A stretch of 64,000 bases of DNA from Bdellovibrionales bacterium. Lineage in GTDB: Bacteria > Bdellovibrionota > Bdellovibrionia > Bdellovibrionales > JAUICD01. Position numbers and translations under genes: made by a program. The DNA is taken from contig OZ241914.1 in NCBI GenBank assembly GCA_965203875.1, positions 1,358,039 to 1,422,038 of the forward strand. Direction: 5' to 3'. Positions 1 through 64,000 of the stretch are shown here, piece after piece (position 1 is the first letter of the stretch; each line of letters starts with the position of its first letter). Under the pieces are notes generated by a model. The model was not told where the DNA came from and did not search any database. It saw only the letters and a list, made by a program, of their open reading frames with translations.

Positions 1-788
1 GATACTACGTCTTTACTGACAACTGACTTTTTATTTTTAGAAACTTGTGTTCTATTAGAAATCTCCCCAATTATTCTGCCATCCACAACAGAAATGGCAT
101 AAAATTTACTATTGATGACAGATTGATTTCGCTTTTTGCTATTGCTGGCAAATTTCAAATTTCCAACCATTACTACATCGTATCCAAATTCCTTGCCCAG
201 TTTAATATAATCACTAGTACTAAATGAAGGTTTGATTAATTTTTGAAGTTTTTTGTCATTTTTTGGACTGGATACTTGAATTTTTCCGCTCGAATCAGAA
301 AATTTATTTTTAACAATATCTACAACTGTTTTTGATAAATCATCCTCAGAATTCAACCACCATGCATGAGCCTGCCCATTTATTGCATCGGTAACACTAA
401 TCATTGGCAAGACACTAAGCTGGCCGTTATCTATCTTAAAAAGACCATCTTGTTTTAAAATTTGTCTTAGGTCATCATAAGAAATTTTAAAAGACACAAC
501 CATTTTATATTCATCACCGTCTTTTAACAAATTACCATTATTGATAACCGGTATGAATCTATTAACCTTTTTTTCTATAATCTTTTTAATTGCACTTTGG
601 TTGCTTCTGTATTTATCTACCCCTACCAAATCTAATATGGCTTCGGATGCAACTTTTTGTGTCATAGATTTTTGTATCTCAGCTTTAGCAAGAGAAGCGT
701 CAACAAGTTTGCTTACACCTTGAAGTGCAACAGTCTCTAAAGCATGTGCATTAGAACAAAATAATAAAATTATACCAAGCAGTCTCAT
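1..788 (-). CDS. Hypothetical secreted protein, partial (3' end runs off the window)
   Basis: My own minus-strand translation from the ATG at 788 (MRLLGIILLFCSNAHALETVALQG...) stays open to position 1. It is missing from the ORF track only because it has no stop in the window. The N-terminus is signal-peptide-like. No family recognised. Confidence 0.5.
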   Translation of the reverse strand, partial: MRLLGIILLFCSNAHALETVALQGVSKLVDASLAKAEIQKSMTQKVASEAILDLVGVDKYRSNQSAIKKIIEKKVNRFIPVINNGNLLKDGDEYKMVVSFKISYDDLRQILKQDGLFKIDNGQLSVLPMISVTDAINGQAHAWWLNSEDDLSKTVVDIVKNKFSDSSGKIQVSSPKNDKKLQKLIKPSFSTSDYIKLGKEFGYDVVMVGNLKFASNSKKRNQSVINSKFYAISVVDGRIIGEISNRTQVSKNKKSVVSKDVV

Positions 789-871
789 AAAACGTTATGA
801 CCAAAATTACCTTTATTGTTCTATCACATCACTACCTAGGTATCAACGGATGTTTAACATTTTGTGTAACT

Positions 872-912
872 AATAAAAAGATTTAAATTGGCTTCATTTA
901 AAATGAGCCAAT
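872..912 (-). terminator. Possible intrinsic terminator downstream of dnaE
   Basis: Imperfect hairpin ttggcttcat (888-897) / atgagccaa (903-911) overlapping the dnaE stop. On the minus strand it is followed by a short T-rich run (plus-strand ataaaaag, 873-880). Confidence 0.35.
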
Positions 913-3900
913 TAAAACACATCAATTGCTCCCAGTCTGGGAATATATGCAAACAATTCATTGATTAATTCTTTATTTGTGTCAACACCAGCAGGATTAT
1001 TTGAAACAACATCCACCGTTTGGCCATGCAATGACAGTCTAAACACTACCTGCTTACTTCCTTTATGTTTTTTCAAAATTTCCCTTATCTCCACAAATTT
1101 AGTGCTATCTTTAGCATCAACGTTCAAACATAAACCAGAAGTATCTGACAATACTTGATCTAAGGTATAAAATTTGTCAGCTATGACCTTAGAGGTTACA
1201 CCTTCATCGTCTGTGTGTGATTCAAAAAATACTATGCTGTCATCCTTGAGTTTATCTTTAATTTCAGAATATAAATTTGAAAATACAACAACTTCAGTAG
1301 TACCTGTCAAATCTTCAACAGAGACAAAAGCCATGACTTTAGCTTTTCTTGTAACTCTCTCGTTTACATTAGTAATTATACCACCTATACGCACAGAACT
1401 GTTGTTACTTGAATTTAATTTAGAAATGTCGTCTTTTGCAAATCTTTTTAAAATCTTCTCAAACCCTTTTAGAGGATGATCTGTAAAGAAAAACCCTAAC
1501 GAATTTTTTTCCTTTAAAAGAGTATCTAACCTGCTCCATCTTTGGCTATCTTTTTCTTTTGCAACAACTGCATCACTAGTATTTTCACCATCGAAAAGAT
1601 TACCCTGTCCTACTTGCCTATCTTTCATTTTTTTATCAGCTCTAGACATTATATGAGTATATGAATCCATAAGCTCGTCTCTAGGTGTATCGAAACAATC
1701 AAATGAGCCAGATAAAATAAGCTGCTCAATACTTTTCTTATTCATAACTTGAGGATCAACTTTTTCAAAAAACTCCATTACATCATTAAAACGACCCAAC
1801 TTGAGTTTCTCTCTAGTTTCTACTATTTTATCAGCCAAATACTTACCTACCATTTTGATAGCACCTAAACCAAAGTAAATTTCATTATCCACAATAGAAA
1901 AATCGTACTCAGACTTATTTATACAAGGTGGTTTAATTGTTATACCGTTTTGTTTAGCATCTCTAATATAGTAAATAATTTTACTTATGTTACCTAATTC
2001 TGCACTAAGCAAAGCCGTGTAAAATTCTAAAGGATAATATTTTTTTAGCCACGCAGTTTGAGCTGTAATTACACAATAAGCAGCAGCATGAGATTTGTTA
2101 AAACCATATTCAGCAAACCTAGCCATTAAATCAAATAGCTCTTCAGACAGTTGTTTGTTGTAGCCATTTTGTAATGCTCCGTTAATAAACCTCTTTTTTT
2201 GAATTTGCATATCTCTTTTATTTTTCTTACCCATAGCTCTTCTTAATATATCAGCTTCACCCAGTGAGTAATTGGCAATTTTATAAGCTATTAATTGAAC
2301 TTGTTCTTGATACACAATAATTCCGTAGGTCGATTTTAAAATATCTTCTAGCTCCTTGAACATATATTTAATTTTTCTATTGTCATGTTTCCTGCTAATG
2401 TATTCATCCAGCATACGCATAGGCCCAGGTCTATACAGAGCATTAATTGCGGTTATGTCGTCAAATGAAGTTGGTTTAACTCTTAAAATCAACTCGGTGA
2501 TACCAGCACTTTCAAACTGAAAAATACCAGCAGTACTACCACTTGATATCATTTTATAAATACCTTCATCGTGTAAAGAAATATCTTTAGTGGTTATATC
2601 CTTGCCTTTGTGTTTTTTAATCAGTTCAAAAGTTCTGTTGATATAGGTAAGAGTCTTTAAACCAAGAAAATCAAACTTTACAAGTCCCATACTTTCAGAT
2701 GATCTCATGTCATACTGAATGATGGTCTCCCCCTCCTTACCCTTATAAAGTGGAGCATGATCGAATAAAGAAATATTAGATATTATAATTCCAGCAGCAT
2801 GCACGCTCACATGGCGATTCAAACCTTCGATCTGTAGTGCTGTATTAATTAACTGATTGATTTTGGGATCTTCTTCCATCATCTCAACTAATCTTGGTTC
2901 TTTTTCTAAAGCACTACTTATTGTGATACCCAGCTCTTCTGGAATTAATCTAGCTACATCATCTACATCAGCATATTCCATGCTCAACACACGACCCACA
3001 TCTCTAATAGCAGCCCTGGCTTGTAATTTTCCATAAGTCATAATTTGAGATACACGATCAGAACCATACTTGTTCACAACATACTCAATTACTTCACTGC
3101 GCCTTTTTCTACAAAAATCTATATCAAAATCAGGTATAGAAACTCTTTGGCTATTTAAAAATCTCTCAAATATTAAATCATGCTTTATGGGATCAAGATC
3201 TGTTATCATAAGACTATAAGCCACAAGACTACCCGCACCTGAACCCCGCCCAGGACCTACAGGAATATTATTTTGCTTAGCCCAATTTATAAAATCTTGC
3301 ACAATTAAAAAGTATCCAACAAATCCTGTTGAATTTATAATTTTAAGTTCACTATCCATCCTTTCATAATAAATATCTTTGTTGTTTACTTTTTCATGCA
3401 AGTTTTCAGCCTCAACAAATCTTTTCTCTAAACCTTCATACGCACACTTTTTTAACGCTTCATACATTGTAGATTTACCGCTAACTTTAAAAGTAGGCAT
3501 GTTATATTTAATCGATCCGTCCTTATTTAAAAACTCAATTTCAAAGTTACACATATTGGCTATTTTTAGAGAATTATCAGTTGCTTTGGGAAAATCTGAA
3601 AATAATTTTTTCATTTCATCAGGAGATTTAAAATAATTTTCCTTAGAAATTCCAAACCTAGAATCACGATCATCTAGAGTTCTGTTAGTGCCTATGCAAC
3701 AGAGCACGTCTCTGGCAAGATGATCTTCTCTACTAGTAAAGTACACATCATTGGTAGCTACCAAAGGAACTTTTTTAGACTCCGATGCTTCAAAAAGAAA
3801 TTCATTAATTTTTTTATTCTCTGGTGAAATGTTTTGCATTTCTAAAAAAATATTGTCGTGATAAACGCTTTTTAAAAAGTCTATTCTCTCAAGAGCACGA

Positions 3901-4346
3901 TCTTTGCCACAGGTTAAAAAATTACTTACAACTTCCCCTCTCATGCCACCTGTTAGACATATCAAATCTTTGGAATATTTTTGCAAAGTTTCATAGTCGA
4001 TCCTAGGTTTATAATAAAACCCTTCTCTATAACCAGTGGTGCTTATCTTACATAGCTCCTGATATCCTTCATAACTTTTAGCAAGCAAAACTAATCTGGT
4101 ATTAGTTTTATTTTTTTTATTAAAACGACCATCAACTGCGATATATACGTCCATGCCTATTATTGGCTTAATCCCATGCTTTTTACATGAGTTATACCAA
4201 TCAATCACGCCAAACATATTTCCGTTGTCAGTAATGGCAGCTGCCGGCATTTTGTATTTCTCACATAATTCTATTAGATCAGAAACTCTGCAACTACTCT
4301 CTAATAATGAATAATGTGTATGTGTGTGCAGGTGTACAAAACTCAT
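912..4346 (-). CDS. dnaE: DNA polymerase III alpha subunit
   Basis: 1144 aa. N-terminal PHP domain (FVHLHTHTHYSLLES), a polymerase core (GRGSGAGSLVAYSL, PDFDIDF) and a C-terminal OB region, with full-length DnaE architecture. Confidence 0.97.
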   Translation of the reverse strand: MSFVHLHTHTHYSLLESSCRVSDLIELCEKYKMPAAAITDNGNMFGVIDWYNSCKKHGIKPIIGMDVYIAVDGRFNKKNKTNTRLVLLAKSYEGYQELCKISTTGYREGFYYKPRIDYETLQKYSKDLICLTGGMRGEVVSNFLTCGKDRALERIDFLKSVYHDNIFLEMQNISPENKKINEFLFEASESKKVPLVATNDVYFTSREDHLARDVLCCIGTNRTLDDRDSRFGISKENYFKSPDEMKKLFSDFPKATDNSLKIANMCNFEIEFLNKDGSIKYNMPTFKVSGKSTMYEALKKCAYEGLEKRFVEAENLHEKVNNKDIYYERMDSELKIINSTGFVGYFLIVQDFINWAKQNNIPVGPGRGSGAGSLVAYSLMITDLDPIKHDLIFERFLNSQRVSIPDFDIDFCRKRRSEVIEYVVNKYGSDRVSQIMTYGKLQARAAIRDVGRVLSMEYADVDDVARLIPEELGITISSALEKEPRLVEMMEEDPKINQLINTALQIEGLNRHVSVHAAGIIISNISLFDHAPLYKGKEGETIIQYDMRSSESMGLVKFDFLGLKTLTYINRTFELIKKHKGKDITTKDISLHDEGIYKMISSGSTAGIFQFESAGITELILRVKPTSFDDITAINALYRPGPMRMLDEYISRKHDNRKIKYMFKELEDILKSTYGIIVYQEQVQLIAYKIANYSLGEADILRRAMGKKNKRDMQIQKKRFINGALQNGYNKQLSEELFDLMARFAEYGFNKSHAAAYCVITAQTAWLKKYYPLEFYTALLSAELGNISKIIYYIRDAKQNGITIKPPCINKSEYDFSIVDNEIYFGLGAIKMVGKYLADKIVETREKLKLGRFNDVMEFFEKVDPQVMNKKSIEQLILSGSFDCFDTPRDELMDSYTHIMSRADKKMKDRQVGQGNLFDGENTSDAVVAKEKDSQRWSRLDTLLKEKNSLGFFFTDHPLKGFEKILKRFAKDDISKLNSSNNSSVRIGGIITNVNERVTRKAKVMAFVSVEDLTGTTEVVVFSNLYSEIKDKLKDDSIVFFESHTDDEGVTSKVIADKFYTLDQVLSDTSGLCLNVDAKDSTKFVEIREILKKHKGSKQVVFRLSLHGQTVDVVSNNPAGVDTNKELINELFAYIPRLGAIDVF

Positions 4347-4347
4347 A

Positions 4348-5832
4348 TCACTCCCACTCTATAGTACTTGGTGGTTTGGATGTTACGTCGTATAAAACCC
4401 TGTTGATGCCAGGTACATTATTTACTATTAGGTTAGAAACTTTTTTCATAAATTTGGGATCAAATTCATACCAATCAGCAGTCATGCCATCATCGGATAC
4501 AACAGCTCTGATACAAATAGTATACTCATACGATCTTTTATCGCCCTGAACTCCCACTGTTTTGACAGGAATCAAAACACAAAAAGCTTGCCATATTTTA
4601 TCATATAAACCATCTTTTTTAAGTGCATCTATAAAAACTTTATCTGCTCTTTTTAAAATAGATAATTTTTCATAAGTCACTTCACCTGGTATTCTTACAG
4701 CAAGGCCGGGGCCAGGAAATGGATGCCTTTTTAATATCCAGTTAGGTATACCAAGTGTAAGACCCAGTTTACGCACTTCATCTTTAAACAAAGATTTTAG
4801 TGGCTCAAGTAAGTTGATACCTAAAACTTTAGGCAAACCTCCTACATTATGGTGGCTTTTTATAACTGCACCACCACTTTCTATTACGTCAGGATATAAT
4901 GTTCCCTGAGACAACCATTTATAGTGTCTGTCTTTTGTAAAATTCTTAAAAGTGTCAATAAAAGTTTTGCCTATTATTTTTCTCTTTTCTTCTGGATCAG
5001 TTACACCTCTAAGAGCTTGAATAAAATCTTTCTTTGCATCTATCACGTGAATATCTATTTTTAGCTTCTTATAAATGTCTACAACTTCTTCCGGCTCACC
5101 TTCTCTTAAAAGGCCATTATCTACAAATACAAAGGATACTTGGTTACCTAACTTTTTTTTAAGTACACATGCAGTGACAGTGGAATCAACGCCACCGCTC
5201 ACCGCACACAGAACTTTGTCATCTAGTTTAACGGTCTGTTCTATTTTTTTATAAATATTTTGATTGATGTTTTGCTCTGGCTTTATTTTTGCTACTTCAA
5301 ATAAAAAATACTTTAGTACCTCAGAACCATATTCGGTGTGGGTAACTTCTGGATGAAATTGTACAGCCATAACCCTGCCATTTGTCATAGCAGCAATGAC
5401 TCCATCTTGACTTTTGGCAGAAACTTCAAAACCAGAGGGAATATTAATTACACTATCTCTGTGACTCATCCAAACATTATGTTCCTTTGGTACTCCCTTA
5501 GGCGGCTGAAGGTTCCAAATAATTCTTTGCATACCAAACTCTGAACTACCGCCAGTTTCAACCGAACCACCAAACTGCTTTGCTATCAAATGCATGCCAT
5601 AGCAAACTCCAAACACATAAGTACGTTTACACAATTCTTTTATGTCTATGGTTTTATCTAATAAAACACAACCAGGGCCTCCGCTTAATATAACTACCTC
5701 CGGTTTTAGTTTATCTAAAGTATTATCGGACCAGGAGTTATGATGAATAACCTCTGAATGCACCCCAAGCTGGCTAATTCTTCTGGATATTAGCCTGGTA
5801 TACTGAGACCCAAAATCTAAGACTAGAACCAA
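4348..5832 (-). CDS. guaA: GMP synthase (glutamine-hydrolysing)
   Basis: GATase-1 N-terminal domain plus an ATP-PPase P-loop (SGGVDSTV) and the typical C-terminal end ...PPSTIEWE. TTG start preceded by GGAGG. Confidence 0.95.
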   Translation of the reverse strand: MVLVLDFGSQYTRLISRRISQLGVHSEVIHHNSWSDNTLDKLKPEVVILSGGPGCVLLDKTIDIKELCKRTYVFGVCYGMHLIAKQFGGSVETGGSSEFGMQRIIWNLQPPKGVPKEHNVWMSHRDSVINIPSGFEVSAKSQDGVIAAMTNGRVMAVQFHPEVTHTEYGSEVLKYFLFEVAKIKPEQNINQNIYKKIEQTVKLDDKVLCAVSGGVDSTVTACVLKKKLGNQVSFVFVDNGLLREGEPEEVVDIYKKLKIDIHVIDAKKDFIQALRGVTDPEEKRKIIGKTFIDTFKNFTKDRHYKWLSQGTLYPDVIESGGAVIKSHHNVGGLPKVLGINLLEPLKSLFKDEVRKLGLTLGIPNWILKRHPFPGPGLAVRIPGEVTYEKLSILKRADKVFIDALKKDGLYDKIWQAFCVLIPVKTVGVQGDKRSYEYTICIRAVVSDDGMTADWYEFDPKFMKKVSNLIVNNVPGINRVLYDVTSKPPSTIEWE

Positions 5833-5843
5833 TGAACCTCCAC

Positions 5844-7301
5844 CTAGTTTATACCTTGTCTGTAATTTGGAGCTTCCTTAGTTATCATCACATCGTGTAC
5901 ATGAGATTCAATAAAACCTTGGTGACTTATCTGTACAAATTCAGCTTTGCTTTGAAGTTCTAAAATAGTTTTGGCACCCAAATAACCCATACCTGATTTT
6001 AAACCTCCAACTAACTGATGTATTACACCGCTAGCAGAACCTCTGTATGGAACTTGACTTTCTATTCCCTCAGGAATAGGTTTGCCAACACTAGAATCTT
6101 GGTTATACCTATTAGCACCACCAGTTTTCATAGCACCTACACTCCCCATACCTCGATACACTTTATAAGTTTTACCTTGATAAAGAACGGTTTCACCCAA
6201 AGCTTCATCTGTTCCAGCAAGTAAACTACCTACCATTACCGCATTAGCACCCAAAGCAAGTGCCTTGGTAATATCCCCAGAATACTTAATTCCGCCGTCA
6301 GCAATAATAGAAACATTACGTTTTTTTGCAACACCTGCACAATTACAAATAGCAGACACTTGAGGTACACCAACTCCAGCTATAACTCTTGTGGTACACA
6401 CACTACCTGGGCCTACACCAACTTTGATAATATCTGCACCAGCATCTATTAAATCACTAGTTGCATTTTTGGTTACAACATTTCCAGCCACGATCACTGC
6501 ATCTTTGCTTTTGGCTTTTATATATTTAATCATTTTTATTACAGCTTTAGAATGGCCGTGTGCTTTGTCGATAACTAAAATGTCATTGCCTACGCTAATC
6601 AACTCGTCTACCCTGCTATACGATTCTGGATCAGTTCCAACCGCAGCACCTGATAATAAACGTCCGTGGGTATCTTTAGATGCATTTGGATATTTACGAG
6701 CTTTTTCTATATCTTTTACAGTTATTAAACCTTTAAGCTTCCCACTTTTATCTACCACAGGTAATTTTTCTATTCTGTATTTTCTAAGTTCTTTTTCTGC
6801 ATCTACAATAGTAGTACCCACTTTAGCTGTAATCAGATTGTCCTTGGTCATAACATTTGAAATAGGTTGATCTATGTTGGTTTCAAATCTTAAATCTCTG
6901 TTGGTTAATATACCTACCAAGTTCTGTTTTACTGTTATAGGAACACCACTTATTTTATACTCTTTCATCAAGTTTAAAGCTTCAGAGACTGGTGCATCTG
7001 GAGGCAAAGTTAAAGGGTCTTGTATCATTCCACTTTCGTATTTTTTTACCTTAGAAACTTCCAAAGCCTGTTCTTCTACGCCCAAATTTCTATGTATCAC
7101 ACCAAAACCACCATTTTGAGCCATAACAACAGCAATTTTATGATCAGTCACAGTGTCCATAGCAGAAGAAATTATTGGAACATTTAAATATATATCTTTT
7201 GCAAGATTAACCTTAGTACTCACTTCAGAAGGATTGATTTCAGAATATTGAGGTACCAGTAAAATATCATCAAACGTTAAAGTATTTTTTAAGTTATCCA
7301 A
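5844..7301 (-). CDS. guaB: IMP dehydrogenase
   Basis: 485 aa with a CBS pair inserted in a TIM barrel, the catalytic loop [11 protein letters not shown] and GGIKYSGDI. Confidence 0.95.
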
Positions 7302-7794
7302 ATTTATTCTCCTTGTACCACGAAGAGTACATTACGTAGTTATCAGCAGATTTTTTTAAAAATTCTAACTCTTGTTTGTTTAACTTACGAACCACCTTAG
7401 CAGGACGACCCAAAATTAAAACACCTTCATCAAAAACACTTCCTTGAGTTATCAAACTTCCAGCACCTACAATAGAGTTTTTCTCAATCACAACATTATC
7501 CATTACAATGCTGCCCATACCTATAAGACAGGTAGATTTGACCTGACACCCATGTAATATAACAGCATGCCCTACGGTTACATTATCACCTAGTACCACA
7601 CCACATTTTTTATAAGTGCCATGGAATACACAGTTGTCCTGAATATTTGTTCTATTACCAACAACTATCGGAAAAACATCACCTCTTAAAACCGCACCAA
7701 ACCAAACAGAGGAATCATCACCTATGCTCACATCTCCTATCACCCGAGCCGTGTCTGCCACAAAAGCACTTTTAGAGACTTTGCTAGCTTGCAA
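7294..7794 (-). CDS. Gamma-carbonic-anhydrase-like left-handed beta-helix (hexapeptide repeat) protein
   Basis: 166 aa with hexapeptide repeats throughout and a YrdA/PaaY-like pattern (IGDDSSVWFGAVLRGD...GHAVILHGC). Confidence 0.8.
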   Translation of the reverse strand: MQASKVSKSAFVADTARVIGDVSIGDDSSVWFGAVLRGDVFPIVVGNRTNIQDNCVFHGTYKKCGVVLGDNVTVGHAVILHGCQVKSTCLIGMGSIVMDNVVIEKNSIVGAGSLITQGSVFDEGVLILGRPAKVVRKLNKQELEFLKKSADNYVMYSSWYKENKFG

Positions 7795-9109
7795 TTAAAA
7801 CTCCTTTTGCATTATGTGAATGAGATTTATCAATTCTAACTCGCACGGTTTGCCCTATAAGATCTTTATCACTTTTAAAATGAACGATTTTATTCTTGGT
7901 GGTTCTGCCAAAGTGGTTACCTTTTTTGTCAACACCTTCTACTAAAATATCACAAGTTTTATCTAGATAATCTAAAGCAATCTTTTGTGCAATTTGATCA
8001 TGCTTTTCAAAGAGCTTTGATAATCGTTTTGATTTGTCCGCATCCGTTAATTGATCATCATAAAGCCTAGCTTTAGTAAATGGCCTTGGACTATATTTAA
8101 ATGCAAATAAAGTTTCATAGGGCACTTCGTCTAACAAACTAAGAGTGTCTTCAAACTGACTATCTGTCTCTCCAGGAAATCCAACAATGATATCAGTAGA
8201 CAGGGCTACACCTGGAAGATCTTTTAAAATCATACTAACTTTATCCATATATTCTTGCCTGGTATAACCCCTGTTCATCCTATCCAGAACTTTGGAGTTT
8301 CCAGATTGAACAGGTAGATGTATGTAATCACAAATTCTAGGTCTGTACTCAGCCATTACATCGACCAGCTCTTGGTCAAAATCTTTAGGATGACTAGTGG
8401 TGTATCGGATTCGCTCTACGCTGGTTTTTTCACACACAAGTTTTAATAAATTAGCAAAGTTTTTGTTATTTTCAGAAAGATAGGAATTAACATTCTGACC
8501 AAGTAAAGTTACCTCTTTAATCCCTCTTTTTACTAAGGCGTTTATGTCATCCACGATTTCCATCTCGCATCTGCTTCTCAATCTACCTCTGGTAAAGGGA
8601 ACCACACAAAAAGTGCAAAAATTATCACACCCCTTGGTTATGTTCACAAACGCACTTACACCAGGATTTCTGATCAATGTAGACGTAGTATACTTATCCC
8701 GATTATGTAGCCTGGCTTTTGATACTCTGGATTTTTTTGCATCACATATAATTGAAGGCAGCTCATCTATGTTGTCAGGGCCGAATACAAAGTCCAACAA
8801 AGGAATGTCCTTTAAAAGTTTGGATTTTTCCTGCTGCCCAACACACCCGCCAACACCAATCAAAAGTTCAGGCTTATTAGATTTAAGCTCCCTATACCTA
8901 CCAATCTCACTATAAATCTTATGAACAGGCTTTTCTCTAACACTACACGAATTTAATATAATCAAGCTGGCCAACTTAGGTGACGTAACAGGAGTGTAAT
9001 TTTCCATCTCCAGAATACAATACATCCTCTCGCTGTCAGCTACGTTCATCTGACAACCATAAGTGGAAATGAATACACCTAGAGGATCAGAAGCTATAGA
9101 ACTACCCAT
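7784..9109 (-). CDS. miaB: tRNA (i6A37) methylthiotransferase
   Basis: N-terminal TYGCQMNVADSE, a radical-SAM CDNFCTFCVVP motif and a C-terminal TRAM-like end. Confidence 0.88.
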   Translation of the reverse strand: MGSSIASDPLGVFISTYGCQMNVADSERMYCILEMENYTPVTSPKLASLIILNSCSVREKPVHKIYSEIGRYRELKSNKPELLIGVGGCVGQQEKSKLLKDIPLLDFVFGPDNIDELPSIICDAKKSRVSKARLHNRDKYTTSTLIRNPGVSAFVNITKGCDNFCTFCVVPFTRGRLRSRCEMEIVDDINALVKRGIKEVTLLGQNVNSYLSENNKNFANLLKLVCEKTSVERIRYTTSHPKDFDQELVDVMAEYRPRICDYIHLPVQSGNSKVLDRMNRGYTRQEYMDKVSMILKDLPGVALSTDIIVGFPGETDSQFEDTLSLLDEVPYETLFAFKYSPRPFTKARLYDDQLTDADKSKRLSKLFEKHDQIAQKIALDYLDKTCDILVEGVDKKGNHFGRTTKNKIVHFKSDKDLIGQTVRVRIDKSHSHNAKGVLIAS

Positions 9110-9152
9110 GCATAATCCATACAGCCAACCAAGTTATTTATCAAATACAAAA

Positions 9153-9578
9153 TTACCGCTTAGAGTATTGGAATCTCTTTCTGGCACCACGCAGACCGTA
9201 TTTTTTACGCTCCACCATTCTGGCATCTCTGGTTAAAAAACCCATTTTTTTGAACTCACCTCTAAGCTCAGGATCTAGCTCCACCAACGCTCTAGAAAGA
9301 CCATGTCTTATAGCACCAGCCTGCCCAGATTCACCGCCCCCAGATACTGTTATTTTTATATCCACCTTACCCATCAGCTTAGACAACATCAAAGGCTCCA
9401 GAGCCTGGTACACCGAAGTTTTTCTCTTTAAATATTGATCCATAGGTTTTTTATTAACGGTCATAGAACCTGGATTATTTTTTAGAAACACTCTGGCAGA
9501 ACTGGTCTTCCTCCTACCAGTTGCGTAATAAGTTTTGGTAGTTTCTTTTGATGTCTGTGTAGTCTTTCTAGTAGTCAT
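9153..9578 (-). CDS. rpsI: 30S ribosomal protein S9
   Basis: [16 protein letters not shown] ... [18 protein letters not shown], the canonical S9 C-terminus. Confidence 0.95.
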
Positions 9579-9582
9579 AACT

Positions 9583-10026
9583 CTATCCTAAAATAGCCGG
9601 CTTCTGTGCTTTGTGAGGATGTTCGCTATCAGCGTACACCTTTAGTTTTTTAAAAATCATATTGGCAAGCTTATTTTTAGGTAACATGCCTTTGACAGCT
9701 TTATACACCACTTGCTCTGGCTTTGTATCCAAAAATCTTCCTGCACTTTTTTGCTTTACACTACCTACATACCTAGAACTAGTGTAATAAATTTTGTTTT
9801 TTAACTTTTGACCCGTAAGCTTTACTTTACTGGCATTTATTACAACAACAAAATCCCCTGTGTCTACATGAGGAGTATAAGTAGGCTTATCCTTTCCTCT
9901 TAAAACATTGGAAACTTTGGTAGCAAGTCTACCCAAAGTTTGACCACTGGCATCCACCAAGTACCACTTTCGCTTGTTTATGTACTCAGAAGCCCTTGCA
10001 CTATAAGTTTTAAAATTACTCATCAA
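9583..10026 (-). CDS. rplM: 50S ribosomal protein L13
   Basis: [19 protein letters not shown]..., in the conserved rplM-rpsI pair. Confidence 0.95.
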
Positions 10027-10096
10027 GCAAGGGTTCTACCCAAAAACTACATGTGGTGTCAACAACAATGACTTAAGACATATGATTAAACTATAA

Positions 10097-10561
10097 TTAA
10101 AACAAAAGATTCAAATCTGGGCATTCTTCTAGAATTAAATCAAACGCTTTTTTCTGAATATCAAACATAATCTTTTCTTTTTCACCACCACACTCATGTT
10201 CATAACCTAGAAGGTGTAATATTCCATGCAACATCAAAAACACTACCTCTTTTATAAATGGTTCTTTTATAACATCTACACACAGTACAATCTCTCCCAG
10301 TGATCCAGCTTCTATACCTTCAAAGCTCAGCACATCTGTAGGTCCGTCTACCTTCCTAAATTTTTTATTAAGATATGCCATGTCGGACTTATTACTAAAT
10401 ACTACTATTAGGCTTCTAAATTTATCAGGTATCTCAACGCCCAGCTTCCTTAAAACCACCGTTATATTAGTCGCATGCCAAGATATTATAGTATCTGAGA
10501 CATTGCGATCGCTCCGATTAACCACAAATATTTCCACTAACCTTAAGTTATTCTTGACCAT
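10097..10561 (-). CDS. ybeY: rRNA maturation endoribonuclease YbeY
   Basis: 154 aa with the zinc motif HGILHLLGYEH. Confidence 0.85.
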   Translation of the reverse strand: MVKNNLRLVEIFVVNRSDRNVSDTIISWHATNITVVLRKLGVEIPDKFRSLIVVFSNKSDMAYLNKKFRKVDGPTDVLSFEGIEAGSLGEIVLCVDVIKEPFIKEVVFLMLHGILHLLGYEHECGGEKEKIMFDIQKKAFDLILEECPDLNLLF

Positions 10562-10593
10562 GTGGTTTGTGAAGTGATTATGCTAAGCTCTAA

Positions 10594-10986
10594 ATGCAAA
10601 CTCCACCTAAAAATTTAAGAAACTTCAAATCTCTAGTGAAGATATTCCAAATCTTACATGGTCCAAACGGCTGCCCCTGGGATAAGGCTCAAACTCACAA
10701 GAGCTTGACTAAATATATTAAAGAAGAATCAAACGAACTGGTAGAGGCAGTAGAGTCTGGCAATATTGAACACATTATTGAAGAGTTAGGTGATGTACTC
10801 CTTTTGGTAATGTTGAATGCAGAAATTGCCAAAAAAGAAGGTAATTTTGACATATATGACGTTATAGAAAAATTAAGTAAAAAGCTTATACACAGACATC
10901 CACACGTGTTCTCAGATAAAAAAATATCCACTCCAAAAGAAGCTTTAAAAACTTGGAATGATCAAAAAAAGTTGGAAGAATGTTAG
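10594..10986 (+). CDS. mazG: MazG-type nucleoside triphosphate pyrophosphohydrolase
   Basis: 130 aa; CPWDKAQTHKSL..EESNEL..A.....EELGDVLL...HRHPHVF is the MazG fold signature. Confidence 0.8.
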   Translation: MQTPPKNLRNFKSLVKIFQILHGPNGCPWDKAQTHKSLTKYIKEESNELVEAVESGNIEHIIEELGDVLLLVMLNAEIAKKEGNFDIYDVIEKLSKKLIHRHPHVFSDKKISTPKEALKTWNDQKKLEEC

Positions 10987-11600
10987 GCTCCTTTGTAGAT
11001 CCAAGAGCCAAGTGCGTAAAGTTCATTTTATTTGCAAACCTTTTGGTATTTTGCGTATGGCAACTGACTTTTAAACCACCTGTACATAAGTTTATGTTAT
11101 CAAACTTTTTGATAAGTCCTTTACATTTGCAAGAAGGACTGTTGTTGAACTTGATAACGGCAGCCTTTTCGCACAATGCTCTTTGGCACTTTTTATTAAA
11201 TATGTTCGTGCTGATTAGCTTTGGACCAATTATAGAAATTCTAGTGGGAAGAAAAAAATTCCTGTTGTTTTATTTTTGTGCTGCCATTGTCAGCTCACTT
11301 AGCCACTGCATGGTATCATACTACATGCTAAAGTCTCCAGACTCCATGGCACTAGGAGCTTCTGGTGCTATATCGGGTTTGGTTTTACTGTTTTCTCTAA
11401 TGTACCCAAAAGAAAAACTCTACATACTGGGATTAATTCCAATGCCAGCAATAATAGCTGCTTTAGCATTTGTAGGTATCGACATTTGGGGACTTACCCT
11501 ACAGACCCAGGGAAGTGGGCACCTAATAGGTCATGGTGCACATTTAGGTGGAGCTTTGTGTGGAGTTGTCTTTTTTACCATGCTTAAGCTTAGAAAATAG
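10980..11600 (+). CDS. Rhomboid-family intramembrane serine protease
   Basis: Multi-TM protein with GASGAISG (catalytic Ser) and a downstream HLGGALCG (catalytic His). The exact start is uncertain. Confidence 0.75.
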   Translation: MLGSFVDPRAKCVKFILFANLLVFCVWQLTFKPPVHKFMLSNFLISPLHLQEGLLLNLITAAFSHNALWHFLLNMFVLISFGPIIEILVGRKKFLLFYFCAAIVSSLSHCMVSYYMLKSPDSMALGASGAISGLVLLFSLMYPKEKLYILGLIPMPAIIAALAFVGIDIWGLTLQTQGSGHLIGHGAHLGGALCGVVFFTMLKLRK

Positions 11601-13130
11601 CTTGATTTTATAGTAAGAAACTTCTTCTGACTTCACCCACCATGACAATACAAAATAACAACAGGTACCAATAGCAACACAAAACATCAACAGACATGCC
11701 CTTTGTATAAAATTATCTACACCAAACTGATTTTTTATCAAAAATAATAGAGCACCCATGAGTCCAGCCGCAATAGAGCTTTTTAAAAAAAATAAAACAA
11801 AATTACTTTGAAAGCTGCCAACTAAAAATCTATAAGCCATTAGAAGCAACAGCACATTTATAAATGCAGCTATTGCTGATGATATTACCAGTCCTTGTAT
11901 ACCAGCCCTATCAATAAAAAACCCTGCCATTGTGATATGTATACCTAGGCAGGCGGCAGACACTAAGGCAGGTAGCCATACATTGTGTATGGCATAAAAC
12001 ACAGGTTGCAACACCCTTATAGCAGCGTAAAATATTATAGAAACACCATAGACTTGTAAGACCAGGCTGGTGTTATACACATCATGCTCTGTAAAGTTAC
12101 CTCTCATAAAAATTGTACTGACTAAAAGATCGGATAATACAAAAAGACCAACACCTGAAGGTATAGCCAAGAATAACACCTGCCTTAATCCCTCTTGCAC
12201 GGTGCTGGATAGTTTGTGTAAATCTCCTTTTGCGTAGTAATTTGATAATACCGGCAAAAGTGCGGTCCCCATACTGACGGCCACTAAAGATAATGGAAAT
12301 TCTAAAAGTCTATCAGCCCAAAACAACCATGAATTAGCTCCTTCAGGCAATGTACTAGCAAACCTGGTATTAACCAGCACGGTCAACTGTAATACGCCCA
12401 ATCCTACAAGAGATGGAAGAAATTTTAAGAAAACTCTTCTTGCATGCACAAATCTTAGATCAAAATCTAATTTTGGTAAAAAACCCAGCTTATATACATA
12501 TGGAATTACCACCATTAGTTGCAGTAGACCTCCTGCTATCACAGCCCATGCTAAGTTGGAGCCTTCAACAGAAAACCACTCGGATGGCAAAAATATAAAA
12601 ACTATGATTGCCAAGTTTAATAGTGTCGGAGCAAACGCAGGAGTCAAAAATTTTTCAAAACTGTTTTGTATGGACATAAAAAATGCATACATGCATACCA
12701 GAACAACAAAGCTCAACATTATTCTGGCAAAATCTATGGTTACATCCACCTTATGCGGTATACTGGAATAGTTCTGACCGTAAGTAAGCCAACCTATTAC
12801 CTCTGGTGTGAAGATAATTCCCAGTATAGTGATGGTTATAAGAATTATCAGAAGTATACTAAATACCACGTTGACCAGCTTTTTAGCTTCACCAGTATTT
12901 TTGCTGGATATTAGTTCGACAAAAACCGGAATAAAACTAGCTTGCATAGAACCTTCACCAAAGAGCCTTCTAAACATATTGGGAATTCTAAAGGCCACAA
13001 GCCATGCGTCAGTAGTAAACCTACTAAAGAAACTGGCTAGGAGTACATCCCTGATTAAGCCAAATATCCTACTGCAAAACGTGCCTCCACCAACGATAAA
13101 GGCCATATTGAATATGTTTTTCTTAGCCAC
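11544..13130 (-). CDS. murJ: Lipid II flippase MurJ (MviN)
   Basis: 528 aa, polytopic, with the N-terminus GGGTFCSRIFGLIRDVLLASFF..TDAWLVAFRIPNMFRRLFGEG typical of MurJ. Confidence 0.9.
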   Translation of the reverse strand: MAKKNIFNMAFIVGGGTFCSRIFGLIRDVLLASFFSRFTTDAWLVAFRIPNMFRRLFGEGSMQASFIPVFVELISSKNTGEAKKLVNVVFSILLIILITITILGIIFTPEVIGWLTYGQNYSSIPHKVDVTIDFARIMLSFVVLVCMYAFFMSIQNSFEKFLTPAFAPTLLNLAIIVFIFLPSEWFSVEGSNLAWAVIAGGLLQLMVVIPYVYKLGFLPKLDFDLRFVHARRVFLKFLPSLVGLGVLQLTVLVNTRFASTLPEGANSWLFWADRLLEFPLSLVAVSMGTALLPVLSNYYAKGDLHKLSSTVQEGLRQVLFLAIPSGVGLFVLSDLLVSTIFMRGNFTEHDVYNTSLVLQVYGVSIIFYAAIRVLQPVFYAIHNVWLPALVSAACLGIHITMAGFFIDRAGIQGLVISSAIAAFINVLLLLMAYRFLVGSFQSNFVLFFLKSSIAAGLMGALLFLIKNQFGVDNFIQRACLLMFCVAIGTCCYFVLSWWVKSEEVSYYKIKLFSKLKHGKKDNSTQSST

Positions 13131-13201
13131 CTAAAAACCTTGCTTATTTGTCTTGGTTGCGATAGAGCTTGTCTTGAACATTTTACTTTGAGGAAGTTTC
13201 G

Positions 13202-13480
13202 ATGCCAAACATAAAATCTGCAAAGAAAAGAGCAAGGCAAAATTTAACAAGAAGAATGCGTAATAAAAGCATCCTTAGTGCCGTTAGAACCTTGGAAAAA
13301 AAATTACTGAAGGCTATCAGCTCTGAAACCAGAGTTCCTGCCGAGGAGCTACTAAGAACCTATACCAGTAAAATTTCTAAAGCCAAATCTAAAGGTGTTT
13401 TAAAAGCAAAAACAGCATCCAGAAAAATAAGCCGCCTGGCAATAAAAGTATTCAAAACAAAACAAGCCAGCACAGGCTAA
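13202..13480 (+). CDS. rpsT: 30S ribosomal protein S20
   Basis: MPNIKSAKKRARQ..., a basic protein of 92 aa. Confidence 0.9.
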   Translation: MPNIKSAKKRARQNLTRRMRNKSILSAVRTLEKKLLKAISSETRVPAEELLRTYTSKISKAKSKGVLKAKTASRKISRLAIKVFKTKQASTG

Positions 13481-13496
13481 CCAACCTAACATTTTT

Positions 13497-13697
13497 TAAT
13501 TTCAGCATGCAACAAAGATAGGTGTAGAGCTGGGGTTTGGTGTATCAGTAGCTATAAACAGCAGCTGTTGGAGCTTACCTTGGACGTTGCACAACATTTT
13601 ATCAAACAATAGCTTAGCTTCACTAAGACCTTTGGTCTGAACATTACGCCAGCTATTATTTGATAAAATTGAAAACCTTTATGATTGAAGACCTTTA
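13497..13697 (-). repeat. SR-1 structured intergenic repeat (one unit plus an extra left flank), minus orientation, abutting the mutase stop codon
   Basis: The reverse complement reads TAAaggtcttcaatcat-aaaggttttcaatttt-atcaaataatagct-[core with agacc-aaa-ggtct]-agctattgtttgat-aaaatgttgtgcaacgtccaagg. The TAA is the stop of 13695..15233. Boundaries are approximate. Confidence 0.8.
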
Positions 13698-15233
13698 GAT
13701 AGTCACAGTTTCTTTGTGCTTGCCAAAAACACTCCTTAACGCATCAGATATTTCACCAAGCGTTAACCCTTCCTCCACAGCCTCAATAAAAACTGGCATT
13801 AAATTACTCTCGTTTTGAGCAGCATTTTTTACCTTTTCCACAGCTTTTGAAACTTTGTTTTTATCTCGAGCTTTCTTAAATCTAACAGTTCTGTCTATCT
13901 GAGCTTTGCTAACCTCACTATCCAATTTCAACGGCTCTATTTTACTAGCACTACTATCAGCATACTTATTAACTCCAACCTGTATAAGATCTCCTTTTTC
14001 TAATGCAGTTTGAGTTTTATAACTGGCATCCTGTATCTCACTCTGGAGCCACCCAGTTTCTATGCATCTAACCACACCACCTAAATTCTTAATCCTTTGA
14101 ATATAGCCTTTGGCCTCTTCTAAAATTTGCGAAGTCATTTTTTCCACCAAGTAAGAACCACCCAAAGGATCTACGTGTTCAGGAATTCCAGTCTCATGTG
14201 CAATAATTTGCTGGGTTCTAAGAGCAGTTGTAGCAGCTAAATCGGTGGGAAGTCCTAACGCCTCATCCATCGAATTGGTATGCAAACTCTGTGTACCACC
14301 CAAAACAGCAGCCATCGCCTGAAGTGCAACTCTGGTCACATTATTCAAAGGTTGCATCGAGGTCAAAGTAGAACCAGCGGTTTGACTATGAAACCTCAAC
14401 TTACAAATATTTTCATCACTAGAACCAAATTCATTTTTTACAGTATTTGCCCACAACACCCTGGCCGCTCTAAACTTTGCTATCTCTTCAAAAAAATTAT
14501 TATGCACGTTGAAGAAAAAACTCATTCTATTTATAAAACCAAGATCAAGGCCAGCCTTTAATGCAGCATCAACATAAGTAATGGCATTTGCAATGGTAAA
14601 CGCCAACTCCTGTACAGCAGTACTACCTGCCTCTCTTATGTGATACCCAGATACACTTATCGTATTCCAGTTAGGTATATTTTTTGAAAACTTAAATATA
14701 TCAGTGATAATTCTAAGACTAGCTTCTGGCGGATAAATATAAGTGCCTCTAGCTATATACTCCTTTAAAATATCGTTTTGTATAGTGCCTTTCAAAGACT
14801 TAATATCTATGCTTCTTTTCTTAGCTACAGCAATGTAAAGAGCAAGCAAAATACCAGCCGTAGCATTGATTGTCATAGAGGTAGAAATCTTATCTAATGG
14901 TATGTCATCAAATAATATCTCCATATCTTGGATAGTGTCTATAGCAACACCTACTCTACCCACCTCACCTGTGGACATTATGTGATCCGAGTCGTAACCC
15001 ATTTGAGTGGGCAAGTCGAATGCAACACTCAAGCCAGTTGCACCTTTTTTTAAAAGATCAAGATAGCGTTTGTTACTACTAGCAGCATCTCCAAACCCAG
15101 AATACTGCCTCATAGTCCAAAGTTTACCACGATACATAGAACTATGTATGCCTCTTAAGTACGGGTACTGGCCTGGCAAACTATCTTTTGTATTTGAATC
15201 CATCTTATCCATATTTAAAGAAGTAAAAAACAC
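13695..15233 (-). CDS. Methylmalonyl-CoA mutase, catalytic (N-terminal, substrate-binding) subunit without a B12-binding domain
   Basis: 512 aa with mutase TIM-barrel signatures ([35 protein letters not shown]). It ends before any cobalamin-binding DxHxxG domain. Confidence 0.9.
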
Positions 15234-15242
15234 ACTCCAGCA

Positions 15243-15770
15243 TTAGTTTTCAAATAAAACTAATACTTCCCCTGCTTCTACATTTTGTCCTTTTTTAATT
15301 AATACGTCCTTAATAACAGCATCATTTGGTGCTCTCATTTCGTTTTCCATCTTCATAGCTTCCATTATTAAAATAGGCTGGCCTGATTTGACATGATCTG
15401 ACTTTTTGACCAACACATCTATAATTTTTCCTGGCATGCCAGATGTTAAAGTGTTCTGACCGCCTATGCTACTTACACCCTTAATACTTTCCTGTAATAA
15501 CATCTGTTCATTGTATAGAAGTATCTCTCTAAAAGAACCTCTGGTAAAAACCTTAGTGGACGATCCTTTCTGAACTACGTTGATCATGTAAGATACGTTA
15601 TTAAATAAAAAACTAATTGCATCATCTACCTTTATATAATCCCACTTCATAACTTCATGTATTTCTTTTTTATTATTTTTAACGTCCAGCATTTCTAGAA
15701 CCCAGGAGTTCTTTTTTTCAACTATATCTATCTCGTATGTGGTGTTTTTCAACTCAGCTTTAAAAAGCAT
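15243..15770 (-). CDS. Biotin carboxyl carrier (biotinyl-domain) protein
   Basis: C-terminal biotinyl domain with the EAMKMENE motif. Overlaps the upstream biotin carboxylase by 11 nt, which suggests translational coupling. Confidence 0.85.
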   Translation of the reverse strand: MLFKAELKNTTYEIDIVEKKNSWVLEMLDVKNNKKEIHEVMKWDYIKVDDAISFLFNNVSYMINVVQKGSSTKVFTRGSFREILLYNEQMLLQESIKGVSSIGGQNTLTSGMPGKIIDVLVKKSDHVKSGQPILIMEAMKMENEMRAPNDAVIKDVLIKKGQNVEAGEVLVLFEN

Positions 15771-17244
15771 CTTCCCTACCTGATAATTTCCAACGACTTG
15801 GCTTGTTGTTTAACTTTCTATTTTTCGAGCTTTCATAACTTTCAATAACAGCGGCAATTAAGAACGCCCTATCATCGACGAAATGGAATAAGTGTTTAGA
15901 TTTATCAAAATCTTTTGTTAAAAATTCAGTTGTATATGTTCCATCCAAAAATTTCTTTTCTTTCAAAATTGATCTTAAAAGAACGATATTGGTTTTAACT
16001 CCAGAAACATTAAACTCAGCCAAAGCCATCTGCATTCTATTTACAGCTTCATCTCTGGTTCTGCCCCAAACAATTAATTTTCCTATCATAGGGTCATAGT
16101 AAATGGGAATTTTATAATCTGCGTAGGCATAGGTATCAACTCTTATAAATGGTCCGGACGGAAGCTTACATCTTTTAATAAGACCTGGGCTGGGCAAAAA
16201 AGTATTAGGATCTTCTGCACAAACTCTGGCCTCTATAGCGTGGCCGCTCATTTTTATGTTTTTTTGTTCAACGCTTAGCTTGTTCCCTGCGGCAACTTTT
16301 ATTTGTTCTTTTACCAAATCAAATCCTGTTATCATTTCAGTAACTGGGTGTTCCACTTGCAACCTGGTATTCATCTCCATAAAGAAAAATTCTTTGGTAA
16401 CATTGTCAAATATGAACTCAAAAGTTCCAGCACCAACATATCCGATTTTTTTGACAGCGTTTACCGAAACTTCGCCCATTTTTTTTCGTACATGATCATC
16501 AATCGCTATGCTGGGAGCCTCTTCAATTATTTTTTGGTGTCTTCTTTGAATACTGCACTCTCTATCAAAAAAATGTACCGCATTTTTAAATTGGTCGCCA
16601 AATACTTGAATCTCGATGTGTTTAGGGCTTTGTACAAATTTTTCTACATAAACATCATCATTTAAGAAGTATTGCTTAGCTTCTGATTTTGCAGACCTAT
16701 AATTGATCTTCAAGTCACCTTCGTTATGAACAACTCTCATGCCTTTACCTCCGCCACCGCCAGAGGCTTTTATTATTATTGGATAACCAATTTTTTTGGC
16801 GACTTTTTTTAGCTCATCTAAATCTGTTATGACATCAGTACTTCCTGGAACAGTTGGTACGCCCGCACTTTGTATAGCTTTTTTAGCCAGCATTTTATCG
16901 CCCATAAGCTCTATACATTCGGGAGATGGACCTATTAAGGTTATATTGTTATCCTTAAGTGCTCTGGCAAACGAGGCATTTTCGCTTAAAAAACCATATC
17001 CTGGATGAACAGCGTCTGCACCCGATTTGGATACAGCTCTGAGTATAGAATCTATGTTTAGGTATGATTCTCTGCTGGGAGCTTTTCCTATATAATAGGC
17101 TTCGTCAGCAAGTAAGACGTGTAGACTTTTTCTATCCGCATCGCTGTATACAGCAGCTGCTGTTATACCCATCTGCCTGCATGTCCTAATAACTCTAATT
17201 GCTATCTCTCCACGATTAGCTATTAGTATTTTTTTAAAAGACAA
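15760..17244 (-). CDS. Biotin carboxylase subunit of an acyl-CoA (propionyl/acetyl-CoA) carboxylase
   Basis: KILIANRGEIAIRVIRT, an ATP-grasp domain (GGGGKGMRVV) and EMNTRLQVEHPVTE. TTG start with an upstream GGAGGT. Confidence 0.92.
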   Translation of the reverse strand: MSFKKILIANRGEIAIRVIRTCRQMGITAAAVYSDADRKSLHVLLADEAYYIGKAPSRESYLNIDSILRAVSKSGADAVHPGYGFLSENASFARALKDNNITLIGPSPECIELMGDKMLAKKAIQSAGVPTVPGSTDVITDLDELKKVAKKIGYPIIIKASGGGGGKGMRVVHNEGDLKINYRSAKSEAKQYFLNDDVYVEKFVQSPKHIEIQVFGDQFKNAVHFFDRECSIQRRHQKIIEEAPSIAIDDHVRKKMGEVSVNAVKKIGYVGAGTFEFIFDNVTKEFFFMEMNTRLQVEHPVTEMITGFDLVKEQIKVAAGNKLSVEQKNIKMSGHAIEARVCAEDPNTFLPSPGLIKRCKLPSGPFIRVDTYAYADYKIPIYYDPMIGKLIVWGRTRDEAVNRMQMALAEFNVSGVKTNIVLLRSILKEKKFLDGTYTTEFLTKDFDKSKHLFHFVDDRAFLIAAVIESYESSKNRKLNNKPSRWKLSGREDAF

Positions 17245-17277
17245 AAATTACCTCCACAAAAAATTAAAGACTATTTG

Positions 17278-18828
17278 TTATAAGGGTATGTTTCCATGCT
17301 TTTTAGATGGATTTTTTTGTTTTTTACTTTCCAGCATATCCAAATACTGTATTATTCTTCTTCTGGTTTGTGAAGGCTCTATAACTTCATCGATGTATCC
17401 TAGATCAGCAGCACAGTATGGGTTTGCAAATTTATTTTTGTAATCTTCTGTGAGTTCAGCCTTGGCTTTTTCTGGATTCTTAGCATTTTTTATTTTATCT
17501 CTAAAAATAATATTTACCGCACCTTCTGCACCCATGACTGCAATTTCTGCAGTTGGATAGGCTAAGTTTACGTCGGCTCTTAAATGCTTAGATGCCATAA
17601 CATCATATGCTCCACCGTATGCTTTTCTGGTAATAACAGTTATTTTAGGCACGGTGGCTTCTGCGTAGGAATAAAGTAGCTTAGCTCCATGGGTTATAAT
17701 ACCATTCCATTCTTGATCTGTGCCTGGTAAAAACCCTGGTACATCTACTAGAGTAACTAGTGGTATGTTGAACGCATCACAAAATCTTACAAATCTGGCT
17801 GCTTTAATTGAAGCTTCAATGTTTAAACACCCTGCCAGTACTTGCGGTTGGTTTGCAACTATTCCAACATTTCTGCCGTTGAACCTAGCAAAGCCTACAA
17901 CGATATTTGTTGCAAAATGCTCGTGTACTTCCAGCAAAAATCCTTCGTCCACAATGATCTTGATAAGCTCTTTCATATCGTACGGTTTTACAGCACTTGA
18001 TGGAACTAATGAGTTTAGCTTTTCATCTGTTCTGTTTGGATCATCGTTTGTCTTAAAGGTAGGTGCATCGTCTAAGTTGTTACTTGGAAGAAAATTTAAA
18101 AGCTCCCTTATCATCAATAGGCAATGCTTATCATCATTTGTTGCAAAGTGAGCAACACCAGATTTGGTGGAATGAGCTACTGCACCGCCCAGTTGTTCTT
18201 TGGATACCTCTTCGTGTGTGACAGTTTTTATAACATCAGGGCCTGTGACAAACATATAACTGGTGTCTTTTACCATGAAAATAAAATCTGTAATGCTAGG
18301 ACTGTACACTGCACCTCCAGCACAAGGTCCCATCACCGCACTGATTTGAGGAATGGTTCCAGAGGCCATGGTGTTTTGCAAAAATATATCGGCATAACCA
18401 CCTAGTGCTTCTACACCCTCCTGTATTCTGGCACCACCAGAGTCGTTCAAGCCTATAATAGGACAGCCATTTGTAATAGCCATTTTTAGTATTTTACAAA
18501 TTTTAAGAGCATGGGTTCTGGATAAGCTGCCACCAAATACGGTGAAATCTTGGCTGTACACAAATACAACTCTACCGTTTACTTTTCCATGTCCGGTTAT
18601 TACACCGTCACCTAAAAATTTCTTTTCTTTCATGCCAAAGTTTTCGCACTTGTGTGTAACAAATTTGTCTACTTCAACAAAGCTGCCTGCATCTAGCAGC
18701 ACGTCTAATCTTTGACGTGCGGTAAGACGTCCACCGGACTTTTGTTTTTCCATCCGTTCTTTTCCGCCACCTTCTAATGCAAGTTTATTTTTTTCTAAAA
18801 GCTCGTCTAGTAACTTGGTACTATCCAT
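17278..18828 (-). CDS. pccB: Propionyl-CoA carboxylase beta chain / methylmalonyl-CoA carboxyltransferase
   Basis: Carboxyltransferase fold ([47 protein letters not shown]). I moved the start to the ATG at 18828, which has GGAGGA upstream. The ORF-track start at 18915 would overlap asnS by 77 nt. Confidence 0.9.
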
Positions 18829-18838
18829 TATTCCTCCG

Positions 18839-20125
18839 TTAAGGGTAATTTCGCCCGTACATCCGGGCAAATGGTATGGTTTCTCTAACGTGTGACAGGC
18901 CGCAAATCCATGCAACCGTACGCTCTATACCCAAGCCAAAGCCAGATGAAACAAATGATCCGTACTTTCTTAAATCTATGTACCAAGCAAAATGTTTTAA
19001 ACTTAGTTTATGATCTTTTATACTTTTTAATAAAACATCCAGATCGTCTTCTCTTTGACTACCCCCAAGTAGTTCTCCATAACCTTCTGGTGCTATTAGA
19101 TCACAGTTTTTGGTTTCTTTCTTGGATAAATCTTTTTTCATATAAAATGGAGTTATATTAGAAGGGTAGTTGTGTATGAATACGGGTTTTCCAAAATACT
19201 CCCCTATTAAAGTTTCGTCCTTTGCACCAAATCTACTGCCGGGCTTAAATTCAGGCAGTTTGTCTTGTATAATCTCGCAAGCTCTTTTATATGAAACCCT
19301 TTCAAAGTCAGCATTTAAATAATTTTGTAAGTTATCGGTATTTCGCTCTAGAACAGCCAGTTCCTTATCACAAGATTGTAGAACTTTTTTAAGTATGTGC
19401 TTTAGCATTGTTTCTGCCAGGTCCATATTGCCTATGTGATCTAAAAATGCTACTTCTGGTTCTAGCATCCAAAATTCTATCAAATGTCTTCTGGTCTTGG
19501 ATTTTTCAGCTCTAAAGGTGGGTCCTAGGCAGTACACTTTACCAAACGCTGCGGCGGCTGCTTCCATGTATAGTTGTCCGCTTTGGGACAGATAAGATTC
19601 TTCATCGAAGTATTGGGTTTTGAATAACTCTGAAGTACCTTCGCATGCATTTGGTGTAAATATAGGTGCATCTACGAGCGTGAAATGTCTGCCATTGAAA
19701 AATTCTCTGATTGCAGAAACTACACAAGCTCTTACTTTGATTATGGAGTGTTGTCTTTTTGATCTAAGCCATAGGTGTCTATGGTCCATCAAAAACTCAA
19801 CTCCATGTTCTTTGGGTGTTATTGGGTAATCTTTTGTTATGCTGAGTATATCTAGTTTGGTGACAGAAAGCTCAAAATCTCCTGGAGATCTTTTATCCTC
19901 TTTGACTATTCCAGTAACTTTTACTGTGGATTCTTGGGTTAGCTCCTGAAATTTATCGAAGTTGGCTTGACTGCAGTTGGTGGCCAAAAATACGCACTGG
20001 CATATTCCGGTTCCATCTCGAAGGAGCAAAAACCGTATTTTCCCTGAAGATCTCAAGGAATACACCCACCCATGTAGTGCTATTTCCTTGTCTTTGTAAT
20101 TTCCCAGCTCGTTTATATAGACCAC
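18839..20125 (-). CDS. asnS: Asparagine--tRNA ligase
   Basis: 428 aa, class IIb. It has an OB-fold N-terminus and motif 2/3 regions ([31 protein letters not shown]). Confidence 0.92.
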
Positions 20126-20303
20126 TCCAATCTATCTACAATCAAGCACACCTTAAATTCAAGCTAAAGGATCAAAGTAGCAGGTAAGGGTTAAGATTTT
20201 TTTTAAAATAACCGTTTAGTGGTAATACGCAGGGTCATTACGGCCTAGAGCAGGCTGTTTTGTGTATGACCTTTGTATGGCCGTTGGCTAGAAGCAAGGA
20301 GGA

Positions 20304-21893
20304 TTGAAGGTGTATAAATTTTATTTATTGATAGTATTTGTTTTAGGTTCAGCTGGGTTTTTGCATGCTGCAGATCCTAACAAGGAAAATTGCCAAACAG
20401 ACGACAGTGTAATTGTCAATGTAGCTTTGCTTGAAGCTGCAAAAGACGGAGATCTGGATTGTGTCGATAGGTTTACTGAGCCTGATTTTGATGTAAATAT
20501 GACAGGCAAAAGAGGTGAGTACGCAGATAAAACTCCTCTAATGGTTGCTGCTATGTCTGGCAAAATTGAAGTGGTGAGATTTTTGCATGAAAAAAGAGAT
20601 GACCTGGATGTAGATAAAGTTGATGGTGAGGATAAAACCGCTCTATTTTTAGCAGTTGAGGAAGGCCACAGAGAAATAGCTACTTTCCTAGCACCTCTTA
20701 GTGAAGATATAAATAAAAGGTATGGTTCAATAGAAGTTACGGTTCTTCATCATGCCATAGGTAGTGGGGATACCCAGCTTGCTTCTTATTTTCTTGGTAA
20801 TAAAGGCATAGATATCAATGCTCAAAATAAGGATGGGGATACTCCTTTGATGTGGGCTGCTGCTCGTGGTCAGGTAGAAATAGTGCACAAAATTTTAAAT
20901 AATAGAAGTGTCGATATAGGATTAGAGAATAATAGAGGTTTAACAGCTAGATATATGATTAGCACATATAATGTTGAGAGTATGAGAAACAGGCAAGCTA
21001 TATTAGATATGTTTAACCAATATGAAGGTGCGGTGGAAAAATTAGCTGTTGAAGCAGAATTTATAACAGCGGCAAAACAGGGTAACCTATCGAGGGTTCA
21101 GAGTATTTTTGCTGCAAAACAGGCAGAATTCGATATTAACAAAAAAGAATCCTTGGAAGGAAGTACGGCTTTAATATCGGCTATAGCTTGGGAGCGTCCT
21201 AACACAGCTAGATGGTTACTTGCTCAGTCAGGAATAGACGTAAATCTGGCTGATAATAGAGGAAACACTCCTTTAATGCATGCGGTGATAGTTCAGAACG
21301 AGGAATTGTTTTTTGAAATTGTACATAGAGAAGATATTAAAGTACACCACAAAAACCAAGAAGGCTTAGCTGCCATAGATATTGCAGAAAAGAAAAATAA
21401 TTCTAGAATAGTCACATTATTAAGAGACAAAATCGATAGAGATAATGCCAAGTTATTTCGTGCAGTAGAACGTGGTAACGTAGTTTCAATAGCCAATGCA
21501 TTAGACACTGGTATAGATATAAACGCCAGAAAAAATGACGGAGCAGGTAAGACCGCTCTGATTACAGCAGCAGGTTCAAGTTACAGTAAATCAAATACTA
21601 CAGTGCTTAATACCCTGCTTGCAAAATCTGGTATAGATGTAAATAAGCAATCTAATGGAGGTGTTACTCCAATCATGGCTGCGGTGTCGCAAGGTAATGA
21701 GGCAGCGGCAAATATGCTTCTTAGGGTGGAAGGAATAGATCTAAGTTTAAAAAATAACCAAGGTGAGACTGTGTTTGATTTGGCACAAAAGAGTGCAGTG
21801 CCTGGTATAGTTACCGCTTTTGAAGAGAGAAGCCAGAGTAAAGGTTTTAGCTTAAGAGGTGTTAGATCATTTTTCAAAGGGTTGTTTAAGTAA
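20304..21893 (+). CDS. Secreted ankyrin-repeat protein
   Basis: The N-terminus has a signal peptide (LLIVFVLGSAGFLHA/ADP). At least 10 ANK-type repeats follow (e.g. GDTPLMWAAARGQVEIVHKIL, GNTPLMHAVIVQNEELF, GVTPIMAAVSQGNEAAANMLL). The start may be the GTG at 20310, which is better spaced from AAGGAGG than the TTG at 20304. Confidence 0.88.
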   Translation: MKVYKFYLLIVFVLGSAGFLHAADPNKENCQTDDSVIVNVALLEAAKDGDLDCVDRFTEPDFDVNMTGKRGEYADKTPLMVAAMSGKIEVVRFLHEKRDDLDVDKVDGEDKTALFLAVEEGHREIATFLAPLSEDINKRYGSIEVTVLHHAIGSGDTQLASYFLGNKGIDINAQNKDGDTPLMWAAARGQVEIVHKILNNRSVDIGLENNRGLTARYMISTYNVESMRNRQAILDMFNQYEGAVEKLAVEAEFITAAKQGNLSRVQSIFAAKQAEFDINKKESLEGSTALISAIAWERPNTARWLLAQSGIDVNLADNRGNTPLMHAVIVQNEELFFEIVHREDIKVHHKNQEGLAAIDIAEKKNNSRIVTLLRDKIDRDNAKLFRAVERGNVVSIANALDTGIDINARKNDGAGKTALITAAGSSYSKSNTTVLNTLLAKSGIDVNKQSNGGVTPIMAAVSQGNEAAANMLLRVEGIDLSLKNNQGETVFDLAQKSAVPGIVTAFEERSQSKGFSLRGVRSFFKGLFK

Positions 21894-22140
21894 AGGTCTT
21901 CAATTAATAAGGCCCTTCGTTTTTGAATTAAAGGTCTTCAATTCTATCAAATACTTGCTAGTGTAGTGGAAAGACCGGAGGTCTTGTAGCGGAACTAGGC
22001 AAGGATTTGATAGAATGTTGCCCAACGTTCAAGGTATATTACGAAAGCTTTTGTTCATAGCAGAAAGATCAGGCCGAAAGTGGAGCCAAGGGGCATTTAT
22101 TAAAAAAGCCAAAGCAACGTTCAAAGTATATTCCAAACAA
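21891..22140 (+). repeat. SR-1 structured intergenic repeat array (partial flank plus two units), starting on the ankyrin gene's TAA stop
   Basis: TAAaggtcttcaatt at 21891. A full unit spans 21930-22048 (aaaggtcttcaatt / ctatcaaatacttgc / core with aagacc-gga-ggtctt / gcaaggatttgataga / atgttgcccaacgttcaaggtatatt). A second, flank-less unit runs to about 22140. Confidence 0.85.
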
Positions 22141-22170
22141 ATTTTCTAAGATCCAAAGTTTTTAATATAA

Positions 22171-22252
22171 CAAATCTAAGCATAGAGCTTGCCGAGGTAC
22201 GCTGCTCCCCAGAGCAGCTTGAAAGCCTCTCTAAGCTCTATGCTTAGATTTG
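22171..22252. repeat. SR-2 element: a 42-bp conserved core flanked by perfect 20-bp inverted repeats
   Basis: caaatctaagcatagagctt (22171-22190) and aagctctatgcttagatttg (22233-22252) are exact reverse complements. The core is gccgaggtacgctgctc-ccca-gagcagcttgaaagcctctct. Confidence 0.9.
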
Positions 22253-22394
22253 TTTAAACTCTCCCTCTTATAAGCAGTAAATTGTGAATACTTAATACAT
22301 ATAAATACTACATTTTTATAGTGAAATTGAATTTTTTAACTAAATTATAAACAAATATGCTAATATCACTCTCTAAAGAAGCAACACGATATCC

Positions 22395-25298
22395 ATGAAA
22401 CTCAAGTTTATTAGACATATTAAAAAAGCAAGTACTTTTAAGAAAGTTGTTAAGACAAAAGTACTTTTATTTTCTGTAACATCATTTTTTATAACATTTG
22501 GTGTACTTAGTGTTTTTACTTACGCTAAAGCTCAAACTACTTCCTACACAGAGCCTAGCTTGGATGATCTAAGATTAGCTAATAAAGCTGTCTCCTCTTG
22601 CAGAGTCTTACAAGATGTTATTAGTGAAAATAGTCAGGTTGAAGACATCCCAGCTACTAAAGTTTTTGTTGAACTACAAAGAACAGAAGATGGGGATCTT
22701 CTAATAGACGATGAAGCTTGTAGAGAAAGTATTTTAGAGTTTGTTAAAAGTTTATGCACTTCTAGTTCTTCTAAGAACAATCTTTATTGTGAAAGATTAG
22801 GGATTAAGAAAAGTGAAAGTACTTTCGACTCAAATGAAGGTGCTAATACTAGTACTAATGATAATACTAATGGTAATGAAGTTGATCGTATAAGCGACTA
22901 TAAAAAAAGCGATTATAAGAAATTTGGTCAGTCGGCTATAGATAATTTAGGTATAGATCTATCAGACGATATAAGTTTTGAATCAAGTTTAGATGAAAAA
23001 GATCAACGGGAAGAAAGTAAGCTTAAGTTTTTGGCAGCTGGTACATTATTTTCTTTAAGTCCTGTAAAAAAGCTTAGAGTTGCTTCATTCGTTGGTAAGA
23101 ACTTAGCTATTAGAATAAAACCTGTTCTTAACGGAGCATTGTTAGTATTGGCTACCCTAGGTTTATCGTCTTGTAATGATGCTACAGGTCCTGAGCCAGT
23201 TAAACCTCCAACTGTAGTAGATACTCCTTGTACTAGAAGAGAAAGTGGTTATTTTCAATTATCAGGTGCTAATGTTGCTTGTATAAAGCTTCCTACCCTA
23301 ACTTATTCTTTTTTAACTAGCACAGGCGAAGAATCGGATTCTTCAAACGGTGATCCGGACACTACAATAAGAATAAAGTTTGATTCAGAAGTTGTTTTTA
23401 TAGACAACAACGAATGGCAAGAACTAACTCCAGAAAATGTCTTACAAATGCTGGAAATTAAAAAAAATAACACAGAAACTGATCTTACAACCCCAGAAGG
23501 CTCTATAAATCAGGATAACATATCCATAACCACAGAAAGCTCTAATACAGTTATAACTATAAAACCTCCAAATAGTTCTAATGGCAAAATCTATCATGCT
23601 GGGGAGTATTCTATGTTAACCAAAAACTATGCTCCAAAGACAGATGCTTCAAAAGTACAACAAAGTACTAATATAAATACTTATCTTGAAAGTATAAAAG
23701 AAGAATCCTCATTTAGTGTTACTGGCAATAATCCATGTGTTAGAGGCGAAACAGGTTACTTTTATTTTAGAGATTCTAACAACATGGCTAGATGTGAAAA
23801 CCTAATACCTAATATAAGTTATACTTTTAGTAAAAATAATGATCCTCAAGCTATCCTAAACATAAGCTTTGATTCTGATGTTGTGTACATAGACAACAAC
23901 GGTTGGTCTGAAATAGATAACAACAATATTTTAGACATGCTAGCCATCAATCCTGTTGATACTGGTACTGATGTTGATTATACGATTTATACTGGCGATT
24001 TATTAGTAGAAGATGGTCCTATTGATCAGGAACAAATCACCGTAACCAAAACAAATACTGGCATCACCATTGAAATAGATCCTCCTAACACTGGGTTGCA
24101 TTGGCGCAAGGTACATAAAATTGGGTTGTATCAAGCTGGTAACTACATGCTTTCTGCTAGTAATTATATTAGAAGATCAGATATTGATATAGTGATTCAA
24201 AACAACGCACTGGATGATTATCTAGATGCCGCAAAAGGTAGTAGTGGTACAGAGTTTTCTATTGATGCTGTCTCTAACTTATCCTGTGGATCAGAAACAT
24301 TTCAAGGTTATATGCCTACAACATCTATTGAAGACGAACACCAAGAGCCATCTTTTTGTGGAGCCTATGTGCATGAACTTCCACCTGAATTAGCTATAGC
24401 AGCACATCACCATTATCAACCCAGAAGAGCTGATCCTAATACAACCTATGTAATAGATATTGGCTTTGTAATGTCCGAAAGATATTCTACACCTGGTTGG
24501 GATGATTTTATAACGAACCATGTGCTTACTCATGTGAATGATATTTATCAAAGATCAGGAGTTAACGTAGAATTTAGAGCTAAAAGTGTTGTACCTTTTC
24601 AAGATTATAGGCACTATATACGCTGTCAGATTGATGCTCTAGATTTAAATAATAGATATGCTATATCCCGTGTTAATTTTGATTTGATTTCTATAATACG
24701 AAAGAATCATGGAGTTGATCTGATTTATACAATACAAAATTTTGAAGAAGAGACAAGAATTGCTGGGTTTGCTTCTGTTCGATTTAATGATCATTCATTG
24801 GAGGAAGCCAGAATATATGCCACTAGTGGTACGGTAGATCCTGGTTCTCATAACAAAGAAATACCTGACATGTTTGATCAACAGTACAGATTCATACATG
24901 TCCTAACACATGAACTGGGCCATAACCTAGGATTACTTCATAACAAGGAAGATTATGAAACATTCCCTGTTGAGAGCATTTTTCATCCTAAAGGGTATGG
25001 ATATATAGGGTCAGCTAATGCAATAGACGGACAAGCTTTAAGATATGGAACAGTGATGTCGATTCGTATAGACGACGTGCCTTTTTTCAGTGCTAATAAA
25101 GTGGTAACAAAAGAGGAATTATGTATAGACGAAGACAGGTACGACAATAAACTTGGCGGTGGATTTTGTACAGCCAGTTACGATAAACTAGCTGATGAAC
25201 AGCTTCGTTTAGGTGATGAGCAAGCAGACGCTTCGGAGGCTTTGCAGTACACAATAGAGGATGCCTCTAAGTATCACTGTGGTTCAGGATCATGTTAG
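22395..25298 (+). CDS. Multidomain metzincin zinc metalloprotease (reprolysin/ADAM-like catalytic motif) with an internal lipobox-like segment
   Basis: 967 aa. The order is a signal peptide (..FTYAKA/QT), a 4-Cys N-domain, then a hydrophobic stretch ending LATLGLSSC (Cys260). Two modules of about 175 aa follow. The C-terminal domain carries HELGHNLGLLH (HExxHxxGxxH) and a downstream YGTVMS (candidate Met-turn). Confidence 0.85.
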   Translation: MKLKFIRHIKKASTFKKVVKTKVLLFSVTSFFITFGVLSVFTYAKAQTTSYTEPSLDDLRLANKAVSSCRVLQDVISENSQVEDIPATKVFVELQRTEDGDLLIDDEACRESILEFVKSLCTSSSSKNNLYCERLGIKKSESTFDSNEGANTSTNDNTNGNEVDRISDYKKSDYKKFGQSAIDNLGIDLSDDISFESSLDEKDQREESKLKFLAAGTLFSLSPVKKLRVASFVGKNLAIRIKPVLNGALLVLATLGLSSCNDATGPEPVKPPTVVDTPCTRRESGYFQLSGANVACIKLPTLTYSFLTSTGEESDSSNGDPDTTIRIKFDSEVVFIDNNEWQELTPENVLQMLEIKKNNTETDLTTPEGSINQDNISITTESSNTVITIKPPNSSNGKIYHAGEYSMLTKNYAPKTDASKVQQSTNINTYLESIKEESSFSVTGNNPCVRGETGYFYFRDSNNMARCENLIPNISYTFSKNNDPQAILNISFDSDVVYIDNNGWSEIDNNNILDMLAINPVDTGTDVDYTIYTGDLLVEDGPIDQEQITVTKTNTGITIEIDPPNTGLHWRKVHKIGLYQAGNYMLSASNYIRRSDIDIVIQNNALDDYLDAAKGSSGTEFSIDAVSNLSCGSETFQGYMPTTSIEDEHQEPSFCGAYVHELPPELAIAAHHHYQPRRADPNTTYVIDIGFVMSERYSTPGWDDFITNHVLTHVNDIYQRSGVNVEFRAKSVVPFQDYRHYIRCQIDALDLNNRYAISRVNFDLISIIRKNHGVDLIYTIQNFEEETRIAGFASVRFNDHSLEEARIYATSGTVDPGSHNKEIPDMFDQQYRFIHVLTHELGHNLGLLHNKEDYETFPVESIFHPKGYGYIGSANAIDGQALRYGTVMSIRIDDVPFFSANKVVTKEELCIDEDRYDNKLGGGFCTASYDKLADEQLRLGDEQADASEALQYTIEDASKYHCGSGSC
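24909..24941 (+). other. Metzincin zinc-binding motif HELGHNLGLLH
   Basis: Codons cat gaa ctg ggc cat aac cta gga tta ctt cat, read directly from the sequence. Confidence 0.9.
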
Positions 25299-25327
25299 GT
25301 TAAGGTGATCAAGTTTTTATCCATCTA

Positions 25328-28300
25328 CTAATAACAGGTGCCTGTCTGTTGGTGACAACGGTTGTAGTCTGTCCACCAACAGTCACTATTTCTATCACAA
25401 CTAGCAGAAATTCCACAAGTTTTTCTTCCATATGAGATTCCACTATGGCATTGACCTTGGCCTCTACATCTTGTTCCACCTGTGCATCGACCACTTCTGC
25501 AATATGCACCACATGTATTTTTATCATCTGAGTCACAGATTACTCCTCCACTGTAGCAGGTTCCAGCTGCTGTATTATTATGAGTTCTGTATCCACAATT
25601 TTTATTCCCAACTTCACTTCGATAGTTTCTATTAACGTCTTGACAAGTCTCTGGGTCATCAGAATCAGTCCAACAAGTTTTTACACCACACACACTTGTT
25701 GAAGTACTGCCACTACCTTGATTTGTGGTATTTGGATGAGTACTTGGACAAGATACTTCACTTGATGTTTTAGCTACACGTGTACCGCATTGATCAGGAT
25801 TACACTTATAACAATCATTTGGGATGCAGGTAGGACCACTTCCATTCCAGCATGTTTTTACACCACATACTAGCGGTGTTTTTTTAGTACTCTTACAAGT
25901 TTGTTTTGAAGTATATGGATGAGTACTTGGACAAGATACTTCACTTGCTGTTTTAGCTACACGTGTACCGCATTGATCAGGATTACACTTATAACAATCA
26001 TTTGGGATGCAGGTAGGACCGCTTCCATTCCAGCATGTTTTTACACCACATACTCTGGTTGAACGACTATTACAAGTTTGTTGTGAAGTATTTGGATGAG
26101 TACTTGGACAAGATACTTCACGTGCTGTTTTAGCTACACAACTGTTACCACTACATTTTTGACAAGGATTGCAATCACACCGGGGAGGATCTACACAACT
26201 ACCACTTCCATTACAAACTTTGCCACCAGTACATTTGCTAGTTGGTGATCCACATCCATCAGAAGGACATTTCTTGCATGCATTTCTATCTTCAGTAGTT
26301 AAAGTACAAGGTGTCCCATTATTACAGCTTCCATTCACACAGAGGTTACATGTACCAGTACAATCTGAGGGTCCGCTACACTGAGGAGGATCTACACACC
26401 TACCACTTCCATTACAAATTTTGTTAAGAGCAATGCATCTATTAGTTGGTGAACCACATCCGTTAGAAGGACATACCATACAATTATTAGTGTCTGCTGT
26501 GCAGTAATCGGTACCTCCACGATAGCAAGTTTCTGGGTCAGGGTCTGGGTCAGATAATGTGCTGTCATCGTTACCAGTGCTATCATCTACGCCGCTATCA
26601 TCACCAGTATTTCCACCGCCTCCAGTGGATTTACACTTGTAACAATATGTATCGCATACACCGATAGCTTCAGGAGTTTTACCATCATCAGTACAGGCTG
26701 ATGAACTACTTTCTTTATGAGTAGGATGATTTGAGCAGTTTACAGCTTGAGCTATGCACTTACCTCCAACACACTCTTGGCAGGAGTTACAATCTGAAGG
26801 ACCACTACAGGAATGTTGACTTACACATCGATCTGCCAGACTTGTATCTGCTGAACAAACTTTTCCAAGTGCTGCACAAGCAGCATTATCGCAGGCACAA
26901 CCATTATTTACGCAAATATTACCAGGATTACAGCAAATAGCATTATTACGACAACTAGCATGATTAGCTGGACATTCACAACGGCCAGTAGCACTATTAC
27001 ACCTCTGAATACCAGTGCATGTTACCCCAGCACATGGATCCGTTGTAGTAGTCGTAGAGAAAATAAGTGCATCTTCTTGAGGCGATGGAGAGTAGTTACC
27101 ATACTCGTCCACTAACCTAAGCTCTATACTATACTCAATACTAGAATCAGGTGCAGGCAACTCAGTAAATCTTAAATGTAACTCCCTATCTTTACTACGA
27201 TCACCACCTTCAGGATCACTAGGATCACTCGCATATAGCTGGGCAGTCACAGGATGTGTATCATCACCAATAGTAAAGGAACTACCAGATAAATCATCAC
27301 ATAAAAACCAATCTCCAACTGGATGATCTATACCACTAATCTTTTTGTTCAAACGACATAAAAATACTCCCTTACTAAAACTGGAATTTAAACAATATCC
27401 TGCATCATTACCATCTGGACACCTATAACCCCTATCCCATACACGACCTTCTAGCTTAAACCTACATGTCGTAGAATTATCAGAATTTGTAGTACATTGA
27501 AGGGTAGTGGTCGTTGTTGAAGTTGATGAACTGTCTGAAGAATCAGCCTCAGAATTAGACACAGAAGATAGAGATATTGTAGATGGATTATGCTTATTAT
27601 TAGCTTTATTAGCCAGATTACTAACTAAGTTGTTACTAACTAACTTGTTGTTATTAGCTTTGCTACTAACTAACTTGTTGTTATTTTTGTTACTAGCTAA
27701 ATTAGCTTGAAAGCTATTATCAGGTGGTTGAGTCGTAGTAACTGAAGTAGTCTTTACTATTGTCTTATTGCGTGCTGTTACATACCTCTGAGAATAAGAA
27801 AATACCTTCTCAGCTCTGCATCTGATAGGATCATAACTAGATACTGCCTTCCTCTCCTCAACCTCCACAAATAACTTAAATCCAAGATCATGACGAATAT
27901 TAGCCTCAGGCAAACCTGATAAACTAGAAGCAAGCTTATAACCTAACTTACTCTTATCTGAATTCTCAGGTTTATCATAAACAGAACGAGGACGAACAAA
28001 AATAGGATGTATAGCCTTACTCTTATGCCTGTTACAACTATCTGTCTTCTCATTCTTGCTTATATCCCAAGGCCTTATACCAATACGAACATCATACTTA
28101 GACTTAGCTATGTAATTACTTACAGGAGTATAACTACTCACAGGCTCAACTGGACCAAAGGATAAGGACGATATATCAGATAAACGCTCACTTAACAAAA
28201 ATAACGACTCTCCGGTCAACCTATCCCACTTATATCCATCTGAAGATGAACCATTGTTGTCTGCTAGCCCTTGATGAGCTGTCCGTTTATCTTCATCCTT

Positions 28301-28510
28301 AAGCTTACGATATTTATTAGGATTCTCTTCAACCCACTTGTCTAAATCACCTAACTTTATCAAAGGAGCAGAAGACTCATGAGACTTAAACTCCATCTTC
28401 ACTAGATCAAAAGTCAAAGCTGAACTGTTACTAATTTGAGCATCTGATGGACATATAGAAATAGGATTAGTAGAAGATGTCTTTAAATACTTATTATACA
28501 AGTCCTCCAA
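25328..28510 (-). CDS. Giant Cys-rich / EGF-like repeat surface protein body, probably the 3' part of a phase-variable fusion with the pilin-like ORF upstream
   Basis: The ORF-track start is a TTG with no signal peptide. The same frame is actually open from 28684, so it runs through the G13 tract. The C-terminal 560 aa are dominated by Cys-rich modules (DPCAGVTCTGIQRCNSATGRCEC; CPSxGCGSPTxxC..CNGSGxCVDPPxC; three copies of VAKTxxEVSCPSTHP..CGVKTCWNGSGPTCIPNDCYKCNPDQCGTR). Confidence 0.8.
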   Translation of the reverse strand: MEDLYNKYLKTSSTNPISICPSDAQISNSSALTFDLVKMEFKSHESSAPLIKLGDLDKWVEENPNKYRKLKDEDKRTAHQGLADNNGSSSDGYKWDRLTGESLFLLSERLSDISSLSFGPVEPVSSYTPVSNYIAKSKYDVRIGIRPWDISKNEKTDSCNRHKSKAIHPIFVRPRSVYDKPENSDKSKLGYKLASSLSGLPEANIRHDLGFKLFVEVEERKAVSSYDPIRCRAEKVFSYSQRYVTARNKTIVKTTSVTTTQPPDNSFQANLASNKNNNKLVSSKANNNKLVSNNLVSNLANKANNKHNPSTISLSSVSNSEADSSDSSSTSTTTTTLQCTTNSDNSTTCRFKLEGRVWDRGYRCPDGNDAGYCLNSSFSKGVFLCRLNKKISGIDHPVGDWFLCDDLSGSSFTIGDDTHPVTAQLYASDPSDPEGGDRSKDRELHLRFTELPAPDSSIEYSIELRLVDEYGNYSPSPQEDALIFSTTTTTDPCAGVTCTGIQRCNSATGRCECPANHASCRNNAICCNPGNICVNNGCACDNAACAALGKVCSADTSLADRCVSQHSCSGPSDCNSCQECVGGKCIAQAVNCSNHPTHKESSSSACTDDGKTPEAIGVCDTYCYKCKSTGGGGNTGDDSGVDDSTGNDDSTLSDPDPDPETCYRGGTDYCTADTNNCMVCPSNGCGSPTNRCIALNKICNGSGRCVDPPQCSGPSDCTGTCNLCVNGSCNNGTPCTLTTEDRNACKKCPSDGCGSPTSKCTGGKVCNGSGSCVDPPRCDCNPCQKCSGNSCVAKTAREVSCPSTHPNTSQQTCNSRSTRVCGVKTCWNGSGPTCIPNDCYKCNPDQCGTRVAKTASEVSCPSTHPYTSKQTCKSTKKTPLVCGVKTCWNGSGPTCIPNDCYKCNPDQCGTRVAKTSSEVSCPSTHPNTTNQGSGSTSTSVCGVKTCWTDSDDPETCQDVNRNYRSEVGNKNCGYRTHNNTAAGTCYSGGVICDSDDKNTCGAYCRSGRCTGGTRCRGQGQCHSGISYGRKTCGISASCDRNSDCWWTDYNRCHQQTGTCY
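25690..26150 (-). repeat. In-gene tandem repeat, period 183/177 bp, about 3 copies
   Basis: tacttggacaagatacttcac recurs at 25741, 25924 and 26101. Copies 1 and 2 are nearly identical over more than 120 bp (ttttagctacacgtgtaccgcattgatcaggattacacttataacaatcatttgggatgcaggtaggacc...). Boundaries are approximate. Confidence 0.9.
27596..27705 (-). repeat. Short in-gene tandem / low-complexity repeat encoding N/K/L/V/S-rich peptide
   Basis: ctaactaacttgttgttatt occurs twice among related ttagc/ttact units. The encoded peptide is NNNKLVSSKANNNKLVSNNLVSNLANKANNK. Confidence 0.7.
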
Positions 28511-28598
28511 AACTCCAACATCTGAACCATCATATAACCTATCTAAATGTAAAGTAACTCCACTAGATGAAGCACTTAATGGAGAATCTACAGAAGTA

Positions 28599-28889
28599 TT
28601 ATGACCAATCTTGCTTAAATTTTGGTCGCCCCCCCCCCCCCAAATTTTGGGTAGTAGAGGTAGTAGAAACAGTAGATATAGTAGCTACTTCTTTCTTAGG
28701 AGAAACCTTACTGCCATTCTTAGAAAAATGAGCCAATACATTACCAGCTACAGATGAACACATATAAGTATCATGCTTCCTCTGAGTTAAAGTCATCATA
28801 TTAGCCGACATAAACGTAACCACAAAACCTGTAGCTGATACCAACGCCAATCCTATCAATGTCTCCAACATCGTAAATCCCCCAGTCTT
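28599..28889 (-). CDS. Prepilin-type N-terminal (cleavage/methylation-like) domain ORF, truncated by frame at a G13 tract
   Basis: It encodes ..KTGGFTMLETLIGLALVSATGFVV.., a close match to the type IV pilin/pseudopilin G/FTLxE plus hydrophobic-helix signature. The only canonical start nearby is the ATG at 28871 (the M of FTMLE), preceded by GGGGGA. No start exists for a normal short leader. The ORF stops 8 codons after the G tract. Confidence 0.6.
   Translation of the reverse strand, partial: KTGGFTMLETLIGLALVSATGFVVTFMSANMMTLTQRKHDTYMCSSVAGNVLAHFSKNGSKVSPKKEVATISTVSTTSTTQNLGGGGRPKFKQDWS
28629..28641 (-). repeat. Homopolymeric tract: C13 on the plus strand, G13 on the coding strand
   Basis: Counted directly: ...ggtcg cc cccccccccc c aaatt... 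It sits exactly at the junction of the two overlapping reading frames. Confidence 0.95.
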
Positions 28890-29222
28890 GCGACTGGACG
28901 CATTTGCTGGCTTACAGCCAGCCGCTTGAACAAAAGCTAACAGTAAACTACGAAAACCTATTGTTCGATAACAACTTTCAGTTGGAGGCTTTTGCAACCT
29001 AACGGCTGCAGAACTTCGGAGTAACCAAGTTTTTCGTGATTCACATAAGCTTTTGAACCATCCATGGCGACTGGACGCATTTGCTGGCCAACCTACGGTT
29101 GGATCAGTTTGCTGGCCTTCGGCCAGCCTCTTAAACGAAAAATTAACTTGCGACTGCGGAGCTTTATAAAAACCAACCTTCGGCCCAATCAATCTGCCGG
29201 CTTTCAGCCGGCCCTTTAAAAG
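28890..29222. repeat. SR-3 cluster of REP-like short GC-rich hairpins
   Basis: gcgactggacgcatttgctgg occurs twice (28890, 29066). Hairpins present are gctggct-tac-agccagc, ccaacc-tac-ggttgg, gctggcc-ttc-ggccagc and gccggc-tttc-agccggc. The same family is found at 63706-63906. Confidence 0.85.
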
Positions 29223-29485
29223 AAAAGTATTTTTAAAACGAATAAATAAAGATCTTAAAAAAAACAAAATAAAAACCTAAAACTTAAAACCAAACTTACC
29301 AAACTCTAAATTCTACGACAAAAAACCCTTTTCACAAAGAAAAACAAAACTAAGTCCAGAAAAATACCCCTCACACACATATAAATTATCACATTGAGAC
29401 AGTACCTTCTGATACAGTACCTTTCATTTACAAAAAGGTAACCACGACATATTAAGCAGACTAAAATATGCAAGCTACAACAATA

Positions 29486-29565
29486 AAAGATGGGTGTATG
29501 GTTTAGAGAGGCTTTCAAGCTGCTCGAAAGAGCAGCGTACCTCGACAAACCATACACCCATCTTT
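29486..29565. repeat. SR-2 element (opposite orientation): a 42-bp conserved core flanked by perfect 19-bp inverted repeats
   Basis: aaagatgggtgtatggttt (29486-29504) and aaaccatacacccatcttt (29547-29565) are exact reverse complements. The reverse complement of the core is gtcgaggtacgctgctc-tttc-gagcagcttgaaagcctctct. This nearly matches the 22191-22232 core except for the loop. Confidence 0.9.
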
Positions 29566-29601
29566 GTTCTAGTAATAAACTTCCAAAAAATTTTTTGGAG
29601 T

Positions 29602-30102
29602 CTACCTTGATGATAAGCTGCTTTGGCATTTTACAAAGCTATCTTGGAAGCTACATAGTTTACGTGTTCTGCTCCCTTGATGAGTGGAGTCTTCATAGAA
29701 AAAACTTTTGTCATCTCTCCATCTGATATACTTTGTTATTGCCCCATGAGTGTTTATTTTTTGCCACGTTAGTATTTTTTTATCTTTTATGACTACAAAA
29801 TAAAGACTTCCCCACCAATTTCTATCATATTCCATATATACAACTTTTTGATTAGGTTTGTGGATATTTGTACAAACAGTAATATCAGGATTACTATATC
29901 TTCTAATATAACTGTCCTTTTGCCTTCTTGAAATAGACAAGTTATTGTAATGCGTACCTATCTCTTCTATAAACCTTTGTTTGAGTTTGCTTACAACGGT
30001 ACTATCTGTGTCTATGTTTTCTGACCTGCATATGGAAGATTTGGCTTCAACTATGTAAAACAAAAATAACATAATACATAAAATAAAATATTTTGGACCC
30101 AT
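29602..30102 (-). CDS. Small hypothetical secreted protein
   Basis: I prefer the internal ATG at 30102, giving MGPKYFILCIMLFLFYIVEA/KS, a plausible signal peptide. No family recognised. Confidence 0.5.
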   Translation of the reverse strand: MGPKYFILCIMLFLFYIVEAKSSICRSENIDTDSTVVSKLKQRFIEEIGTHYNNLSISRRQKDSYIRRYSNPDITVCTNIHKPNQKVVYMEYDRNWWGSLYFVVIKDKKILTWQKINTHGAITKYIRWRDDKSFFYEDSTHQGSRTRKLCSFQDSFVKCQSSLSSR

Positions 30103-30169
30103 AGATAATGTGAAATTATATAATATTTCTTTTGTGAGATGAATAAATAATATACGCATAAAATAAAGA

Positions 30170-30246
30170 TGGTGATTCGGCCAGGACTCGAACCTGGAAC
30201 CCTCTGCTTAGAAGGCAGATGCTCTATCCAATTGAGCTACCGAACC
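30170..30246 (-). tRNA. tRNA-Arg (anticodon TCT)
   Basis: The reverse complement is ggttcggtagctcaattggatagagcatctgccttctaagcagagggttccaggttcgagtcctggccgaatcacca. It forms a cloverleaf with a 7-bp acceptor stem, anticodon loop CT-TCT-AA, T-loop TTCGAGT and an encoded CCA. Confidence 0.95.
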
Positions 30247-30340
30247 AAAAAACTAATTTATATTAAACCATAATTATACTTTCAAGTTAATTCTTGTAAG
30301 TTCCTTGACTCTGGTATTTTCTTAGTTGTAGTTAAGGTTT

Positions 30341-31192
30341 ATGAAAGCCATAATTCCCGTTGCTGGTTTAGGGACTAGGCTTCTGCCTGCCAGTAAAAAC
30401 ATCCCAAAGGAAATGCTACCTATAGTAGACAAGCCGTCAATTCTTTATGTGGTTGATGAAGCGGTGGCAGCTGGAATTGATGTCATAATATTTGTGCAAG
30501 GCCGTGGTAAGCATTCCATAGAAGATCTGTTTGATGTATCGTTCGAGCTGGAACATAGTTTAAAAAGAGCAAAAAAACTTTCCTATTTAAAGACAATTCA
30601 GGATATTTACAACAAAGTTGATATTGTGTCAGTGAGGCAAAAAAAGCCCCTTGGACTAGGGCATGCTGTTTACTGTGCCAGGCCTGTGATTGGAAATGAG
30701 CCATTTGCCGTCCTACTGCCAGATGAAATAATGATCCAACATAACACAACCAAAGCACTCATTTCAGTGTATAAAAAATACGAACAGCATACAGTTTCAG
30801 TTTTAAAGGTAGATCCTTCTGAGACAAGCAAGTATGGAATTGCTGATGTCAAACCTTTTAAGGATGATTTATACAAGGTCACAAAGGTTGTCGAAAAACC
30901 TAAAGTTAGCAAAAGCAACTGGATTTTACCCGGCCGGTATGTTTTTACCAGTGAAGTATTTGATATTATAAATGACCTTCCTACCAATAATTCAGAAGAG
31001 ATTGGTTTGGCTGAAGCTTTAAATACTATAGCTCTTAGAAAGAATTTGATTGCACAAGAATGTAAAAGCCTAAGGTTTGATGTAGGTGATAAGTTAGGTT
31101 TTTTAAAGGCAAACATTAGAATGAGCCTGGAACATTCGGAGATTTCAGACGGTGTTAAAAATTATCTAAAAATCTTAACTGATAAATTATAA
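30341..31192 (+). CDS. galU: UTP--glucose-1-phosphate uridylyltransferase
   Basis: KAIIPVAGLGTRLLPASKNIPKEMLPIVDKP, 283 aa. Confidence 0.92.
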   Translation: MKAIIPVAGLGTRLLPASKNIPKEMLPIVDKPSILYVVDEAVAAGIDVIIFVQGRGKHSIEDLFDVSFELEHSLKRAKKLSYLKTIQDIYNKVDIVSVRQKKPLGLGHAVYCARPVIGNEPFAVLLPDEIMIQHNTTKALISVYKKYEQHTVSVLKVDPSETSKYGIADVKPFKDDLYKVTKVVEKPKVSKSNWILPGRYVFTSEVFDIINDLPTNNSEEIGLAEALNTIALRKNLIAQECKSLRFDVGDKLGFLKANIRMSLEHSEISDGVKNYLKILTDKL

Positions 31193-31201
31193 TATCCACA
31201 C

Positions 31202-32692
31202 TTATAGTACTTCATCCATACTTTCTATGCGTGTTTGGTTATAAAAATACATCAATATTGAATTATGCATCCAAGGCGATCTAATATCATAAGGTACAAC
31301 CGCACCACTTTCTGTTGGTTTTTTATTAGGATCGTCCCATCCTCTGTGAGCCAAATGTATCGCACATTTTTGGCACATGCCTCTGCCATGTCCATACGCT
31401 AGTATTGTTCCACCGACATCTTTTTTTGTTTTTATCTTGCCTTTGGCATATTGACAATCTACCAATGAAGGAACTTGTCTAGGTTCTTGTTCAATAAGTA
31501 CATCTTTTCTGGGCGGATTGTGATCATCTAAAGTTCTTTGATTAGTACAACCAAAGTATTCGGTAAAGGCAGGTCTTAGTCCTGACTCAGATTCCACAAC
31601 TAAAATTTTATTCTTTGTGTCTCTAACGACTTTTTCAAAAAGTTTTATTTCAGCTTTAACACCAGGGTATACCTGATGTGCTGTTGTTGGCAAAAGGTCC
31701 CAAGTTCTGGGGTTATATTTTTTTGTTCTGGCTTCACTAGCTTTTAACACAGCATATGTTCTGGCTGCTATTACCTGTGCCTTTTTGGCTTCAGTATTTC
31801 CTCTCCCTTCTCTAAGTTCGCTGGAGATAACCGAGTGCATATAGTCGTACATATCAACCAAATTAACCACCGTCCATATTCTGGCTCTACTGGTTAAATA
31901 TCTGTGAGCATAGTTTATTTCAAAACTACCGCGATAAAAGTGGTTATTATTTTTCCCAAAATTGACCTTGCTAAATCCTGCTTTAAAATATTGATCATCG
32001 GTTGAACCATGTGCCAAAGATTCTAATCTCGATGAGTTGGTAGGGCTTATTAGTATTGAGCTCGAGGATGATTTTAATTTTCCTAAACTTAACTCTTCTT
32101 TACCTAAGTTACTGAATGAATCTTTGGTAAGCATCAACTTATTTTTTTCAGAAAGTAAATTTGTTGGATCTTCAAAATAAAATTCTATTTTTTTGAACTC
32201 ACCGTGCTGTTTAACTACCTTGCCGGTTGTCCAATCGATCTCTTGCACGTTTAATAGGTTATTATTTTCTATCGAGGTAAATTGGTTGATACCTTTTTTT
32301 ATTCTACTTGTTCTTTCAACTGGAAAAATTTTTACTCTGATAGTCTGGTACTCTTTTATACCGCCATCTAATGTTTTGATTGCACGTTCTAATTCTTTAA
32401 TTTCTTTTTCTAAAACAAGTTTTTTGTTATTTAGCTCACTCTTTAGTATAGAATTCTCATTGTTCTTTGGCATAGCTATAAATTCATCCTCTTGTTCAAC
32501 TTGTTCTGTTGAAATATCTAAACCTATTTGTGAGCTTATAAGTTTTAGAATGTTACTTTTGTGGGATTGTCTTAGTTCAGGCAGACTATCTATGTAGTTT
32601 AAAGTATCTTCTGGTATAACTATTTCGTCTTGATTTATTTTCAAATATACTATGATCGAGCAAATAATCACAACAAGTGCTAGTTTTTTCAT
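31202..32692 (-). CDS. SpoIID/LytB-domain protein (peptidoglycan-remodelling family), paralogue 1
   Basis: N-terminal anchor/signal and a coiled-coil. The C-terminal half carries AQVIAARTYAV ... TTAHQVYPG ... YGHGRGMCQKCAIHLAHRGW, a SpoIID-like pattern. Confidence 0.7.
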   Translation of the reverse strand: MKKLALVVIICSIIVYLKINQDEIVIPEDTLNYIDSLPELRQSHKSNILKLISSQIGLDISTEQVEQEDEFIAMPKNNENSILKSELNNKKLVLEKEIKELERAIKTLDGGIKEYQTIRVKIFPVERTSRIKKGINQFTSIENNNLLNVQEIDWTTGKVVKQHGEFKKIEFYFEDPTNLLSEKNKLMLTKDSFSNLGKEELSLGKLKSSSSSILISPTNSSRLESLAHGSTDDQYFKAGFSKVNFGKNNNHFYRGSFEINYAHRYLTSRARIWTVVNLVDMYDYMHSVISSELREGRGNTEAKKAQVIAARTYAVLKASEARTKKYNPRTWDLLPTTAHQVYPGVKAEIKLFEKVVRDTKNKILVVESESGLRPAFTEYFGCTNQRTLDDHNPPRKDVLIEQEPRQVPSLVDCQYAKGKIKTKKDVGGTILAYGHGRGMCQKCAIHLAHRGWDDPNKKPTESGAVVPYDIRSPWMHNSILMYFYNQTRIESMDEVL

Positions 32693-32759
32693 AACAAAAA
32701 TTTTAACACATCTAAAAGTAAGTTTTGAAACAAGTCTACACTAAAGGCTTACTTTGGGC

Positions 32760-34469
32760 TTAGTCCAGAGCATCTGTTAGTTTATAGATATTAGATTCAT
32801 TGTAGAAGTACTGTAGTATATCTCTGTGATTCCAAGGTGCTGTATAGTTTGATGGATAAGTGGCTTCTTCTGTTGGACGTTTTGTATTATCATCCCAACC
32901 TCTGGTAGCCAGGTGGATAGCACACTCTTGGCACATTCCTCTACCATGCCCGTATGCTCTTACTCTACCCAGCATATCTTTTTTAACTCTCATTTGACTT
33001 CTAGAATATCTACAGTTTACAGTTTCTGGCACCATCCTAGATGTTAACTCTGGAGCACATACTGTTGGGTTACTCTGTCTACAGGTTGGTGGATACAACG
33101 TTCTTTCGTTTGTACAACCAAAATATTCCGAGGCAACTAGTCTTGTATCTCCATCTGTATTTTTTGTCGCTAGTATATCGTGCCTGGTGTCTATAACCGC
33201 CTGTCTAAAATGTGATATTTCAGCTTTGACTCCTAGGTATGCTTGATTAGCTGTTGTTGGTAGAACATCCCATAGTCTGGGTATTCTACCCGTCCTGGCT
33301 ACCTCTGCTATGCCCACAGTATATGTTCTAGTTGCAATTACTTGTGCTGATCTTGCTTGATCATAGCCGTCTCTATCAACGGCTGATTTTGCCAGCTCTT
33401 TAGATGAAACGGAAGTTACGTAATCTTCCATGTCAACTAGATTTATAATCGACCATATTCTATACCTTGGGTTAGTTCTATATCTATGTGCATAAGCAAC
33501 TTCAAAGTCACCTCTATAAAAGTAACTGTGCTCCTGTACATCTGATCCATTTCTGTTAAAGCTGCCTTGCCATTTTACGTTTGTAAAACCTGCTTGAAGA
33601 TATACTTCATCTTCTTCCTCTGTTCCGTCAAAATCGATTCCTTCTTCATTTGGTCTAGTGGTGGGTGTAATTATTAGAGATCTGGATTTATATTTGTTGG
33701 TGTTGTTTGCACCTGACCCATCTGCTAATGTATTTAAACTAACAGTTGTGCTATTACCAGATTTGTTTGTTAATGTGGCTACATTTGTACCGGAAAGTTG
33801 ATCAGCTGGCTGTCCGAATGTGAGATCCACTTTTTGAAAGTTACCAAATTCTTTTACAATGTCACCTGTAGACATATCCATTTCGCTGACATCAAATCCG
33901 TTGTAGTTTTCTAACGTGACATTTCTTAAATGTTGTCTAGGAACCCAAGGGTATGGTTCATAAATGCGATTATTTATTTTTTCTATAGGAAAAACTTTAA
34001 CCTTAACTACTTGATAACTTTTATAACCCTCCGACATTGTTTGTAGTGCTCTGCTGTACTCCATAATTTGCAGCCCAAGTATCGAGTTAATATTTTCACT
34101 TCTATCCAAATCTGGTGCATCATTCATAGGTGGCCTAGCTATTCTGGTTTTATCTTGAGGCATAAGTTCCTCATATGATTTTATGTTAGGACGAGCTATT
34201 ATAGGATTACTATCAGTTGTACTAGTTGTGTAATGCATAATATTTGTTGCAGGTCTACTAATACCTTTTGGTTTATTCTGCATTGATCTTAATCTACTAA
34301 GAGTTCTTGTATGTGATTGTCTAAGAGCAGGTCTTGTTTGTGAAAATTTCCAATCCATTTCTGAAGCTTGATGATTCACATACACTACGCTATAGCTTGG
34401 ATCTGTTGCACAGTTTGGAAATACCAAAGATAGTATTAGCACTAGGTTTAATAAAAATATACGCTTCAT
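32760..34469 (-). CDS. SpoIID/LytB-domain protein, paralogue 2
   Basis: Collinear with 31202..32692 (AQVIATRTYTV, TTANQAYLG, YGHGRGMCQECAIHLATRGW) and has a signal peptide. Confidence 0.7.
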   Translation of the reverse strand: MKRIFLLNLVLILSLVFPNCATDPSYSVVYVNHQASEMDWKFSQTRPALRQSHTRTLSRLRSMQNKPKGISRPATNIMHYTTSTTDSNPIIARPNIKSYEELMPQDKTRIARPPMNDAPDLDRSENINSILGLQIMEYSRALQTMSEGYKSYQVVKVKVFPIEKINNRIYEPYPWVPRQHLRNVTLENYNGFDVSEMDMSTGDIVKEFGNFQKVDLTFGQPADQLSGTNVATLTNKSGNSTTVSLNTLADGSGANNTNKYKSRSLIITPTTRPNEEGIDFDGTEEEDEVYLQAGFTNVKWQGSFNRNGSDVQEHSYFYRGDFEVAYAHRYRTNPRYRIWSIINLVDMEDYVTSVSSKELAKSAVDRDGYDQARSAQVIATRTYTVGIAEVARTGRIPRLWDVLPTTANQAYLGVKAEISHFRQAVIDTRHDILATKNTDGDTRLVASEYFGCTNERTLYPPTCRQSNPTVCAPELTSRMVPETVNCRYSRSQMRVKKDMLGRVRAYGHGRGMCQECAIHLATRGWDDNTKRPTEEATYPSNYTAPWNHRDILQYFYNESNIYKLTDALD

Positions 34470-34666
34470 AATTTCTTAACTCTCAATAAATACTATCAAA
34501 TAAGAGAAAAATTGATACTTGGACCAGACCTATAAACAGTATGTATTTGATACAATACCAAATCTTTTTTTAAGCCATACAATTATAGATGTCTTTTAAC
34601 TAGGTTTATCAAGCTGCATTTATAGCTTGTCAAAAGCTATAGTGATACTTTAGTCTTACCAGTGCA

Positions 34667-35236
34667 ATGAGACAAATATCTGAAATCAAAATAAGCATAG
34701 AAGACACCCCTAACCCTTGTACAAAAAAATTCTTATTTAGCAAGGTTATATCTGAAAAAACTTTTGAGTTCAAGGAAGCTTTAGAGGCAGCACCTTCTCC
34801 TTTAGCAATGAAGATATTTGGTTTTCCCTGGGCTGAGTCTGTTATGATCGGACCAAATTTTGTATCTGTCAGTAAGCAAGATTGGGTTGATTGGGAAATA
34901 ATTCAAGAGCCACTTTCACAGATTTTATTAGATCACATAAAATCTGGTGAGGATATAATCACTTCATCTATAAAAACCGAAGATGAGAATAGTGTATTAG
35001 CAACGGATTCTGATGAAGTTAAAACCATAAAAAATGTTTTAAATCAGTACATCAGGCCTGCTGTAATGATGGATGGTGGAGATGTCATTTTTAAAAAATA
35101 TGAGGATAGGATACTGTATTTAGATCTTATAGGTGCTTGTTCAGGGTGCCCTAGCTCAACACAAACCTTAAAAGGTGGAGTTGAGAGAATTTTAAAGAAA
35201 TATCTGCCTGATATCGCAGGGGTTGTAGCAATTTAA
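34667..35236 (+). CDS. Nfu/NifU-like Fe-S cluster scaffold/carrier protein
   Basis: An Nfu_N-like N-terminal half plus a NifU C-terminal domain with the CSGCPSS (CxxC) motif. Confidence 0.8.
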   Translation: MRQISEIKISIEDTPNPCTKKFLFSKVISEKTFEFKEALEAAPSPLAMKIFGFPWAESVMIGPNFVSVSKQDWVDWEIIQEPLSQILLDHIKSGEDIITSSIKTEDENSVLATDSDEVKTIKNVLNQYIRPAVMMDGGDVIFKKYEDRILYLDLIGACSGCPSSTQTLKGGVERILKKYLPDIAGVVAI

Positions 35237-35284
35237 TACATATAAGGTATTGACACCTGTTACATTGATACACATGTTTTCTAC

Positions 35285-37426
35285 ATGAGTGATGAAAAGA
35301 AGTTTTTAGAAAAACACGGACGCAATCTTGTAGCAGAAGCTTCAAAAGGTAAGCTTGATCCGGTTATAGGAAGAAATGATGAGATAAGAAGAGTTATTAG
35401 AGTCTTATCCAGAAAAACCAAGAATAACCCAGTCCTAATAGGAGAGCCTGGTGTTGGAAAAACAGCCATTGCAGAAGGATTAGCTCAAAGAATTGTAGCA
35501 GAGGACGTACCAGACGGGTTAAAAGATAAAAAGGTATTTTCTTTAGATGTAAGCTCACTTATTGCTGGTGCAAAATTCATGGGTGAATTTGAAGAGCGTC
35601 TAAAAGGTGTATTAAATGAAGTCAAAAATGCAGATGGTCAAATTATTTTATTCATAGATGAGTTACATACAATAGTAGGAGCTGGAAAGACAAACGGTGC
35701 CATGGACGCCGGACAAATACTTAAACCAATGCTTGCCAGAGGAGAACTTCGCTGCATAGGTGCTACAACACTAGATGAGTATAGACAATACATCGAAAAA
35801 GATGCTGCACTTGAAAGAAGATTTCAGCCTGTCAAAATTGAACCACCCAACGTAGATGATGCAATTTCGATATTAAGAGGACTAAAAGAAAGATTTGAAG
35901 TATATCATGGTGTTAAGATTCATGATTCTGCAATTGTAGCTGCATCTAAGTTATCTGATAGATACATAACTGGAAGATTTTTACCCGATAAAGCCATTGA
36001 TCTCATAGATGAGGCGTGTGCAATGATCAGGACAGAATTAGATTCAAGCCCTACCGAATTGGACATAAAAAATAGAAAACTAATGCAGTTAGAAATAGAA
36101 AAAAGAGCGTTAAAAAACGAAAGTGATCAGGCAAGTAAAGCAAGGTTAAAAGATGTCATAGAAGAGTTAAAATCAACAAAAGCACAAGCTGTCGAACTTG
36201 AAAACAAATGGAAAAAAGAAATTAAAGAATTAAAAGCAATACGAGATCTTAGAAAAAAAATAGAGAGTGTAAAAAACCAAATTGCTCTATACGAAAGAGA
36301 GTATAACTTAGCAAAAGTAGCCGAACTAAAATTTGGTCTATTGCCGAACTTAGTAAAAAATTTGGAGAATGCAGAAAAAGAAACAAAGTTAGAATTAATT
36401 TTTGAATCTGTGACAGAAAACCATATAGCAAATGTTGTGTCCAAATGGACAGGTATACCTGTTACCAACTTATTAAAAAAAGAGCGTATAAAATTATTAG
36501 AGTTAGCTAAAAAACTACACCAAAAAATAGTAGGCCAAGATCAAGCTGTAAAACTTGTATCAGACAGTATAATTAGAGCTAGATCAGGCATAAAAGATCC
36601 AAATAGACCAATAGGGTCATTTATTTTCTTAGGACCAACTGGTGTTGGAAAAACGGAACTTGCCAGAGTGTTAGCAGCAGAGCTTGAAAAAAAAGTTGTT
36701 AGAATCGACATGAGTGAACTTATGGACAAACACTCAGTAAGCAAACTAATAGGTGCACCTCCAGGTTATGTTGGCTATGATGAAGGAGGCAAACTAACAG
36801 AAGCTGTGAGAAGAAATCCATATTCAATAATACTGTTTGATGAAATGGAAAAAGCTCACAAAGATGTACTAAATTTATTACTTCAAATATTGGATTATGG
36901 AAATGTTACAGACTCTCAAGGCAGAGAAGTAGACTTTAGAAATACCGTGATAATAATGACATCCAATATAGGTTCACATAGTCTACTTAAATGTAAAAAC
37001 ACAATAACAGACAGTATAAAAGCCGAGGTTTTTGAACAGCTTAATAGAGAGTTTAGGCCTGAATTTCTAAATAGAATAGATGAAATAGTTTTGTTTACTC
37101 CTTTGAATGAACAAGAGTTGGAACAAATATTAGATATGCTTGTAGATCAAATTCAGAAAAGACTTGAAGATAAGGATATACATATAGAGCTATCCACAAG
37201 TGCTAAAAAACACTTTTTACAAAAAGGATACGATCCCGTATATGGAGCAAGACCATTGAAACGAGTTTTACAAAGAGAGCTTGAAACCTTTGTAGCTAAT
37301 CAAATGATATCTGGACAAATCACAAAAGGTAATTATGTAGTTTCATACAACAACGGAAAACTTGAAAGCTCAATCTATCATGGAGATTCATCCAACCCTT
37401 CGGTTGAGAAGCTTATTGGATGTTAA
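35285..37426 (+). CDS. clpB: ClpB-type disaggregase lacking the N-terminal domain
   Basis: 713 aa. It starts at the NBD1 linker ([41 protein letters not shown]). It has the coiled-coil M-domain and NBD2 ([24 protein letters not shown]). No N-domain coding capacity lies between it and nfu (48 bp). Confidence 0.9.
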
Positions 37427-37563
37427 ATCTTTGTCTCAATCTATTTAAGTGCTCCAGGTTAAATATCCCACTTTAAAACAGTTAGAAAAGGTTGTAGATT
37501 TTTTAGACTTTTGTACTGTATGTTAGTTGGCTTAGAAAAAACCTACATGGTATATTATAGTTT

Positions 37564-38037
37564 ATGGGATTTTTGTTGATAGTAAGTATGTCATTGCCAA
37601 ATGCATTTGCAGACTTCAAATTTGATGATGTAGAAGAAGAGCTTAGAGCTATTAATGATAGTAACTATATAGAGCACCTAAAGGCTGAAAAATTACGTGC
37701 TAACAAACAGAGCGTAGCCAGAAAAGAACATACGCTATTAAGAAAAAAAACAGAGCAACTATACAAAAACTCAATAAAAGAGCATGTTAAACTTCGATCT
37801 TCTAGACCCAAGACAGATGATTCAAAATTAGAAGAGTTACATAATAAACAAGAGTTACTTAAAATTGAACAGCATAAAAAATTAAGAAAAGATTTTGTCT
37901 TACAAAGAAAAAATCAGCAAAAAAATACTGAAGTAAAAAACAAACTTATTAAAGCTAACCTTAAGAAAAATGCTCATATTTTAAATAGAGATAAGCCTAA
38001 GTTAGAACGAGTAGAAAAACATAAAAGGAAGTACTGA
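37564..38037 (+). CDS. Hypothetical Lys/Glu-rich coiled-coil protein
   Basis: 157 aa with a short hydrophobic N-terminus followed by highly charged sequence. Its stop overlaps the GTG start of the next gene. Confidence 0.45.
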   Translation: MGFLLIVSMSLPNAFADFKFDDVEEELRAINDSNYIEHLKAEKLRANKQSVARKEHTLLRKKTEQLYKNSIKEHVKLRSSRPKTDDSKLEELHNKQELLKIEQHKKLRKDFVLQRKNQQKNTEVKNKLIKANLKKNAHILNRDKPKLERVEKHKRKY

Positions 38038-38038
38038 G

Positions 38039-39307
38039 GTGATATTAATTATATTTTTGATTTTTATACAAACAGTAAAAGCTGACTTAGAAATCATGTA
38101 TGTATCTGGTGTATCAAAGTACATACCAGGTGAAAATAAAATTTTTGCAGGTACTGCTGGAGAAGAATGTAGAGGTAATACAAGTACTTGTGATAGTTGT
38201 ACAGGCTGGGGAGATAAGCTAGCTCCAGAAGCATGTAATGCAAAACGCATTAATGATCAAGGAGGGAGTTTATCATTTGAATTTCGTGGTCCTACTTATG
38301 GCACACCTGTAATTACAGATAATGACAAAACTACTAATTTAGCTATTGGACCTGATTCTGAAAATGGCACCTACTACATTGCTATACCGTGGGATGTACT
38401 TTGCGAGCATATAATTTCAAATAACAACTGTGACTCTAGAGATGGAGATGGAACAATCTATGTTGGTATAGACAAAAATGAAGATGGAATACTAGGTTCT
38501 GAGGAAGAAAGCATAGCGATGAATATAGTGATCTTATCTGGAATGGAAGGTGCTGTAGACATGATTAGACAAGAAAATGGTATAGGTGAATTTAAAGTCT
38601 ATCCAGGTGACAAAAAAGTTTATTTATTAGATGGTATGTTGCCCTATGGAAATTTCCCTTACTATAATGGCACAACTACCTTCGAGGAAATACGATTATA
38701 CTATGAAGAGACGAATCGTGGATGCGGTGACGTTACACAAATTAGCAACACATCTAGATATGTTTCAACCAAAATTTTAGATCTCACCAGTGAAGAAGAG
38801 TTTCAAGTGGAACATCAGTATTTTAAAAACTTTGAAAATAAAAAAACATTTTTATTTAAATTAGCGTTAGTAGATGAAGCAGGTAATATAGGACTATTCA
38901 CGCCTGATGCCGCTTGCAATAGTGATCATATAGCTACACCAGACAACGTGTACGGCATGCTTGGTTCAAATAAATGTTTTATAGTTGAAACAGCTATGGG
39001 CAGCTCTATGTATCCACACGTCAGCACACTTAGACAATTCAGAGACAAAAAACTTATGGCAAACACATTGGGTAGAAGTATAGTAGATGCATACTATAGC
39101 TACTCACCATACATGACAAAATTTATAAAAAAAAACAAAGCTCTAAAGATATTTAGCAGAATATTGTTGTTACCATTAATAACCTTTGCGTATCTTGGTA
39201 TTTACTTAGGTTTTATTGGTACGTTTGTTATATATGCTCTGTTACTCGTTAGTTGCATGGCTCTTCGGCCAGTTCAACATCAGGGTTATAATCGTGTGTG
39301 TAGTTAG
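38039..39307 (+). CDS. Secreted protein with a C-terminal CF(I/V)xTAxGS...LRQFRD...YYxxSP module plus a TM helix
   Basis: Signal peptide (IFLIFIQTVKA/DLE). The C-terminus reads NKCFIVETAMGSSMYPHVSTLRQFRDKKLMANTLGRSIVDAYYSYSPYMTKFI, followed by a hydrophobic helix. Confidence 0.65.
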   Translation: MILIIFLIFIQTVKADLEIMYVSGVSKYIPGENKIFAGTAGEECRGNTSTCDSCTGWGDKLAPEACNAKRINDQGGSLSFEFRGPTYGTPVITDNDKTTNLAIGPDSENGTYYIAIPWDVLCEHIISNNNCDSRDGDGTIYVGIDKNEDGILGSEEESIAMNIVILSGMEGAVDMIRQENGIGEFKVYPGDKKVYLLDGMLPYGNFPYYNGTTTFEEIRLYYEETNRGCGDVTQISNTSRYVSTKILDLTSEEEFQVEHQYFKNFENKKTFLFKLALVDEAGNIGLFTPDAACNSDHIATPDNVYGMLGSNKCFIVETAMGSSMYPHVSTLRQFRDKKLMANTLGRSIVDAYYSYSPYMTKFIKKNKALKIFSRILLLPLITFAYLGIYLGFIGTFVIYALLLVSCMALRPVQHQGYNRVCS

Positions 39308-40304
39308 TACACCAGTATCCTACGCTAACAACTTGGCCTGTATACAATGGCGGGCTAAAAAACAGCTTACTACCCTGTAAGTATGGATGGCCCTCATCGC
39401 TTACATAAGTGTCAGGCAAAGTTAAAACAAAGCACTTATCTTCATTCCTGTTTTCATAAGGTTCGCATGATAACTGGATTGATTGAATAGCAATATCCTC
39501 TGCAATTCTATCTAAAATATTTCTGTAGTTACTAGAGTAGATACATGCTACTGATCCATTTGTTTGTTCTGATGCTTCCATGTACAACTTTCCTACGCTT
39601 GGATTAGCAGTTCCATCTGCAAATAAACTCCTACGACAATTTGGTTTTCCTGTGTCTACTATAGAATGTACCGTGAAGTGTTTTTGTTTTCCAAATCTTC
39701 TGTGTACAGCTGTAACTAGGTCATCTGCATCTTTGTATCCACTGTTGTAATCTATACATGTGAAAGTTTGCTCGTAGTCAGCAGCTTTACAACCACTGTC
39801 TTCATCACTGACAAATAGAACTACAAGCTCTGCATCAGATCTAAAAAATCCCTGATTTCCTTCTATGGCTGCTATAGCTCTTTCTATGCCTTTTTCATCT
39901 CCGTAGAGGTATCTCTTTTTTATGTCATTTGAGTTTGTTTCTTTATCGGATATGTCTTGAATGATTTGGTAAAAATCTCCAGTTCTAATTCTGGTGTTAT
40001 TATCAGGGTTACTGTGCGGGTTTTCATGTAGGTATGTTGTTATTATACCTACTTTGTAGTCAAAGTTAGATAACCTGTTTAAAAAACCTCTAAAACCATT
40101 TTTTAATTTTTGCTGTTCATCTAGCATAGATCTTGAGTTGTCTAAAACAACAAGTATATCGACAATATTTGGTGGTATTGTTTGTTCATAATTTTGTGGT
40201 TTATATTGAATAGAGCTAGTAAATTCCACATCTGAACATGCAACAAAGCCAACAAGTAGCCCTACTACAAAAAGGCCTAGAAAAAGTGTGTTGAGTTTAA
40301 TCAT
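39249..40304 (-). CDS. von Willebrand factor A (VWA) domain lipoprotein
   Basis: Lipobox LLVGFVAC and the MIDAS motif DILVVLDNSRSM (DxSxS). Its 3' end overlaps the convergent gene by 59 bp. Confidence 0.75.
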   Translation of the reverse strand: MIKLNTLFLGLFVVGLLVGFVACSDVEFTSSIQYKPQNYEQTIPPNIVDILVVLDNSRSMLDEQQKLKNGFRGFLNRLSNFDYKVGIITTYLHENPHSNPDNNTRIRTGDFYQIIQDISDKETNSNDIKKRYLYGDEKGIERAIAAIEGNQGFFRSDAELVVLFVSDEDSGCKAADYEQTFTCIDYNSGYKDADDLVTAVHRRFGKQKHFTVHSIVDTGKPNCRRSLFADGTANPSVGKLYMEASEQTNGSVACIYSSNYRNILDRIAEDIAIQSIQLSCEPYENRNEDKCFVLTLPDTYVSDEGHPYLQGSKLFFSPPLYTGQVVSVGYWCTNYTHDYNPDVELAEEPCN

Positions 40305-40366
40305 GATAAAATCCTATCACGTACGATCGGAAAAATTGATTTTTTTGTTAAATTAGTATGCCTAAA

Positions 40367-41326
40367 TCAAGACTGTTGGCCTGCCCATACCTTTGCAAAA
40401 TAGGTCAGAATCATATCAGCCCCAGCTCGTTTGATTGACAGTAAAATCTCATTCATAGCCTTGTTACGGTCTATCCATCCATTTTGGCTAGCTGCCATTA
40501 CCATGGAGTATTCTCCACTTACATTATAAGCTGCTACTGGTAGACGGGTATTTTGTTTAATATCAGAAATAATGTCTAAATAACTCAAAGCAGGTTTACA
40601 CATCAGGATATCTGCACCTTCTTTAGCATCTAGAAGAGCTTCCATAACAGCTTCTTTCCTGTTAGCAGGATTCATCTGATAAGTTTTTTTGTCATACTTC
40701 TTAGGTTGAGACTGAAGGGCGTCTCTAAAAGGAGAGTAAAAGCAACTGGCATACTTTGTGGTGTATGACATTATGGATACTTCGCTAAAACCATTTTTAT
40801 CCAGATGATTTCTTATGTGTAAAACTCTACCATCCATCATATCAGATGGCCCCAATATATCAGCACCTGCTCTGGCTTGTGCAAGTGACATTTTGGATAA
40901 GATTTCTAAAGTCTTATCATTATCAATTTTATCTTCTACCAAAAGTCCATCGTGTCCGTCTGAACTATAAGGGTCCATAGCAACGTCTGTTATTATCAGT
41001 GCATCAGGGATTTTTGATTTAATTTTCTCAATAGTTTTTAAATAAAAATTGTCGTTATATGAAAGAGTTGCTGTTTTATCTTTTTTGTTTTCAGGAATTA
41101 ATGGGAACAAAACAAAAGCATTGATCCCAAGGTTCATGCATTCTTTAATCTCTTCACACGCTTCGTCTGGTCCATATCTAAATATACCCGGCATCGAAGG
41201 TATTGGTGTTTTAGAATCTTCAGTAAGAAATATAGGATAGATTAGATCCTTAACATGCAGTCTGGTCTCTTGTACTAGATCCCTTACCACTTGATTTTTT
41301 CTGTTTCTTCTAGGTCTTATTATCAT
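40367..41326 (-). CDS. hemB: Porphobilinogen synthase (delta-aminolevulinate dehydratase)
   Basis: RPRRNRKNQVVRDLVQETRL at the N-terminus and a TIM-barrel ALAD pattern, 319 aa. Confidence 0.92.
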   Translation of the reverse strand: MIIRPRRNRKNQVVRDLVQETRLHVKDLIYPIFLTEDSKTPIPSMPGIFRYGPDEACEEIKECMNLGINAFVLFPLIPENKKDKTATLSYNDNFYLKTIEKIKSKIPDALIITDVAMDPYSSDGHDGLLVEDKIDNDKTLEILSKMSLAQARAGADILGPSDMMDGRVLHIRNHLDKNGFSEVSIMSYTTKYASCFYSPFRDALQSQPKKYDKKTYQMNPANRKEAVMEALLDAKEGADILMCKPALSYLDIISDIKQNTRLPVAAYNVSGEYSMVMAASQNGWIDRNKAMNEILLSIKRAGADMILTYFAKVWAGQQS

Positions 41327-41482
41327 ATCAATTGAACTTTGGTATTATATTCATGAACAAATTAATTTCAACAGAAAATAAAGTCTTTAGGTTAGTTATC
41401 ATGTGGTCTTTTGACTATTTTTTAATGTGAAATTGGTAAATGAGTCTGTCCTAAATTAACCTGTTAGCTTGAAGAGGAAATT

Positions 41483-42484
41483 GTGTCAAACATAAATGTA
41501 GATCTTGATAAATATAAATTGGATTGCATAATAGGTCAAAGCCTTCCTATTATGAAAGTCATGCAACTCATAGACAGGGTTGCATCTTCATGTGCAAATG
41601 TACTAATCACAGGCGAAAGTGGAACAGGAAAGGAGTTGGTAGCTCAAGCACTTCATTACAATTCCGAACGATCCAAGGAACCATTGATAGCAATAAACTG
41701 CACCGCAATACCATCGGAGCTATTAGAAAGTGAATTGTTTGGACATGTAAAAGGTGCATTTACTGGTGCTACATCTGATAGAGTGGGTAGATTTGAAAAA
41801 GCAAAGAGGGGCACAATATTTCTAGACGAAATAGGGGACATGAGTCCTAGCCTACAGGCCAAACTGCTGAGAGTTTTGCAGGATAGAAAATTTGAACCAG
41901 TTGGTGATAGTAGGCCAAGACAATTTAATGCAAGGGTAATAACGGCTACAAATATAGATCTAGAGCGTGCGATAAAAGAAAATAGATTTAGAAGGGATTT
42001 ATATTATAGGCTAAATGTCATACCAATAAAAATGCCCTCTCTAAGAGAACGACCATCAGATATACCCATATTAACACATTATTTTTTAAAAATATTTACA
42101 AGACAAAATCACAAACAAATAAATGGAATTAGCAAAAGTGCTATGGATCAACTGTGTGCGTATCCTTGGCCTGGAAATATAAGGGAGTTAGAAAACTTAA
42201 TAGAACGATTGGTCATCATAAAAGATCATGGATTAATTGAATTAGCTGATATACCTGCAAAATACATAACCAACCAAAAAGTAAATCCAGATGATAAATT
42301 GCTAACTTATGTTCCTAACTCAGGGATAGATCTTAATGAAGCAATTGCTAGGTATGAAAATATGCTTTTGGTGGATGCTCTAAATAAGGTAAATTGGAAT
42401 AAGAACAGAGCAGCCAGCTTACTAAAATTGAACAGAACCACCTTGGTAGAAAAGATCAAAAGAAAAAAGTTGAAGCAAGTTTAA
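41483..42484 (+). CDS. Sigma-54-dependent transcriptional activator (AAA+ and HTH only, no sensory/receiver domain)
   Basis: GESGTGKELVAQALH (Walker A), the GAFTGA loop (KGAFTGA), an RFRRDLYYRL arginine-finger region and a C-terminal Fis-type HTH (NKNRAASLLKLNRTTL). The AAA+ core starts about 15 aa from the N-terminus. Confidence 0.9.
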   Translation: MSNINVDLDKYKLDCIIGQSLPIMKVMQLIDRVASSCANVLITGESGTGKELVAQALHYNSERSKEPLIAINCTAIPSELLESELFGHVKGAFTGATSDRVGRFEKAKRGTIFLDEIGDMSPSLQAKLLRVLQDRKFEPVGDSRPRQFNARVITATNIDLERAIKENRFRRDLYYRLNVIPIKMPSLRERPSDIPILTHYFLKIFTRQNHKQINGISKSAMDQLCAYPWPGNIRELENLIERLVIIKDHGLIELADIPAKYITNQKVNPDDKLLTYVPNSGIDLNEAIARYENMLLVDALNKVNWNKNRAASLLKLNRTTLVEKIKRKKLKQV

Positions 42485-42722
42485 AGGTTTTCAATTTTTA
42501 ATAAGTGTACATAGCGAAACGGCCCGACTGTAGGTCAAAGTGTAGCTATGTATACTTATTAAAAATGTTTACCAGCTCTCAAGGTATACTCCAAAATATT
42601 TGCTAAAGGTCTTCAATTTTATCTAATATTTGATTAGCAAAGCGGTAAGCCAGAAAGCTTAAAGCGTAGCTAAGAAAATATTTGATAAAAAGTTGTGCAA
42701 CGTTCAAGGTATATTCCAAAAG
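42482..42722 (+). repeat. SR-1 structured intergenic repeat, two tandem units, starting on the activator's TAA stop
   Basis: Unit 1 (42482-42596): TAAaggttttcaattttt / aataagtgtacatagc / core / gctatgtatacttatt / aaaaatgtttaccagctctcaaggtatactcc. Unit 2 (42604-42722): aaaggtcttcaatttt / atctaatatttgattagc / core with taagc-cagaaa-gctta / gctaagaaaatatttgat / aaaaagttgtgcaacgttcaaggtatattcc. Confidence 0.9.
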
Positions 42723-42752
42723 ATTCACATAAAGCCTTTAAAATTCTCATCT

Positions 42753-43625
42753 TTACAAAGACACCCAATCAGTGGGTTTTAAAAACTTAAAAAGTTTTTT
42801 TTCTTCTTTACCTATATTATTTTCATGCCTGTAATACCACCTAGCATGTCTGGGTAAAGGCATTAAAATTGATTCAACTCTTCCCTTGGTTTTCAATCCG
42901 AATAGTGTTCCTCTGTCATAGAGCAAATTAAACTCAACATATCTACCTTGTCTCCATTGCTGGAATTCTTTGTGGTGTTTGGTATAAGGTATATCCTTTC
43001 TCTTTTTTACAATGGCATCATAGGAATCTACAAAAGAATCTCCACAGGATTGTACCATTTTAAACACATCTTTAGCTTGCTGATAATCAAAAAATATCCC
43101 ACCAATTCCTCTAGTTTCATTTCTATGAGGTAAGTAAAAATATTCATCGCACTGTTTTTTAAATATATCGTACTTTCCATAAGGAGAAAGGGCGTGCTGA
43201 TAGGTTTTATGAAAGTGTTTACAATCTTCTTCAAAAATATAGTAAGGAGTTAGATCTGCACCACCACCATACCACGTATCATTTCCTCTTTTGATGAACC
43301 TATAGTTACAATGAACTGTTGGAACAAATGGATTTTTAGGGTGCATTACTACTGATATACCTGTGGCATAAAAATCAAGGCCACTTCCGAGTTTAAGCTT
43401 ATTTGCAAATTGAGCATCCAGCTTACCCTGTACTTCAGAAAAATTAATACATCCTTTTTCTAAAAAAGTGCCATCTTCGATAACTCTGGTCTCTCCACCA
43501 CCTGTAATCTCTGGTTTTTTCCACTTATCTATAACAAAAGGTTTTGTTTCTATTGTTTGAACCCAATTGCAGATTACATTTTGTAGATTCTTAAAATATG
43601 TTTTTTCTGGATTATATGGAGCCAT
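42753..43625 (-). CDS. hemF: Oxygen-dependent coproporphyrinogen III oxidase
   Basis: GGGADLTPYY, YFYLPHRNETRGIGGIFFD and RQGRYVEFNLLYDRGTLFGL match the HemF signature blocks. Confidence 0.92.
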   Translation of the reverse strand: MAPYNPEKTYFKNLQNVICNWVQTIETKPFVIDKWKKPEITGGGETRVIEDGTFLEKGCINFSEVQGKLDAQFANKLKLGSGLDFYATGISVVMHPKNPFVPTVHCNYRFIKRGNDTWYGGGADLTPYYIFEEDCKHFHKTYQHALSPYGKYDIFKKQCDEYFYLPHRNETRGIGGIFFDYQQAKDVFKMVQSCGDSFVDSYDAIVKKRKDIPYTKHHKEFQQWRQGRYVEFNLLYDRGTLFGLKTKGRVESILMPLPRHARWYYRHENNIGKEEKKLFKFLKPTDWVSL

Positions 43626-44589
43626 TACTTAATCTATTTGCTATTTGAAAACCGTTTAGTGCGGCACCTTTTTGTAGGTTATCCGACACAACCCACATTA
43701 TCCATGTATAAGGGTCGTCTACATCCTGACGCAGCCTACTTACAAAAACCTCAGGTTTACCTGAAGCATACTTGTTGGTATGAAAACCTTTATCCAAATA
43801 TACAACTCCTTCTGTTGACTGTAGTACTTTAACTATATCCTTTCTATTTTGTTTAGCTTTTAATGTGAACCATACAGCTTCACCATGTCCTTTCATAGTT
43901 GGAGTTCTTACACAAAATGCACTTACCGTTATTTTAGGATCAAGTATTTTTTTAGTTTCGTTTCTCATTTTTAATTCTTCACTAGAACAGCCGTTTTCTA
44001 ACATATCTCCTATCTGAGGTATGTTGTTAAAAGCCAGGTTGTCTTTTGTAGATTCTAAGTTGTTTAATTGGTCCAACGACATATCGACCAAATCTTTTGT
44101 TCTCTTTGAGCCAGCTCCGCTTATTGATTGATATGTGGCAACTTTGATTGTGCGAACACCAAAAGTTTTATGTATCTTGTTTAATGCAACCACCATTTGT
44201 ATAGTGGAGCAGTTGGGATTGGATATTACACAAGGCTTTTTTAATGAATTCAATATATCACCGTTTACTTCAGGAACAATCAAAGGTACTTTTTTATCCA
44301 TTCTAAAAGCACTCGAATTATCAATTACAAAAGCTCCAGAATCTACAGCTTGCAAAGCCCATCTTTTGCTAACACCTGCACCGGCTGAAAAAAATGCTAT
44401 CTCTAATTTGTCAAAGCAGCCAGGCTCTAGTACATCAATTTTTAATTCCTTGCCGTTTAGTATAACTTTGTTGTTCTTGGATTTTGGGCTTGCAAAAAGT
44501 TTAACGTTATTGTGAGTTTTATGTTCTAGTAGTTTTAGAAATTCTTGTCCAACCAGACCAGTGGCTCCAACAATTGCTAGATTTTTCAT
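43612..44589 (-). CDS. asd: Aspartate-semialdehyde dehydrogenase
   Basis: MKNLAIVGATGLVGQ (Rossmann fold) and NPNCSTIQM (catalytic Cys). The start is set at the ATG at 44589. The ORF-track start at 44625 would overlap pssA. Confidence 0.9.
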   Translation of the reverse strand: MKNLAIVGATGLVGQEFLKLLEHKTHNNVKLFASPKSKNNKVILNGKELKIDVLEPGCFDKLEIAFFSAGAGVSKRWALQAVDSGAFVIDNSSAFRMDKKVPLIVPEVNGDILNSLKKPCVISNPNCSTIQMVVALNKIHKTFGVRTIKVATYQSISGAGSKRTKDLVDMSLDQLNNLESTKDNLAFNNIPQIGDMLENGCSSEELKMRNETKKILDPKITVSAFCVRTPTMKGHGEAVWFTLKAKQNRKDIVKVLQSTEGVVYLDKGFHTNKYASGKPEVFVSRLRQDVDDPYTWIMWVVSDNLQKGAALNGFQIANRLSNGSI

Positions 44590-44593
44590 AGAG

Positions 44594-45346
44594 CTAACCT
44601 TTGCTTTTATTAAACATCCATCCAAACAACATATAAGCTGAAAAGAAGGCCAGTAGCATGAATTCAGGGTGGATAACTAGCAGAATAAAACACAATACTC
44701 CGACCACTAGATGATAAAAAGATCGTTTTTTTAAAACCATGCCCTTAAAGTTTCCATAGCTAAAGTCAGATACCATAAGAAACGCAAGTAAAAATGTTAA
44801 AAAGATCAGTCCTACCTGCTTATACATCTCTATATTATTCTCTATAAAAAACAGCACTCCCGAGGCAATAACTCCAGCAGCCATGGTGGATGGCAGCCCA
44901 CGAAAATTACTTTCATTCAATCTACTTATATTAAATCTTGCCAATCGCAAAGCAGTACAAGATACGTACAAAAAACTTGTTATCCAACCAAATTTATCAA
45001 AGGGCTTTAATGCCCAGAAATACATAAGCAAAGACGGAGCCAGTCCAAAACTTATCAAATCGCATAATGAATCGTACTGTGCACCAAAATCTGAATCTGT
45101 GTTGGTTAGCTTTGCAATTCTTCCATCAACAAGATCAAAAACGGCTGCTATAACTATAGAATAACACGCAACTTTAAAGTTACTATTTATAGAAGATAGT
45201 ATACTAAAAAAGCCAAAGAACAAATTCCCAGTGGTTAGCAAGTTAGGTAAAACAGACACACTGGTACCTGCCAGCGTATTTTTGGCCTTCATGGAAGACT
45301 TGGTGTTCTTTTTATCCATGTAATGAATATTGCTTTCTTTTTTCAC
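44594..45346 (-). CDS. pssA: CDP-diacylglycerol--serine O-phosphatidyltransferase
   Basis: CDP-alcohol phosphatidyltransferase motif DLVDGRIAKLTNTDSDFGAQYDSLCDLISFG in a polytopic protein. Confidence 0.85.
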   Translation of the reverse strand: MKKESNIHYMDKKNTKSSMKAKNTLAGTSVSVLPNLLTTGNLFFGFFSILSSINSNFKVACYSIVIAAVFDLVDGRIAKLTNTDSDFGAQYDSLCDLISFGLAPSLLMYFWALKPFDKFGWITSFLYVSCTALRLARFNISRLNESNFRGLPSTMAAGVIASGVLFFIENNIEMYKQVGLIFLTFLLAFLMVSDFSYGNFKGMVLKKRSFYHLVVGVLCFILLVIHPEFMLLAFFSAYMLFGWMFNKSKG

Positions 45347-45978
45347 ATCACTCCAAAAGATTTAAATAAAATCCAAATACCACATCCGCTTAAAGTAGGC
45401 ATCATAAAATTATCATTGATCTTAAATATTGAAACAAGTTCGGCAGTTGCACCTATTAATCCAGCCAACAAACCCATAACTATCAGTCTTTCAAAGGAAA
45501 ATTTATCTAAAAAACTTAAGCAAAGGCATGAAATAAGTGCACATACTAAAAAACAAGAAATACTGCCTTGCAAACTTTTATTACCCACTATCTTGTCTTT
45601 GCCATATTTAAGACCAACAAAATTAGAAGCTGGATCTCCTAATGCAAGCATCAAAATCGAAATGACAGCTACTTCTTTGGGAAAAACACACATGCTGACA
45701 AAGCTACCCATGAGAGCATATGATGCTCCTGATAACTGCATCTTTTCTTCTTCTCTTATAAGTTTACCAAACATAACTTCTGCAAGTTTTTGAAGAAATG
45801 GTACCATTCTTCTTAGAAAATCCAGAAATATTAAGATCAAACAAAAAGTACCTAGATAAGTTACTGCAAGATGAAAATCCAAATACCAGACGCTGAATGC
45901 AATAGAGGACACACATATCACATGGAATATATTTCTAGGCAGCTGATTAGGATGCGTAAACTCGGATGACATGTTCAA
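45343..45978 (-). CDS. Polytopic membrane protein of the CTP-dependent diacylglycerol/polyprenol (dolichol/phytol) kinase - CdsA-like superfamily
   Basis: 211 aa, multi-TM, with an LALGDPASNFVGLKYGK motif. Sits in an operon position next to pssA. Confidence 0.55.
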   Translation of the reverse strand: MNMSSEFTHPNQLPRNIFHVICVSSIAFSVWYLDFHLAVTYLGTFCLILIFLDFLRRMVPFLQKLAEVMFGKLIREEEKMQLSGASYALMGSFVSMCVFPKEVAVISILMLALGDPASNFVGLKYGKDKIVGNKSLQGSISCFLVCALISCLCLSFLDKFSFERLIVMGLLAGLIGATAELVSIFKINDNFMMPTLSGCGIWILFKSFGVM

Positions 45979-47327
45979 TTTTTAAAATAACTATTGTCTT
46001 TGATAATCCCTACAACTTCACTTGGCACATGCTTGGTCCAAGATGAGTCATTGGATCTAATTTTTGAAATTATGTCTTGGTCTTTTGGAACATTGAGATT
46101 TTCTAAAAACGTTATTTGCTTTACACTGACTAGATAATCAAACAATTTTTTTTGAGATACCTCAAATTTAATACCAGTATTATACATGTACACATAGCCG
46201 CTACTTCCTAAAAACTTTCCTATTCTATACATCAACCCACGGTCTGAATCGTTAGCAAACATACGCCCCACCCTTCTATCTGATAGAATAAATGCGTAGA
46301 GTTTGGCTCTTTCTTTTTGCATCCTATATCCTAAATCTGATATTGATTTGTAGTTTGACACCATTACATTAAAACCTAATTTACTTAAAATATTTGTTCT
46401 GGCTAAAAAATCAGAGGCTTCTAGTTTAACGGTTTCTTTTAAATCTGACATAGTCATTTCCATAACCGAAATTGCATCTTCTTTGCGAACTTTGTGATCT
46501 TTTAAAAAGACATCCGCTACTTTGTTTTGAATCTCTACTTGCGTGTTTGTAATTGGTCTAAAATCACCTCTTTGAATTAGAACATTTTTTTTATACAGCA
46601 TATCTGAAGGCTGGCATACCTTGCCCTGAGGTCCGAATAAAATCAGTTTGGACAAACCCAGTTTGGCTAACTCTAAACTGAGTAATCTATTATCTACGTC
46701 TAAAAAAGCTTCCCCTGTGCATCTGATCATATCTATTTCAACATTACTTGTAGATAAATTGTCAGCCATAGATTCCAGCATACGCTTTGGAGTCTCATAA
46801 AAATAAAGGGATGCATATACAAGATTGATTCCTACACGTCCTACAGTCTCTTGCTGTAAGTTGGTATGAGGATCATTTAAGTTTATATGTATAACTATTT
46901 CGCTGGGCTTGGAAAGAGGCTTGTGCTGAAATTTTATACCAAGCCATCCATGTCCTTTAGCTATCTTGTTATTGCTTGTAGCTACCGTATTGGCAAAGAC
47001 AAAGAACCTAGTTTGCGGACCTCTTTTTTTGCCAAGTCTATCTTCCATTAGTTGGTATTCATGGTTCAACATTTTGATAAGTCGACTTTCGCATACGTAG
47101 CGATTTGATTTTTCCCTCCCGTATATTTCATCACTAAAAGTGGTGTCGTATGCAGACATAGTTTTTGCTATTGTGTTAGAAGAGCTTCCTGCTTTGAAAA
47201 ACCATCTGGCTACCTCTTGTCCGGCACCGATCTCTGCAAAACTACCAAATGTGGTTATGTCACCGTTGATTAGTGAAGCCTTGTCCATCTCTGTTAAATT
47301 TTTGGTATTTTTCATAAGAACCTTCAA
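45975..47327 (-). CDS. Conserved-looking hypothetical protein (450 aa), family not recognised
   Basis: Long clean ORF with a 4-nt overlap to the downstream gene. The N-terminal GSFAEIGAGQEVARWFF block looks conserved, but I cannot name a family. Confidence 0.6.
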   Translation of the reverse strand: MKVLMKNTKNLTEMDKASLINGDITTFGSFAEIGAGQEVARWFFKAGSSSNTIAKTMSAYDTTFSDEIYGREKSNRYVCESRLIKMLNHEYQLMEDRLGKKRGPQTRFFVFANTVATSNNKIAKGHGWLGIKFQHKPLSKPSEIVIHINLNDPHTNLQQETVGRVGINLVYASLYFYETPKRMLESMADNLSTSNVEIDMIRCTGEAFLDVDNRLLSLELAKLGLSKLILFGPQGKVCQPSDMLYKKNVLIQRGDFRPITNTQVEIQNKVADVFLKDHKVRKEDAISVMEMTMSDLKETVKLEASDFLARTNILSKLGFNVMVSNYKSISDLGYRMQKERAKLYAFILSDRRVGRMFANDSDRGLMYRIGKFLGSSGYVYMYNTGIKFEVSQKKLFDYLVSVKQITFLENLNVPKDQDIISKIRSNDSSWTKHVPSEVVGIIKDNSYFKN

Positions 47328-47420
47328 GTTTTATGCTCATTATCTATATGTTGTTTTCAAATGTTGCAAGAAATACTGTACATTTGTGCCTTACTGTGAG
47401 CAAACTTTGGCCAAAGGAAT

Positions 47421-48230
47421 ATGATGGACGATATAAAAAACCTAGATATTATTAAAAATCTGGATGATAGATTGAATAGGCTAAAGTCAAATCTGGAAAA
47501 ACAGCTCCAGTTAGCCAAGGATATTCAAAAACTAAGCTCCATAGTTGAGTTTCCTCATATAAAGGGTTTTGATTTTAGTACAAGACATATAGCAAGTGCT
47601 GTATCTGGTGGGGACTATTTTGATGTTTTGGAAATAAAAAATTCAGTGCTTATTTTGCTCAGTGCTGCATCAAACCACTCCACTGCGGCCATGTTACTTA
47701 GAAGGGTTATAAATTTTGACGCCAAAAAGGACGGTGATTCTATTGTAAATCACATACGCCTTGGGCTGCAGGAGGAGATGAATCCCCAGGATAACTTGAG
47801 TATCATGCTGATGCTCATCGATAAGAAACAAACCAGTTTAAGCTATTGCAACGTAGGCGATAACGTGGGTTGGATTCAGACGGAAGATAATTTGGTTAGG
47901 CTGGCTAGACTGGGAGAAAGACTCTCTGGTGATAACTTTACTTTTCCAAAAGATGTTCAAGAAGAAATATCCTTTGGTTCAAGAGTGATACTTGTTAGTT
48001 ATGGTTTAATTTTGTGTACTAATGAATTTGGCGAACCTTTTGGAGTAACTAAGATGGAAAGCATGATTGCGGAAGGTCAAGGTAAAAATGCACATGATCT
48101 AAAGCATGAGATTCTATTTGCCTTACACAAACACACTAACGGTGATTTTAATAGAGATGCCACTTTGGTTATAGTTGATGTAAAAGAGGACGCAAGACAG
48201 TACAAACTCAGGTTAGTAACTGATGGTTGA
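47421..48230 (+). CDS. PP2C-type (SpoIIE/RsbU-like) serine phosphatase domain protein
   Basis: A coiled-coil N-terminus followed by ASAVSGGDYFDV and a terminal DATLVIVDV, typical of SpoIIE-family phosphatases. Confidence 0.65.
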   Translation: MMDDIKNLDIIKNLDDRLNRLKSNLEKQLQLAKDIQKLSSIVEFPHIKGFDFSTRHIASAVSGGDYFDVLEIKNSVLILLSAASNHSTAAMLLRRVINFDAKKDGDSIVNHIRLGLQEEMNPQDNLSIMLMLIDKKQTSLSYCNVGDNVGWIQTEDNLVRLARLGERLSGDNFTFPKDVQEEISFGSRVILVSYGLILCTNEFGEPFGVTKMESMIAEGQGKNAHDLKHEILFALHKHTNGDFNRDATLVIVDVKEDARQYKLRLVTDG

Positions 48231-48287
48231 CAAAAACCTGACTATGTTTGATATTGGGTCTCGTACCTTTAATACAAGATATGTTTT

Positions 48288-49379
48288 ATGAATTATGATA
48301 AAGCCATAGATAGAGGCTTGGAAGGCGTGGTTGCCTGTACCACGTCTATTTCTTCGATAGTGGCCAGCAACTTAGCTTATAGAGGCTATAGGATTGAAGA
48401 CCTAGTTTCCTACTCTTTTGAAGAAGTAGTTTTTTTACTATGGAATAACAAATTACCCACTTCAGAAGAGTTGGCAACATTTAAAAAATCTCTTTTAGCA
48501 AAAATAACCTTAGATGATTCTTTGGTAAGCCAACTAAAGAGGCTGCCTACTAACTGCCATCCTATGTCTTTTTTAACAACTGCTGTATCAATTATTTCAC
48601 TTCATGCTGATAGAAATGAAGATAAACTCCAATCTTGTTACAACCTAGTAGCTAAGATGGGAATGTTGGTTGCCTTGTTTGACAGATTAAGAAATTCTAA
48701 AGATATGATTAAGCCTAGATTGGATAAGACAATAGCCTGGAATTTTTTGTACTGTATTAGTGGAAAAGAACCAAAAGATTATATGGTAGATGTGTTCGAT
48801 AAATGTCTTATCTTACATGCTGATCATGAGTTAAATTGCTCCACTTTTGCTGCAAGAGTTACTACTTCTTCATTAAGTGACATATATTCCGCAGTGACAA
48901 GTGCGATCGGCACACTTAAAGGACCTTTACACGGCGGTGCCAATGAGCAAGTTATGTCTATGTTAAAGAAAATTGGAAGTGTTTCCAATGCTAGGCCTTG
49001 GGTTGAAAAAGCTCTTTTGAATAAAGAGCGTATCATGGGGTTCGGACACCGTGTTTATAAAAACGGTGATCCCAGAGCTGGTGTGCTAAAAGAAATGAGT
49101 CGAAAACTTTCTGAAAAATCTGAATCTGTTTGGTTTGAAATTTCAAAAGAGGTTGAAAAGATAGTAAAAGAAAAGAAAAGGCTCTTGCCAAACGTAGATT
49201 TTTATTCTGCGACCGTATATTACTCGATGGGGATTCCGACTGATTTATATACCCCTATATTTGCTACCTCCAGAGTTTCAGGTTGGCTAGCACATATTTT
49301 GGAACAATATTCTAACAACAGAATATATAGACCTAGAGGAAAATACGTAGGACCTACCGTAAGAGAGCTGGACAAGTAA
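48288..49379 (+). CDS. Citrate synthase / 2-methylcitrate synthase (short type)
   Basis: GFGHRVYKNGDPRA, HADHELNCSTF and GPLHGGANE are citrate-synthase active-site blocks. 363 aa. Confidence 0.9.
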   Translation: MNYDKAIDRGLEGVVACTTSISSIVASNLAYRGYRIEDLVSYSFEEVVFLLWNNKLPTSEELATFKKSLLAKITLDDSLVSQLKRLPTNCHPMSFLTTAVSIISLHADRNEDKLQSCYNLVAKMGMLVALFDRLRNSKDMIKPRLDKTIAWNFLYCISGKEPKDYMVDVFDKCLILHADHELNCSTFAARVTTSSLSDIYSAVTSAIGTLKGPLHGGANEQVMSMLKKIGSVSNARPWVEKALLNKERIMGFGHRVYKNGDPRAGVLKEMSRKLSEKSESVWFEISKEVEKIVKEKKRLLPNVDFYSATVYYSMGIPTDLYTPIFATSRVSGWLAHILEQYSNNRIYRPRGKYVGPTVRELDK

Positions 49380-49405
49380 GCATTATTTTTGATGGAGTTT
49401 TTAAT

Positions 49406-50221
49406 ATGCCCTTGGGTTTGGATGAAAAGTTGGCCGGAACGTCCCAATTTTTATTATCTAAAACCAAATACAGGCCCAAGATTGCTCTGGTTCTAGGTTC
49501 TGGGTTTGGCTCCTTTAATTTGGATAAATCTGTAAGTATTAAGTTTAAAGATATTCCGCATTTTATCCCTACCAGTGTTGAGGGCCATCCAGGTGAGTTA
49601 GTTTTTGGCCTGTTAGATGAAGTAGAATTTTTAGTCTTAAGAGGCAGGCTTCACCTTTATGAAGGATATAGTGTGGATAAAGTAGTCTATCCTATTAGGA
49701 CACTAGCAACATTAGGTATTAACAGGTTAATCCTTTCTAATGCTGCTGGAGGAATTAATCCTTTGCTGAAGAAATCGGATTTTATGGTCATTGTAGATCA
49801 TATAAATTTAACCGGCACAAACCCGCTCGTCGGTAAAAAAGACGGAGTTAAATTTTTGGACATGACTTATGCTTATGATCCTTCGTTAACCAAAAAGCTG
49901 GAGGATTCTTTAAGTGATTTGAATTTGGGATATCAAAAAGGTGTTTATTGTGGTGTTTTAGGTCCTAGTTATGAAACACCTTCTGAGGTAAAACTTTTAA
50001 AGATTATAGGTGCGGATGCGGTTGGAATGAGCACAGTAAATGAATGTATAGCTGCCAACGAAATGGGTTTAAAGGTAGCTGGAATTAGTTGCATTACCAA
50101 TGCTGCCCCAGGCACTACAAAAGAAATACTTAGCCATGAAGATGTATGTAAGGTGAGTCAATCTATATCTAGTAATTTTGATAAATTAATAAGAACTTTT
50201 GTCAAAAAGATAAACCATTGA
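49406..50221 (+). CDS. Purine nucleoside phosphorylase (trimeric PunA-type)
   Basis: GPSYETPSEVKLLKIIGADAVGMSTVNE, 271 aa. Confidence 0.88.
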   Translation: MPLGLDEKLAGTSQFLLSKTKYRPKIALVLGSGFGSFNLDKSVSIKFKDIPHFIPTSVEGHPGELVFGLLDEVEFLVLRGRLHLYEGYSVDKVVYPIRTLATLGINRLILSNAAGGINPLLKKSDFMVIVDHINLTGTNPLVGKKDGVKFLDMTYAYDPSLTKKLEDSLSDLNLGYQKGVYCGVLGPSYETPSEVKLLKIIGADAVGMSTVNECIAANEMGLKVAGISCITNAAPGTTKEILSHEDVCKVSQSISSNFDKLIRTFVKKINH

Positions 50222-50227
50222 TATATG

Positions 50228-51343
50228 CTATCTTGTAAATTGTTTTTTTGCCAGTGTGATGGCCTCTTGTTTAGTACTAATTTTACAGTTTAATTGTGCT
50301 TTCCTTATATAAGTTAGAACTTCTGCAAATTTTGTATTTGATATAGGGAGTGCCTTTAGGTCATCACCGTTTATCAACGGTTGTTCATAAGGATATTTTT
50401 TTTTAATTTCAGTTAGTAATTCTATTTCTTTTATTCTGTTTTCTGATTTTAAAATGTCTATTAAGCTGCTGTACCAATCTGTCAAAACTAGATTTCTTAA
50501 TGTGTATAATTCCTCATTTAACAAATCTTTGTTAGCACCATTGCAAAGCTCATCTATAGTTTTTTTTATTTTTTTTGAATTACAAAAATACTCTTTTATA
50601 ACACCTCTTCTAAGTAAAATGGCAAGCCTGGCTTCCAGATCACCCGATAATTTTACATCGTTTTTGACAAAGTCTTCCGGTATTAATGCTGATAGAGTTT
50701 TAATACCTTGTTCTGCCTTATTGGACATGATTATTTTGTGAAATTCTTGTTCGAATCTTTCCTTACTAACGTTTTTGATTTCTTTATTTAAAGTTTTTAT
50801 TGCCTTAAATGTTTCTTCTTCAATTTTCCAGTTCAGTTGACAGCTAAACCTTATTGCTCTGAGTATTCTTAGTTTATCTTCTGTAAATCTTTCTATAGGA
50901 TCACCTACAGCTCTTATTATTTTTTTTTGTATATCCTGAATGCCACCTACGTGATCGATTACTTTATTGTTTGTAAGATCAAAGAATAGAGCGTTGCAGG
51001 TAAAATCTCTCCTTAATGCATCAGATTTGGGGTCGCCAAATTCTATTCTGGATGGATGTCTGCCATCATAGTTGTAGTCTTTTCTGAAAGTTGTTATTTC
51101 GTAGGGGATACTGTTTAGCTTGACCGTTATTGTGCCAAAGCTTTTTCCTATGTTGGATGTATGCTCAAAGATATTTTCTACTTCGTCAGGTTTGGCGTTG
51201 GTTGCAAAATCGATGTCGTATGGTTGTCTGTTGATTATGGTATCTCTTACACATCCTCCTGCCAGATATACTATAAAGTTATTTTCTGTTAATTTTTTGT
51301 GAATGTAGTGCGTATTATCTTTATGTTGTGAAGGCAAGTTCAT
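50228..51343 (-). CDS. cca: CCA-adding tRNA nucleotidyltransferase / poly(A) polymerase family
   Basis: YLAGGCVRDTIINRQPYDIDFAT head-domain motif and RDFTCNALF. Confidence 0.85.
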   Translation of the reverse strand: MNLPSQHKDNTHYIHKKLTENNFIVYLAGGCVRDTIINRQPYDIDFATNAKPDEVENIFEHTSNIGKSFGTITVKLNSIPYEITTFRKDYNYDGRHPSRIEFGDPKSDALRRDFTCNALFFDLTNNKVIDHVGGIQDIQKKIIRAVGDPIERFTEDKLRILRAIRFSCQLNWKIEEETFKAIKTLNKEIKNVSKERFEQEFHKIIMSNKAEQGIKTLSALIPEDFVKNDVKLSGDLEARLAILLRRGVIKEYFCNSKKIKKTIDELCNGANKDLLNEELYTLRNLVLTDWYSSLIDILKSENRIKEIELLTEIKKKYPYEQPLINGDDLKALPISNTKFAEVLTYIRKAQLNCKISTKQEAITLAKKQFTR

Positions 51344-52203
51344 AAATACCTTCGATATAGTTCTGGCAATTTTTTTAAGGATTCTAAATCTACTATGTCT
51401 TTAGTTTTTTCTAGAAGATTATTCATAACATTTAATCTTAAAAGTGCATATGCTTCTTTTTGAATTTTATCTGAGGTGTACCGTTTAAAATTTTTAGATA
51501 CGTTCGATATGATGTAGCTAACTACCTCATCTATGCCTTTTTTTAAAACCGTGGATGTTTCAAAAACTCTTACAGTTTTCTTGGTTGAGATTCCTGTAAG
51601 CTCATTTTTTAACAATGATGCACCTTCTCTATCTGACTTATTTACTATAAAAAAAGAGGCTATCTCCATCAGCCCTGCTTTCATAGCTTGAATACTGTCT
51701 CCACTTTCAGGCGTCAATACAACACCTACGCTGTCTGCAGCATACATGATTTCCCATTCTGTCTGACCTACCCCGACTGTCTCTACAAACACTATGTCAA
51801 AACCTGCACAGTCAAATGCACGAAGAAGTAAATAGCTTATGGCACAAATGCCACCTATATCTCCTCTGGTACCTATCGACCTTACGAATACGTTTTTATG
51901 ATCTTTATACCTAATCCTATCTCCTAGCACTGCTCCGTTTGAAAAAGGACTGGTAGGATCTATTGCCAGCACACCTACTTTAAATTTATCCAAGTGAGGT
52001 AGGAAGCAATTTATTAAACTAGATTTTCCACTGCCAGGAGGGCCGGTAATGCCCAGCCTAAATGCATTGTGCTTGGGTTTTAATAAATACTGTGAATTAA
52101 GTACCTCAGGACCTGTGTTTTCAATGAATGTCAAAAGTTTAGAAAATGTTCTTTGATCCTTGTAGGCTCCTTTACATAGCAAATCTAAAGCTTTTAACAT
52201 CAC
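51340..52203 (-). CDS. meaB: Methylmalonyl-CoA mutase-associated G-protein chaperone (MeaB/ArgK)
   Basis: GITGPPGSGKSSLI (P-loop), VETVGVGQ and NKSD. Confidence 0.88.
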   Translation of the reverse strand: MMLKALDLLCKGAYKDQRTFSKLLTFIENTGPEVLNSQYLLKPKHNAFRLGITGPPGSGKSSLINCFLPHLDKFKVGVLAIDPTSPFSNGAVLGDRIRYKDHKNVFVRSIGTRGDIGGICAISYLLLRAFDCAGFDIVFVETVGVGQTEWEIMYAADSVGVVLTPESGDSIQAMKAGLMEIASFFIVNKSDREGASLLKNELTGISTKKTVRVFETSTVLKKGIDEVVSYIISNVSKNFKRYTSDKIQKEAYALLRLNVMNNLLEKTKDIVDLESLKKLPELYRRYL

Positions 52204-52381
52204 GGAATAATACCACGAAGCCTGTAAAAAGCCTAGGTATCTAACACTACAGAATTTAACAAGTATTCCGATCTTAGATTCAGGACGTAAGGCCTGTTGA
52301 GAAAATTTTGGCTTTATATGATCCTGTTATTGGTGAGGAGTTTAATGGTCGGCCTACTTAGGTTGTATTTGTCGGTTAAGT

Positions 52382-53521
52382 ATGTTTTCTAACAAGCAAA
52401 AATTAGTTTTTATTGTGGTAACAGCCTTGGTTGTTGGTGTGATTGGTATGATTTTTTCTAGCGGAAGAGATAAAGAAGAATATGACGACAAAAGATATTT
52501 AGGAGCCTTAGGTAAAAGAACAAATAGAGATAATACTGTTTGGTTAAATAAAGCTATCTCATTTAAAAAAACAACCAGAGAAACAGAGCCTGAAATTATC
52601 GAAGAACAACCAGAACTTAAGCCAGAACCTAAAAAAAAAGAAGCTAAGAAAGATAAGAAAAAAGCAAAAAAAAATGCCAAGAAAAAAGACGCTGAAAAGA
52701 AAGGGCCAGTAATGGTAAGAATGGGTGGTGGTCCGGTAGGTGAGGGTGCACAATCTCAGGACAACACAGGTGCAGTGGCTAATGAGGATTCTCCAGCCAA
52801 TAATCCTGTTCCAGCTGCTCCCTATGCTGCAACAGGAGGTGGTATTATGGATCCTGCTGCCACAGACAACTCCATGGGTTTTGGTAATCCGACCAACAAT
52901 CCGGATTATTGGACTAGCGTATTGATGGATTCACCATCATTAAGTAATTTGGAAAAATTAGTAGATGCATACAGATCCAACAGTATATCCGATGCCACTT
53001 TTTATTCGGTAGTATCGAACATGTTAGAAGATGACAATAGGCTTGTCAGACACTACGGGCTTTTGAGTTTATCCAGAACCCCAAGTGCAAGAAGCTTTAG
53101 AGAACTGGTAGAATTTAAAAATAATTCTCAGTATGAGGGTGCAACCAGTAAAGTAGATAGATCTCTAAAGTTATACACTCTATATAGACATGCCAACGTG
53201 GTGAACACAGTACTAGAAGATGAAGATGCTAATGTAAAATTGGAGGCTATAAAAATTGGAAAAGAGTCGGCCGAAAGAAGCCTGGCATCTGTAGATGATA
53301 CTTCTAAACCGGAAGAAGAACCAGAGTCTGTAGATAATATGGGAAGACCTGTAAGAGAACTTAGCAGCGTGAAAGCAGCTATAGATCCTGCCATATACGA
53401 AGAAATTGCGATTAAGATAGAAAGCATTTCTAGATCAGAACAGGATACACAAATTATAAACTCTGCTCAGGATGCACACAGCTCAATCAACAAATTGTTA
53501 GAGCAATACAAGGAAGAATAA
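52382..53521 (+). CDS. Hypothetical membrane-anchored protein with a Lys-rich low-complexity region
   Basis: N-terminal TM helix (LVFIVVTALVVGVIGMIF) and a KKKEAKKDKKKAKKNAKKK tract. The C-terminal half is possibly helical-repeat. Confidence 0.5.
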   Translation: MFSNKQKLVFIVVTALVVGVIGMIFSSGRDKEEYDDKRYLGALGKRTNRDNTVWLNKAISFKKTTRETEPEIIEEQPELKPEPKKKEAKKDKKKAKKNAKKKDAEKKGPVMVRMGGGPVGEGAQSQDNTGAVANEDSPANNPVPAAPYAATGGGIMDPAATDNSMGFGNPTNNPDYWTSVLMDSPSLSNLEKLVDAYRSNSISDATFYSVVSNMLEDDNRLVRHYGLLSLSRTPSARSFRELVEFKNNSQYEGATSKVDRSLKLYTLYRHANVVNTVLEDEDANVKLEAIKIGKESAERSLASVDDTSKPEEEPESVDNMGRPVRELSSVKAAIDPAIYEEIAIKIESISRSEQDTQIINSAQDAHSSINKLLEQYKEE

Positions 53522-53600
53522 AAGTCTTCATTTTCAAATGACTCGAAGGCTCCGCTTCAAGTCTCACACTCATCTTTGTTGCATATGAGGTATCAGTTTT
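53519..53600 (+). repeat. Degenerate SR-1-like fragment starting on the TAA stop of 52382..53521
   Basis: TAAaagtcttcatttt... The tail ...catctttgttgcat also occurs at the distal end of the 13.5-kb copy. Weakly conserved. Confidence 0.5.
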
Positions 53601-53631
53601 TTTAAGGCTTCCAGGTTGAAACAAAGCCATC

Positions 53632-54387
53632 TTAGTCTTTCACTTTTACGATTGGTATAATACTTGAAAGACAGTCTTTTCTTCTGATTATACTAAGCAA
53701 AGTAATTGGCAGCACTCCTGTTATGGTCATAACCAGGCACCTAAAAAATACTCTGATTGGATAAAACATGCTACTTCGGTGTTTAGTGTATCCAAGTTTC
53801 ATATCCACAGCCCACTCACCTAAAGTGCAAAATGTTACACTTCTAGAAAGTACAAGGTAAAACATGGAGATTGAAACAAACAAAACGGCCATCATCCCCT
53901 GTGTCATAGGATCAGACATAATGTTTGTGGAAAACACGCTGGTATTTAAATCTGTCACAACAAAAAGTGCAACAGACGCTGTAAGAAACAACCCGGACAC
54001 AATAAAAAAATCAAACAATAGTGCAACCAGACTGTGGCAACTTTTGACCTCAACTACTTTGTTAGTTTCCTCTGCTGTAGGCTGTTTAGATTCTTCAGTC
54101 GTGGTATCAAATTGAATGAGCGGATTTTTTAAAGCTGGAACATAACGGCCCGGCCTGTTTTTAACACCCACACCTGCTTTGCCTATACCAGGTAAATTAT
54201 CAGGTAAATCTTGATCCATATAATCTTCTTTAGTGCCAAAAGGATTAGACTCAGAATCTGGCATACTCAAAGCCAGCTTTTTATCAACAAAGCCGGCTTT
54301 TTTGACCTCCGAATCCAGATCAACCTTTTTCTTATGAAACCCCAAACCTTCGGATAAAGGCTTGAGCTTAAAATCCTCAAAATCCAT
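53632..54387 (-). CDS. Hypothetical membrane protein (3 hydrophobic helices in the C-terminal half)
   Basis: 251 aa with a charged N-terminal half followed by three TM-like segments. Possibly RDD-like, but not confirmed. Confidence 0.5.
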   Translation of the reverse strand: MDFEDFKLKPLSEGLGFHKKKVDLDSEVKKAGFVDKKLALSMPDSESNPFGTKEDYMDQDLPDNLPGIGKAGVGVKNRPGRYVPALKNPLIQFDTTTEESKQPTAEETNKVVEVKSCHSLVALLFDFFIVSGLFLTASVALFVVTDLNTSVFSTNIMSDPMTQGMMAVLFVSISMFYLVLSRSVTFCTLGEWAVDMKLGYTKHRSSMFYPIRVFFRCLVMTITGVLPITLLSIIRRKDCLSSIIPIVKVKD

Positions 54388-54630
54388 GAGAATAATATAG
54401 ACACCTTTGGTATCAAATAAAAGCTAAATTTACTTTGGCCAAAAATCCCAAAATAACGCTATTTGTTATTTCTATGTTTGGTGGCAGGTGGTGTTGTTTT
54501 TTATAAAGAAAATATAAATTAAAAGAAATAGTAAAAATAATGTGGACATGTGTATTTTTTTTAGTTAGTTTCCGACCGCTATTCGGGCATTTATCCGTGG
54601 CATTTTATCCGCATTTAGGAGGTATAGTTT

Positions 54631-55515
54631 ATGAGGATGTTTGTATCAACAGTATTTGTGTTTTGTTTTCTGGCGTTAAGTGTAAATGCCCAGGATGCAG
54701 CAGAAGGAATGGAGCCGGCAGCTCAAGAGTCGGCAGGTATGGATTCTGGTGGAGATTCTGAAGGGTTATTTAGTGGTACCCTCATAGACTACTGGGTTGA
54801 ATTGCCGAGGTCAAACTCACTTGAGACAGACAATGTTCAAGGACGCCACGGTATTCACAGAAATCCAGGTTACTTTTTGACTCTTCGTCCATATCGTACG
54901 CTAGATGACGGATCTAAGCTTGCTTTAGCTATGCAGCTTTTAAACGATGGTGACTACATAGTGGATGATCCTTACTTGATGTATAGCAGAAACCTATTAC
55001 AGGCAGGATCATTGAATTTGAGCGGTTATTTAAGGTATTACATCCCTGTTTCTCACGATGCTTTGGCCAATGACAGGATCTCTTATTTGAGAGCACTTGT
55101 AAGTGCTAAGTTTACTACTCCTGCTGATGGCGTGATGGTCGGTTTGAATGCTGAGCTAAGACATTATGCGTACAATGGTGATGGTACTAGAGCTGAAGGT
55201 GAGGCAGATACTCGTGACAATCATCGGTTGACCTTGTATGGCTCAATATCTGGATCAGTTGGTCCATTTTCGTTTTACACTTGGCATGGTCTAAGATTTA
55301 GAAGTACGAAAGCTGCCGATGGTCATGACCAGCATTATGCTTACAATGAAACTCTCTTGCTAACTGACATAGGCGATACTGGTTACAAAGCTGGTATAGG
55401 TGCGGTTGAGTACAGACCTATAATGGACAGTGCTGATTTAAGAGGTGAAGGTCAGAACTTCTTGTACAACAAAAATTACACCAACTATGTTCTGAACTTT
55501 AACGGTTCGTTCTAA
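54631..55515 (+). CDS. Putative outer-membrane beta-barrel protein
   Basis: Signal peptide (FCFLALSVNA/QD), alternating aromatic/Gly-rich strands and a C-terminal ...NFNGSF with terminal Phe. AGGAGG RBS. Confidence 0.55.
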   Translation: MRMFVSTVFVFCFLALSVNAQDAAEGMEPAAQESAGMDSGGDSEGLFSGTLIDYWVELPRSNSLETDNVQGRHGIHRNPGYFLTLRPYRTLDDGSKLALAMQLLNDGDYIVDDPYLMYSRNLLQAGSLNLSGYLRYYIPVSHDALANDRISYLRALVSAKFTTPADGVMVGLNAELRHYAYNGDGTRAEGEADTRDNHRLTLYGSISGSVGPFSFYTWHGLRFRSTKAADGHDQHYAYNETLLLTDIGDTGYKAGIGAVEYRPIMDSADLRGEGQNFLYNKNYTNYVLNFNGSF

Positions 55516-55538
55516 TACAAAATTGAAATTCTGTTATG

Positions 55539-55593
55539 ATGGCTAAAAGGTTACCACCTTTTAGCCATTGTGCTATTTCCCTATTTTTATTTT
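55539..55593 (+). terminator. Intrinsic terminator of the OMP gene
   Basis: Perfect 12-bp stem atggctaaaagg / ccttttagccat with a 6-nt loop, followed by a T-rich tract (ctatttttatttt). Confidence 0.75.
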
Positions 55594-55671
55594 GCTGATT
55601 TTTGTGGCCTGTGGTGTTACTTTCTAAGGTCGGTGTTATTTCGTAGCTTATTTAAGTATACTGGTTAGATA

Positions 55672-55764
55672 GGAGGGGTGGGTGAGTGGTTTAAACCAGC
55701 AGTTTGCTAAATTGTCGTACGGATTATATCCGTACCGAGAGTTCGAATCTCTCCCCCTCCGCCA
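55672..55764 (+). tRNA. tRNA-Ser (anticodon GCT)
   Basis: Perfect acceptor stem GGAGGGG/CCCCTCC, anticodon loop TT-GCT-AA, a long variable arm (gtacggat-tata-atccgtac), T-arm GAGAG-TTCGAAT-CTCTC and an encoded CCA. Confidence 0.95.
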
Positions 55765-55800
55765 CATACCCACAAAGTAGTGTGGCATAAAACTATTTTT
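55759..55800 (+). repeat. 42-bp direct repeat, left copy (last 6 nt of tRNA-Ser plus downstream hairpin/T-run)
   Basis: ccgccacatacccacaaagtagtgtggcataaaactattttt is identical to 57745-57786. Confidence 0.95.
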
Positions 55801-55912
55801 ATCCAAACATACCAAGCTTTCAGACTAGTATTTTGCCAAACATCCTGTTCTCATGAATAGTTTTTATCTTAAGTATTAAAGACAACAAGTAGTTTGACCG
55901 TAACGAGGTAAT

Positions 55913-57237
55913 ATGAGAAAGGGACTTCGTAAAAAAATTGAAGATGCCAAGAAAATGCATTCCCAAAAAATACAGAGTAACCGAATTTACCTTGGGGACA
56001 ACTTAGAGATAATGAAATCCCTCGAAAGTGGTAAAATCGATCTGATCTATATCGACCCTCCATTTTGTGCTCAAAATGTTTTGGAATCAAAAGCCTGGGG
56101 TAAAAAAATATCCTTTAATGACAAATGGGGAGGTGGTATCCATTCCTATATCAAATGGCTTGTCCCTAGACTTCGTCAGTGTCACCGGCTTTTAAAAGAT
56201 GTCGGAATTTTTGTTTTGCATTTGGATTGGAGAAGTGTTCACTATGCCCGGGTTGAACTTGATAAAATTTTTGGAGACAAACAATTCTTAAACCAAATAA
56301 TATGGCAATACAAAACTGGAGGAAATTCAAAAAAATTTTTTGCAAGAAAGCATGATGTTTTGTTGATATACTCTAAATCGAATAAGTGGATATATAATGT
56401 ACAAAAAGAAAAATCTTATACAAAGGCAAAAAATAGGCAGGCAGGTATTGTAAACCTAGGTCAAGGAGAAGCAGAATTTTTTGAAGATAAAAATGGAGTT
56501 TTCAGTTGGATTAATATGAGAGATGTTTGGGACATTCCTTATATCAATTCTCAAGCACGAGAAAGACTTGGTTATCCGACGCAAAAACCATTGGCATTGC
56601 TTGAAAGAATAGTAACAGCATTTACAAACGAAGGAAATATTGTTGCCGATTTTTTCTGCGGCTGCGGTACAACTCTAGATGCAGCTCAAAATCTCAGTCG
56701 CAAATGGTTGGGTGCTGATATTTCTCCAGACGCTATTGCTGTTATTAAAGGGAGGATGCTTAGAGAACACAATATTAAAGTTGAAGTTGTCGATACAAAC
56801 CAGCTTACTAGGGAGGAAATCTATAAGCTAAAGCCTCTTGAATTTGAAAAGAAGATGGTGGAAATGCTAGGAGGAACGCCTAATACCAAACAGACTGGGG
56901 ACAGGGGTATCGACGGCTGGACGCACGATCACAGACCTATACAGGTGAAGATGTCCAAAAATGTAGGAAGACCTGTCATCGATAATTTTATAAAAATGTA
57001 AAACAAGGCAACGGGAAGGGAGTTATTATTGCCATGAGTTTTTCAAGAACGGCTCATGAGGAAGTTGCTAAACTTGCAAACGAAGAAGGATTGGAAATCG
57101 GTCTTATACCAAGTGACGATCTTATCAGGGATGCAGGAAATACCTCCAAAAGCAAACCTGAAAAAGCATTAGAAAGATCAAGAAAAGTCGTACCTAAAAG
57201 AAAGGACAGAAGAAAAAAGACGACAAAGTCGTCTTAG
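55913..57237 (+). pseudogene. Beta-class N6A/N4C DNA methyltransferase fused to an Mrr-like (PD-(D/E)xK) nuclease domain, split by a frameshift at A5 (56992-56996)
   Basis: DLIYIDPPF (motif IV) lies upstream of FFCGCGTT (motif I), which is the beta-class order. The C-terminus reads GDRGIDGW...IQVKMSKNVGRPVIDNFIKM*. The +1 frame continues KNVKQGNGKGVIIAMSFSRTAHEE..., which is open from 56986. One extra A restores a single 441-aa ORF. Confidence 0.75.
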
Positions 57238-57476
57238 GCTTTTGGAATAAGCGGGATAACATTTTCAGGAAAATAGAATTTGTAATAATCTTTGATTAGC
57301 CGTTCTCTTTCCTGCATTAATTCGTCCAACTCCTCTTCGTAAAGATCAAGCTTACCTTCATTGAAAAGCTCAATGGCATCTGAAATTTCGTCCATTTCTC
57401 TAGCTATTTGTTGGATATCCATCTGGGGTTTTATAAGCCAGAATGGCCTATGTATGTCAAATAACTTAACCTGCAA
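57234..57476 (-). CDS. Small acidic hypothetical protein inside the islet
   Basis: 80-aa ORF with helical/acidic composition. No family recognised. Confidence 0.35.
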   Translation of the reverse strand: MQVKLFDIHRPFWLIKPQMDIQQIAREMDEISDAIELFNEGKLDLYEEELDELMQERERLIKDYYKFYFPENVIPLIPKA

Positions 57477-57744
57477 TGACGCATACTACTGATATTCTGC
57501 TCATAAACCAAAAATTGCCATCTAGCAACGTGGCAAAAGCAAGCTTGATCAACTTTTCTTGCTTTAGTCTATCTCTTCTGATCCTTGCTACCAGTGACCA
57601 TGTTTCTTATGAAAAAAATTCACTAGGAAAACAAGATACTAAAGCCACTCTCATATCTTGGCCCCCCAGAGCCTATAGTGCAGTCCATTGAATGGTGGAC
57701 AACCTTACCTGTTGAAGTGTGTACCGTAAGACAATAGCTTGTGG

Positions 57745-57786
57745 CCGCCACATACCCACAAAGTAGTGTGGCATAAAACTATTTTT
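57745..57786 (+). repeat. 42-bp direct repeat, right copy
   Basis: Identical to 55759-55800 and lies 47 bp upstream of tRNA-Arg(ACG). Confidence 0.95.
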
Positions 57787-57833
57787 TGTGTAATTCTAAG
57801 TATTATTAATGTGGTTTAAGTGAAGTGTGCATT

Positions 57834-57910
57834 GCGCTCGTAGCTCAGTTGGATAGAGCTCCAGACTACGAATCTGGCGGTCGCATGTTCGAATCGTGCC
57901 GGGCGCACCA
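57834..57910 (+). tRNA. tRNA-Arg (anticodon ACG)
   Basis: gcgctcgtagctcagttggatagagctccagactacgaatctggcggtcgcatgttcgaatcgtgccgggcgcacca, with anticodon loop CT-ACG-AA, T-loop TTCGAAT and an encoded CCA. Confidence 0.95.
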
Positions 57911-57919
57911 AGTTTTATT

Positions 57920-59032
57920 ATGAGTAGTATTTCGCTAGTATTATCTGCTGGAGGAGCTAGAGGGGCGTATCAAGTTGGCGTTCTAAAAGCTTTAAAAGAA
58001 CTGTATTCGGGCAAGCGTATTCCTTTTGATGTTTTATGTGGCGTAAGCTCCGGTTCTATAAACACCGCAGCTTTAGCTTCACATGCCGATAACTTTGAAC
58101 ATGCAATAGATACACTTGAAGCAGTTTGGACCAATGTAACCTCAAGCAACGTTTTTAGAACCGACATACGAACGGTAAGTAGTATTGGCATGAAATGGCT
58201 TAAAGATCTTTCTTTGGGCGGTATTACTGGAGGCGGCTCCCCTAAGTCTCTGCTAGATACAGATCCTTTACAAAAACTTCTGGCTAAACACATACCAATA
58301 CACAGAATAAAGCAGAACGTAGACGCTGGGTATTTGAGAGCACTAACCGTAACCGCAACAAACTATTATACATCAAATGCAGTGACATTTGTTCAAGCTA
58401 AAAAAGATGTTCCGATGTGGAGGCGTACAAGGAGGATGGGTGAACACGCTGACATTGGTTTAGAGCATCTTATGGCTTCTTCATCCATCCCCATCTTTTT
58501 TCCTAGTGTCCAGATAGATGGACGGCATTTTGGAGACGGGTGTATTAGAAACACATGGCCCTTAAGCCCTGCTATCTACCTTGGTGCAAAAAAAATCCTA
58601 GCTGTTGGGGTTAGAAAAAGAACTTATGTTACAGAATCTAAAGATAAAAAACCCACACCTTCTGTAGCACACATTGCAGGTGTAATTTTAAATGCCGTTC
58701 TGTTAGATTCCATAGAGATAGACATAGTCAGAATGGATAAAATCAATCATGTTGTTAAACGCCTTCAGGATCAGTCAAAAAAATACCGACATATTGAGCA
58801 TCTTTGGATAAGCCCTTCTGAGGACATAGGTGAATTAGCCTTATCTTACTATAAAAAACTACCTAGAGTTATACGCTACCTACTTAAAGGATTAGGTCCT
58901 GATAAGCAAGTTACAGACATCGTAAGTTTTTTACTATTTGATCCTACCTATTGTAAAAAATTAATTGAACTTGGTTACAAAGATACAAAAGAGCGTTCTG
59001 GACAGATAATCCAGTTTCTAAAAACTGTTTGA
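57920..59032 (+). CDS. Patatin-like phospholipase
   Basis: LSAGGARGAY (oxyanion GGxRG), GVSSGS (GxSxG) and FGDGCIRN (catalytic Asp). The start is moved to the ATG at 57920, because the ORF-track start at 57896 lies inside the tRNA. Confidence 0.88.
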   Translation: MSSISLVLSAGGARGAYQVGVLKALKELYSGKRIPFDVLCGVSSGSINTAALASHADNFEHAIDTLEAVWTNVTSSNVFRTDIRTVSSIGMKWLKDLSLGGITGGGSPKSLLDTDPLQKLLAKHIPIHRIKQNVDAGYLRALTVTATNYYTSNAVTFVQAKKDVPMWRRTRRMGEHADIGLEHLMASSSIPIFFPSVQIDGRHFGDGCIRNTWPLSPAIYLGAKKILAVGVRKRTYVTESKDKKPTPSVAHIAGVILNAVLLDSIEIDIVRMDKINHVVKRLQDQSKKYRHIEHLWISPSEDIGELALSYYKKLPRVIRYLLKGLGPDKQVTDIVSFLLFDPTYCKKLIELGYKDTKERSGQIIQFLKTV

Positions 59033-59079
59033 CTTTATTGTGCTACGTGTTGCAAGGTACGAGAAATCCGGGGTTTTGA

Positions 59080-59460
59080 GTGTCTGAGAACAATGGCAAG
59101 TACATAACTGTTTGTTTTGTGATAGGTAGCGGCTGTGTTGCCTACGTTGCCAAAATATTGTTGGATGCACTTGCTTCAACTTGGGGCCTAGCTGCTAGGT
59201 ATGTTCAAGGTGATCTTGTCATACATGGTGTTCCTGTAGCTGTAGGTTTGATTTGTTTTATGGTTTTGCAGTTTAACCCCAGAACTGTTAAGTGGGCTGA
59301 CGAGATAATTGTAGAGGTTAAAAAAATCGTGTGGCCATCTAGAAGAGATACTGTGGCGACCAGTATAGTTGTGACATTTATGTTGATAATATCTGGCATA
59401 CTGTTAGGGGCATTTGATCTGGTCTCCAATTATTTAGTGAAATACATAATAGAGATGTAA
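59080..59460 (+). CDS. secE: Preprotein translocase subunit SecE
   Basis: 126 aa with 3 TM segments and a conserved ..[19 protein letters not shown].. block, positioned upstream of nusG. Confidence 0.85.
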
Positions 59461-59489
59461 AAGACTATAGAGATAAGGCAGAGAAAATT

Positions 59490-60059
59490 ATGAAGCAAAA
59501 AGAAAAAAAGCAAAGTTCTACTAAAAAGAAGTGGTATGTTGTGCACACTCAATCTGGATGTGAAGCTAAGGCAAAAGCTTCTATTGAGTTAAGAATTGCA
59601 CAGAACAATTTACAAGATAAATTTGGCGAAGTACTTGTGCCTTCTGAAAATGTCGTTGAGCTTGTTAAGAATCAAAAACAGACTAAGTCTAGGAAATTCT
59701 TTCCTGGCTATATCTTTGTTGAGATGGATTTAAATGAAGAAACTTGGCATTTGGTCAGAGGTTCTAATAAGGTAACTGGTTTTGTGGGTAAATCTGGTGG
59801 TGTAAGCAAACCTACTTCCATATCTGACAAGGAAGTGCAGAGAGTGACAAAGCAAATAGAAGTAGGAGCTACTAAGCCTAGACCAAAAATTACATTTCAA
59901 GAAGGAGATTCTGTCGTGGTTGTAGACGGGCCTTTTAATAACTTCAACGGAACCGTGGAAGATGTGAATGCTGAAAAAGGGAAAGTGAAGGTTTTGGTTA
60001 GCATATTTGGTAGACCTACACCAGTTGAGTTGGATTTCATACAAGTAGAAAAGACTTAA
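59490..60059 (+). CDS. nusG: Transcription termination/antitermination factor NusG
   Basis: [17 protein letters not shown]..., FPGYIFVEM and a KOW motif ([21 protein letters not shown]). Confidence 0.93.
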
Positions 60060-60069
60060 AGGAGTTTGT

Positions 60070-60498
60070 ATGGCAAAAAAAGTAAAGGGGTTTATTAAAC
60101 TACAAATTCCTGGAGGCAAAGCTAATCCTGCTCCGCCTGTTGGTCCGGCGTTGGGTCAGCACGGCGTTAACATAATGGATTTTTGTAAAGCATTTAACGA
60201 TAAAACTAAATCTCAAATGGACATGATAACTCCCGTAGTAATAACTGTTTATGAAGATAGAACTTTTACGTTTATCACTAAAACACCTCCTGCATCTGTT
60301 TTGATCAAGAAAGCACTTAATCTTGCTAGTGGATCAAAGATGCCACAGAAAGATAAAGTAGCTAAAATATCGATGGATGTTGTTAAAGGCATTGCAGAAA
60401 AAAAGTTGCCTGATTTAAACTGTCTGTCCGTTGAATCTGCAATATCGCAGGTGATAGGCACGGCAAAAAGTATGGGTATTGAGTTAGAAGGAAGTTAA
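60070..60498 (+). CDS. rplK: 50S ribosomal protein L11
   Basis: [35 protein letters not shown]. Confidence 0.96.
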
Positions 60499-60499
60499 T

Positions 60500-61186
60500 G
60501 TGAAAAAGTCAGGCGGTAAGAGAATAAGGAATTTGAAAAGCAAGTTGGAGTATAAGCCTCATCCTGTGGCCAAAGCTTTGGACATCGTTTTATCTTCGTC
60601 TAATACTAAATTTGATGAGTCTATAGATGTTGCTGTTCGTTTGGGTATAGATGTGAAAAATCCAGAGCATCAAGCCAGAGGTTCTGCTATTTTGCCGCAC
60701 GGTTTGGGCAAAAATATAAAATTATTGGTGATTGCTAAAGGTGAGAAAGTTTTGGAGGCTAAGAACGCTGGAGCTGATCATGTGGGTTCTGACGACATGA
60801 TTGATAAGATTAAAAATTCCTGGCTTGATTTTGATAAAATAATCGCAACTCCGGATATGATGGCATCTGTATCCAAGGTGGCTAAGATATTGGGACCTAA
60901 GGGTCTTATGCCAAACCCGAAAGTTGGTACCGTAACTTTTGATTTAGAAAAGACTATTAAGGCGGAAAAAAAGGGAAAGTTAAGTTTTAAATCTGACAAA
61001 TCTGGGATAGTGCATGGAGCGTTTGGAAAAAAGAGTATGGGTAAGGAAGCTCTGGAAGAAAATTTGCTTAGCTTCTTGGGTACTCTTCATAGAGGAAAAC
61101 CTTCTAATAGCAAGGGTGTGTACTTTAAGTCGGTAACTTTATCTTCTACAATGGGCCCTGGTGTACCTGTCGAGTATAAAGGTTAA
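60500..61186 (+). CDS. rplA: 50S ribosomal protein L1
   Basis: 228 aa with FDESIDVAVRLGID and GPKGLMPNPKVGTVT. Confidence 0.95.
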   Translation: MKKSGGKRIRNLKSKLEYKPHPVAKALDIVLSSSNTKFDESIDVAVRLGIDVKNPEHQARGSAILPHGLGKNIKLLVIAKGEKVLEAKNAGADHVGSDDMIDKIKNSWLDFDKIIATPDMMASVSKVAKILGPKGLMPNPKVGTVTFDLEKTIKAEKKGKLSFKSDKSGIVHGAFGKKSMGKEALEENLLSFLGTLHRGKPSNSKGVYFKSVTLSSTMGPGVPVEYKG

Positions 61187-61292
61187 AGATCTTCAATTTT
61201 ATCAAATGTTTGATTAGTGCAGCGGCAAGCCGTAAGGCCTAGAGCGTAGCTAGGAGAATATTAGAGCGCAGCTCTCAAGGTAGATTATAAAA
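61184..61292 (+). repeat. SR-1 unit (partly decayed) starting on the rplA TAA stop
   Basis: TAAagatcttcaatttt / atcaaatgtttgattag / core with gcc-gtaa-ggc ...agagcgtagc / decayed 3' arm / cagctctcaaggtagatt. Confidence 0.8.
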
Positions 61293-61376
61293 GAATTGTC
61301 TAAGGCCTCAAAGTTTTTGATAAGCACACACAGCAGCTTACCGTTTCAATTAGACAAACATCAGAATTACAAATTC

Positions 61377-62612
61377 TTATGTAGATGGACCGCATCGTGT
61401 AGACTCCACATGAAAGTAAGCATGCGATAGTGTCTCTGCTAACAGATCTCCACCACTGTCTTCATTACCACTTCCACCGTCGCCACTGTCCTTTATAAAT
61501 TGGTAAGCCAATGGTGCATCCTTTGAATATACATAGTTTTCAAATTCAATTCTATAACTACTATCTGTTCTATACATATCCTCTGGAGGCTTTATCCTAA
61601 TATAAGAATTGTTATTAATATCAGTACCGGCAGTAATTTTATTTAACGTTATATCACTACCTAATAAGTTATTGTCACTAAGCTCACAATCTGAATAATC
61701 ATCACTACTATCATCGTCACAGTTTTCGATCCTTCTAATGTCCACCATATCCAGTACACGCATAACAGAAATTGGTGCATGTCCTCTTTTATCTATATAA
61801 CTAACCAACCCATCAAAAGTAATTATAATTTCAGTACATGGGTTTACACTCATTACACCGTCAGTTTGATTCTTAAATCGTTTGCCACCAACTAAAAACT
61901 CCAGCTCTGCTGTTGGAAGTTTTATGCATGCAACCTCTTCTTTAGCACTACCTTCTTCTCCGTCGCTACCTTCTTCTTGCCTGGTCAACAAAATGTAACC
62001 GCTGTCCCCTCTATTACAAATTTGCTCAGGACCTGTAATATTATCACACGAAGCCAAACCCATAGTGGCAAGTATCAACATTGCACCACTTAAAACGGGT
62101 TTTACAAACTTAAAACCCCTAACAGGCGTGAAAAAAAGCAAAGAGCTAGCAACAGAAAATGAAAATTCTTTCTTACTACTAACATCTTGGTCCCAATCAT
62201 AAGAATCTAAATTTGAAATAGCAGACTTGCCAAAAGACTTATAGTTGCTGTCTTGAAGTATTCCCAATTTACTACAGTACAGTTGGTTTTGATAAGAAAC
62301 AGAAGAGCACAATGAATACACAAAATCTAGTATGGTATCCACACACTGCGTGTTCTCTATTAATAAATTTCCATCTTGGTCTGTTGCTTGTAATGCATCT
62401 AATATATCTTGCGATGGAACACTAGTATTGTGTGTAATCGAGTTTGCAACATCATTTAAAACTCCACATTGTGATAAGGCATCATGTAACAATTCTAAGT
62501 CTTGCTCACTAGGGGTGGTGTAACTTTCCATCCCTTGATCCAGGAAACTGTCCTGTGCATTTGCAAAAATTGAAAATAGAAAAGTTAATAAATATACCTT
62601 AAAGGCTCTCAA
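61377..62612 (-). CDS. Paralogue of the N-terminal two-thirds of 22395..25298 (signal peptide, 4-Cys domain, internal lipobox-like segment, one ~175-aa module; no protease domain)
   Basis: Collinear similarity to 22395..25298: SQCGVLNDV/SSCRVLQDV, LLIENTQCVDTILDFVYSLC/LLIDDEACRESILEFVKSLC, NQLYCSKLGI/NNLYCERLGI, KPVLSGAMLILATMGLASCDNITGPE/KPVLNGALLVLATLGLSSCNDATGPE and VACIKLPT. TTG start after GGAGGG. Confidence 0.8.
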   Translation of the reverse strand: MRAFKVYLLTFLFSIFANAQDSFLDQGMESYTTPSEQDLELLHDALSQCGVLNDVANSITHNTSVPSQDILDALQATDQDGNLLIENTQCVDTILDFVYSLCSSVSYQNQLYCSKLGILQDSNYKSFGKSAISNLDSYDWDQDVSSKKEFSFSVASSLLFFTPVRGFKFVKPVLSGAMLILATMGLASCDNITGPEQICNRGDSGYILLTRQEEGSDGEEGSAKEEVACIKLPTAELEFLVGGKRFKNQTDGVMSVNPCTEIIITFDGLVSYIDKRGHAPISVMRVLDMVDIRRIENCDDDSSDDYSDCELSDNNLLGSDITLNKITAGTDINNNSYIRIKPPEDMYRTDSSYRIEFENYVYSKDAPLAYQFIKDSGDGGSGNEDSGGDLLAETLSHAYFHVESTRCGPST

Positions 62613-62714
62613 GCATCCCTCCTAAAAAAAGACTCTCAACTTAACATTCGGATAGGGTACTTTAGATATTAAACCTTTACAGGATTATACTTTGATTTAA
62701 AAAAAATCTATTTG

Positions 62715-63061
62715 AAGGTCTAATCAAGAATTTGACAAAAGAAAACCCTTAGGGCATCTTTTTAGAATATACTTTGAGAACTGGTAAACATTTTATCAAA
62801 CAATAGCCTAGCTTCACTTTCGGCCTTTGGCCTTTCGCTACGCTTTAAGACAATGCTTTTATAGTGTACCTTGAACGAACGTTGCTTTGGCACTTTTAAT
62901 AAGCACACACTAGCTCCACTTTGACCTACGGTCGGGTCGTTATGCTCTGAACAAAAGCTTTCGGAATATACTTTGAACGTTGCACAAGGCCACAGCCTTT
63001 CAGAGCAGCAAAGCCACTCTTGCAGGCTGCGGCTCAAGGGCCTGATAATTGAAAACCCTTA
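62715..63061 (-). repeat. SR-1 array (about 3 units, rearranged), minus orientation, downstream of hsp20
   Basis: The reverse complement contains aagggttttcaatt..., three right flanks (caacgttcaaagtatattcc, caacgttcgttcaaggtacac, cagttctcaaagtatattc) and cores with gacc..ggtc and ggcc-aaa-ggcc. Confidence 0.8.
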
Positions 63062-63118
63062 ATCTTTAGACAAAAATCCAGAGCAATTCCAACACTAAAA
63101 TCCTGACTTTAAAGATAT

Positions 63119-63162
63119 AAACAAACAAGATAAGCAAAGGAGTTTTAAAGCTCCCTTGCTTA
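63119..63162 (-). terminator. Intrinsic terminator of hsp20
   Basis: 12-bp stem taagcaaaggag / ctcccttgctta (one G-U pair) with an 8-nt loop, followed on the minus strand by a T-rich run (tcttgtttgttt). Confidence 0.65.
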
Positions 63163-63172
63163 CCAAAAGTGT

Positions 63173-63649
63173 TTAATTCAACAGCTTAGCCCACACCCCT
63201 TCTTTTTTACCCGAAACAATGTTCACTTTCTTAGAACCATTCGCAGACGATTTAGCAATGGCAACCGTGAGCACTCCATTTTCATAATGTGCTTGAACAG
63301 AGTCCTCTTTAATACCGTGCGGAAGACTTATTGATCTTTCAAAGCGGCCATAGCTCTTTTCACTATAAGCACTTTCGTTATGCTCGCTTTTTCTTTCGCC
63401 ACTCACCTTGAGCGTTGCGTTGTGCACCTCAACCTTCAGATTTTTTTTATCAATACCAGGCAAATCAAAGCTGTATAAATAGTGGGTATCCTTTTCCACC
63501 ATGTCACACACAGGCATCGCACTGGAACGAACACCAGGGCTATTAAAAAGATCAAACACACCACCCAGATCGCCCGCTACATCCGCCAACATCGAAAATG
63601 GAGACCTAGCTAAACTCCTGGTAGAACCTATTTTTTCAACACTTCTCAT
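63173..63649 (-). CDS. Small heat-shock protein (Hsp20/alpha-crystallin family)
   Basis: 158 aa with an alpha-crystallin domain (YLYSFDLPGIDKKNLKVEV......GERK.....F.RSISLP......V.A.YENGVLTVAIAK). Confidence 0.9.
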   Translation of the reverse strand: MRSVEKIGSTRSLARSPFSMLADVAGDLGGVFDLFNSPGVRSSAMPVCDMVEKDTHYLYSFDLPGIDKKNLKVEVHNATLKVSGERKSEHNESAYSEKSYGRFERSISLPHGIKEDSVQAHYENGVLTVAIAKSSANGSKKVNIVSGKKEGVWAKLLN

Positions 63650-63705
63650 ACAAAACCTCCTTTTATTGTATAATCACAATATGTGTACGATTTTTTATAT
63701 GTCAA

Positions 63706-63906
63706 CCCAACCTGCGGTTGGATGCATTTGCAGCCTAACGGCTGCGGGACCTCTTAAGCAACCAAATCTGTTATACTTTGATAGAGGCTTGCAAACCTAC
63801 AGTTTGATCATTTTACTTGCCTACGGCTGATGCTTATTAAAATGATATTTGGTGACTAAAAAATGGATCAAACCGCAGGTTTGCTGGCTTACAGCCAGCC
63901 ATTTTG
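63706..63906. repeat. SR-3 cluster of REP-like hairpins
   Basis: ccaacc-tgc-ggttgg, atgcatttgcagcc-taac-ggctgc, caaacc-gca-ggtttg and gctggct-tac-agccagc, with the same linkers (catttgc / gtttgc) as at 28890-29222. Confidence 0.85.
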
Positions 63907-64000
63907 ACAAAAATGGTTATAAAATTTCATATAAAATACTAGGTAATGTTCTACGTATGCCAAAAAAGAATTTTGTTATTATAAAATGTGCACAGTCACC

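Follow-up and report, generated by a model that had tools for sequence, protein, structure and literature searches.

A repeated gene pair of a giant pilin-like protein and an adamalysin-like metzincin, with a putative poly-G switch and mosaic cysteine-rich halves, in a Bdellovibrionota-like bacterium

The block between asnS and the gene for tRNA-Arg(TCT) is, as the explanation that we favor and consider reasonably likely, a native, fast-evolving plasticity stretch that carries a phase-variable, recombining family of modular pilin-like adhesins and their partner proteases. Its core (about 22.3–29.5 kb of the window, the whole 64-kb stretch of DNA that was analysed) would be one copy of a dispersed pair consisting of a giant protein gene and a metzincin gene. 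We found this pair in several copies in the genome, with a polymorphic poly-G tract, mosaic 3' halves and recognizable domains. We infer switching, pilus display, adhesion and a link between protease and adhesin, the last two from architecture and adjacency. A preliminary description of the block had set its borders at asnS and the tRNA gene, which hold with galU lying beyond the tRNA, but had missed the multi-copy pair, the prepilin-type N-terminus and the frame relation described below. The features are listed in Table 1.

Table 1. Features of the block and its borders (positions counted from the first nucleotide of the window).
Feature	Position	Strand	Evidence or remark
asnS	18839-20125	-	NF003037, 533 bits
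Ankyrin-repeat gene, 529 aa	20304-21893	+	Pfam Ank_2 2.9e-53, Ank_4 3.6e-49
Small dispersed repeats, other than the ~86-nt palindrome	21881-22140		
Palindromic intergenic element, ~86 nt	22159-22254	no strand	repeat comparison; inverted relative at 29486-29578
Adamalysin-like metzincin gene, 967 aa	22395-25298	+	Reprolysin_3 28.1 bits
Conserved hydrophobic LATLGLSSC segment of the metzincin	23148-23174	+	
Two beta-rich repeats of the metzincin, ~170 aa each	starts 23226 and 23733	+	
Zinc-binding motif HELGHNLGLLH, aa 839-849	24909-24941	+	
Met-turn candidate YGTVMSI, aa 884-890	25044-25064	+	
Giant protein, mosaic Cys-rich C-terminal half	25328-27034	-	82 Cys in 568 aa
Tandem repeats, 183 nt, in the Cys-rich half	25728-26139	-	
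Giant protein, conserved body, ~530 aa with Asn/Ser/Thr-rich linkers	27035-28641	-	paralogue alignment
Pilin-like N-terminal segment of the giant	28599-28880	-	sequence motif, weak TIGR02532 match
Poly-G tract, G13 on the coding strand	28629-28641	-	
Conserved 5' region of the giant gene family	28881-29337	-	92-98% identity with L082, L083, L085
Exact direct repeat, 22 nt, giant 5' region	28890-28911 and 29067-29088		brackets an in-frame 177-nt segment
GC-rich hairpins, giant 5' region	28906-28922, 29111-29127, 29196-29212		
Promoter-like site, giant 5' region	29337-29310	-	
Orphan ORF, 185 aa, hydrophobic N-terminus	29602-30159	-	
tRNA-Arg(tct), block border	30170-30246	-	
galU	30341-31192	+	

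Six giant paralogues are present on the window's own 1.6-Mb contig. Paralogues have near-identical 5' halves (91–97%) and mosaic Cys-rich 3' halves. A metzincin paralogue adjoins the giant at all five loci compared (the window and its ortholog L001 counted as one), including the locus of a homologue with only 29% identity; some metzincin paralogues also stand without a giant neighbor. The giant family is an orphan: an exhaustive profile search returned only nine matches among 1.84e9 representatives, and a word-index search only 12 among 5.8e9 proteins. Between the two strains available the backbone is 99.5–100% identical, whereas the giant drops to 77% and the metzincin to 92% at the amino acid level, which bears out the earlier suggestion of a fast-evolving surface or interaction module. 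DnaE matches that carry names belong to Bdellovibrionales or Bdellovibrio, one being labelled only Proteobacteria, and the best reading of the host is a deep Bdellovibrionota-like bacterium with an ankyrin-rich genome of ~1.6 Mb and 36% GC.

The giant Cys-rich protein convergent to the metzincin gene was confirmed as a 1060-aa ORF (25328–28510, minus strand) with 82 Cys in the last 568 aa, but its supposed likeness to EGF modules was not. The Cys-rich half matched no Pfam family at E<=10, EGF and other Cys-rich models included, and no NCBIfam model at E<=0.01, and only two of its modules show a six-Cys spacing compatible with EGF. The idea that the domain vocabulary of ADAM proteins is split over adjacent convergent genes rests on this likeness and loses its ground in the profile searches. 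Instead the Cys-rich half is a mosaic, in which aa 556–640 are identical only to paralogue P0008, aa 780–930 are identical to P0002 and P0003, and aa 946–1057 are unique. The body, by comparison, shows 91–97% nucleotide identity with the paralogous loci, and its invariant columns recur in the distant homologues P0012 and P0037. AF2 gave no usable model for the body (pLDDT 34).

The 1060-aa ORF is the body of a protein of about 1190 aa that starts with a type-IV-pilin-like motif, G/FTMLETLIGLALVS… (the slash marks the cleavage site). This motif is encoded in ORF 28599–29267, where the Gly(-1) codon at 28880–28878 is followed by FTMLETLIGLALVSATGFVVT… and the segment closes with a frame-shifted tail after GGGG. 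In …RKTGG/FTMLE… (28880–28863) Gly stands at position -1, Phe at +1 and Glu at +5, as expected for type IV pilins, and a hydrophobic tract of about 21 residues behind the cleavage site can be read directly in FTMLETLIGLALVSATGFVVT; in type IV pilins this tract belongs to an alpha1 helix of ~50 residues, and AF2 placed a helix over giant residues 3–54 with low confidence. The motif is also found in P0004, P0008, P0012 and P0038–43, and in the first three of these the pilin-like segment is contiguous with the body. Upstream, the promoter-like site is conserved in all giant copies whose aligned sequence extends that far. Taken by its sequence, the giant is probably a modular type-IV-pilin-like protein that may be incorporated into a pilus and displayed on the filament. 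No genes for a prepilin peptidase or filament assembly were seen among the window ORFs scanned, with ~190 kb of the ~1.6-Mb genome available.

The pilin-like ORF and the giant ORF are separated only by the frame of the G13 tract, which is the only G or C run of at least 9 in the window. As sequenced, with G13, the pilin-like N-terminus is out of frame with the body, and G12 or G15 would fuse them; a -1 change joins the stub ORF to the body ORF, the junction being free of stops, and the frame stays open for 1099 codons beyond the tract. The 1191-aa reconstruction had assumed that a G5 run farther upstream contains one more G, to provide an ATG start, an assumption that was later set aside. The tract occupies the same site in five close-clade copies for which DNA is available (window and ortholog L001 counted separately here), with lengths of 9, 11, 13, 14 and 14 as read from the assemblies, and only G9 is in frame. 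Directly downstream the out-of-frame copies contain uninterrupted ORFs of 1018–1110 codons. The distant homologue L084 has no G tract at that site. Among the stub ORF clusters from other assemblies, four of six end just after GG or GGG(G). The family combines a homopolymer of at least 9 within the reading frame, a length that by the assemblies varies among copies and sets the frame, and an intact remaining ORF, as in simple-sequence contingency loci. The G13 run probably allows the giant to be switched on and off, although all tract lengths derive from metagenome assemblies, probably long-read, in which long homopolymers are error-prone, so that individual ON and OFF calls may be wrong.

The metzincin of the preliminary description, with its extended HExxHxxGxxH motif and Met-turn candidate, is adamalysin/ADAM-like by Pfam (Reprolysin_3, cut-off 22.4 bits) and by predicted fold. 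In an alignment of 22 homologues (A4) T886 and M888 of the Met-turn region are nearly invariant, as are G842, L845, G846 and L847. From the N-terminus the protein comprises a signal peptide, a small helical domain, a disordered linker, the LATLGLSSC segment, two beta-rich repeats and the catalytic domain; AF2 reached a pLDDT of 80–94 across the repeats and the catalytic domain. Foldseek searches with this model gave CpaA (6o38) as the best match at 2.8e-9, then ADAM8 at 1e-6, with snake-venom metalloproteinases, TACE and ADAMTS among the further matches. All 21 homologues are lineage-restricted, and HExxH is lost in some of the paralogues. We also considered an ADAM proper, composed of metalloprotease, disintegrin, Cys-rich and EGF domains, and rejected it, as neither the metzincin nor the neighboring giant matched a disintegrin, ADAM Cys-rich or EGF domain in Pfam even at E<=10. 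CpaA of Acinetobacter is an adamalysin-like O-glycoprotease secreted via the T2SS (PMC7542363, PMC6299215). With CpaA and the M12B proteases of the ADAM and snake-venom type, the best structural matches to its catalytic domain, the metzincin shares the HExxHxxGxxH motif and the Met-turn as well as the combination of catalytic domain and tandem beta-rich repeats. It differs in a sequence identity of only 11–18%, in repeats that lie N-terminal of the catalytic domain in 1 to 5 copies, and in an additional N-terminal module with a conserved internal segment that is lipobox-like; a disintegrin domain is absent and a CpaB-like chaperone was not seen.

In the favored explanation the giant of about 1,190 aa would consist of a class III signal-peptide motif (…G/FTMLE…), a hydrophobic helix, a body of ~500 aa, Ser/Thr/Asn-rich linkers and a Cys-rich half assembled from cassettes that paralogues have in common piecemeal. 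The poly-G tract, situated ~85 codons past the pilin N-terminus, would set the frame: lengths that are multiples of 3 would yield the full protein, and lengths not divisible by 3, G13 included, a stub of ~90 aa. Slipped-strand mispairing could turn each giant paralogue ON and OFF independently, and recombination between the near-identical 5' halves could reshuffle the 3' cassettes. The adhesin tips that the cell presents to prey or host surfaces, probably on a type IV filament, would then keep changing. The metzincin may work together with the giant, for instance by processing or shedding it at the Ser/Thr-rich linkers or by attacking its target surface. A bolder version, speculative and rather doubtful as a whole, holds that a reduced-genome Bdellovibrionota-like cell recognizes prey or host through self-diversifying giant pilus-tip adhesins, switched stochastically by poly-G and re-tipped through cassettes exchanged between paralogues, each with its own co-evolving adamalysin-like (glyco)protease that releases or remodels the adhesin at mucin-like linkers. 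If true, it would amount to a bacterial counterpart of the sheddase and adhesin logic of ADAM proteins, made from members of an orphan family.

The switch itself would disappear if the frameshifts at the G tract were homopolymer miscalls in intact, constitutive genes for large, non-switching surface proteins, an explanation to which we grant a modest chance. The contig names are in Flye or metaMDBG style, the OFF copies are free of other lesions, and on contig_1 of ERZ25067941 both dnaB and ftsK are split into several ORFs, with one break at an A-rich run. Against this, a comparison of the two assemblies across 12.5 kb of flank shows 81 substitutions and only four indel events, none of them in homopolymers, which indicates a low rate of assembly indel error; four of the five copies lose the frame at precisely this position, as do four independent stub clusters; and even if all lengths were wrong, G9–G14 within a frame is intrinsically hypermutable, with a precedent in the G9-20 tracts of Neisseria (PMC5953494). 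The same out-of-frame copies could be pseudogenes in decay, from a family disappearing out of a shrinking genome, for which the small genome, the splitting of the majority of giant copies and the metzincin paralogues without HExxH can be cited. This is hardly plausible, however, because the split copies are interrupted at the tract alone with more than 1000 intact codons downstream, the promoter-like site is conserved, and the 91–97% identity of the 5' halves indicates ongoing gene conversion. The pilin assignment could fail on its own, if translation began at ATG/TTG +3 (MLETLIG…) and the helix were a plain membrane anchor or an uncleaved signal unrelated to type IV filaments. In the window clade the 38 codons upstream of G-1 contain no ATG, GTG or TTG, the ATG at position +3 is preceded at a distance of 6 nt by a purine-rich GGGGGA, and the scores of the window copy stay below the cut-offs of TIGR02532 (14.0 against 16.3 bits) and PF07963 (15.0 against 21.2 bits). 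We nevertheless regard this as unlikely: G-F-T-x-x-E is kept down to the 29%-identical homologue L084, where a GTG start yields the 9-residue leader of MVNTSARKVG/FTLIE; the residues N-[AT]-S-[AS]-R-[KR] upstream of G-1 are kept across clades at the amino acid level; and P0008 and P0012 come up to the cut-off of TIGR02532 with 16.7 and 16.9 bits, the other weak matches to this model being almost all pilins or pseudopilins.

The preliminary description had offered horizontal acquisition as the alternative to fast evolution, and an island with eukaryote-like effector genes at the 3' end of tRNA-Arg(TCT) would account for the accessory content between housekeeping genes, the position beside the tRNA and the tetranucleotide usage, which deviates at 24–29 kb (z about 4). 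We judge such an island very unlikely. As had been noted, there is no integrase or clear att duplication: integrases and recombinases are absent from the block ORFs of at least 100 aa and the tRNA 3' end is single in the window. The ankyrin and metzincin genes are backbone-like in GC and tetranucleotides and the deviation is limited to the Cys/Ser/Thr-rich giant gene, with a GC content of 0.32–0.42 in the block and 0.31–0.41 in the flanks. The block is present in both strains with the same gene order, giant and metzincin units recur at chromosomal sites away from tRNAs, and both families are lineage-restricted with outside donors not detected. Two outcomes named in advance as speaking against the preliminary reading, syntenic conservation with backbone-like composition and failure of the domain assignments, were thus found in part, through the shared order in the one second strain available and the mostly backbone-like composition, and through profile searches in which Ank and Reprolysin_3 matched and the EGF and Cys-rich models did not. 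The annotation as a eukaryote-like island, attractive as it is, is corrected here as wrong.

Modular type IV pilins were defined with PilB and PilC of S. sanguinis, CofB of ETEC and the T2SS protein GspK (PMC8179133). The giants, at ~1,100–1,700 aa, exceed the 860 aa of the most repeat-rich modular pilin named in that survey, and they differ in a body and Cys-rich modules that match no known domains and in forming a multi-copy, mosaic, putatively poly-G-gated family. In Neisseria, pilC contains genic G(9-20) tracts (PMC5953494). As in pilC1 and pilC2, a G tract of at least 9 lies in the 5' part of the reading frame of a gene putatively associated with pili and adhesion, and tract length and frame differ among copies; the giant, however, has no homology to PilC/PilY1, carries the tract after the pilin helix rather than in the signal-peptide region and exists in six or more copies per genome, and its switching is a prediction. 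The MAT (mosaic adhesive trimer) fibres of Bdellovibrio bacteriovorus are multi-copy adhesins whose stems are conserved and whose chimeric tips have diversified, which was proposed to broaden target recognition (PMC10769870). They resemble the giants as a multi-copy surface adhesin family with stem and tip diversification in the same broad lineage, but no sequence relationship was found, and the giants have a pilin-type N-terminus instead of a phage-fibre-like trimer, together with Cys-rich tips and a putative homopolymer switch.

Recombining surface families include pilE/pilS of Neisseria, vsp/vlp of Mycoplasma and the pmp genes of Chlamydia pneumoniae, the latter with poly-G tracts. Conserved 5' regions, piecemeal variable 3' cassettes and rapid divergence between near-identical strains are common to these and to the giants, although the sequences are unrelated. 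Each alignable giant copy, by contrast, seems to be full-length with its own promoter-like site, which suggests that there are no silent partial cassettes. The question of how Bdellovibrio-like bacteria that are predatory or associated with hosts select their targets and keep hold of them is still largely open, and the locus suggests a testable answer: an uncultured, genome-reduced branch may use pilin-type proteins of very large size, whose Cys-rich tips are shuffled and which contain a stochastic switch of their own, in every case beside an ADAM-like protease. Modular pilins would then reach a size and a number of copies that the 2021 survey (PMC8179133) does not describe, and a rare case of contingency loci combined with concerted evolution outside the classical pathogens would be added; the locus also defines an orphan protein family.

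The remaining components of the block are less closely tied to the pair. Several short kinds of repeat elements are present, as had been described, but they are not confined to it: the hairpin and the other intergenic motifs are also found in further parts of the window and at other genome loci, and related pieces are present in L082 and L083 as well as at other places in the window. The ankyrin-repeat protein with a signal peptide was confirmed, with Ank_2, Ank_4, Ank, Ank_5 and Ank_3 all far over their Pfam cut-offs and an N-terminus, MKVYKFYLLIVFVLGSAGFLHA/ADP, that appears Sec-signal-like as judged by eye, without a predictor. It is 100% identical between the window and the second strain; the genome is rich in Ank genes, with clusters at other loci, and this gene is one of many, outside the repeated giant and metzincin module. 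The small secreted protein proposed earlier corresponds to the 185-aa ORF, in which a hydrophobic N-terminus is indeed present. It had no Pfam or NCBIfam match and occurs at the window locus only, and between the strains it is hypervariable, with 93.9% nucleotide identity compared to at least 99.5% in the flanks.

The borders of the block stand where the preliminary description had placed them, with asnS, tRNA-Arg(tct) and galU all located, and its account of the gene content was mostly right, including an ankyrin protein with a signal-peptide-like start. Its reading of the block as an acquired eukaryote-like island at the tRNA proved mostly wrong. No integrase or recombinase was found in the block, and the 3' end of the tRNA is not duplicated anywhere in the window. 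In comparison with the flanks the GC content of the block lies inside the backbone range, and tetranucleotide composition deviates (z about 4) in the Cys/Ser/Thr-rich gene only. Gene order is the same at the orthologous locus of the second strain (L001), the one strain usable for a synteny comparison; a search of related genomes via asnS returned best matches of 50–57% identity from many phyla, with no common neighbours. Since conservation between the two strains differs sharply by feature, the interval reads, from its sequence, as native with putative recombination and mutation hot spots.

Features of the window, with identity to the second strain (L001)
Feature	Position	Strand	Remark	Identity to L001
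asnS	18839-20125	-	block border	
Ankyrin protein, 529 aa	between asnS and tRNA		Ank_2 2.9e-53; Sec-like N-terminus	100%
CAACGTTCAAGGTATATT sites	22023-22045, 22115-22137, 42697-42720, 62943-62982		intergenic	
Metzincin, 967 aa	22395-25298	+	between asnS and tRNA; Reprolysin_3 28.1 bits (cut-off 22.4)	92% aa
Lipobox-like segment	23148-23174		metzincin aa 252-260	
Giant body ORF, 1060 aa	25328-28510	-	convergent; no Pfam or NCBIfam match	giant 77% aa; one 3' segment without any match
222-aa "ORF"	28599-29267	-	carries pilin-like N-terminus	
G13 run	28629-28641		on coding strand	
Open frame upstream of pilin cleavage site	28881-29267	-	about 130 codons	
Spacer	29301-29601		upstream of giant's promoter-like site	84%
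Promoter-like TTGTGA-16-TAGAAT	29337-29310			
185-aa ORF	between asnS and tRNA		orphan	93.9% nt
tRNA-Arg(tct)	30170-30246	-	block border	99.9-100% (with galU)
galU	30341-31192	+	beyond tRNA border	99.9-100% (with tRNA)
tRNA, galU and SpoIID genes				99.5-100%
411-aa secreted protein	61377-62612	-	32% identity to first ~350 aa of metzincin	
Hsp20-like gene	63173-63649			
GCTGGC-N5-GCCAGC hairpin	63883-63899		upstream of Hsp20-like gene	

The giant gene, which encodes a pilin-like protein with a Cys-rich tail, carries the only G/C homopolymer of at least 9 in the 64-kb window. The 222-aa ORF stops nine codons after this run and the frame of the body is open from the run onward; with one G fewer in the tract, both ORFs are joined at a junction devoid of stop codons. 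We compared the window with the DNA of four other copies and found G13 in the window, G11 in the second strain, G9 at giant locus L082 and G14 at both L083 and L085, the lengths being taken from metagenome assemblies, one of which has split dnaB and ftsK genes. Among the five copies only G9 is in frame, and 1018–1110 codons are open directly past the tract in every out-of-frame copy. The promoter-like site lies within an upstream region conserved in those copies whose alignment extends there. At the sequence level, tract polymorphism, intact downstream frames and the upstream promoter-like site form the classical signature of a putative homopolymer contingency locus; genic G(9–20) tracts are known from Neisseria pilC (PMC5953494).

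Over 12.5 kb the two strains differ by 81 substitutions and 4 indels, none of the latter in homopolymers. On the assembly that carries L083 (ERZ25067941 contig_1, L083 297-1699 and 2268-4435), three ORFs are called for dnaB and four for ftsK, reflecting either assembly indels or gene decay, which bears on the trust to be placed in tract lengths from ERZ25067941. Locus L084, which encodes a 29%-identical homologue (P0012), is free of a genic G tract and has a C9 run (3978-3986) about 155 nt upstream of the pilin start that could act as a switch at promoter level. Further homopolymer tracts may be represented by a G9 in an orphan ORF of 290 aa, situated downstream of two metzincin paralogues in tandem (L086 19008-19016), and by a GGGGGGG peptide run in the metzincin paralogue P0033 on the 1.6-Mb contig.

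The 222-aa ORF holds …RKTGG/FTMLETLIGLALVSATGFVVT…, a motif with -1 Gly, +1 Phe and +5 Glu plus a hydrophobic tract of 21 residues, which matches the pattern by which class III signal peptides are defined in type IV pilins (PMC8179133). TIGR02532 (cut-off 16.3) scored 14.0 bits on the window copy and 16.7 and 16.9 bits on two family members; the other weak matches in this type of HMM search were almost all pilins or pseudopilins (GspI, PilV, ComGD/E/F). PF07963 reached 15 bits on the window copy, under its cut-off. In three uninterrupted relatives (P0004, P0008 and P0012) the pilin-like N-terminus continues into the body. AF2 gave a pLDDT of 34 for the conserved N-terminal 601 aa of the giant on a 6-sequence alignment.

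Upstream of G-1, ATG, GTG and TTG are absent across 38 codons in the clade of the window copy, and the frame remains open through three GC-rich hairpins; the distant homologue P0012 has a GTG start giving a normal 9-residue leader. We also weighed a second frameshift, by which an added G in CTGGGGGATTT would yield the leader MRPVARLGG/FTMLE, and rejected it: the ATG is missing in L083 and the in-frame residues N-A-S-S-R-K are kept as amino acids. Our 1191-aa reconstruction of the giant had also placed one G into the upstream G5 run for this ATG, an assumption later dropped. In the hairpins the stems are constant and the loops alone vary; because no compensatory changes occur, we withhold a claim of RNA structure. 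The GCTGGC-N5-GCCAGC hairpin of the leader, found again near the end of the window and at L082 22474-22490, is a dispersed REP-like element with a chance expectation of 0. The window, L001 and L083 carry an in-frame segment of 177 nt (59 codons) between exact 22-nt repeats, which is absent from L085 and deleted differently in L082.

Relatives of the giant are few. Searching 5.8 billion clustered proteins returned 12, six of them on the window's own 1.6-Mb contig and others on ENA contigs, and from 1.84 billion representatives an exhaustive profile search with HMMER retrieved 9 proteins only: three full-length and six stubs of 140–209 aa, four of which end directly past GG/GGG(G). A scan of JGI metagenomes with the giant N-terminal profile detected no relative. 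Paralogues share 91–97% nucleotide identity over the 5' 2.1–2.7 kb, about 900 nt upstream included, and have mosaic 3' halves: in the window giant, aa 556–640 are identical to P0008 only, aa 780–930 to P0002 and P0003, and aa 946–1057 to none. Repeats of the Cys-rich half, whose 568 aa include 82 Cys, had been called EGF-like, which fails at profile level, as no Pfam family matched at E<=10 and six-Cys spacing compatible with EGF occurs in two stretches only. One giant copy has a DsbA-like gene immediately upstream (L083 7967-8434) and another has a DsbD gene nearby (L082 19384-21024), which fits the need of Cys-rich proteins for disulfide formation.

The zinc motif HELGHNLGLLH of the metzincin (aa 839–849) and the candidate Met-turn YGTVMSI are both kept in 22 homologues, from which an AF2 model was built; in it the catalytic domain and two beta-rich repeats reach pLDDT 80–94. 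A phmmer search against PDB sequences gave no match, and the fold search was the informative one. Foldseek against the PDB ranked Acinetobacter CpaA first (6o38, E 2.8e-9), followed by ADAM8, snake-venom adamalysins, ADAM33, TACE and ADAMTS; because of these matches, and with Reprolysin_3 above its cut-off, the earlier ADAM-type assignment is upheld as far as the catalytic fold is concerned. CpaA, the protein in 6o38, is an O-glycoprotease that is secreted by the T2SS and carries Ig-like repeats (PMC7542363). The metzincin family is lineage-restricted (21 matches, of which one 1.24-Mb contig carries at least 8), with one to five beta-rich repeats per protein; HExxH is lost in some members and some are found without a giant.

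About 250 aa past the signal peptide, an internal hydrophobic helix of the metzincin terminates with a lipobox-like L-[AS]-S-C, present at the same position in 22/22 homologues with L252, A253, T254, L255, G256 and S259 (nearly) invariant. The 411-aa protein has a signal peptide, a helical domain, a conserved LILATMGLASC segment and a single PC..GYF beta repeat; since it is devoid of a catalytic domain, the N-terminal module of the metzincin constitutes a family of its own.

Every giant locus examined adjoins a metzincin paralogue, convergent in the window/L001, L082 and L083 and co-directional in L085; at L084 convergent metzincin fragments lie beside the giant homologue. The metzincin would accordingly be a partner of the giant and not there by coincidence. 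Because CpaA, the best structural match, is an O-glycoprotease and giants carry mucin-like Ser/Thr runs, we may reasonably infer that the metzincin would process or shed the giant. Ankyrin genes occur within a few kb of the metzincin or giant in four cases among the seven distinct loci examined (five in a row at metzincin locus L087, 2836-7678; L086 5650-6321; L083 4837-5598), suggesting a clustering of accessory surface/effector genes.

The host genome (about 1.6 Mb, 36% GC) contains many ankyrin genes and belongs to a diderm organism with BamA, Lol and Mla genes. No close relative of its asnS was found among GTDB species representatives, and the best DnaE match, the organism's own assemblies left aside, has 67% identity; named DnaE matches (49–50% identity), the basis for the lineage assignment, were almost all Bdellovibrionales, Bdellovibrio or Bdellovibrionia, one being Proteobacteria only. 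Bdellovibrio requires type IV pili to enter its prey. Prey recognition by B. bacteriovorus involves a family of mosaic fibre adhesins (PMC10769870), a functional parallel. Built throughout from an orphan protein family, the locus would combine known strategies anew: a modular pilin with a homopolymer switch, recombination of cassettes and a partner protease.

Short repeats of the block are dispersed genome-wide. The motif CAACGTTCAAGGTATATT recurs intergenically in the window and also in L082 and L083; two of its sites are situated upstream of members of the gene family that has the metzincin N-module (the metzincin and the 411-aa protein), and it may serve in regulation or as a promoter element.

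Follow-up and report, generated by a model that had tools for sequence, protein, structure and literature searches.

A modular, hairpin-bearing repeat family whose arrays start on stop codons in an uncultured relative of Bdellovibrio

The 64,000-nucleotide stretch of DNA analysed here (the window) comes from an uncultured, small-genome relative of Bdellovibrio and carries six loci of SR-1, a small family of modular, hairpin-bearing repeats; BLAST and a hairpin covariance model returned no further loci in it. At five of the six, the repeat begins on the TAA stop codon of the gene upstream. These genes encode an ankyrin-repeat protein, a sigma-54 activator, ribosomal protein L1 (rplA), a hypothetical protein and a methylmalonyl-CoA-mutase-family large subunit, a domain assignment that rules out a reading of the last gene as a phosphoglycerate mutase. 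The sixth locus lies downstream of hsp20. SR-1 is not a single element; it is a head-to-tail array of ~123-nt units, each made up of a 15-nt boundary motif, L (TAAAGGTCTTCAATT, with the dyad core AAGRYCTT), a hairpin of 65-75 nt whose stem covaries and whose GNA/GNA internal loop is conserved, and a linker, C, of ~35 nt. L stands between all cassettes and, in degenerate form, at the array ends. The upstream ORFs, the arrays and their modules are located as follows.

20304..21893, plus strand: ORF of the ankyrin-repeat protein (Pfam)
21891..22166, plus strand: ankyrin array, starting on the stop at a tandem junction
21891-21905, plus strand: L, its TAA being the stop; 21906-21928, L2 variant AATAAGGCCCTTCGTTTTTGAAT; 21929-21943, L
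21942-22015, plus strand: hairpin; 22016-22048, C; 22049-22105, degenerate hairpin; 22108-22146, C
22147-22166, plus strand: terminal degenerate L, TAAGATCCAAAGTTTTTAAT
41483..42484, plus strand: ORF of the sigma-54 activator (Pfam)
42482..42745, plus strand: s54 array, two full units, after the sigma-54 activator
42482-42496, plus strand: L of unit 1, its TAA being the stop; 42496-42564, hairpin; 42566-42603, C
42604-42618, plus strand: L of unit 2; 42617-42690, hairpin; 42691-42729, C
42730-42745, plus strand: terminal L-like motif TAAAGCCTTTAAAATT
42753-42755: stop of the convergent hemF-like gene that faces the s54 array
60500..61186, plus strand: ORF of ribosomal protein L1, rplA (Pfam)
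61184..61376, plus strand: rplA array, after rplA
61184-61198, plus strand: L, TAAAGATCTTCAATT, its TAA being the stop; 61197-61270, hairpin; 61266-61300, C
61301-61319, plus strand: terminal L-like motif TAAGGCCTCAAAGTTTTTG, then decayed sequence as far as the convergent gene's stop (61377)
52382..53521, plus strand: hypothetical ORF without a Pfam hit
53519..53631, plus strand: hyp array, degenerate, after the hypothetical gene
53519-53534, plus strand: L, its TAA being the stop; 53563-53590, module D; 53603-53617, L-like motif TAAGGCTTCCAGGTT
13695..15233, minus strand: ORF of the methylmalonyl-CoA-mutase-family large subunit (Pfam)
13481..13697, minus strand: mutase array, after the mutase gene
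13697-13683, minus strand: L, its TAA being the stop; 13681-13667, second L; 13668-13597, hairpin
13596-13561, minus strand: C; 13529-13502, module D
62736..63068, minus strand: hsp20 array, downstream of hsp20, off the stop codon
63068-63047, minus strand: double L start TAAAGATTAAGGGTTTTCAATT; 63046-62987, atypical GC-rich hairpin; 62986-62957, C
62956-62894, minus strand: hairpin; 62891-62849, C; 62853-62791, partial hairpin; 62790-62752, C
62751-62736, minus strand: terminal L-like motif
63129..63164, minus strand: terminator-like hairpin (14-bp stem and T-rich tail) between the hsp20 stop and the array

The mutase array occupies the entire gap to the stop of the convergent rpsT (13478-13480), and the hyp array extends to the stop of its convergent gene (53632). 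In the hyp array the covariance model found no canonical hairpin; module D is common to this locus and the mutase locus. The core of L is also found as the alternative perfect palindromes AAGGCCTT and AAGATCTT. At the ankyrin locus, L and L2 together form a terminator-like mini-hairpin (21895-21914, GGTCTT/AAGGCC and then CTTCGTTTTT), the only terminator-like fit within SR-1 arrays; the end previously assigned to this locus, 22140, falls within the array, which extends to 22166.

The preliminary description had placed the start of the repeat on five stop codons, and the placement holds: the ORFs that it named all end in frame on these five TAA triplets, and L directly follows each. Across 14 aligned copies of L, internal ones included, homology begins exactly at the T of TAA and the three preceding bases are variable, and thus the TAA is intrinsic to the SR-1 repeat. 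The terminal L-like motifs likewise open with TAA. As had been claimed, the five upstream flanks share nothing. The copy after the hypothetical gene, said to be degenerate, is so in the window (TAAAAGTCTTCATTTT), but is canonical in strain E (TAAAGGCCTTCATTTT). Co-orientation with the upstream gene is found at all five loci, yet because it is implied by the shared TAA it adds no independent evidence. The sixth array was correctly placed past the hsp20 terminator, running from 63068 to 62736 on the minus strand after the hairpin with the 14-bp stem. A reading of L as a general post-stop signal was rejected, as L is absent from all other 48 genes. GC skew, which we looked at for a replication-direction explanation of array orientation, tracks gene strand in the window.

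In the hairpin alignment 86.7% of cells were paired, compared to at most 33% in slid controls, and double changes occurred in 9/22 and 8/11 pairs. The sense strand folds more stably in 14 of the 15 hairpins, the unpaired A and G residues of the core (A8, G11, A31, G34 and A36) are invariant, and the GNA/GNA internal loop is kept across two genera. Where the hairpin directly follows L (s54 in both strains; rplA), the base of the stem lies 10-12 nt past the stop, just outside the footprint of a ribosome on the stop codon. The main hairpins carry a T-run 5' and an A-run 3'; a role as intrinsic terminators was ruled out, since the T-run is on the wrong (5') side and a terminator scan called none of them. 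Scans of module C and L for sigma-70 promoters showed no excess over shuffles, with a single 10/12 match, antisense, at the rplA array, and this reading was also rejected.

We compared the window with two more strains of its species (E, with the 1.24-Mb contig ERZ25067941, and S3) and with relatives including L130 and L131, the only two returned by a search with a 411-aa protein; L130 is distant, at 57% amino acid identity. Strains ~99% identical differ by whole cassettes at four loci (s54, ankyrin, rplA and hsp20), with the left breakpoint within L or directly after it, and the right-hand breakpoints within hairpins or C, not at L. Strain E is longer by about 230 nt at the ankyrin locus, carries different hairpin cassettes between identical flanks at the s54 locus, and is nearly identical to the window in the mutase array. 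At rplA, a solo L on the stop is all that strains E and S3 keep: TAA-AGGTCT(C/T)CAATTTT plus 18 nt only. At hsp20, strain E has a single unit and S3 has the window version, identical over about 300 nt despite flanking genes that are 2-5% diverged, which points to exchange of this array by recombination. SNP density is raised within 1 kb of arrays.

Stop abutment was also found in the two further strains. As a rule, however, it describes five of the six window loci and is not absolute outside the window. Strain E has an extra array between divergent genes that abuts a start codon, and neither of its two flanking L copies matches the ‘empty’ allele. Among the homologous units of L130, one starts 3 nt after a stop and others lie after a terminator and in a divergent junction or promoter region; one unit is anti-oriented to both neighbours. 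L is conserved in L130, where the hairpin differs markedly in its outer and apical parts. Homologous units were absent from the L131 DNA examined.

Comparison of gene 3' ends, as had been advised, gave no sign that the repeat shortened its host genes. The sigma-54 activator ends at the same residue in two element-free relatives, with TAG or TAA, and L1 and the mutase have no detectable truncation; on the evidence of these three genes, host-gene truncation by SR-1 was rejected. Among the strains and relatives compared, we found no recent, clean insertion whose empty site was unchanged, the filled-versus-empty comparisons gave no target-site duplication, and called genes and Pfam hits in ~90 kb from three strains included no transposase or recombinase candidate. 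A search with the ankyrin protein returned no paralogue from the same genome. The C-module pattern CARYKYTCAARGTAKAYTMYRAANNNNT, too narrow for the diverged L130 homologue, gave one match in a genome collection, two in a metagenome collection and none in a viral collection, all three being chance matches, and the 15-mer of L in viral contigs gave only chance matches among the matches listed. An Rfam scan of the window at gathering score returned three tRNAs only; SR-1 matches no family, the best sub-threshold score on an array being 24 bits against thresholds of ~100. SR-1 is a lineage-restricted, non-coding and previously undescribed repeat family.

The closest analogues of SR-1 are the BIME and NIME mosaic repeats, a resemblance missed in the preliminary description along with the modular array architecture, the solo-L ‘empty’ site and the strain-level turnover; SR-1 is a member of neither. 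NIMEs are non-coding arrays in which a short dyad-symmetric delimiter, dRS3, separates variable RS cassettes of 50-150 bp; their positions are conserved and their content is strain-variable, flanking genes have elevated variation, and they have been proposed as recombination substrates (PMC1797815). SR-1 resembles them in that L delimits its cassettes with the dyad AAGRYCTT, its content is strain-variable and SNPs are more frequent within 1 kb. However, its delimiter TAAAGGTCTTCAATT is unrelated to dRS3 (ATTCCC-N8-GGGAAT), opens with TAA and doubles as a stop codon; it has one structured hairpin family plus a linker, compared to the >100 RS families of NIMEs; its units are strictly head to tail; and its host belongs to a different phylum. 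REP/BIME sequences are imperfect palindromes outside genes whose stems show compensatory changes; they form modular clusters at the 3' ends of genes, with extensive length polymorphism between strains and species-specific sequence (PMC2817692). The palindromes of SR-1 are similarly extragenic, covarying, modular at 3' ends and strain-variable. BIME REPs alternate in orientation, whereas the hairpins of each SR-1 array are all on one strand, two to three times longer than REPs, furnished with internal loops and without a GTAG-type head. No RAYT (Y1 transposase)-like gene was found among the called genes and Pfam hits in ~90 kb from three strains.

SR-1 is also like small structured multi-copy non-coding elements able to lend stop codons or UTR structure to their neighbours. 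It differs from MITEs in having no terminal inverted repeats or target-site duplication, its ends being direct L or L-like repeats, and in forming tandem arrays; the apparent pairing of the s54 array ends stems from the palindromic core of L and fails to generalise, and a TIR/MITE reading was rejected. MIRUs, as Supply et al. reportedly described them in 1997, are tandem units of strain-variable number, co-oriented with flanking genes, and a unit's end overlaps the upstream gene's stop codon; they are said to lie inside operons, with small ORFs through which translation is coupled to the following gene. SR-1 units are tandem, strain-variable and co-oriented too, and start on the upstream stop, but they have no ORF, L provides no start codon at the stop, and convergent genes flank four of the five arrays that abut a stop. 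Integron attC sites are strand-specific imperfect hairpins of 60-140 nt, placed directly after reading frames and often overlapping the stop, with the core boxes R''/R' (RYYYAAC ... GTTRRRY) at the hairpin base. SR-1 shares strand-specific hairpins after frames and cassette-wise gain and loss beside a fixed site. Its outer stems, however, are TTTTATCAAATA...TATTTGATAAAA or TTTTTAATAA...TTATTAAAAA and not RYYYAAC/GTTRRRY, no ORF lies between its hairpins, and its arrays are scattered beside housekeeping genes, with no integrase seen in the ~90 kb.

Arrays occupy four of the nine convergent junctions and 2 of the 47 others (Fisher p = 0.004), an enrichment that bears out the earlier suggestion of selection on position; the five unoccupied convergent spacers measure -57, 29, 9, -59 and 6 nt. 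For a random non-coding start position, the probability of at least five stop-abutting loci in six is 4e-9. If the repeat start is placed on any tolerated TAA (247 intergenic TAA, either strand, and 33 TAA stops) it is 1.2e-4, and without junction conditioning the TAA-site values range from 1.2e-4 to 3.9e-4. Under TAA-directed entry, a start at a convergent junction would coincide with a stop with probability 0.78, and one at a tandem junction with probability 0.16; with junction type taken into account in this way, P(>=5/7) is 0.12. Thus, junction type combined with a TAA-directed start makes the abutment unsurprising. The refuting case named in the preliminary description, a small-sample coincidence, is scarcely credible, as is an ORF-calling artefact: the window has just six loci and ORF ends are mechanical calls, but P(>=5/6) is 1.2e-4 or less, Pfam domains and conserved C-termini mark the ORFs as real genes, and the same abutment recurs in two further strains. 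For the window, this reading is effectively refuted.

We tentatively favour, at somewhat less than an even chance, the explanation that a TAA-headed repeat in near-spacer-free convergent gaps accounts for the abutment without stop-reading machinery. Units would enter, or be copied, with the TAA of L placed on a target TAA, either by integrating at TAA or where TAA microhomology lets a junction form, and the strand of the target TAA would set their orientation. Promoters and operon spacers would make up most of the intergenic DNA in this compact genome, and insertions would survive only at the 3' ends of genes, above all convergent ones. With a native convergent spacer of 0-29 nt, the two stop codons would be almost the sole tolerated TAA triplets, so that the array would start on the stop and its own TAA would now act as the stop. 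Once placed, the array would be transcribed by read-through as the 3' UTR of the gene, and arrays would change fast by recombination among conserved modules of different copies and strains, while L would remain fixed as their left anchor. Entry directed by TAA, filtering by selection, array transcription and any benefit to the host are what we infer from a sample of seven loci in one species and five units in one relative (L130). Against this model stand the want of a clean recent insertion, the altered L copies at the divergent locus of strain E and the absence of a transposase or recombinase candidate from the ~90 kb. The ankyrin array is also on a stop at a tandem junction, where this is only ~0.16 probable, and L persists on the stop at sites that have otherwise decayed or lost their array (hyp; rplA in E and S3). 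Selection could act on L itself at these sites, something the model has no need of. Of the earlier proposal that the element supplies or recognises the stop, ‘supplies’ is supported by the intrinsic TAA and the native C-terminal position, and nothing supports ‘recognises’, given the off-stop and anti-oriented copies.

Function, not insertion mode, may instead keep the array near the stop. As a co-transcribed 3'-UTR RNA module it would protect mRNA 3' ends, bind a protein or insulate terminator-less convergent units, and selection would keep it next to the stop, up to the limit set by the terminating ribosome; we regard this reading as possible, though doubtful. The covarying hairpin, its sense-strand bias (14/15) and the invariant unpaired A/G and GNA/GNA loop kept across two genera are consistent with it, as are a stem base 10-12 nt past the stop at rplA and, in both strains, at s54, occupied convergent junctions that otherwise have no terminator (hsp20 has its own, with the array beyond it) and an L kept on the stop even after cassette loss. 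Yet shifts of a few nucleotides should then be harmless, whereas five arrays have an offset of exactly 0; promoter regions harbour arrays as well, and some arrays are antisense; free swapping of content between strains fits gene-specific regulation poorly; and the strand asymmetry equally fits a transposase recognising single-stranded DNA. The co-transcribed 3'-UTR module envisaged earlier is plausible from its covarying, sense-strand hairpin and invariant unpaired purines; its main hairpins are not terminator-shaped. Strain turnover brings in an unlikely alternative in which L is a site-specific recombination site, like integron attI/attC or Neisseria dRS3. A conserved recombinase or nuclease would act at the dyad AAGRYCTT, hairpin-plus-C cassettes would enter, leave and be exchanged directly on the 3' side of a resident L, and the stop position would merely reflect where resident L sites lie. 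The solo L at an otherwise empty site, left breakpoints that all fall in or just after L, an L that separates all cassettes and closes arrays, the perfect palindromes AAGGCCTT/AAGATCTT in its core, and its conservation at 57% amino acid identity while the outer and apical hairpin differs would all fit. However, this leaves a resident L on stop codons unexplained, the right breakpoints inside hairpins or C resemble homologous recombination, R'/R''-type attC boxes are absent and no recombinase gene was seen (~90 kb, three strains).

Dedicated recognition of stop codons or translation-termination sites, with targeting to the end of a reading frame as such, is in our view very unlikely. It would accommodate an in-frame offset of 0 at 5/7 loci, the P of about 1e-4 against all tolerated TAA sites, the ankyrin case at a long tandem junction and the L130 unit that begins 3 nt past a stop. 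The improbability vanishes, however, once junction type is counted, copies are found at a start codon, in a promoter region, past terminators and antisense, and a DNA-level process would have to read frame; we know of no such process. A wider proposal, itself quite improbable, is that SR-1 units would be mobile 3'-UTR cassettes with their own stop, installed at frame ends by a system conserved in at least two genera. A protein would recognise L and the GNA/GNA hairpin on one strand, and the fixed 10-12-nt linker would position an RNA hairpin able to bind a protein right at the margin of the terminating ribosome, tuning termination, mRNA decay or convergent insulation.

SR-1 extends the short list of mosaic intergenic arrays (BIME, NIME) with a structurally well-defined family from an uncultured lineage. 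Its first triplet is the stop codon of the host gene, and compaction together with insertion specificity can mimic ‘frame-aware’ behaviour. Since cassettes differ among ~99% identical strains, the arrays are useful as strain markers and are possible recombination hot spots. The hairpin core, covarying, strand-specific and conserved across genera, is a candidate ligand for some protein. If placement on the stop is actively targeted or functionally required, SR-1 would be a new kind of mobile 3'-UTR module.

SR-1, a family of hairpin-bearing repeats, was reported in the preliminary description to begin on the TAA stop codons of five unrelated genes: an ankyrin gene, a sigma-54 activator, rplA (ribosomal protein L1), the hypothetical gene 52382..53521 and a mutase gene. 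All five TAA triplets are in frame, the genes are real, and AAGGTCTTCAATT or a close variant lies directly 3' of each. The sixth locus was also placed correctly, in that a terminator-like hairpin of hsp20 precedes the array. Short-word BLAST and a hairpin covariance model confined SR-1 to these six loci within the window. If arrays could start at any tolerated TAA (247 intergenic and 33 stop codons), the probability that at least five of six would start on stops is 1.2e-4, and for random non-coding placement of array starts it is 4e-9; the statistics are based on seven loci from a single species plus five units from a single relative. The abutment is real and non-random. Co-orientation with the upstream gene is seen at the five stop-sharing loci, but it is no independent evidence there, since repeat and gene must lie on one strand if they share a TAA.

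Each array is built of ~123-nt units with three parts (L, hairpin and C), as follows.

Parts of the SR-1 unit
L: consensus TAAAGGTCTTCAATT, with the 8-bp dyad AAGRYCTT as its core
L2: AAGGCCCTTCGTTTTT, a variant of L, in tandem with L
Hairpin: 65-75 nt, its A/T-rich outer stem being of two or three sequence types
C: ~35-nt linker, ..GTTGYSCAACGTTCAAGGTATATTMC..

Perfectly palindromic versions of L are AAGGCCTT (hypothetical-gene locus, strain E) and AAGATCTT (rplA). Arrays end 3' in a degenerate L such as TAAGGCCTCAAAGTTTTT, and an extra module, D, is common to the hypothetical-gene and mutase loci. The conserved hairpin core reads UAGC - GNA - 2 bp - apical stem-loop - 2 bp - GNA - GCUA. Double changes, at 9 of 22 pairs over the full hairpin and at 8 of 11 in a core alignment that includes the relative, show covariation of the stems; in the core alignment 86.7% of cells are paired, against at most 33% with slid partners, and none of 500 shuffles scored as high as the real alignment. 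Six unpaired positions are invariant. The sense fold is more stable than the antisense fold in 14 of 15 hairpins, by a mean of ~5 kcal/mol. The main hairpins are not terminator-shaped, having the T-run 5' and the A-run 3'; at the ankyrin locus, L and L2 give a small terminator-like hairpin. No Rfam family matches SR-1.

In 14 aligned copies of L, six of them internal to arrays, homology begins exactly at the T of the TAA, and the three preceding bases are variable. By this alignment, therefore, the TAA is part of the repeat. The possibility that the host genes had been truncated was not borne out: the sigma-54 activator ends at the same residue in element-free relatives (TAG in one, TAA in the other), and for L1 and the mutase the alignment with solved homologues stops no more than a few residues short of the homologues' ends.

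The window (G+C 36%) is part of a contig of 1,600,901 bp from an uncultured bacterium, whose sigma-54 activator has its best named relatives among the Bdellovibrionales. We compared it with two strains of the same species, E (ENA ERZ25067941, a 1.24-Mb contig; loci L001, L004 and L128) and S3 (ERZ25070167, locus L129), and with the relatives L002 and L003 (83% amino acid identity in the sigma-54 activator), L130 (57% in a nucleotidyl-transferase) and L131. Strain E is 98.6-99.7% identical to the window and ~99.8% identical to S3; over 57-64 kb, the window strain is 2-5% diverged from E and S3 alike.

Strain E carries a seventh locus between divergent genes. This array borders directly on the start codon of the minus-strand gene, whose GAAGGA ribosome-binding site comes from L2 in reverse complement; all that S3 has at this position is an L-like relic. 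The L130 units are homologous to SR-1, with L (AAAGGTCTTC), the same GAA/GUA hairpin core, a C carrying the blocks GTTGCCCA, AGGTATA and TACGA, and an L-to-L distance of 123 nt. They are placed as follows.

Positions of the units in L130
One unit: convergent junction, 3 nt past the TAA stop of a co-oriented gene
Two units: divergent junction, one of the two ending on a start codon
One unit: after a terminator-like hairpin
One unit: anti-oriented to both neighbours

Units are absent from L002, L003 and L131 (60 kb scanned), and scans of sequence collections found no further copies. Because L130 has copies and the other relatives are empty, SR-1 is, on these comparisons, older than the species, patchily distributed and not bound in principle to stop codons.

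Why, then, stop codons here? Arrays occupy 4 of 9 convergent junctions versus 2 of 47 other junctions in the window (Fisher p = 0.004); the five empty convergent junctions have spacers of -57, 29, 9, -59 and 6 nt. With spacers this short, hardly any TAA other than the two stop codons can be hit without destroying a gene. In a simulation, elements entered at TAA triplets and took the orientation of the triplet hit; spacer lengths, the density of intergenic TAA and stop-codon usage were those observed. The simulated probability that the start is a stop was 0.78 at convergent, 0.16 at tandem and 0 at divergent junctions, and that of at least five of seven starts on stops was 0.12. In this model, an element whose 5' end is TAA, laid on a target TAA, and a restriction to compact 3' junctions would be enough for the pattern, and a mechanism that reads frame would be unnecessary. 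Comparisons of strains and relatives revealed no clean insertion or target duplication, and ~90 kb from three strains no mobilising enzyme.

The arrays differ between strains. At the sigma-54 activator locus, the window and E have different cassettes between identical flanks; E has ~230 nt extra at the ankyrin locus, and one unit at hsp20, as against roughly three and a half in the window and in S3. At rplA, E and S3 lack the cassette, and the stop codon still carries a solo L (GGT TAA AGGTCT(C/T)CAATTTT), followed after 18 nt by the convergent gene's stop. Left breakpoints of all differences lie within or immediately after L, and right breakpoints inside the hairpin core or at the hairpin/C boundary. 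Since the S3 hsp20 array equals that of the window over ~300 nt despite E-like flanking genes that are 2-5% diverged from the window, sequence comparison indicates that array segments are exchanged by recombination. Up to 1 kb from an array, the window and E differ at an SNP density of 2.7-4.5%, versus 0.8% elsewhere (3-5x), a difference confounded by fast-evolving neighbour genes. Divergence between the two is also mosaic (0.27% over 31.7-41.5 kb, 2-5% over 57-64 kb), which, with the raised SNP density, suggests a recombining population, with arrays possibly near recombination breakpoints.

Other repeats and variable segments lie in the same region. A perfect 42-nt direct repeat (55759-55800 and 57745-57786), whose first copy begins in the last 6 nt of tRNA-Ser(gct) (55672-55764), flanks a 1.9-kb segment with an N6/N4 DNA methyltransferase gene (ORF 55913-57001); E and S3 have other methyltransferase genes there (408 aa; 465 aa with an Mrr-like domain). 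The segment resembles a small integrated islet that is bounded by att-like repeats and swapped between strains. Nearby, ORF 57896-59032 could easily be mistaken for tuf, since it precedes secE-nusG-rplK-rplA, but its Pfam match is to a patatin-like phospholipase; its true start is probably later than called, because the called GTG overlaps tRNA-Arg 57834-57910. A second hairpin family, unrelated to SR-1 (arms 26-29 bp), occurs at 22169-22254, directly after the ankyrin array and followed by TTTGTTTAAA, and at 29486-29578, among short, doubtful ORF calls only. Another family, TTTGCTGGCTTACAGCCAGCC..., has four copies at 28903-29225 and 63708-63912, with a 46-nt segment common to 28972-29017 and 63708-63753; ORF 28599..29267, covering three copies, may not be a real gene. 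Two ORFs that adjoin SR-1 arrays, a reprolysin-like one of 967 aa (22395-25298) and one of 411 aa (61377-62612), are paralogues (33% identity over 327 aa) with homologues in two other assemblies only; both are unusually divergent from strain to strain (in part of the former, DNA identity is 88%; the latter has 35 window-specific differences in 1.27 kb). Tandem repeats of period 177-183 nt at 25666-26139 in ORF 25328..28510 (1060 aa) indicate a putative repetitive protein. Between the sigma-54 activator and a hemF-like gene, relatives have three to five extra genes (L002 11013-15731, L003 11131-13670), which encode ankyrin-repeat proteins and, for L002, also a DNA methyltransferase. At this junction (42485-42752) the SR-1 array is all that the window has. 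Another short repeat of intergenic regions, ...AAGTGGACTTGTT...GCCTCATTAGGCTCAYCTTTAA, is common to the relatives and contains a terminator-like hairpin; one L003 copy lies just downstream of the sigma-54 activator, the position of SR-1 in the window.

Copies of the relatives' repeat
L003: 9650-9846 and 11055-11104
L130: 8006-8047 and 19356-19397
L002: 9663-9692

The nearest architecture to SR-1 is that of the NIMEs of Neisseria, in which a dyad delimits variable cassettes in strain-variable arrays proposed as recombination substrates (PMC1797815); their delimiter, however, is unlike L in sequence. BIME/REP clusters (PMC2817692) are also near in architecture, but SR-1 units are all direct, and no RAYT gene, the BIME/REP partner, was seen in ~90 kb from three strains. 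Membership in either was rejected on the delimiter sequence and the all-direct units, and the tests that define a MITE, an attC site, a MIRU or an intrinsic terminator excluded these as well. We assign SR-1 to the mosaic intergenic repeat arrays, with a boundary motif that doubles as stop codon as its unusual trait.

Together with the covariation and the invariant purines of the loops, the strand asymmetry speaks for recognition of the hairpin on a single strand. The recognised form could be RNA, within the upstream gene's 3' UTR, or single-stranded DNA, the partner then being a transposase-like enzyme. Where L directly precedes the hairpin, the base of the stem lies 10-12 nt past the stop, which puts it narrowly outside a ribosome that is terminating there. 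In E. coli, REPs no more than 15 nt from a stop reportedly affect translation. SR-1 may plausibly stabilise mRNA 3' ends, or insulate from each other convergent genes that have no terminators.

Follow-up and report, generated by a model that had tools for sequence, protein, structure and literature searches.

SR-2 is one family of intergenic hairpin elements of about 84 nt, and two of its sub-types, A and B, both occur in the window, the whole 64-kb stretch of DNA that was analyzed. All three helices of the hairpin evolve by compensatory change, and the asymmetric internal loop that interrupts it is nearly invariant among the copies. We propose that SR-2 is transcribed with its neighbors and works in cis as an RNA hairpin, in processing by RNase III, in termination or in the protection of 3' ends, and that its pairing is kept by template switching together with selection; at present, we regard this reading as an even call.

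An earlier note on this DNA described an identical core between perfect inverted arms, in two copies of opposite orientation, and a re-reading of the sequence agrees with that description, including the different tetraloops (CCCA versus TTTC) and the single c/t difference at the junction. On the plus strand, copy A (22171-22252) consists of a 5' arm caaatctaagcatagagctt, the core gccgaggtacgctgctc-ccca-gagcagcttgaaagcctctct, and a 3' arm aagctctatgcttagatttg; in copy B (29486-29565), the core is read on the minus strand, between aaagatgggtgtatggttt and aaaccatacacccatcttt. The 42-nt core can be written as G(C/T)CGAGGTACGCTGCTC-NNNN-GAGCAGCTTGAAAGCCTCTCT, with perfect arms of 20 nt in A and 19 nt in B, and the inner module reads GAGGUAC..UUGAAAGCCUC. 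With up to three mismatches allowed, a 40-nt core pattern was found exactly twice in the 64-kb window versus not at all in 100 shuffles, and each of the arm sequences was present in the window solely at its own hairpin.

Table 1. Positions of the SR-2 hairpins, their parts and associated features in the window
Feature	Position	Strand	Remarks
SR-2 hairpin copy A, whole element	22169..22254	+	22-bp outer stem including two extra A-T pairs; sequence, fold
Copy A, 5' arm	22171..22190	+	Perfect 20-bp complement to 22233-22252
Copy A, 3' arm	22233..22252	+	Ends in AGATTTG, followed by TTTAAAC
Copy A, conserved inner module	22194..22229	+	Fold; both helices covary in relatives, loop residues nearly invariant
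Copy A, inner module helix	GAGGU 22194-22198 with GCCUC 22225-22229	+	Fold
Copy A, internal loop	AC 22199-22200 opposite UUGAAA 22219-22224	+	Fold
Copy A, apical 7-bp helix	22201-22207 with 22212-22218; tetraloop 22208-22211	+	Fold
SR-2 hairpin copy B	29486..29565	- (core-forward strand)	Sequence, exact core match, fold
Copy B, arms and core	5' arm 29565-29547; 3' arm 29504-29486; core 29546-29505	-	Sequence
Copy B, apical helix	29536-29530 with 29525-29519; loop 29529-26	-	Fold
Copy B, internal loop	29538-37 opposite 29518-13	-	Fold
Box (GCCAAAGCAACGTTCAAAGTATATTCCAAA) and linker (..AAAGTTTTTAATATA) before copy A	22108..22168	+	Homology upstream of copies
Linker and box (reverse complement TGCCAAAGCAGCTTATCATCAAGGTAGACTCCAAAAAA..) upstream of copy B	29568..29628	-	Alignment; overlaps the stop codon of the 185-aa ORF
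Three-gene cassette bracketed by inverted hairpin copies	22395..29267		Two convergent units; ORF calls
Metzincin-like ORF	22395-25298	+	Reprolysin_3/5 matches
1060-aa ORF	25328-28510	-	ORF call
Pseudopilin-like ORF, 222 aa	28599-29267	-	Prepilin motif
'ttatcaaa' hairpin type	13596-13669, 21941-22016, 42618-42690		In the window
'taataagtgtacat' hairpin type	42494-42566		In the window

Fold, homology and compensatory change

Either strand at either site is predicted to form one long hairpin, with free energies between -49.5 and -52.2 kcal/mol and z between -8.7 and -11.4; copy A is at -52.2 kcal/mol (z -11.4) and copy B at -50.5 kcal/mol (z -9.5). Pairing runs on from the arms into the core, through GAGG(U)/(G)CCUC and across the asymmetric internal loop to a 7-bp helix with a tetraloop, so that the whole element forms one interrupted helix of about 34 bp.

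Relatives were found via the neighboring metzincin-like protein, homologues of which are present on ENA metagenome assemblies. The closest relatives are known solely from assemblies ERZ25067941, ERZ25070167 and ERZ25067264, the first of which holds a 1.24-Mb contig that is syntenic with the window (locus L004; related loci are cited below by such numbers). A covariance model built from the first eight copies was scanned against the window, where it gave 102 bits for copy A and 103 bits for copy B, and against nine related loci, a total of about 275 kb. Twelve copies and no other matches were recovered; of these copies, ten are intact and two, in L007 and L012, are decayed, and ten of the twelve lie outside the window, in two related metagenome-assembled genomes. 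The L004 sites orthologous to copies A and B are both filled, and neither locus L013 of a distant relative nor contig_3 of a close relative (L011) holds a copy. The contexts of the copies are unlike one another, and include metzincin cassettes, an ExbB/GDPD spacer, and the region upstream of an unrelated 274-aa gene.

Pattern scans of the GTDB species representatives (one genome per species), the JGI metagenomes and IMG/VR found no true match to the core; four pattern matches have neither an apical stem nor complementary flanks and were dismissed as chance. The genome of the window and its relatives are evidently absent from these three collections. A blastn search of plasmid and phage collections with the whole spacer also found nothing. 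When the window was scanned with Rfam 15 at gathering thresholds, three tRNAs were the only matches and SR-2 matched no family, and permissive Rfam scans returned only sub-threshold matches with the shape of miRNA precursors. The window itself has a GC content of 32-40%, and encodes an ankyrin-repeat protein, two SpoIID-like genes and a short sigma-54 activator.

Among the ten intact copies (nine distinct), standard pairs make up 94.8% of 288 cells, and changes on both sides were found at 16 of the 32 base pairs (42 cells), with all three helices involved. None of 500 shuffles reached the observed values of pairing and double change, a control that overstates independence because the copies share descent. 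That reservation affects neither the slid-register control, in which displacing the 3' partner by 1-3 columns reduced pairing to 26-46%, nor the orthologue comparison, in which hairpin A of the window and its L004 orthologue differ at only two positions, the partners of one pair (A>G / T>C). An alignment of the copies by MAFFT gave the same picture of covariation. Double changes affect 11 of the 20 pairs of the outer stem, helix 2 occurs as GAGG/CCUC and as GGGG/CCCC, and the apical helix occurs as GCUGCUC/GAGCAGC, GCCAGUC/GACUGGC and GUCAAUC/GAUUGAC. A long-stem RNA, the stem of which is free to vary, had been among the options of the earlier note, and these data support the long-stem structure with a variable stem that this option entails.

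Variation is free at the tetraloop and in the junction triplets. Ten of the 12 copies have the internal loop, UAC/UUGAAAG, without change (UCAAAAG in L005 17391 and UAU in L012 4636 being the exceptions), and a predicted U.G pair in helix 2 is invariant. A kink-turn is marked by tandem G.A pairs after a 3-nt bulge, and the sarcin-ricin (bulged-G) motif by AGUA/GAA with a bulged G. On inspection against the pairing that covariation supports, columns 27-60 and 28-59 of SR-2 pair in Watson-Crick fashion, and the remaining UAC/UUGAAAG fits neither consensus. Also rejected by inspection were group II intron domain V, boxA, sigma-70 or sigma-54 promoters within the core, and a Bacteroidetes-type -7 box (TAGATTTG is found in type A only).

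The two arm pairs had been described as unrelated and locus-specific, and this description is refuted. Read in the core-forward direction, the type A arm is AACAAATCT AAGCATAGAGCTT GCC and the type B arm, in the form carried by the L004 orthologue of copy B, is AACAAATCT GGGTGTATGGTTT GTC. The two are of equal length and collinear, align without gaps, have AACAAATCT at the base in common, and differ by six transitions and one transversion, each with its counterpart change on the 3' arm. Arms identical to those of type A are also present at the paralogous locus L005 9776-9857, upstream of a paralogous metzincin gene, and intermediate variants were found, namely cGtag/ctaCg at L005 17860 and ggtcgt/acgacc at L009 17506 and L012 4636. 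The arms are therefore neither locus-specific nor independent in origin. As for conserved terminal inverted repeats, only the outermost AACAAATCT/AGATTTGTT is common to the copies, and it is mismatched in most B copies (ATCT opposite ATCT). The core is 100% identical between A and B while the arms diverge; since other B copies do differ in the core helices, this identity looks like recent conversion rather than constraint.

Gene neighborhood, orientation and inversion of the core

The gene context given by the earlier note holds: copy A lies 142 nt upstream of the metzincin ORF, and copy B lies 35 nt past a 185-aa signal-peptide ORF and upstream of an ORF with a prepilin motif (GFTMLETLIG). 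The 1060-aa protein encoded between the metzincin-like and pseudopilin-like ORFs has no Pfam or NCBIfam match. At least eight paralogues of the metzincin gene are present on the 1.24-Mb contig of the relative, where they account for a large share of a small genome. The cassette neighbors are present at the five metzincin loci examined on that contig, with hairpins at only some of the borders. A cassette of this composition (a Reprolysin-like protease, a protein of about 1050-1240 aa, and a pseudopilin-like protein) was observed at L004-L007, L009, L010 and L012. No hairpin was found at the cassette borders of L006 and L010 or at the upstream border of L009, and the copy at L012 4636, in the ExbB/GDPD spacer, lies away from any cassette border.

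Several other features of the region were recorded. The prepilin-type motif GFTMLETLIGLALV occurs only at about residue 131 of the 222-aa ORF, so the true start is probably near 28900, and a 138-nt module, found at six loci with an identity of 97-100% (e.g., L009 6870-7007 and L006 6169-6307), overlaps the 5' part of this ORF. A tRNA-Arg(TCT) gene at 30170-30246 (-) adjoins the cassette in both the window and L004, and is a possible boundary of an acquired block. Positions 55672-59032 hold tRNA-Ser(GCT), an adenine DNA methyltransferase-like ORF (55913-57001), tRNA-Arg(ACG), and a patatin-like phospholipase ORF (57896-59032) with weak similarity, well below family cut-offs, to CBASS/anti-phage phospholipases; this region may be a small accessory or defence islet.

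On the core-forward strand, the A, B and B2 copies are also homologous over the 60-75 nt that precede the hairpin. This stretch has the consensus box GCCAAAGCAaCgTT..TCAAGGTAnAyTCCAAA and linker ..AAGTTTTTAATACA, and homologous sequence was found upstream of eight of ten aligned copies. The same box and linker also precede two other long-hairpin types in the window, and the spacers are mosaics of shuffled box, linker and hairpin modules. In these oriented box-linker-hairpin units, SR-2 is thus the 3' module, and it is one of three or more types of hairpin in a modular repeat system spread over the intergenic spacers of a genome that is small and AT-rich. The units, single or in arrays, were seen in spacers 13551-13681, 21894-22168, 42480-42735, 61183-61340 and 62756-63065. 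In the other types ('ttatcaaa...tttgataa' and 'taataagtgtacat...'), the arms differ between copies yet stay paired, apart from two cases with a single mismatch, both of which are G.U on the sense strand. In L004 9270-9760, a module upstream of hairpin A that includes an 'attctatcaaa' hairpin is present as a tandem duplication of about 240 bp; the window has a single copy of it (21894-22130).

Co-directional genes flank ten of the 12 SR-2 copies, and in these the core-forward strand is the sense strand. The two exceptions, L005 17860 (sense to the downstream gene) and L005 17391 (with a flipped core), are in a divergent spacer and have no co-directional gene upstream; the flipped copy runs antisense to the gene on the pseudopilin side, the one faced by its homologues, and was hence counted as an exception. 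In those window spacers that were checked and have co-directional flanking genes, the strand of the box is the strand of the genes. Hairpins of the other types start 10-48 nt past stop codons, and copy B starts 35 nt past one. One-sided mismatches of the transition type, read on the core-forward or box strand and with the other hairpin types of the unit included, were G.U in nine cases versus A.C in two, a small count to which a single decaying copy contributes three of the nine. The orientation bias, the G.U excess and the invariant U.G pair, small as the numbers are, favor pairing at the RNA level on the sense strand.

The copy at L005 17389-17471 and the decayed copy at L012 17259-17336 both have the rare apical sequence GCCAGTC and are 98% identical in the flank, and their cores are opposed. 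Compared with L012 and L004, the L005 core is inverted relative to both of its flanks, and identity between L005 and L004 is 99% up to the arm, beyond which the core is inverted. These comparisons show that the core can flip between its arms. Moreover, window copy B is made perfect by an adjacent two-base change, ATCT to AGAT. Both events are plausibly the expected footprint of replication template switching in inverted repeats, a process that homogenizes the arms, gives multi-base compensations and inverts the spacer (PMC8794818, PMC8604942). The fold-back copying considered in the earlier note is not needed for the origin of SR-2; the flip and the ATCT to AGAT change rehabilitate it in part, as a related mechanism that plausibly accounts for multi-base compensations and the flipped core and serves maintenance rather than insertion. 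As for an inverton, both orientations of the core are seen between related genomes (L005 versus L012 and L004), the segment is very short at 42 bp, and no invertase was seen.

Homology between paralogous spacers often stops at the hairpin. L007 16797-17027, for example, is 99.6% identical to window positions 29267-29497 and then diverges within the arm. At L007 17010-17050, the junction reads aaagatgagtg followed by tgctagatttgtt, in which the start of a B-type 5' arm adjoins the end of an A-type 3' arm and the interior of the hairpin is missing; the site has either lost the sequence from one hairpin to another or is an empty site of an unusual form.

A proposed transcribed hairpin and its rivals

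The proposed RNA role assumes transcription through the hairpin. The box-linker-hairpin unit would then be co-transcribed with the neighboring genes, and the hairpin would act as RNA. A perfect stem of 20-22 bp stacked on further helices is a standard substrate of RNase III, and the interrupted duplex of SR-2, about 34 bp with a perfect outer stem of 20-22 bp, would be a natural substrate for such an enzyme; a gene with Ribonuclease_3 and dsrm domains is present in a relative (L010 5400-6065). As a precedent, Correia elements give rise in mRNA to hairpins on which RNase III acts (PMC2649163). With its U-rich 3' side (AGAUUUGUUUAAA; AUCUUUUAUUGUUG), the hairpin could also serve as a strong structure for termination or at 3' ends, yet the tract is not canonical. 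No U run directly follows a GC-rich stem, and a terminator scan gave only a sub-hairpin of 7 bp at copy A and made no call at copy B. The placement of 10 of the 12 copies, downstream of a co-directional gene and in sense, is like that of a terminator. A sigma-70 scan around copy A found no promoter, so this hairpin may lie either within the metzincin mRNA or upstream of its promoter. Transcripts of flanking units, here the two convergent units of the cassette, may be insulated from each other or processed by the hairpin, and the conserved internal loop might determine where cleavage occurs or be bound by a protein. Template switching inside the hairpin, in the course of replication, would restore perfect pairing after mutation, which would explain the multi-base compensations and the flipped core, and selection would then keep those variants that still pair. 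Several points count against the RNA role: a canonical terminator signature is missing, no promoter was found around copy A, two copies sit in a divergent spacer, the mismatch count is small, the core identity of A and B looks like recent conversion, and template switching alone can yield compensation without selection on RNA. A more elaborate version appears to us unlikely. In it, a dedicated factor would bind or cleave at the invariant loop, which is borne on freely covarying stems; SR-2 would be a new cis-regulatory RNA motif in joint control of the two convergent units of the multi-copy secreted-metzincin/pseudopilin cassette, in an uncultured bacterium with a reduced genome; and the arm-mediated flip would switch that control on or off heritably.

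It is possible, if not probable, that SR-2 is instead a selfish or neutral palindromic DNA repeat of the MITE or REPIN kind, units of which spread and persist as DNA, with any effect on RNA incidental; nothing but homogenization by hairpin-templated replication or repair (quasipalindrome correction) would then keep the arms perfect. Such a repeat would be at home in unrelated contexts (metzincin cassettes, the ExbB/GDPD spacer and the 274-aa gene) and in mosaic spacers of shuffled modules, and would leave decayed copies such as those in L007 and L012. Both the multi-base compensations and the flip of the core bear the marks of template switching (PMC8794818, PMC8604942), and compensatory changes are known in REPINs, too (PMC3116915). 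On the other hand, no transposase, RAYT, integrase or reverse-transcriptase domain was found among the genes called over about 205 kb of related loci, no target-site duplication recurs consistently around the 12 copies, and no clean filled/empty pair was found. Template switching should moreover erase asymmetry, and the asymmetric loop is nearly unchanged over 12 copies; nor are the orientation bias and the excess of G.U on the sense strand predicted. Alternatively, SR-2 might work in DNA recombination, with cruciforms or stalled replication providing breakpoints that drive duplication, exchange and inversion among the cassettes, so that it would generate diversity in secreted or surface proteins, and the flip would be a by-product. 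The window copies do bracket a cassette in inverted orientation, spacer homology ends inside or at the hairpin (L007 versus window 29267-29497; L005 versus L004), and the 1.24-Mb genome has at least eight metzincin paralogues. We nonetheless consider this role improbable: several cassette paralogues have no border hairpin (L006, L010 and L009 upstream), the L012 4636 copy is away from cassette borders, palindromes, being unstable, are expected to be breakpoints in any case, and the conserved asymmetric loop is left unexplained.

Two further options of the earlier note amount to a mobile core of 42 bp, inserted into the loops of pre-existing unrelated hairpins or copying its flank in inverted form upon insertion. 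That the core is identical in A and B and the arms differ would fit such a view, as would L007 17010-17050, which keeps the outer arm bases without the interior and is readable as an empty site. The arms, however, are homologous, collinear, of equal length and linked by intermediates, the core helices themselves covary (the apical stem as GCTGCTC, GCCAGTC and GTCAATC), and about 60-75 nt upstream, with box and linker, are homologous too; therefore the unit of descent is a larger element and not the core, and a mobile core appears highly improbable. The L007 junction, in which a B-type 5' arm meets the end of an A-type 3' arm, fits deletion or rearrangement better than a virgin site. Copies of the core without inverted flanks, which the note had counted against its own view, were encountered only marginally, as the L007 and L012 copies have no 3' arm but their cores are decayed too. 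The comparison with empty sites gave two filled sites in L004, and a site in L007 that has no interior but looks rearranged. Least likely of all is a small-RNA precursor, the variable stem of which (20-22 bp) would be diced by RNase III into guides acting in trans on bacterial or host transcripts. Its shape, with a variable stem and a constant apical module, resembles that of a pre-miRNA, and the only Rfam matches were sub-threshold miRNA precursors, but these concern shape only (25.9-28.7 bits versus a gathering threshold of 100 for mir-759, and 28 versus 72 for mir-988). Even with three mismatches allowed, the arms have no further match in the window, and no host or target is known.

Relation to known repeat families

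Integron attC sites have R''/R' core sites (RYYYAAC ... GTTRRRY), occur in the same orientation on both sides of cassettes, and have an integrase near. This candidate was rejected for SR-2, the hairpin bases of which misfit the core-site consensus on inspection; the copies are mutually inverted, and no integrase domain was found nearby. Quasipalindrome mutation creates or repairs perfect stems in one event, and so matches the ATCT/AGAT change and the flipped core, but it is a mutational mechanism rather than a family of elements, and leaves the conserved asymmetric loop and the orientation bias unexplained.

Correia elements (CREE/NEMIS) are transcribed as long hairpins that are bound or cut by RNase III, with altered expression of the adjacent gene (PMC2649163). 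Like SR-2, they are short and intergenic, have inverted ends around a conserved directional core, and often lie 5' of genes. Unlike SR-2, they carry conserved terminal repeats of 26 bp, duplicate a TA target, generate promoters at their ends, sometimes include an IHF site, and are confined to Neisseria. The ends of SR-2 vary and covary, no target duplication was seen, and similarity between the two is nil beyond a chance GGTACG. In REPINs, compensatory changes across the hairpin are common, and the elements occur singly or in ordered clusters (PMC3116915). They share with SR-2 an extragenic location and a long hairpin of about 80-100 nt with compensatory changes. Their ends (REPs) are conserved and their spacer is variable, whereas in SR-2 conservation is reversed: 11 of the 20 outer-stem pairs vary, and the middle is conserved. 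No Y1 or other transposase Pfam domain, as expected of a RAYT (a Y1 HUH transposase), was found among the genes called over about 205 kb of related loci. In bcr1 of Bacillus cereus and in Borrelia stem-loops, compensatory changes maintain structure (reviewed in PMC3184786). These bcr1 repeats, the Borrelia IS-end stem-loops and the pneumococcal SPRITE, BOX and RUP repeats resemble SR-2 in lying near gene ends and in having predicted roles at the RNA level, but belong to other organisms and have other sequences and architectures; SPRITE carries a clear Rho-independent terminator motif, and SR-2 is without one.

SR-2 may be of use in two respects. It is a compact natural test case for selection on RNA structure versus template switching as the source of compensatory substitutions, and it is a candidate for a signal in the regulation or processing of secreted-protease/pseudopilin cassettes, which form a large paralogous family, in a lineage known from metagenome assemblies only. 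Because its conservation is the reverse of that in REPINs, and because its copies share only the outermost bases where MITEs have conserved terminal repeats, and it has no consistent target duplication, no clear terminator and no Rfam match, SR-2 falls outside CREE/NEMIS, bcr1, SPRITE and REPINs. Among such families, it is unusually clean, in that all helices covary, the loop is fixed, and the core is found in both orientations between near-identical flanks. It calls for no new mechanism of insertion or copying, and is a fresh example of the familiar transcribed stem-loop repeats of bacteria.

Follow-up and report, generated by a model that had tools for sequence, protein, structure and literature searches.

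The window, i.e. the whole 64-kb stretch of DNA that was analysed, carries at a galU/spoIID-like locus a prepilin-like coding sequence and a large Cys-rich reading frame, both on the minus strand and separated by a tract of 13 G residues in the coding strand (plus-strand C13, 28629-28641). The upstream ORF (28599-29267, minus strand, 222 codons from TTG 29267) is identical to P0140 from a 1,600,901-bp contig and reads ...SSRKTGGFTMLETLIGLALVSATGFVVTF...QNLGGGGRPKFKQDWS*. It comprises a long basic leader, a G|FTMLE class-III-like signal with a hydrophobic helix, a tail, the Gly run and a short out-of-frame end before the stop at 28601-28599; the original prediction had placed this stop correctly, while counting eight codons after the tract instead of nine sense codons. 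The second frame, hereafter the body, follows a stop at 28687-28685 and is open from 28684 across the tract to 25328, with 1,099 open codons on the far side of the tract. Its conserved N-terminal half, beginning with the D of DQNLSK and ending directly ahead of DPCAGV (27041-28627, minus strand), contains an N/S/T-rich low-complexity linker and is followed by a Cys-rich C-terminal half (25328-27040, minus strand, stop 25330-25328 included) with a Cys content of about 14%; P0001, as called with 1,057 residues, contains 91 Cys. The convergent neighbour on the plus strand (22395-25298) encodes a 967-aa secreted-looking, reprolysin-like metalloprotease (metzincin, HELGHNLGLLH).

According to the ORF listing of the window, the body frame contains no ATG, GTG or TTG upstream of TTG 28510, and an export signal of its own was not found before this codon. 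The stretch of 39 codons from the tract to TTG 28510 is conserved in the continuous ORF of the relative P0012 and is therefore coding. When one G was removed in silico, the two frames merged into a single ORF of 1,180 aa (counted from ATG 28871) with the junction ...QNLGGGGDQNLSKIGHNTS.... Re-reading of both frames hence agreed with the original prediction on the position of the tract, the extent of the open body frame, the missing start before TTG 28510, the out-of-frame state of the 13-G form, in which the body is +1 relative to the N-terminus, and the joining of the frames at 12 G.

The tract is far longer than expected by chance. In the window (36% GC), G/C runs of one to six nucleotides number 14571, 3529, 452, 74, 5 and 1, respectively, and the C13 is the sole run longer than six. 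Across about 120 kb of related loci, G/C runs of at least 7 were confined to this tract, in each family copy, and to one C9 in the leader of a distant relative in L007. The tract encodes the Gly residues (GGGG) that link the N-terminal helix segment to the body, which is in frame at lengths of 9, 12 and 15. As it sits between the sole export/anchor signal and the body, only these lengths would yield the full protein. Directly 5' of the tract, the window has a 36-nt segment (…STVSTTSTTQNL, 28642-28677, minus strand) where other copies, L001 included, carry the 9-nt AAAAAAATC (KKS); this 27-nt difference preserves the frame.

At least seven copies of the family are present in this 1.6-Mb genome. 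Their promoter-like blocks, leaders and N-terminal halves are nearly identical; they differ in a mosaic Cys-rich C-terminal half. Thus, where a single giant pilin-like gene had been proposed, there is a family of at least seven members with mosaic C-termini. All eight loci read as DNA possess the tract at the equal codon position, with lengths of G9, 11, 11, 12, 13, 14, 14 and 14, comprising both in-frame and out-of-frame alleles. The window allele is G13, and the orthologous locus L001, with flanks 98.7% identical, has G11; L003 and L006 have G14, L004 G14 and L005, at the same locus as L004, G11. L002 (P0004) carries an in-frame G9 allele of 1,198 aa, L008 (P0018), at the same locus, an in-frame G12 allele of 1,193 aa, and P0152 is also in frame with G12 (1,286 aa). 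Orthologous loci in strains that are 97-99% identical therefore differ in tract length (13 against 11; 14 against 11; 9, 12 and an inferred 13), as do paralogs. The natural G9 and G12 alleles P0004, P0018 and P0152 are continuous across the junction ...GGGGDQNLSKIGHNTS..., i.e. KKSGGG(G)DQNLSK, confirming the predicted GGGGDQNLSK and the claim that both frames form one gene. Moreover, a tract-less relative, P0012 (42% identity), encodes G|FTLIE and the body in a single uninterrupted ORF, which suggests that the ancestral form is one gene, and full-length family proteins appear to measure about 1,100-1,300 residues. Stubs were found to end either in GGGGRPKFKQDWS (P0140, P0017, P0146) or in GGG(G)ATKI (P0141, P0143-145, P0150, P0151, P0154, P0155), so that both wrong frames are represented, and the same out-of-frame pattern recurs in more distant JGI/IMG and Logan relatives (P0142, which equals P0153) as well as in P0149 and P0147. 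Since the copies share the tract, G9 and G12 alleles are in frame and the tract-less relative is continuous, we consider it likely that the window gene and its relatives represent a slippage-switched contingency family of pilin-like Cys-rich proteins, of which the window G13 allele is an OFF copy.

Long G runs are the commonest and classical error of long-read sequencing, and the real tract length in the window and in most apparent OFF copies might simply be an in-frame one, such as 12 or 15, leaving an intact giant pilin-like gene whose Gly linker has no regulatory role. The contig names (contig_1; ctg…_7.32x_l) indeed resemble the output of long-read assemblers, each of the out-of-frame lengths 11, 13 and 14 is a single nucleotide away from one that is in frame, and ERZ25067941 contig_1, the source of L001, L003 and L004, contains clustered 1-nt insertions, with 12 single-base indels and 1 mismatch against another assembly in 4.4 kb; three other compared loci derive from contigs labelled about 5-7x. 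Nevertheless, the window and L001 show no 1-nt indels over 14 kb of flanking genes outside the tract region, and their housekeeping ORFs are all equal in length. Of roughly 19 copies that bear the tract, some 14 are out of frame, in at least five datasets including JGI/IMG and Logan and in both wrong frames, and the 3-nt difference between G9 and G12 at one locus is unlike a miscall. Even if individual lengths were wrong, G tracts of at least 9 are, as is generally known, hypermutable wherever tested (PMC5953494). We therefore regard a miscall as an unlikely explanation.

The body gave no sign of decay. Its N-terminal half shows 90-100% identity among most paralogs and 42% to P0012, while the Cys-rich half is a mosaic: 26582-26821 is exactly shared with P0007 only, 26102-26581 has almost no exact 12-mer match among the other copies, 25802-26101 recurs in P0002 and P0003, and 25331-25741 has its sole counterpart in the ortholog P0013. 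Downstream frames are open over 1,018-1,110 codons in the seven loci measured, and dN/dS of the body is 0.49-0.58, suggesting that these frames are not decaying. Some copies are 100% identical over more than 1 kb, a homogenisation which points to ongoing gene conversion. These observations bear on whether the frameshifted copies might be dead duplicates in a shrinking genome, with no reversible switch. Most copies are out of frame, the genes beside the L007 relative look fragmented, and the genome is small (contigs of 1.24-1.6 Mb) and ankyrin-rich, which suggests host association, where pseudogenes are common. However, the frameshift lies at the tract every time and nowhere else, every body exceeds 1,000 codons with no internal stop, and sister strains hold in-frame alleles at the same loci; together with the dN/dS of about 0.5 and the homogenised copies, this makes a decaying family hardly credible.

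A further explanation, which we deem very unlikely, is that the DNA is out of frame and RNA polymerase stuttering or +/-1 ribosomal frameshifting supplies a small, constant share of full-length protein from each copy. Transcriptional slippage is generally known to be promoted by long homopolymers, a comparable phenomenon has been described at poly(A) tracts of insect endosymbionts, and the ORFs are maintained though most copies are out of frame. Tract-length polymorphism was, however, directly seen in DNA, and slippage in expression would complement switching at the DNA level rather than exclude it.

Under the contingency-family reading, slipped-strand mispairing during replication would alter the length of the poly-G that encodes the Gly linker, and lengths out of frame would leave a stub of about 90-220 residues (leader and helix), with the body not exported. 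The window allele would be OFF at G13, and one deletion would turn it ON. In the protein plan, the long basic leader is followed by a hydrophobic G|FT(M/L)(L/I)E helix that resembles a class-III (prepilin-type) signal, the Gly linker and two body halves, the conserved N-terminal one of about 530 residues, with its low-complexity linker, preceding the mosaic Cys-rich one. We surmise that copies switch independently of each other within populations and that inter-copy recombination reshuffles the Cys-rich cassettes. The outcome would be a combinatorial, reversible population repertoire of ligand-binding proteins, presumably located at the surface or on a pilus and possibly acting as adhesins.

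The start of the gene was assigned differently from the original prediction, which had taken ATG 28871 (28869-28871, minus strand; SD-like GGGGGA 7 nt upstream). This codon specifies position +3 of the supposed mature protein (G|FTMLE) and thus cannot start a prepilin; it is also unlikely to be the start codon of the family, because Leu occupies this position in P0007 and P0012 (FTLLE, FTLIE). Furthermore, the frame upstream of the motif is open over 64-133 codons in all eight loci checked as DNA, and likewise in two divergent lineages, P0007 (at protein level) and P0012. In the window, the leader region (28881-29276, minus strand) offers 133 open codons 5' of F+1 that include no ATG or GTG, its sole canonical starts being the TTGs at 29267, 29192 and 28997, of which 29192 is conserved in 8/8 DNA-checked loci. 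From these sequences, translation probably begins at a TTG upstream of this ATG. A promoter-like site, TTGTGA-16-TAGAAT (29310-29337, minus strand; a consensus match only), lies inside a block of about 130 nt 5' of TTG 29267 that is near-identical among aligned paralogs. GC-rich, REP-like hairpin units of 6-7 bp make up the leader DNA, in which a direct repeat of 22 nt occurs at 28890-28911 and 29067-29088; leader length among paralogs differs by in-frame indels alone (3, 90, 177 nt and larger).

The prepilin-like motif comprises Gly(-1) at 28880-28878 and F(+1)TMLE(+5)TLIGLALVSATGFVVTF (28812-28880, minus strand), with mostly hydrophobic residues from +1 to +22 and Glu at +5. Processing of this N-terminus as a prepilin would fit these features. 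Alternatively, and independently of the switch, the protein might not be a pilin at all, its N-terminus being an uncleaved signal-anchor with a long basic cytoplasmic tail, one TM helix and the body outside, and G|FTxLE a relic or convergence. The leader, with at least 36-105 residues, is far beyond known prepilin leaders, its frame is open in three independent lineages, and no canonical start lies close enough to the motif to give a short hydrophilic leader. Scores of the window copy lie below the curated cutoffs for both N_methyl (12.8-18.2 against 21.2 bits) and TIGR02532 (13.6 against 16.3 bits), so that the prepilin-type domain anticipated for it was borne out only in two relatives, which barely exceed the N_methyl cutoff (22.3 and 21.6 bits). 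A profile of the N-termini retrieved no pilin at a significant E-value from PDB sequences (best pilin Geopilin, E 0.75), no prepilin peptidase, pilus or T2SS genes were seen in the roughly 190 kb examined, and an AF2 model was unusable (pLDDT 29). On the other hand, G-1, F+1, T+2, E+5 and TLIGL are invariant in seven diverged family N-termini although members are just 40-45% identical in this segment, and invariance of the first four would be difficult to account for unless a prepilin peptidase recognises them. The weak HMM matches are all to pilins and pseudopilins (N_methyl in 5/7, plus GspI, ComGF, PilV and IV_pilin_GFxxxE), and leader amino acids evolve unconstrained (6 synonymous vs 27 replacement codon columns), which fits a disposable leader. 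An uncleaved anchor is thus possible, though we find it doubtful.

While the switching mechanism is already known, the protein family is an orphan and previously undescribed; searches of Pfam, NCBIfam and PDB returned nothing beyond sub-threshold pilin-motif matches. The opa genes of Neisseria form about 11-12 dispersed paralogs with a CTCTT pentamer repeat in the 5' coding region. They resemble the present family (at least seven copies) in the dispersal of paralogs, in a slippage-prone 5' repeat between or within export signal and mature protein, in an ON/OFF state set by frame alone and independently per copy, and in inter-copy recombination of variable regions. Here, in contrast, the repeat is a homopolymer, and the Opa products, small beta-barrels of the outer membrane that carry Sec signals, are unrelated in sequence to the Cys-rich proteins of about 1,100-1,300 residues with a prepilin-like signal. 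Opa is a genic phase-variable family, and pilC, pglA and lgtA of Neisseria are switched by genic G(9-20) tracts (PMC5953494), the frameshift tract of pilC1/pilC2 lying in the 5' coding region (PMC5953494, citing Jonsson et al. 1991). PilC is similarly a large (about 110 kDa), type-IV-pilus-associated protein with a genic 5' poly-G switch, whereas PilC/PilY1 has a Sec-type signal, is not a pilin, exists in two copies only with no cassette mosaic, and showed no homology to the family in the Pfam, NCBIfam and PDB searches.

Intragenic poly-G frameshifts also switch surface proteins ON and OFF in Chlamydia pneumoniae (pmp) and in contingency genes of Helicobacter and Campylobacter, the latter reportedly the subject of the PhasomeIt study. 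The pmp genes share a poly-G switch in a paralogous family of a small-genome, host-associated bacterium, but Pmps are autotransporters, and the Campylobacter set consists largely of glycosylation or surface genes in single copy. Both differ from the present genes in protein family, signal type and the mosaic Cys-rich architecture. The variant-specific surface proteins of Giardia, a large repertoire with Cys-rich (CXXC-type) variable domains on a conserved anchor segment, offer an analogy only in their Cys-rich variable extracellular domains and conserved anchor, as they are eukaryotic, controlled post-transcriptionally or epigenetically and anchored C-terminally; no Pfam VSP match was found in the family.

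Modular type IV pilins (Streptococcus sanguinis PilB and PilC, CofB, GspK), whose bulky module presumably binds ligands from a position at the tip of the filament (PMC8179133), likewise join a class III signal peptide and N-terminal helix via a linker to a bulky non-pilin module. Their leaders are short (7 residues in PilB) and the largest in the survey has 860 residues (PMC8179133), compared with the long leader and about 1,100-1,300 residues here; known ones pass IPR012902/N_methyl where the present HMM score is borderline, a pilin beta-sheet module could not be shown for the family, and none in the survey was reported as phase-variable or as a multigene mosaic (PMC8179133). Besides, a paralog of the convergent metalloprotease gene adjoins every family copy examined.

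On the minus strand of the window, read over 28400-29100, the homopolymer is a G13 (plus-strand C13 at 28629-28641). The product of the ORF 29267..28599 proceeds through ...ANASSRKTGGFTMLETLIGLALVSATGFVVTF...TTQNL into TTG followed by 12 G (the G13), then reads RPKFKQDWS and ends at a stop codon at 28601-28599, nine sense codons past the tract and not eight as had originally been counted. A second frame is closed by a stop at 28687-28685 and is open from 28684 across the tract as far as 25328, with TTG 28510 as its first ATG, GTG or TTG; the positions that the original prediction had given for tract, stop, open frame and first start were all recovered by the strand reading and the ORF table. 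When one G was removed in silico (G12), a single ORF of 1,180 aa counted from ATG 28871 resulted, matching the joined protein of about 1180 aa that had been foreseen, and the sequence of the fused product gives LGGGGDQNLSK or KKSGGGGDQNLSK as junction peptide. G/C runs of lengths 1-6 number 14571, 3529, 452, 74, 5 and 1 in this 64-kb window of 36% GC, beyond which the run of 13 is the only one, and because the run-length spectrum jumps from 6 to a single 13, the tract is no effect of composition.

Searching proteins with the fused in-silico sequence gave 11 clusters, located on a 1,600,901-bp contig (NCBI and ENA), a 1,239,795-bp contig (ENA ERZ25067941) or smaller ENA contigs, and cluster look-ups yielded further copies (P0013-P0019 and P0140-P0156). 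Since the window's ClpB and large ORF match proteins on the 1.6-Mb contig at 100% identity, the window belongs to that genome, which encodes at least seven bodies, as we term the large Cys-rich part 3' of the tract (P0001, which is the window body as called, and P0003, P0006, P0007, P0010, P0011 and P0016). Most database models of the family start MYNKYLK or MEDLYN, directly past the tract region, and a GGAGG located 2 nt upstream of TTG 28510/28501 probably accounts for such models of out-of-frame copies. An internal start at TTG 28510/28501 was nevertheless rejected, as the 39 codons upstream of it are conserved in the distant relative P0012 and a protein begun there would lack an export signal. 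In two database proteins, P0004 (1,198 aa) and P0007 (918 aa), a long leader, G|FT(M/L)LE, a GGG junction and the body follow one another without interruption, and P0018 (1,193 aa), P0152 (1,286 aa) and P0156 (932 aa) are likewise full length. Exhaustive phmmer searching of the N-terminal half of the body against 1.84 billion cluster representatives recovered nothing beyond the family itself and one relative, P0012 (42% identity, 1,398 aa), which has no G tract at the junction (…KFSQGGVEP…) and reads from KVG|FTLIETLIGLALVS through to the body in one unbroken ORF; the fused architecture is thus ancestral. A search with the family N-terminus in a representative genome collection gave no match, nor did two scans of JGI metagenomes, although one family stub (P0142) is recorded as JGI/IMG. 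The family is an orphan, in which the proteins and the host lineage are new while the mechanism is already known in kind, and for annotation it follows that many pairs of "hypothetical" genes of 150-220 aa and about 1,000 aa in these assemblies are single genes.

The DNA of seven related family loci and of the distant P0012 locus (L007) was compared with the window. In every main-family locus (8/8 read as DNA, window included) the tract occupies one shared position, before an identical CGACCAAAATTTAAGC. It is G13 and out of frame in the window and G11 in L001, the ERZ25067941 counterpart of this galU/spoIID-like locus, with 98.7% identity across 14 kb. The in-frame lengths are G9 (L002) and G12 (L008), found at one and the same locus, since both are flanked by a common set of genes running from ada to lnt and dsbD; L003, L004 and L006 carry G14, and L005, the same locus as L004, carries G11. 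With conserved flanks, length therefore differs within three loci (window G13 vs L001 G11, L004 G14 vs L005 G11, L002 G9 vs L008 G12), subject to homopolymer errors that the assemblies may contain. The distance from F+1 of the putative mature sequence to the body is divisible by three for G9 and G12 only; among natural alleles, those with G9 and G12 encode the full-length protein, the G12 one with the predicted junction GGGGDQNLSK, whereas in those with G11, G13 or G14 a stop is reached 4-9 sense codons past the tract. The proposed comparison of tract length and frame among relatives thus bore out the expected variation.

For other copies in the window's own genome, tract lengths are known from protein ends only. 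Both wrong frames are represented at the ends of stub proteins elsewhere, as ...GGGGRPKFKQDWS or ...GGG(G)ATKI; among these stubs are a relative of 71% identity with independent JGI/IMG and Logan records (P0142 = P0153), a 45%-identical relative (P0149) and the out-of-frame form of the P0007 type (P0147). Roughly 5/19 tract-bearing copies are in frame, near the one-third expected at random. A rule of one in-frame copy per genome was ruled out by the three found in ERZ25067941 (P0018, P0152 and P0156). Immediately 5' of the tract (window 28642-28677, with equivalents in L001, L002, L004 and L008) lies either a 36-nt STVSTTSTTQNL or a 9-nt KKS (A7TC) segment. The two forms interchange even at orthologous loci (window vs L001, L004 vs L005), implying gene conversion across the tract region.

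Out-of-frame copies might simply be dead genes. This is very unlikely, as 1,018-1,110 codons are open 3' of the tract in each of the seven loci measured, dN/dS is 0.49-0.58 over the first 500 body codons, and the frameshift is always at the tract, with no other interruption in the genes; moreover, paralogs are 100% identical across more than 1 kb of the 5' half, which indicates ongoing gene conversion. The main caveat is that the tract lengths could reflect sequencing error. Over 14 kb, 130 substitutions and only 6 indel events separate the window from L001, with no 1-nt slip outside the tract region and with all flanking ORFs equal in length, which speaks against such error, whereas L004 (ERZ25067941 contig_1) and L005 (ERZ25070167), compared over 1-4400 of each, show 12 single-base indels against 1 mismatch in 4.4 kb. 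The ERZ25067941 assembly consequently contains indel errors and its homopolymer lengths need caution; the contigs of L002, L005 and L006 are in addition labelled about 5-7x. Individual lengths, the window's 13 included, are therefore not certain, and we lean only modestly towards G13 being the true modal state there. Several points do not depend on exact length: a G tract of at least 9 is found at one codon position in every copy examined, down to relatives of 45% identity, the right frame and both wrong frames all occur, one locus shows a 3-nt difference (9 vs 12), and genic G(9-20) tracts are established phase-variation switches (PMC5953494). The single-base indels of L004 also break a DsbA-like gene and one other gene, probably through local assembly errors.

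As judged from sequence, these genes are best explained as a contingency family whose members would be frame-switched by the G tract. Each copy would have one promoter, and translation would get to the body only when the G run equals 3n; replication slippage would alter tract length independently at about seven loci, while recombination between copies would reshuffle cassettes. A homopolymer inside the 5' coding region acting as a switch is textbook logic, and the same logic would apply here as in Neisseria opa, where many paralogs carry a repeat in their signal-peptide region, and Neisseria pilC, with a poly-G tract in the gene of a large pilus-associated adhesin. The original prediction has largely stood in describing a single gene, switched by frameshift, whose giant body follows a pilin-like signal; the start codon has not, support from HMMs proved marginal, and the multigene mosaic family had been missed.

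The window N-terminus reads ...KTGG|FTMLETLIGLALVSATGFVVTF, and G-1, F+1, T+2, E+5 and TLIGL are invariant in seven diverged members, whose N-termini are otherwise 40-90% identical. Class III signal peptides have a leader ending in Gly or Ala, about 21 mainly hydrophobic residues and Glu at +5 (PMC8179133), a definition with which G|FTMLE plus about 20 hydrophobic residues agrees; the predicted mature N-terminus is (Me)FTMLETLIG…. The proposed HMM check came out divided. For N_methyl (PF07963, cutoff 21.2) the window copy scored 12.8 bits as whole protein and 17.7-18.2 bits as a fragment, and for TIGR02532 13.6 vs a cutoff of 16.3, whereas the only sequences to reach a curated cutoff were the P0007 and P0012 fragments, at 22.3 and 21.6 bits respectively. 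Five of the seven members gave an N_methyl match at E<=0.01, and all weak HMM matches are to pilin or pseudopilin families (N_methyl, GspI, ComGF, PilV, IV_pilin_GFxxxE, ComGE, ComGD and ComGC). An AF2 model of P0004 with an 11-sequence family alignment had a mean pLDDT of 29 and was unusable, with a helix called from +1 to about +52. No prepilin peptidase or type IV filament assembly genes were found in the roughly 190 kb read of the 1.2-1.6 Mb genomes. The architecture resembles that of a very large modular pilin, but the protein is no more than a candidate member of the pilin family, with one of the defining pilin features found and one not; a Gly-run linker and a large body are present, the body having no match in Pfam, NCBIfam, PDB or PADLOC, and all modular pilins of a 2021 survey are smaller than the proteins of the present family (PMC8179133). 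PDB sequence searches (with a single protein and with the N-terminal profile, the latter giving no significant match) as well as PADLOC and Rfam searches returned nothing relevant.

The start proposed originally, ATG 28871, corresponds to residue +3 of the putative mature sequence and is Leu in P0007 and P0012, with the upstream frame open in three independent lineages, so that it is unlikely to be the start. No ATG, GTG or TTG occurs within 39 codons upstream of G-1 in the window copy, and the canonical starts in the leader frame are TTGs only (29267, 29192 and 28997, the last being nearest), of which 29192 is kept in 8/8 loci. A short hydrophilic leader with a recognisable start codon is thus absent, and the leader, which would contain peptides such as LAEGQQTDPTVGWPANASSR, would comprise at least 36-105 residues. 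Its frame runs without a stop over 64-133 codons at each of the eight loci, over 86 codons in P0012 and over about 100 in P0007, while the other two frames contain 5-11 stops. Length differences between copies (3, 90, 177 nt or larger) are all in frame, and a 1-nt insertion in the L004 leader is probably an assembly error. The leader is therefore probably translated and unusually long. That the region is instead a plain non-coding 5' UTR with a start at ATG 28871 is less likely in view of the open frame, the in-frame length differences between paralogs and the Met-to-Leu replacement. For the UTR reading speak the amino-acid sequence of the leader, which is unconstrained (6 synonymous vs 27 replacement codon columns), and the presence of the leader's hairpins also ahead of an hsp20-like gene, where the DNA is clearly non-coding.

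These GC-rich 6-7-bp hairpins (GCTGGCTGTAAGCCAGC, CCAACCGNAGGTTGG and GCCGGCTGAAAGCCGGC) form a dispersed family that fills the leader (window 28882-29212) and recurs at 63700-63900, upstream of the hsp20-like gene (63173-63649). When paralogs are compared, compensatory changes from C-G to T-A are seen at two stem positions, and the elements look REP-like, although they lie inside an open reading frame in the leader. A promoter-like TTGTGA-16-TAGAAT (29337-29310, minus strand) stands in a block almost identical in aligned copies. Upstream of this conserved block is a 26-nt inverted repeat, AAAGATGGGTGTATGGTTTAGAGAGG … CCTCGACAAACCATACACCCATCTTT (29486-29565), to which sequences upstream of several other copies (L001, L002 and L006) are related; further short intergenic repeats are common to the family loci and window 13576-13681, 42481-42690 and 62891-63066. 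In L007, a C9 at 3978-3986 in the leader-coding region of P0012 (…LTVPPPTLKF…) is a possible alternative switch position.

In the body, a conserved N-terminal domain is followed by an N/S/T-rich linker, which includes a beta-rich segment, and then by a Cys-rich half from about 27040, with 91 Cys in P0001. Exact 12-mer sharing between the window protein and other copies revealed a mosaic: residues 561-640 have exact matches in P0007 only, residues 641-800 almost none in other copies, residues 801-900 are common to P0002 and P0003, and residues 921-1057 are shared with the ortholog P0013 only. The window/L001 ortholog pair is 98-100% identical except for a cassette of about 900 nt at 36-54%.

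A paralogous 930-1,120-aa reprolysin-like metalloprotease gene (HELGHNLGLLH), of the M12B-type metzincin group, adjoins every family copy examined, usually convergently and once in tandem. In the window it lies at 22395-25298 (+), its product carrying HELGHNLGLLH (the HExxHxxGxxH zinc motif) and scoring 28.1 bits for Reprolysin_3 (cutoff 22.4); the counterparts are L002 9681-13007, L003 8105-10912, L004 7980-10814, L005 8202-11036, L006 7017-10376 and L008 10762-13578. The pilin-like and protease genes appear to duplicate as a unit, which suggests a functional partnership, for example in processing or release. DsbD, DsbA-like or thioredoxin/redoxin genes lie a few kb from several copies (L002 15384-15597, L004 2967-3434, L005 2652-3410, L006 10862-11422 and L008 16578-18218), perhaps by coincidence. 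Protease and Dsb/thioredoxin-like neighbours would fit an exported, disulfide-rich product. In L007, the gene upstream of that for P0012 encodes a further Cys-rich paralog, in which a near-identical repeat occurs eight times in tandem.

Family and paired proteases occupy an estimated 3-4% of a 1.2-1.6 Mb genome; if real, the family would constitute the organism's main variable interface with host or prey, and tract lengths at about seven loci would offer a read-level assay of population dynamics in metagenomes. We hold it to be improbable that the tract toggles some seven loci between two products of one promoter, a stub pilin and an adhesin-loaded pilin of about 1,100 residues, yielding combinatorial filaments served by dedicated proteases. 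The stub would then be the leader plus an alpha-1-like helix alone, comparable in size to the truncated pilins of the Geobacter type. Were this so, a reduced-genome, host- or prey-associated bacterium would draw its filament tip or decoration combinatorially from recombining Cys-rich cassettes, in what would be, by analogy, a bacterial version of VSP-like antigenic variation carried by a type IV filament, with the co-duplicated reprolysin-like proteases as dedicated processing or release partners.

The window also encodes a 529-aa ankyrin-repeat protein (20304-21893, +), and more ankyrin genes are found on the flanks of L004 and L005. These genes and the contig sizes of 1.2-1.6 Mb suggest a host-associated lifestyle; the bacterium is ankyrin-rich and probably host-associated. 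Between them, the genes at 38039-39307 (+) and 39249-40304 (-) encode one protein with a CFI-box-CTERM domain (78.8 bits, above cutoff) and one with a weak match to the NCBIfam MIDAS-adhesin model MIDASAdhsBdello, the name of which suggests Bdellovibrio. The ClpB (35285-37426) is without N-domain; the relatives closest to it share 75% identity, and next come proteins of mixed phyla at 62-66%.
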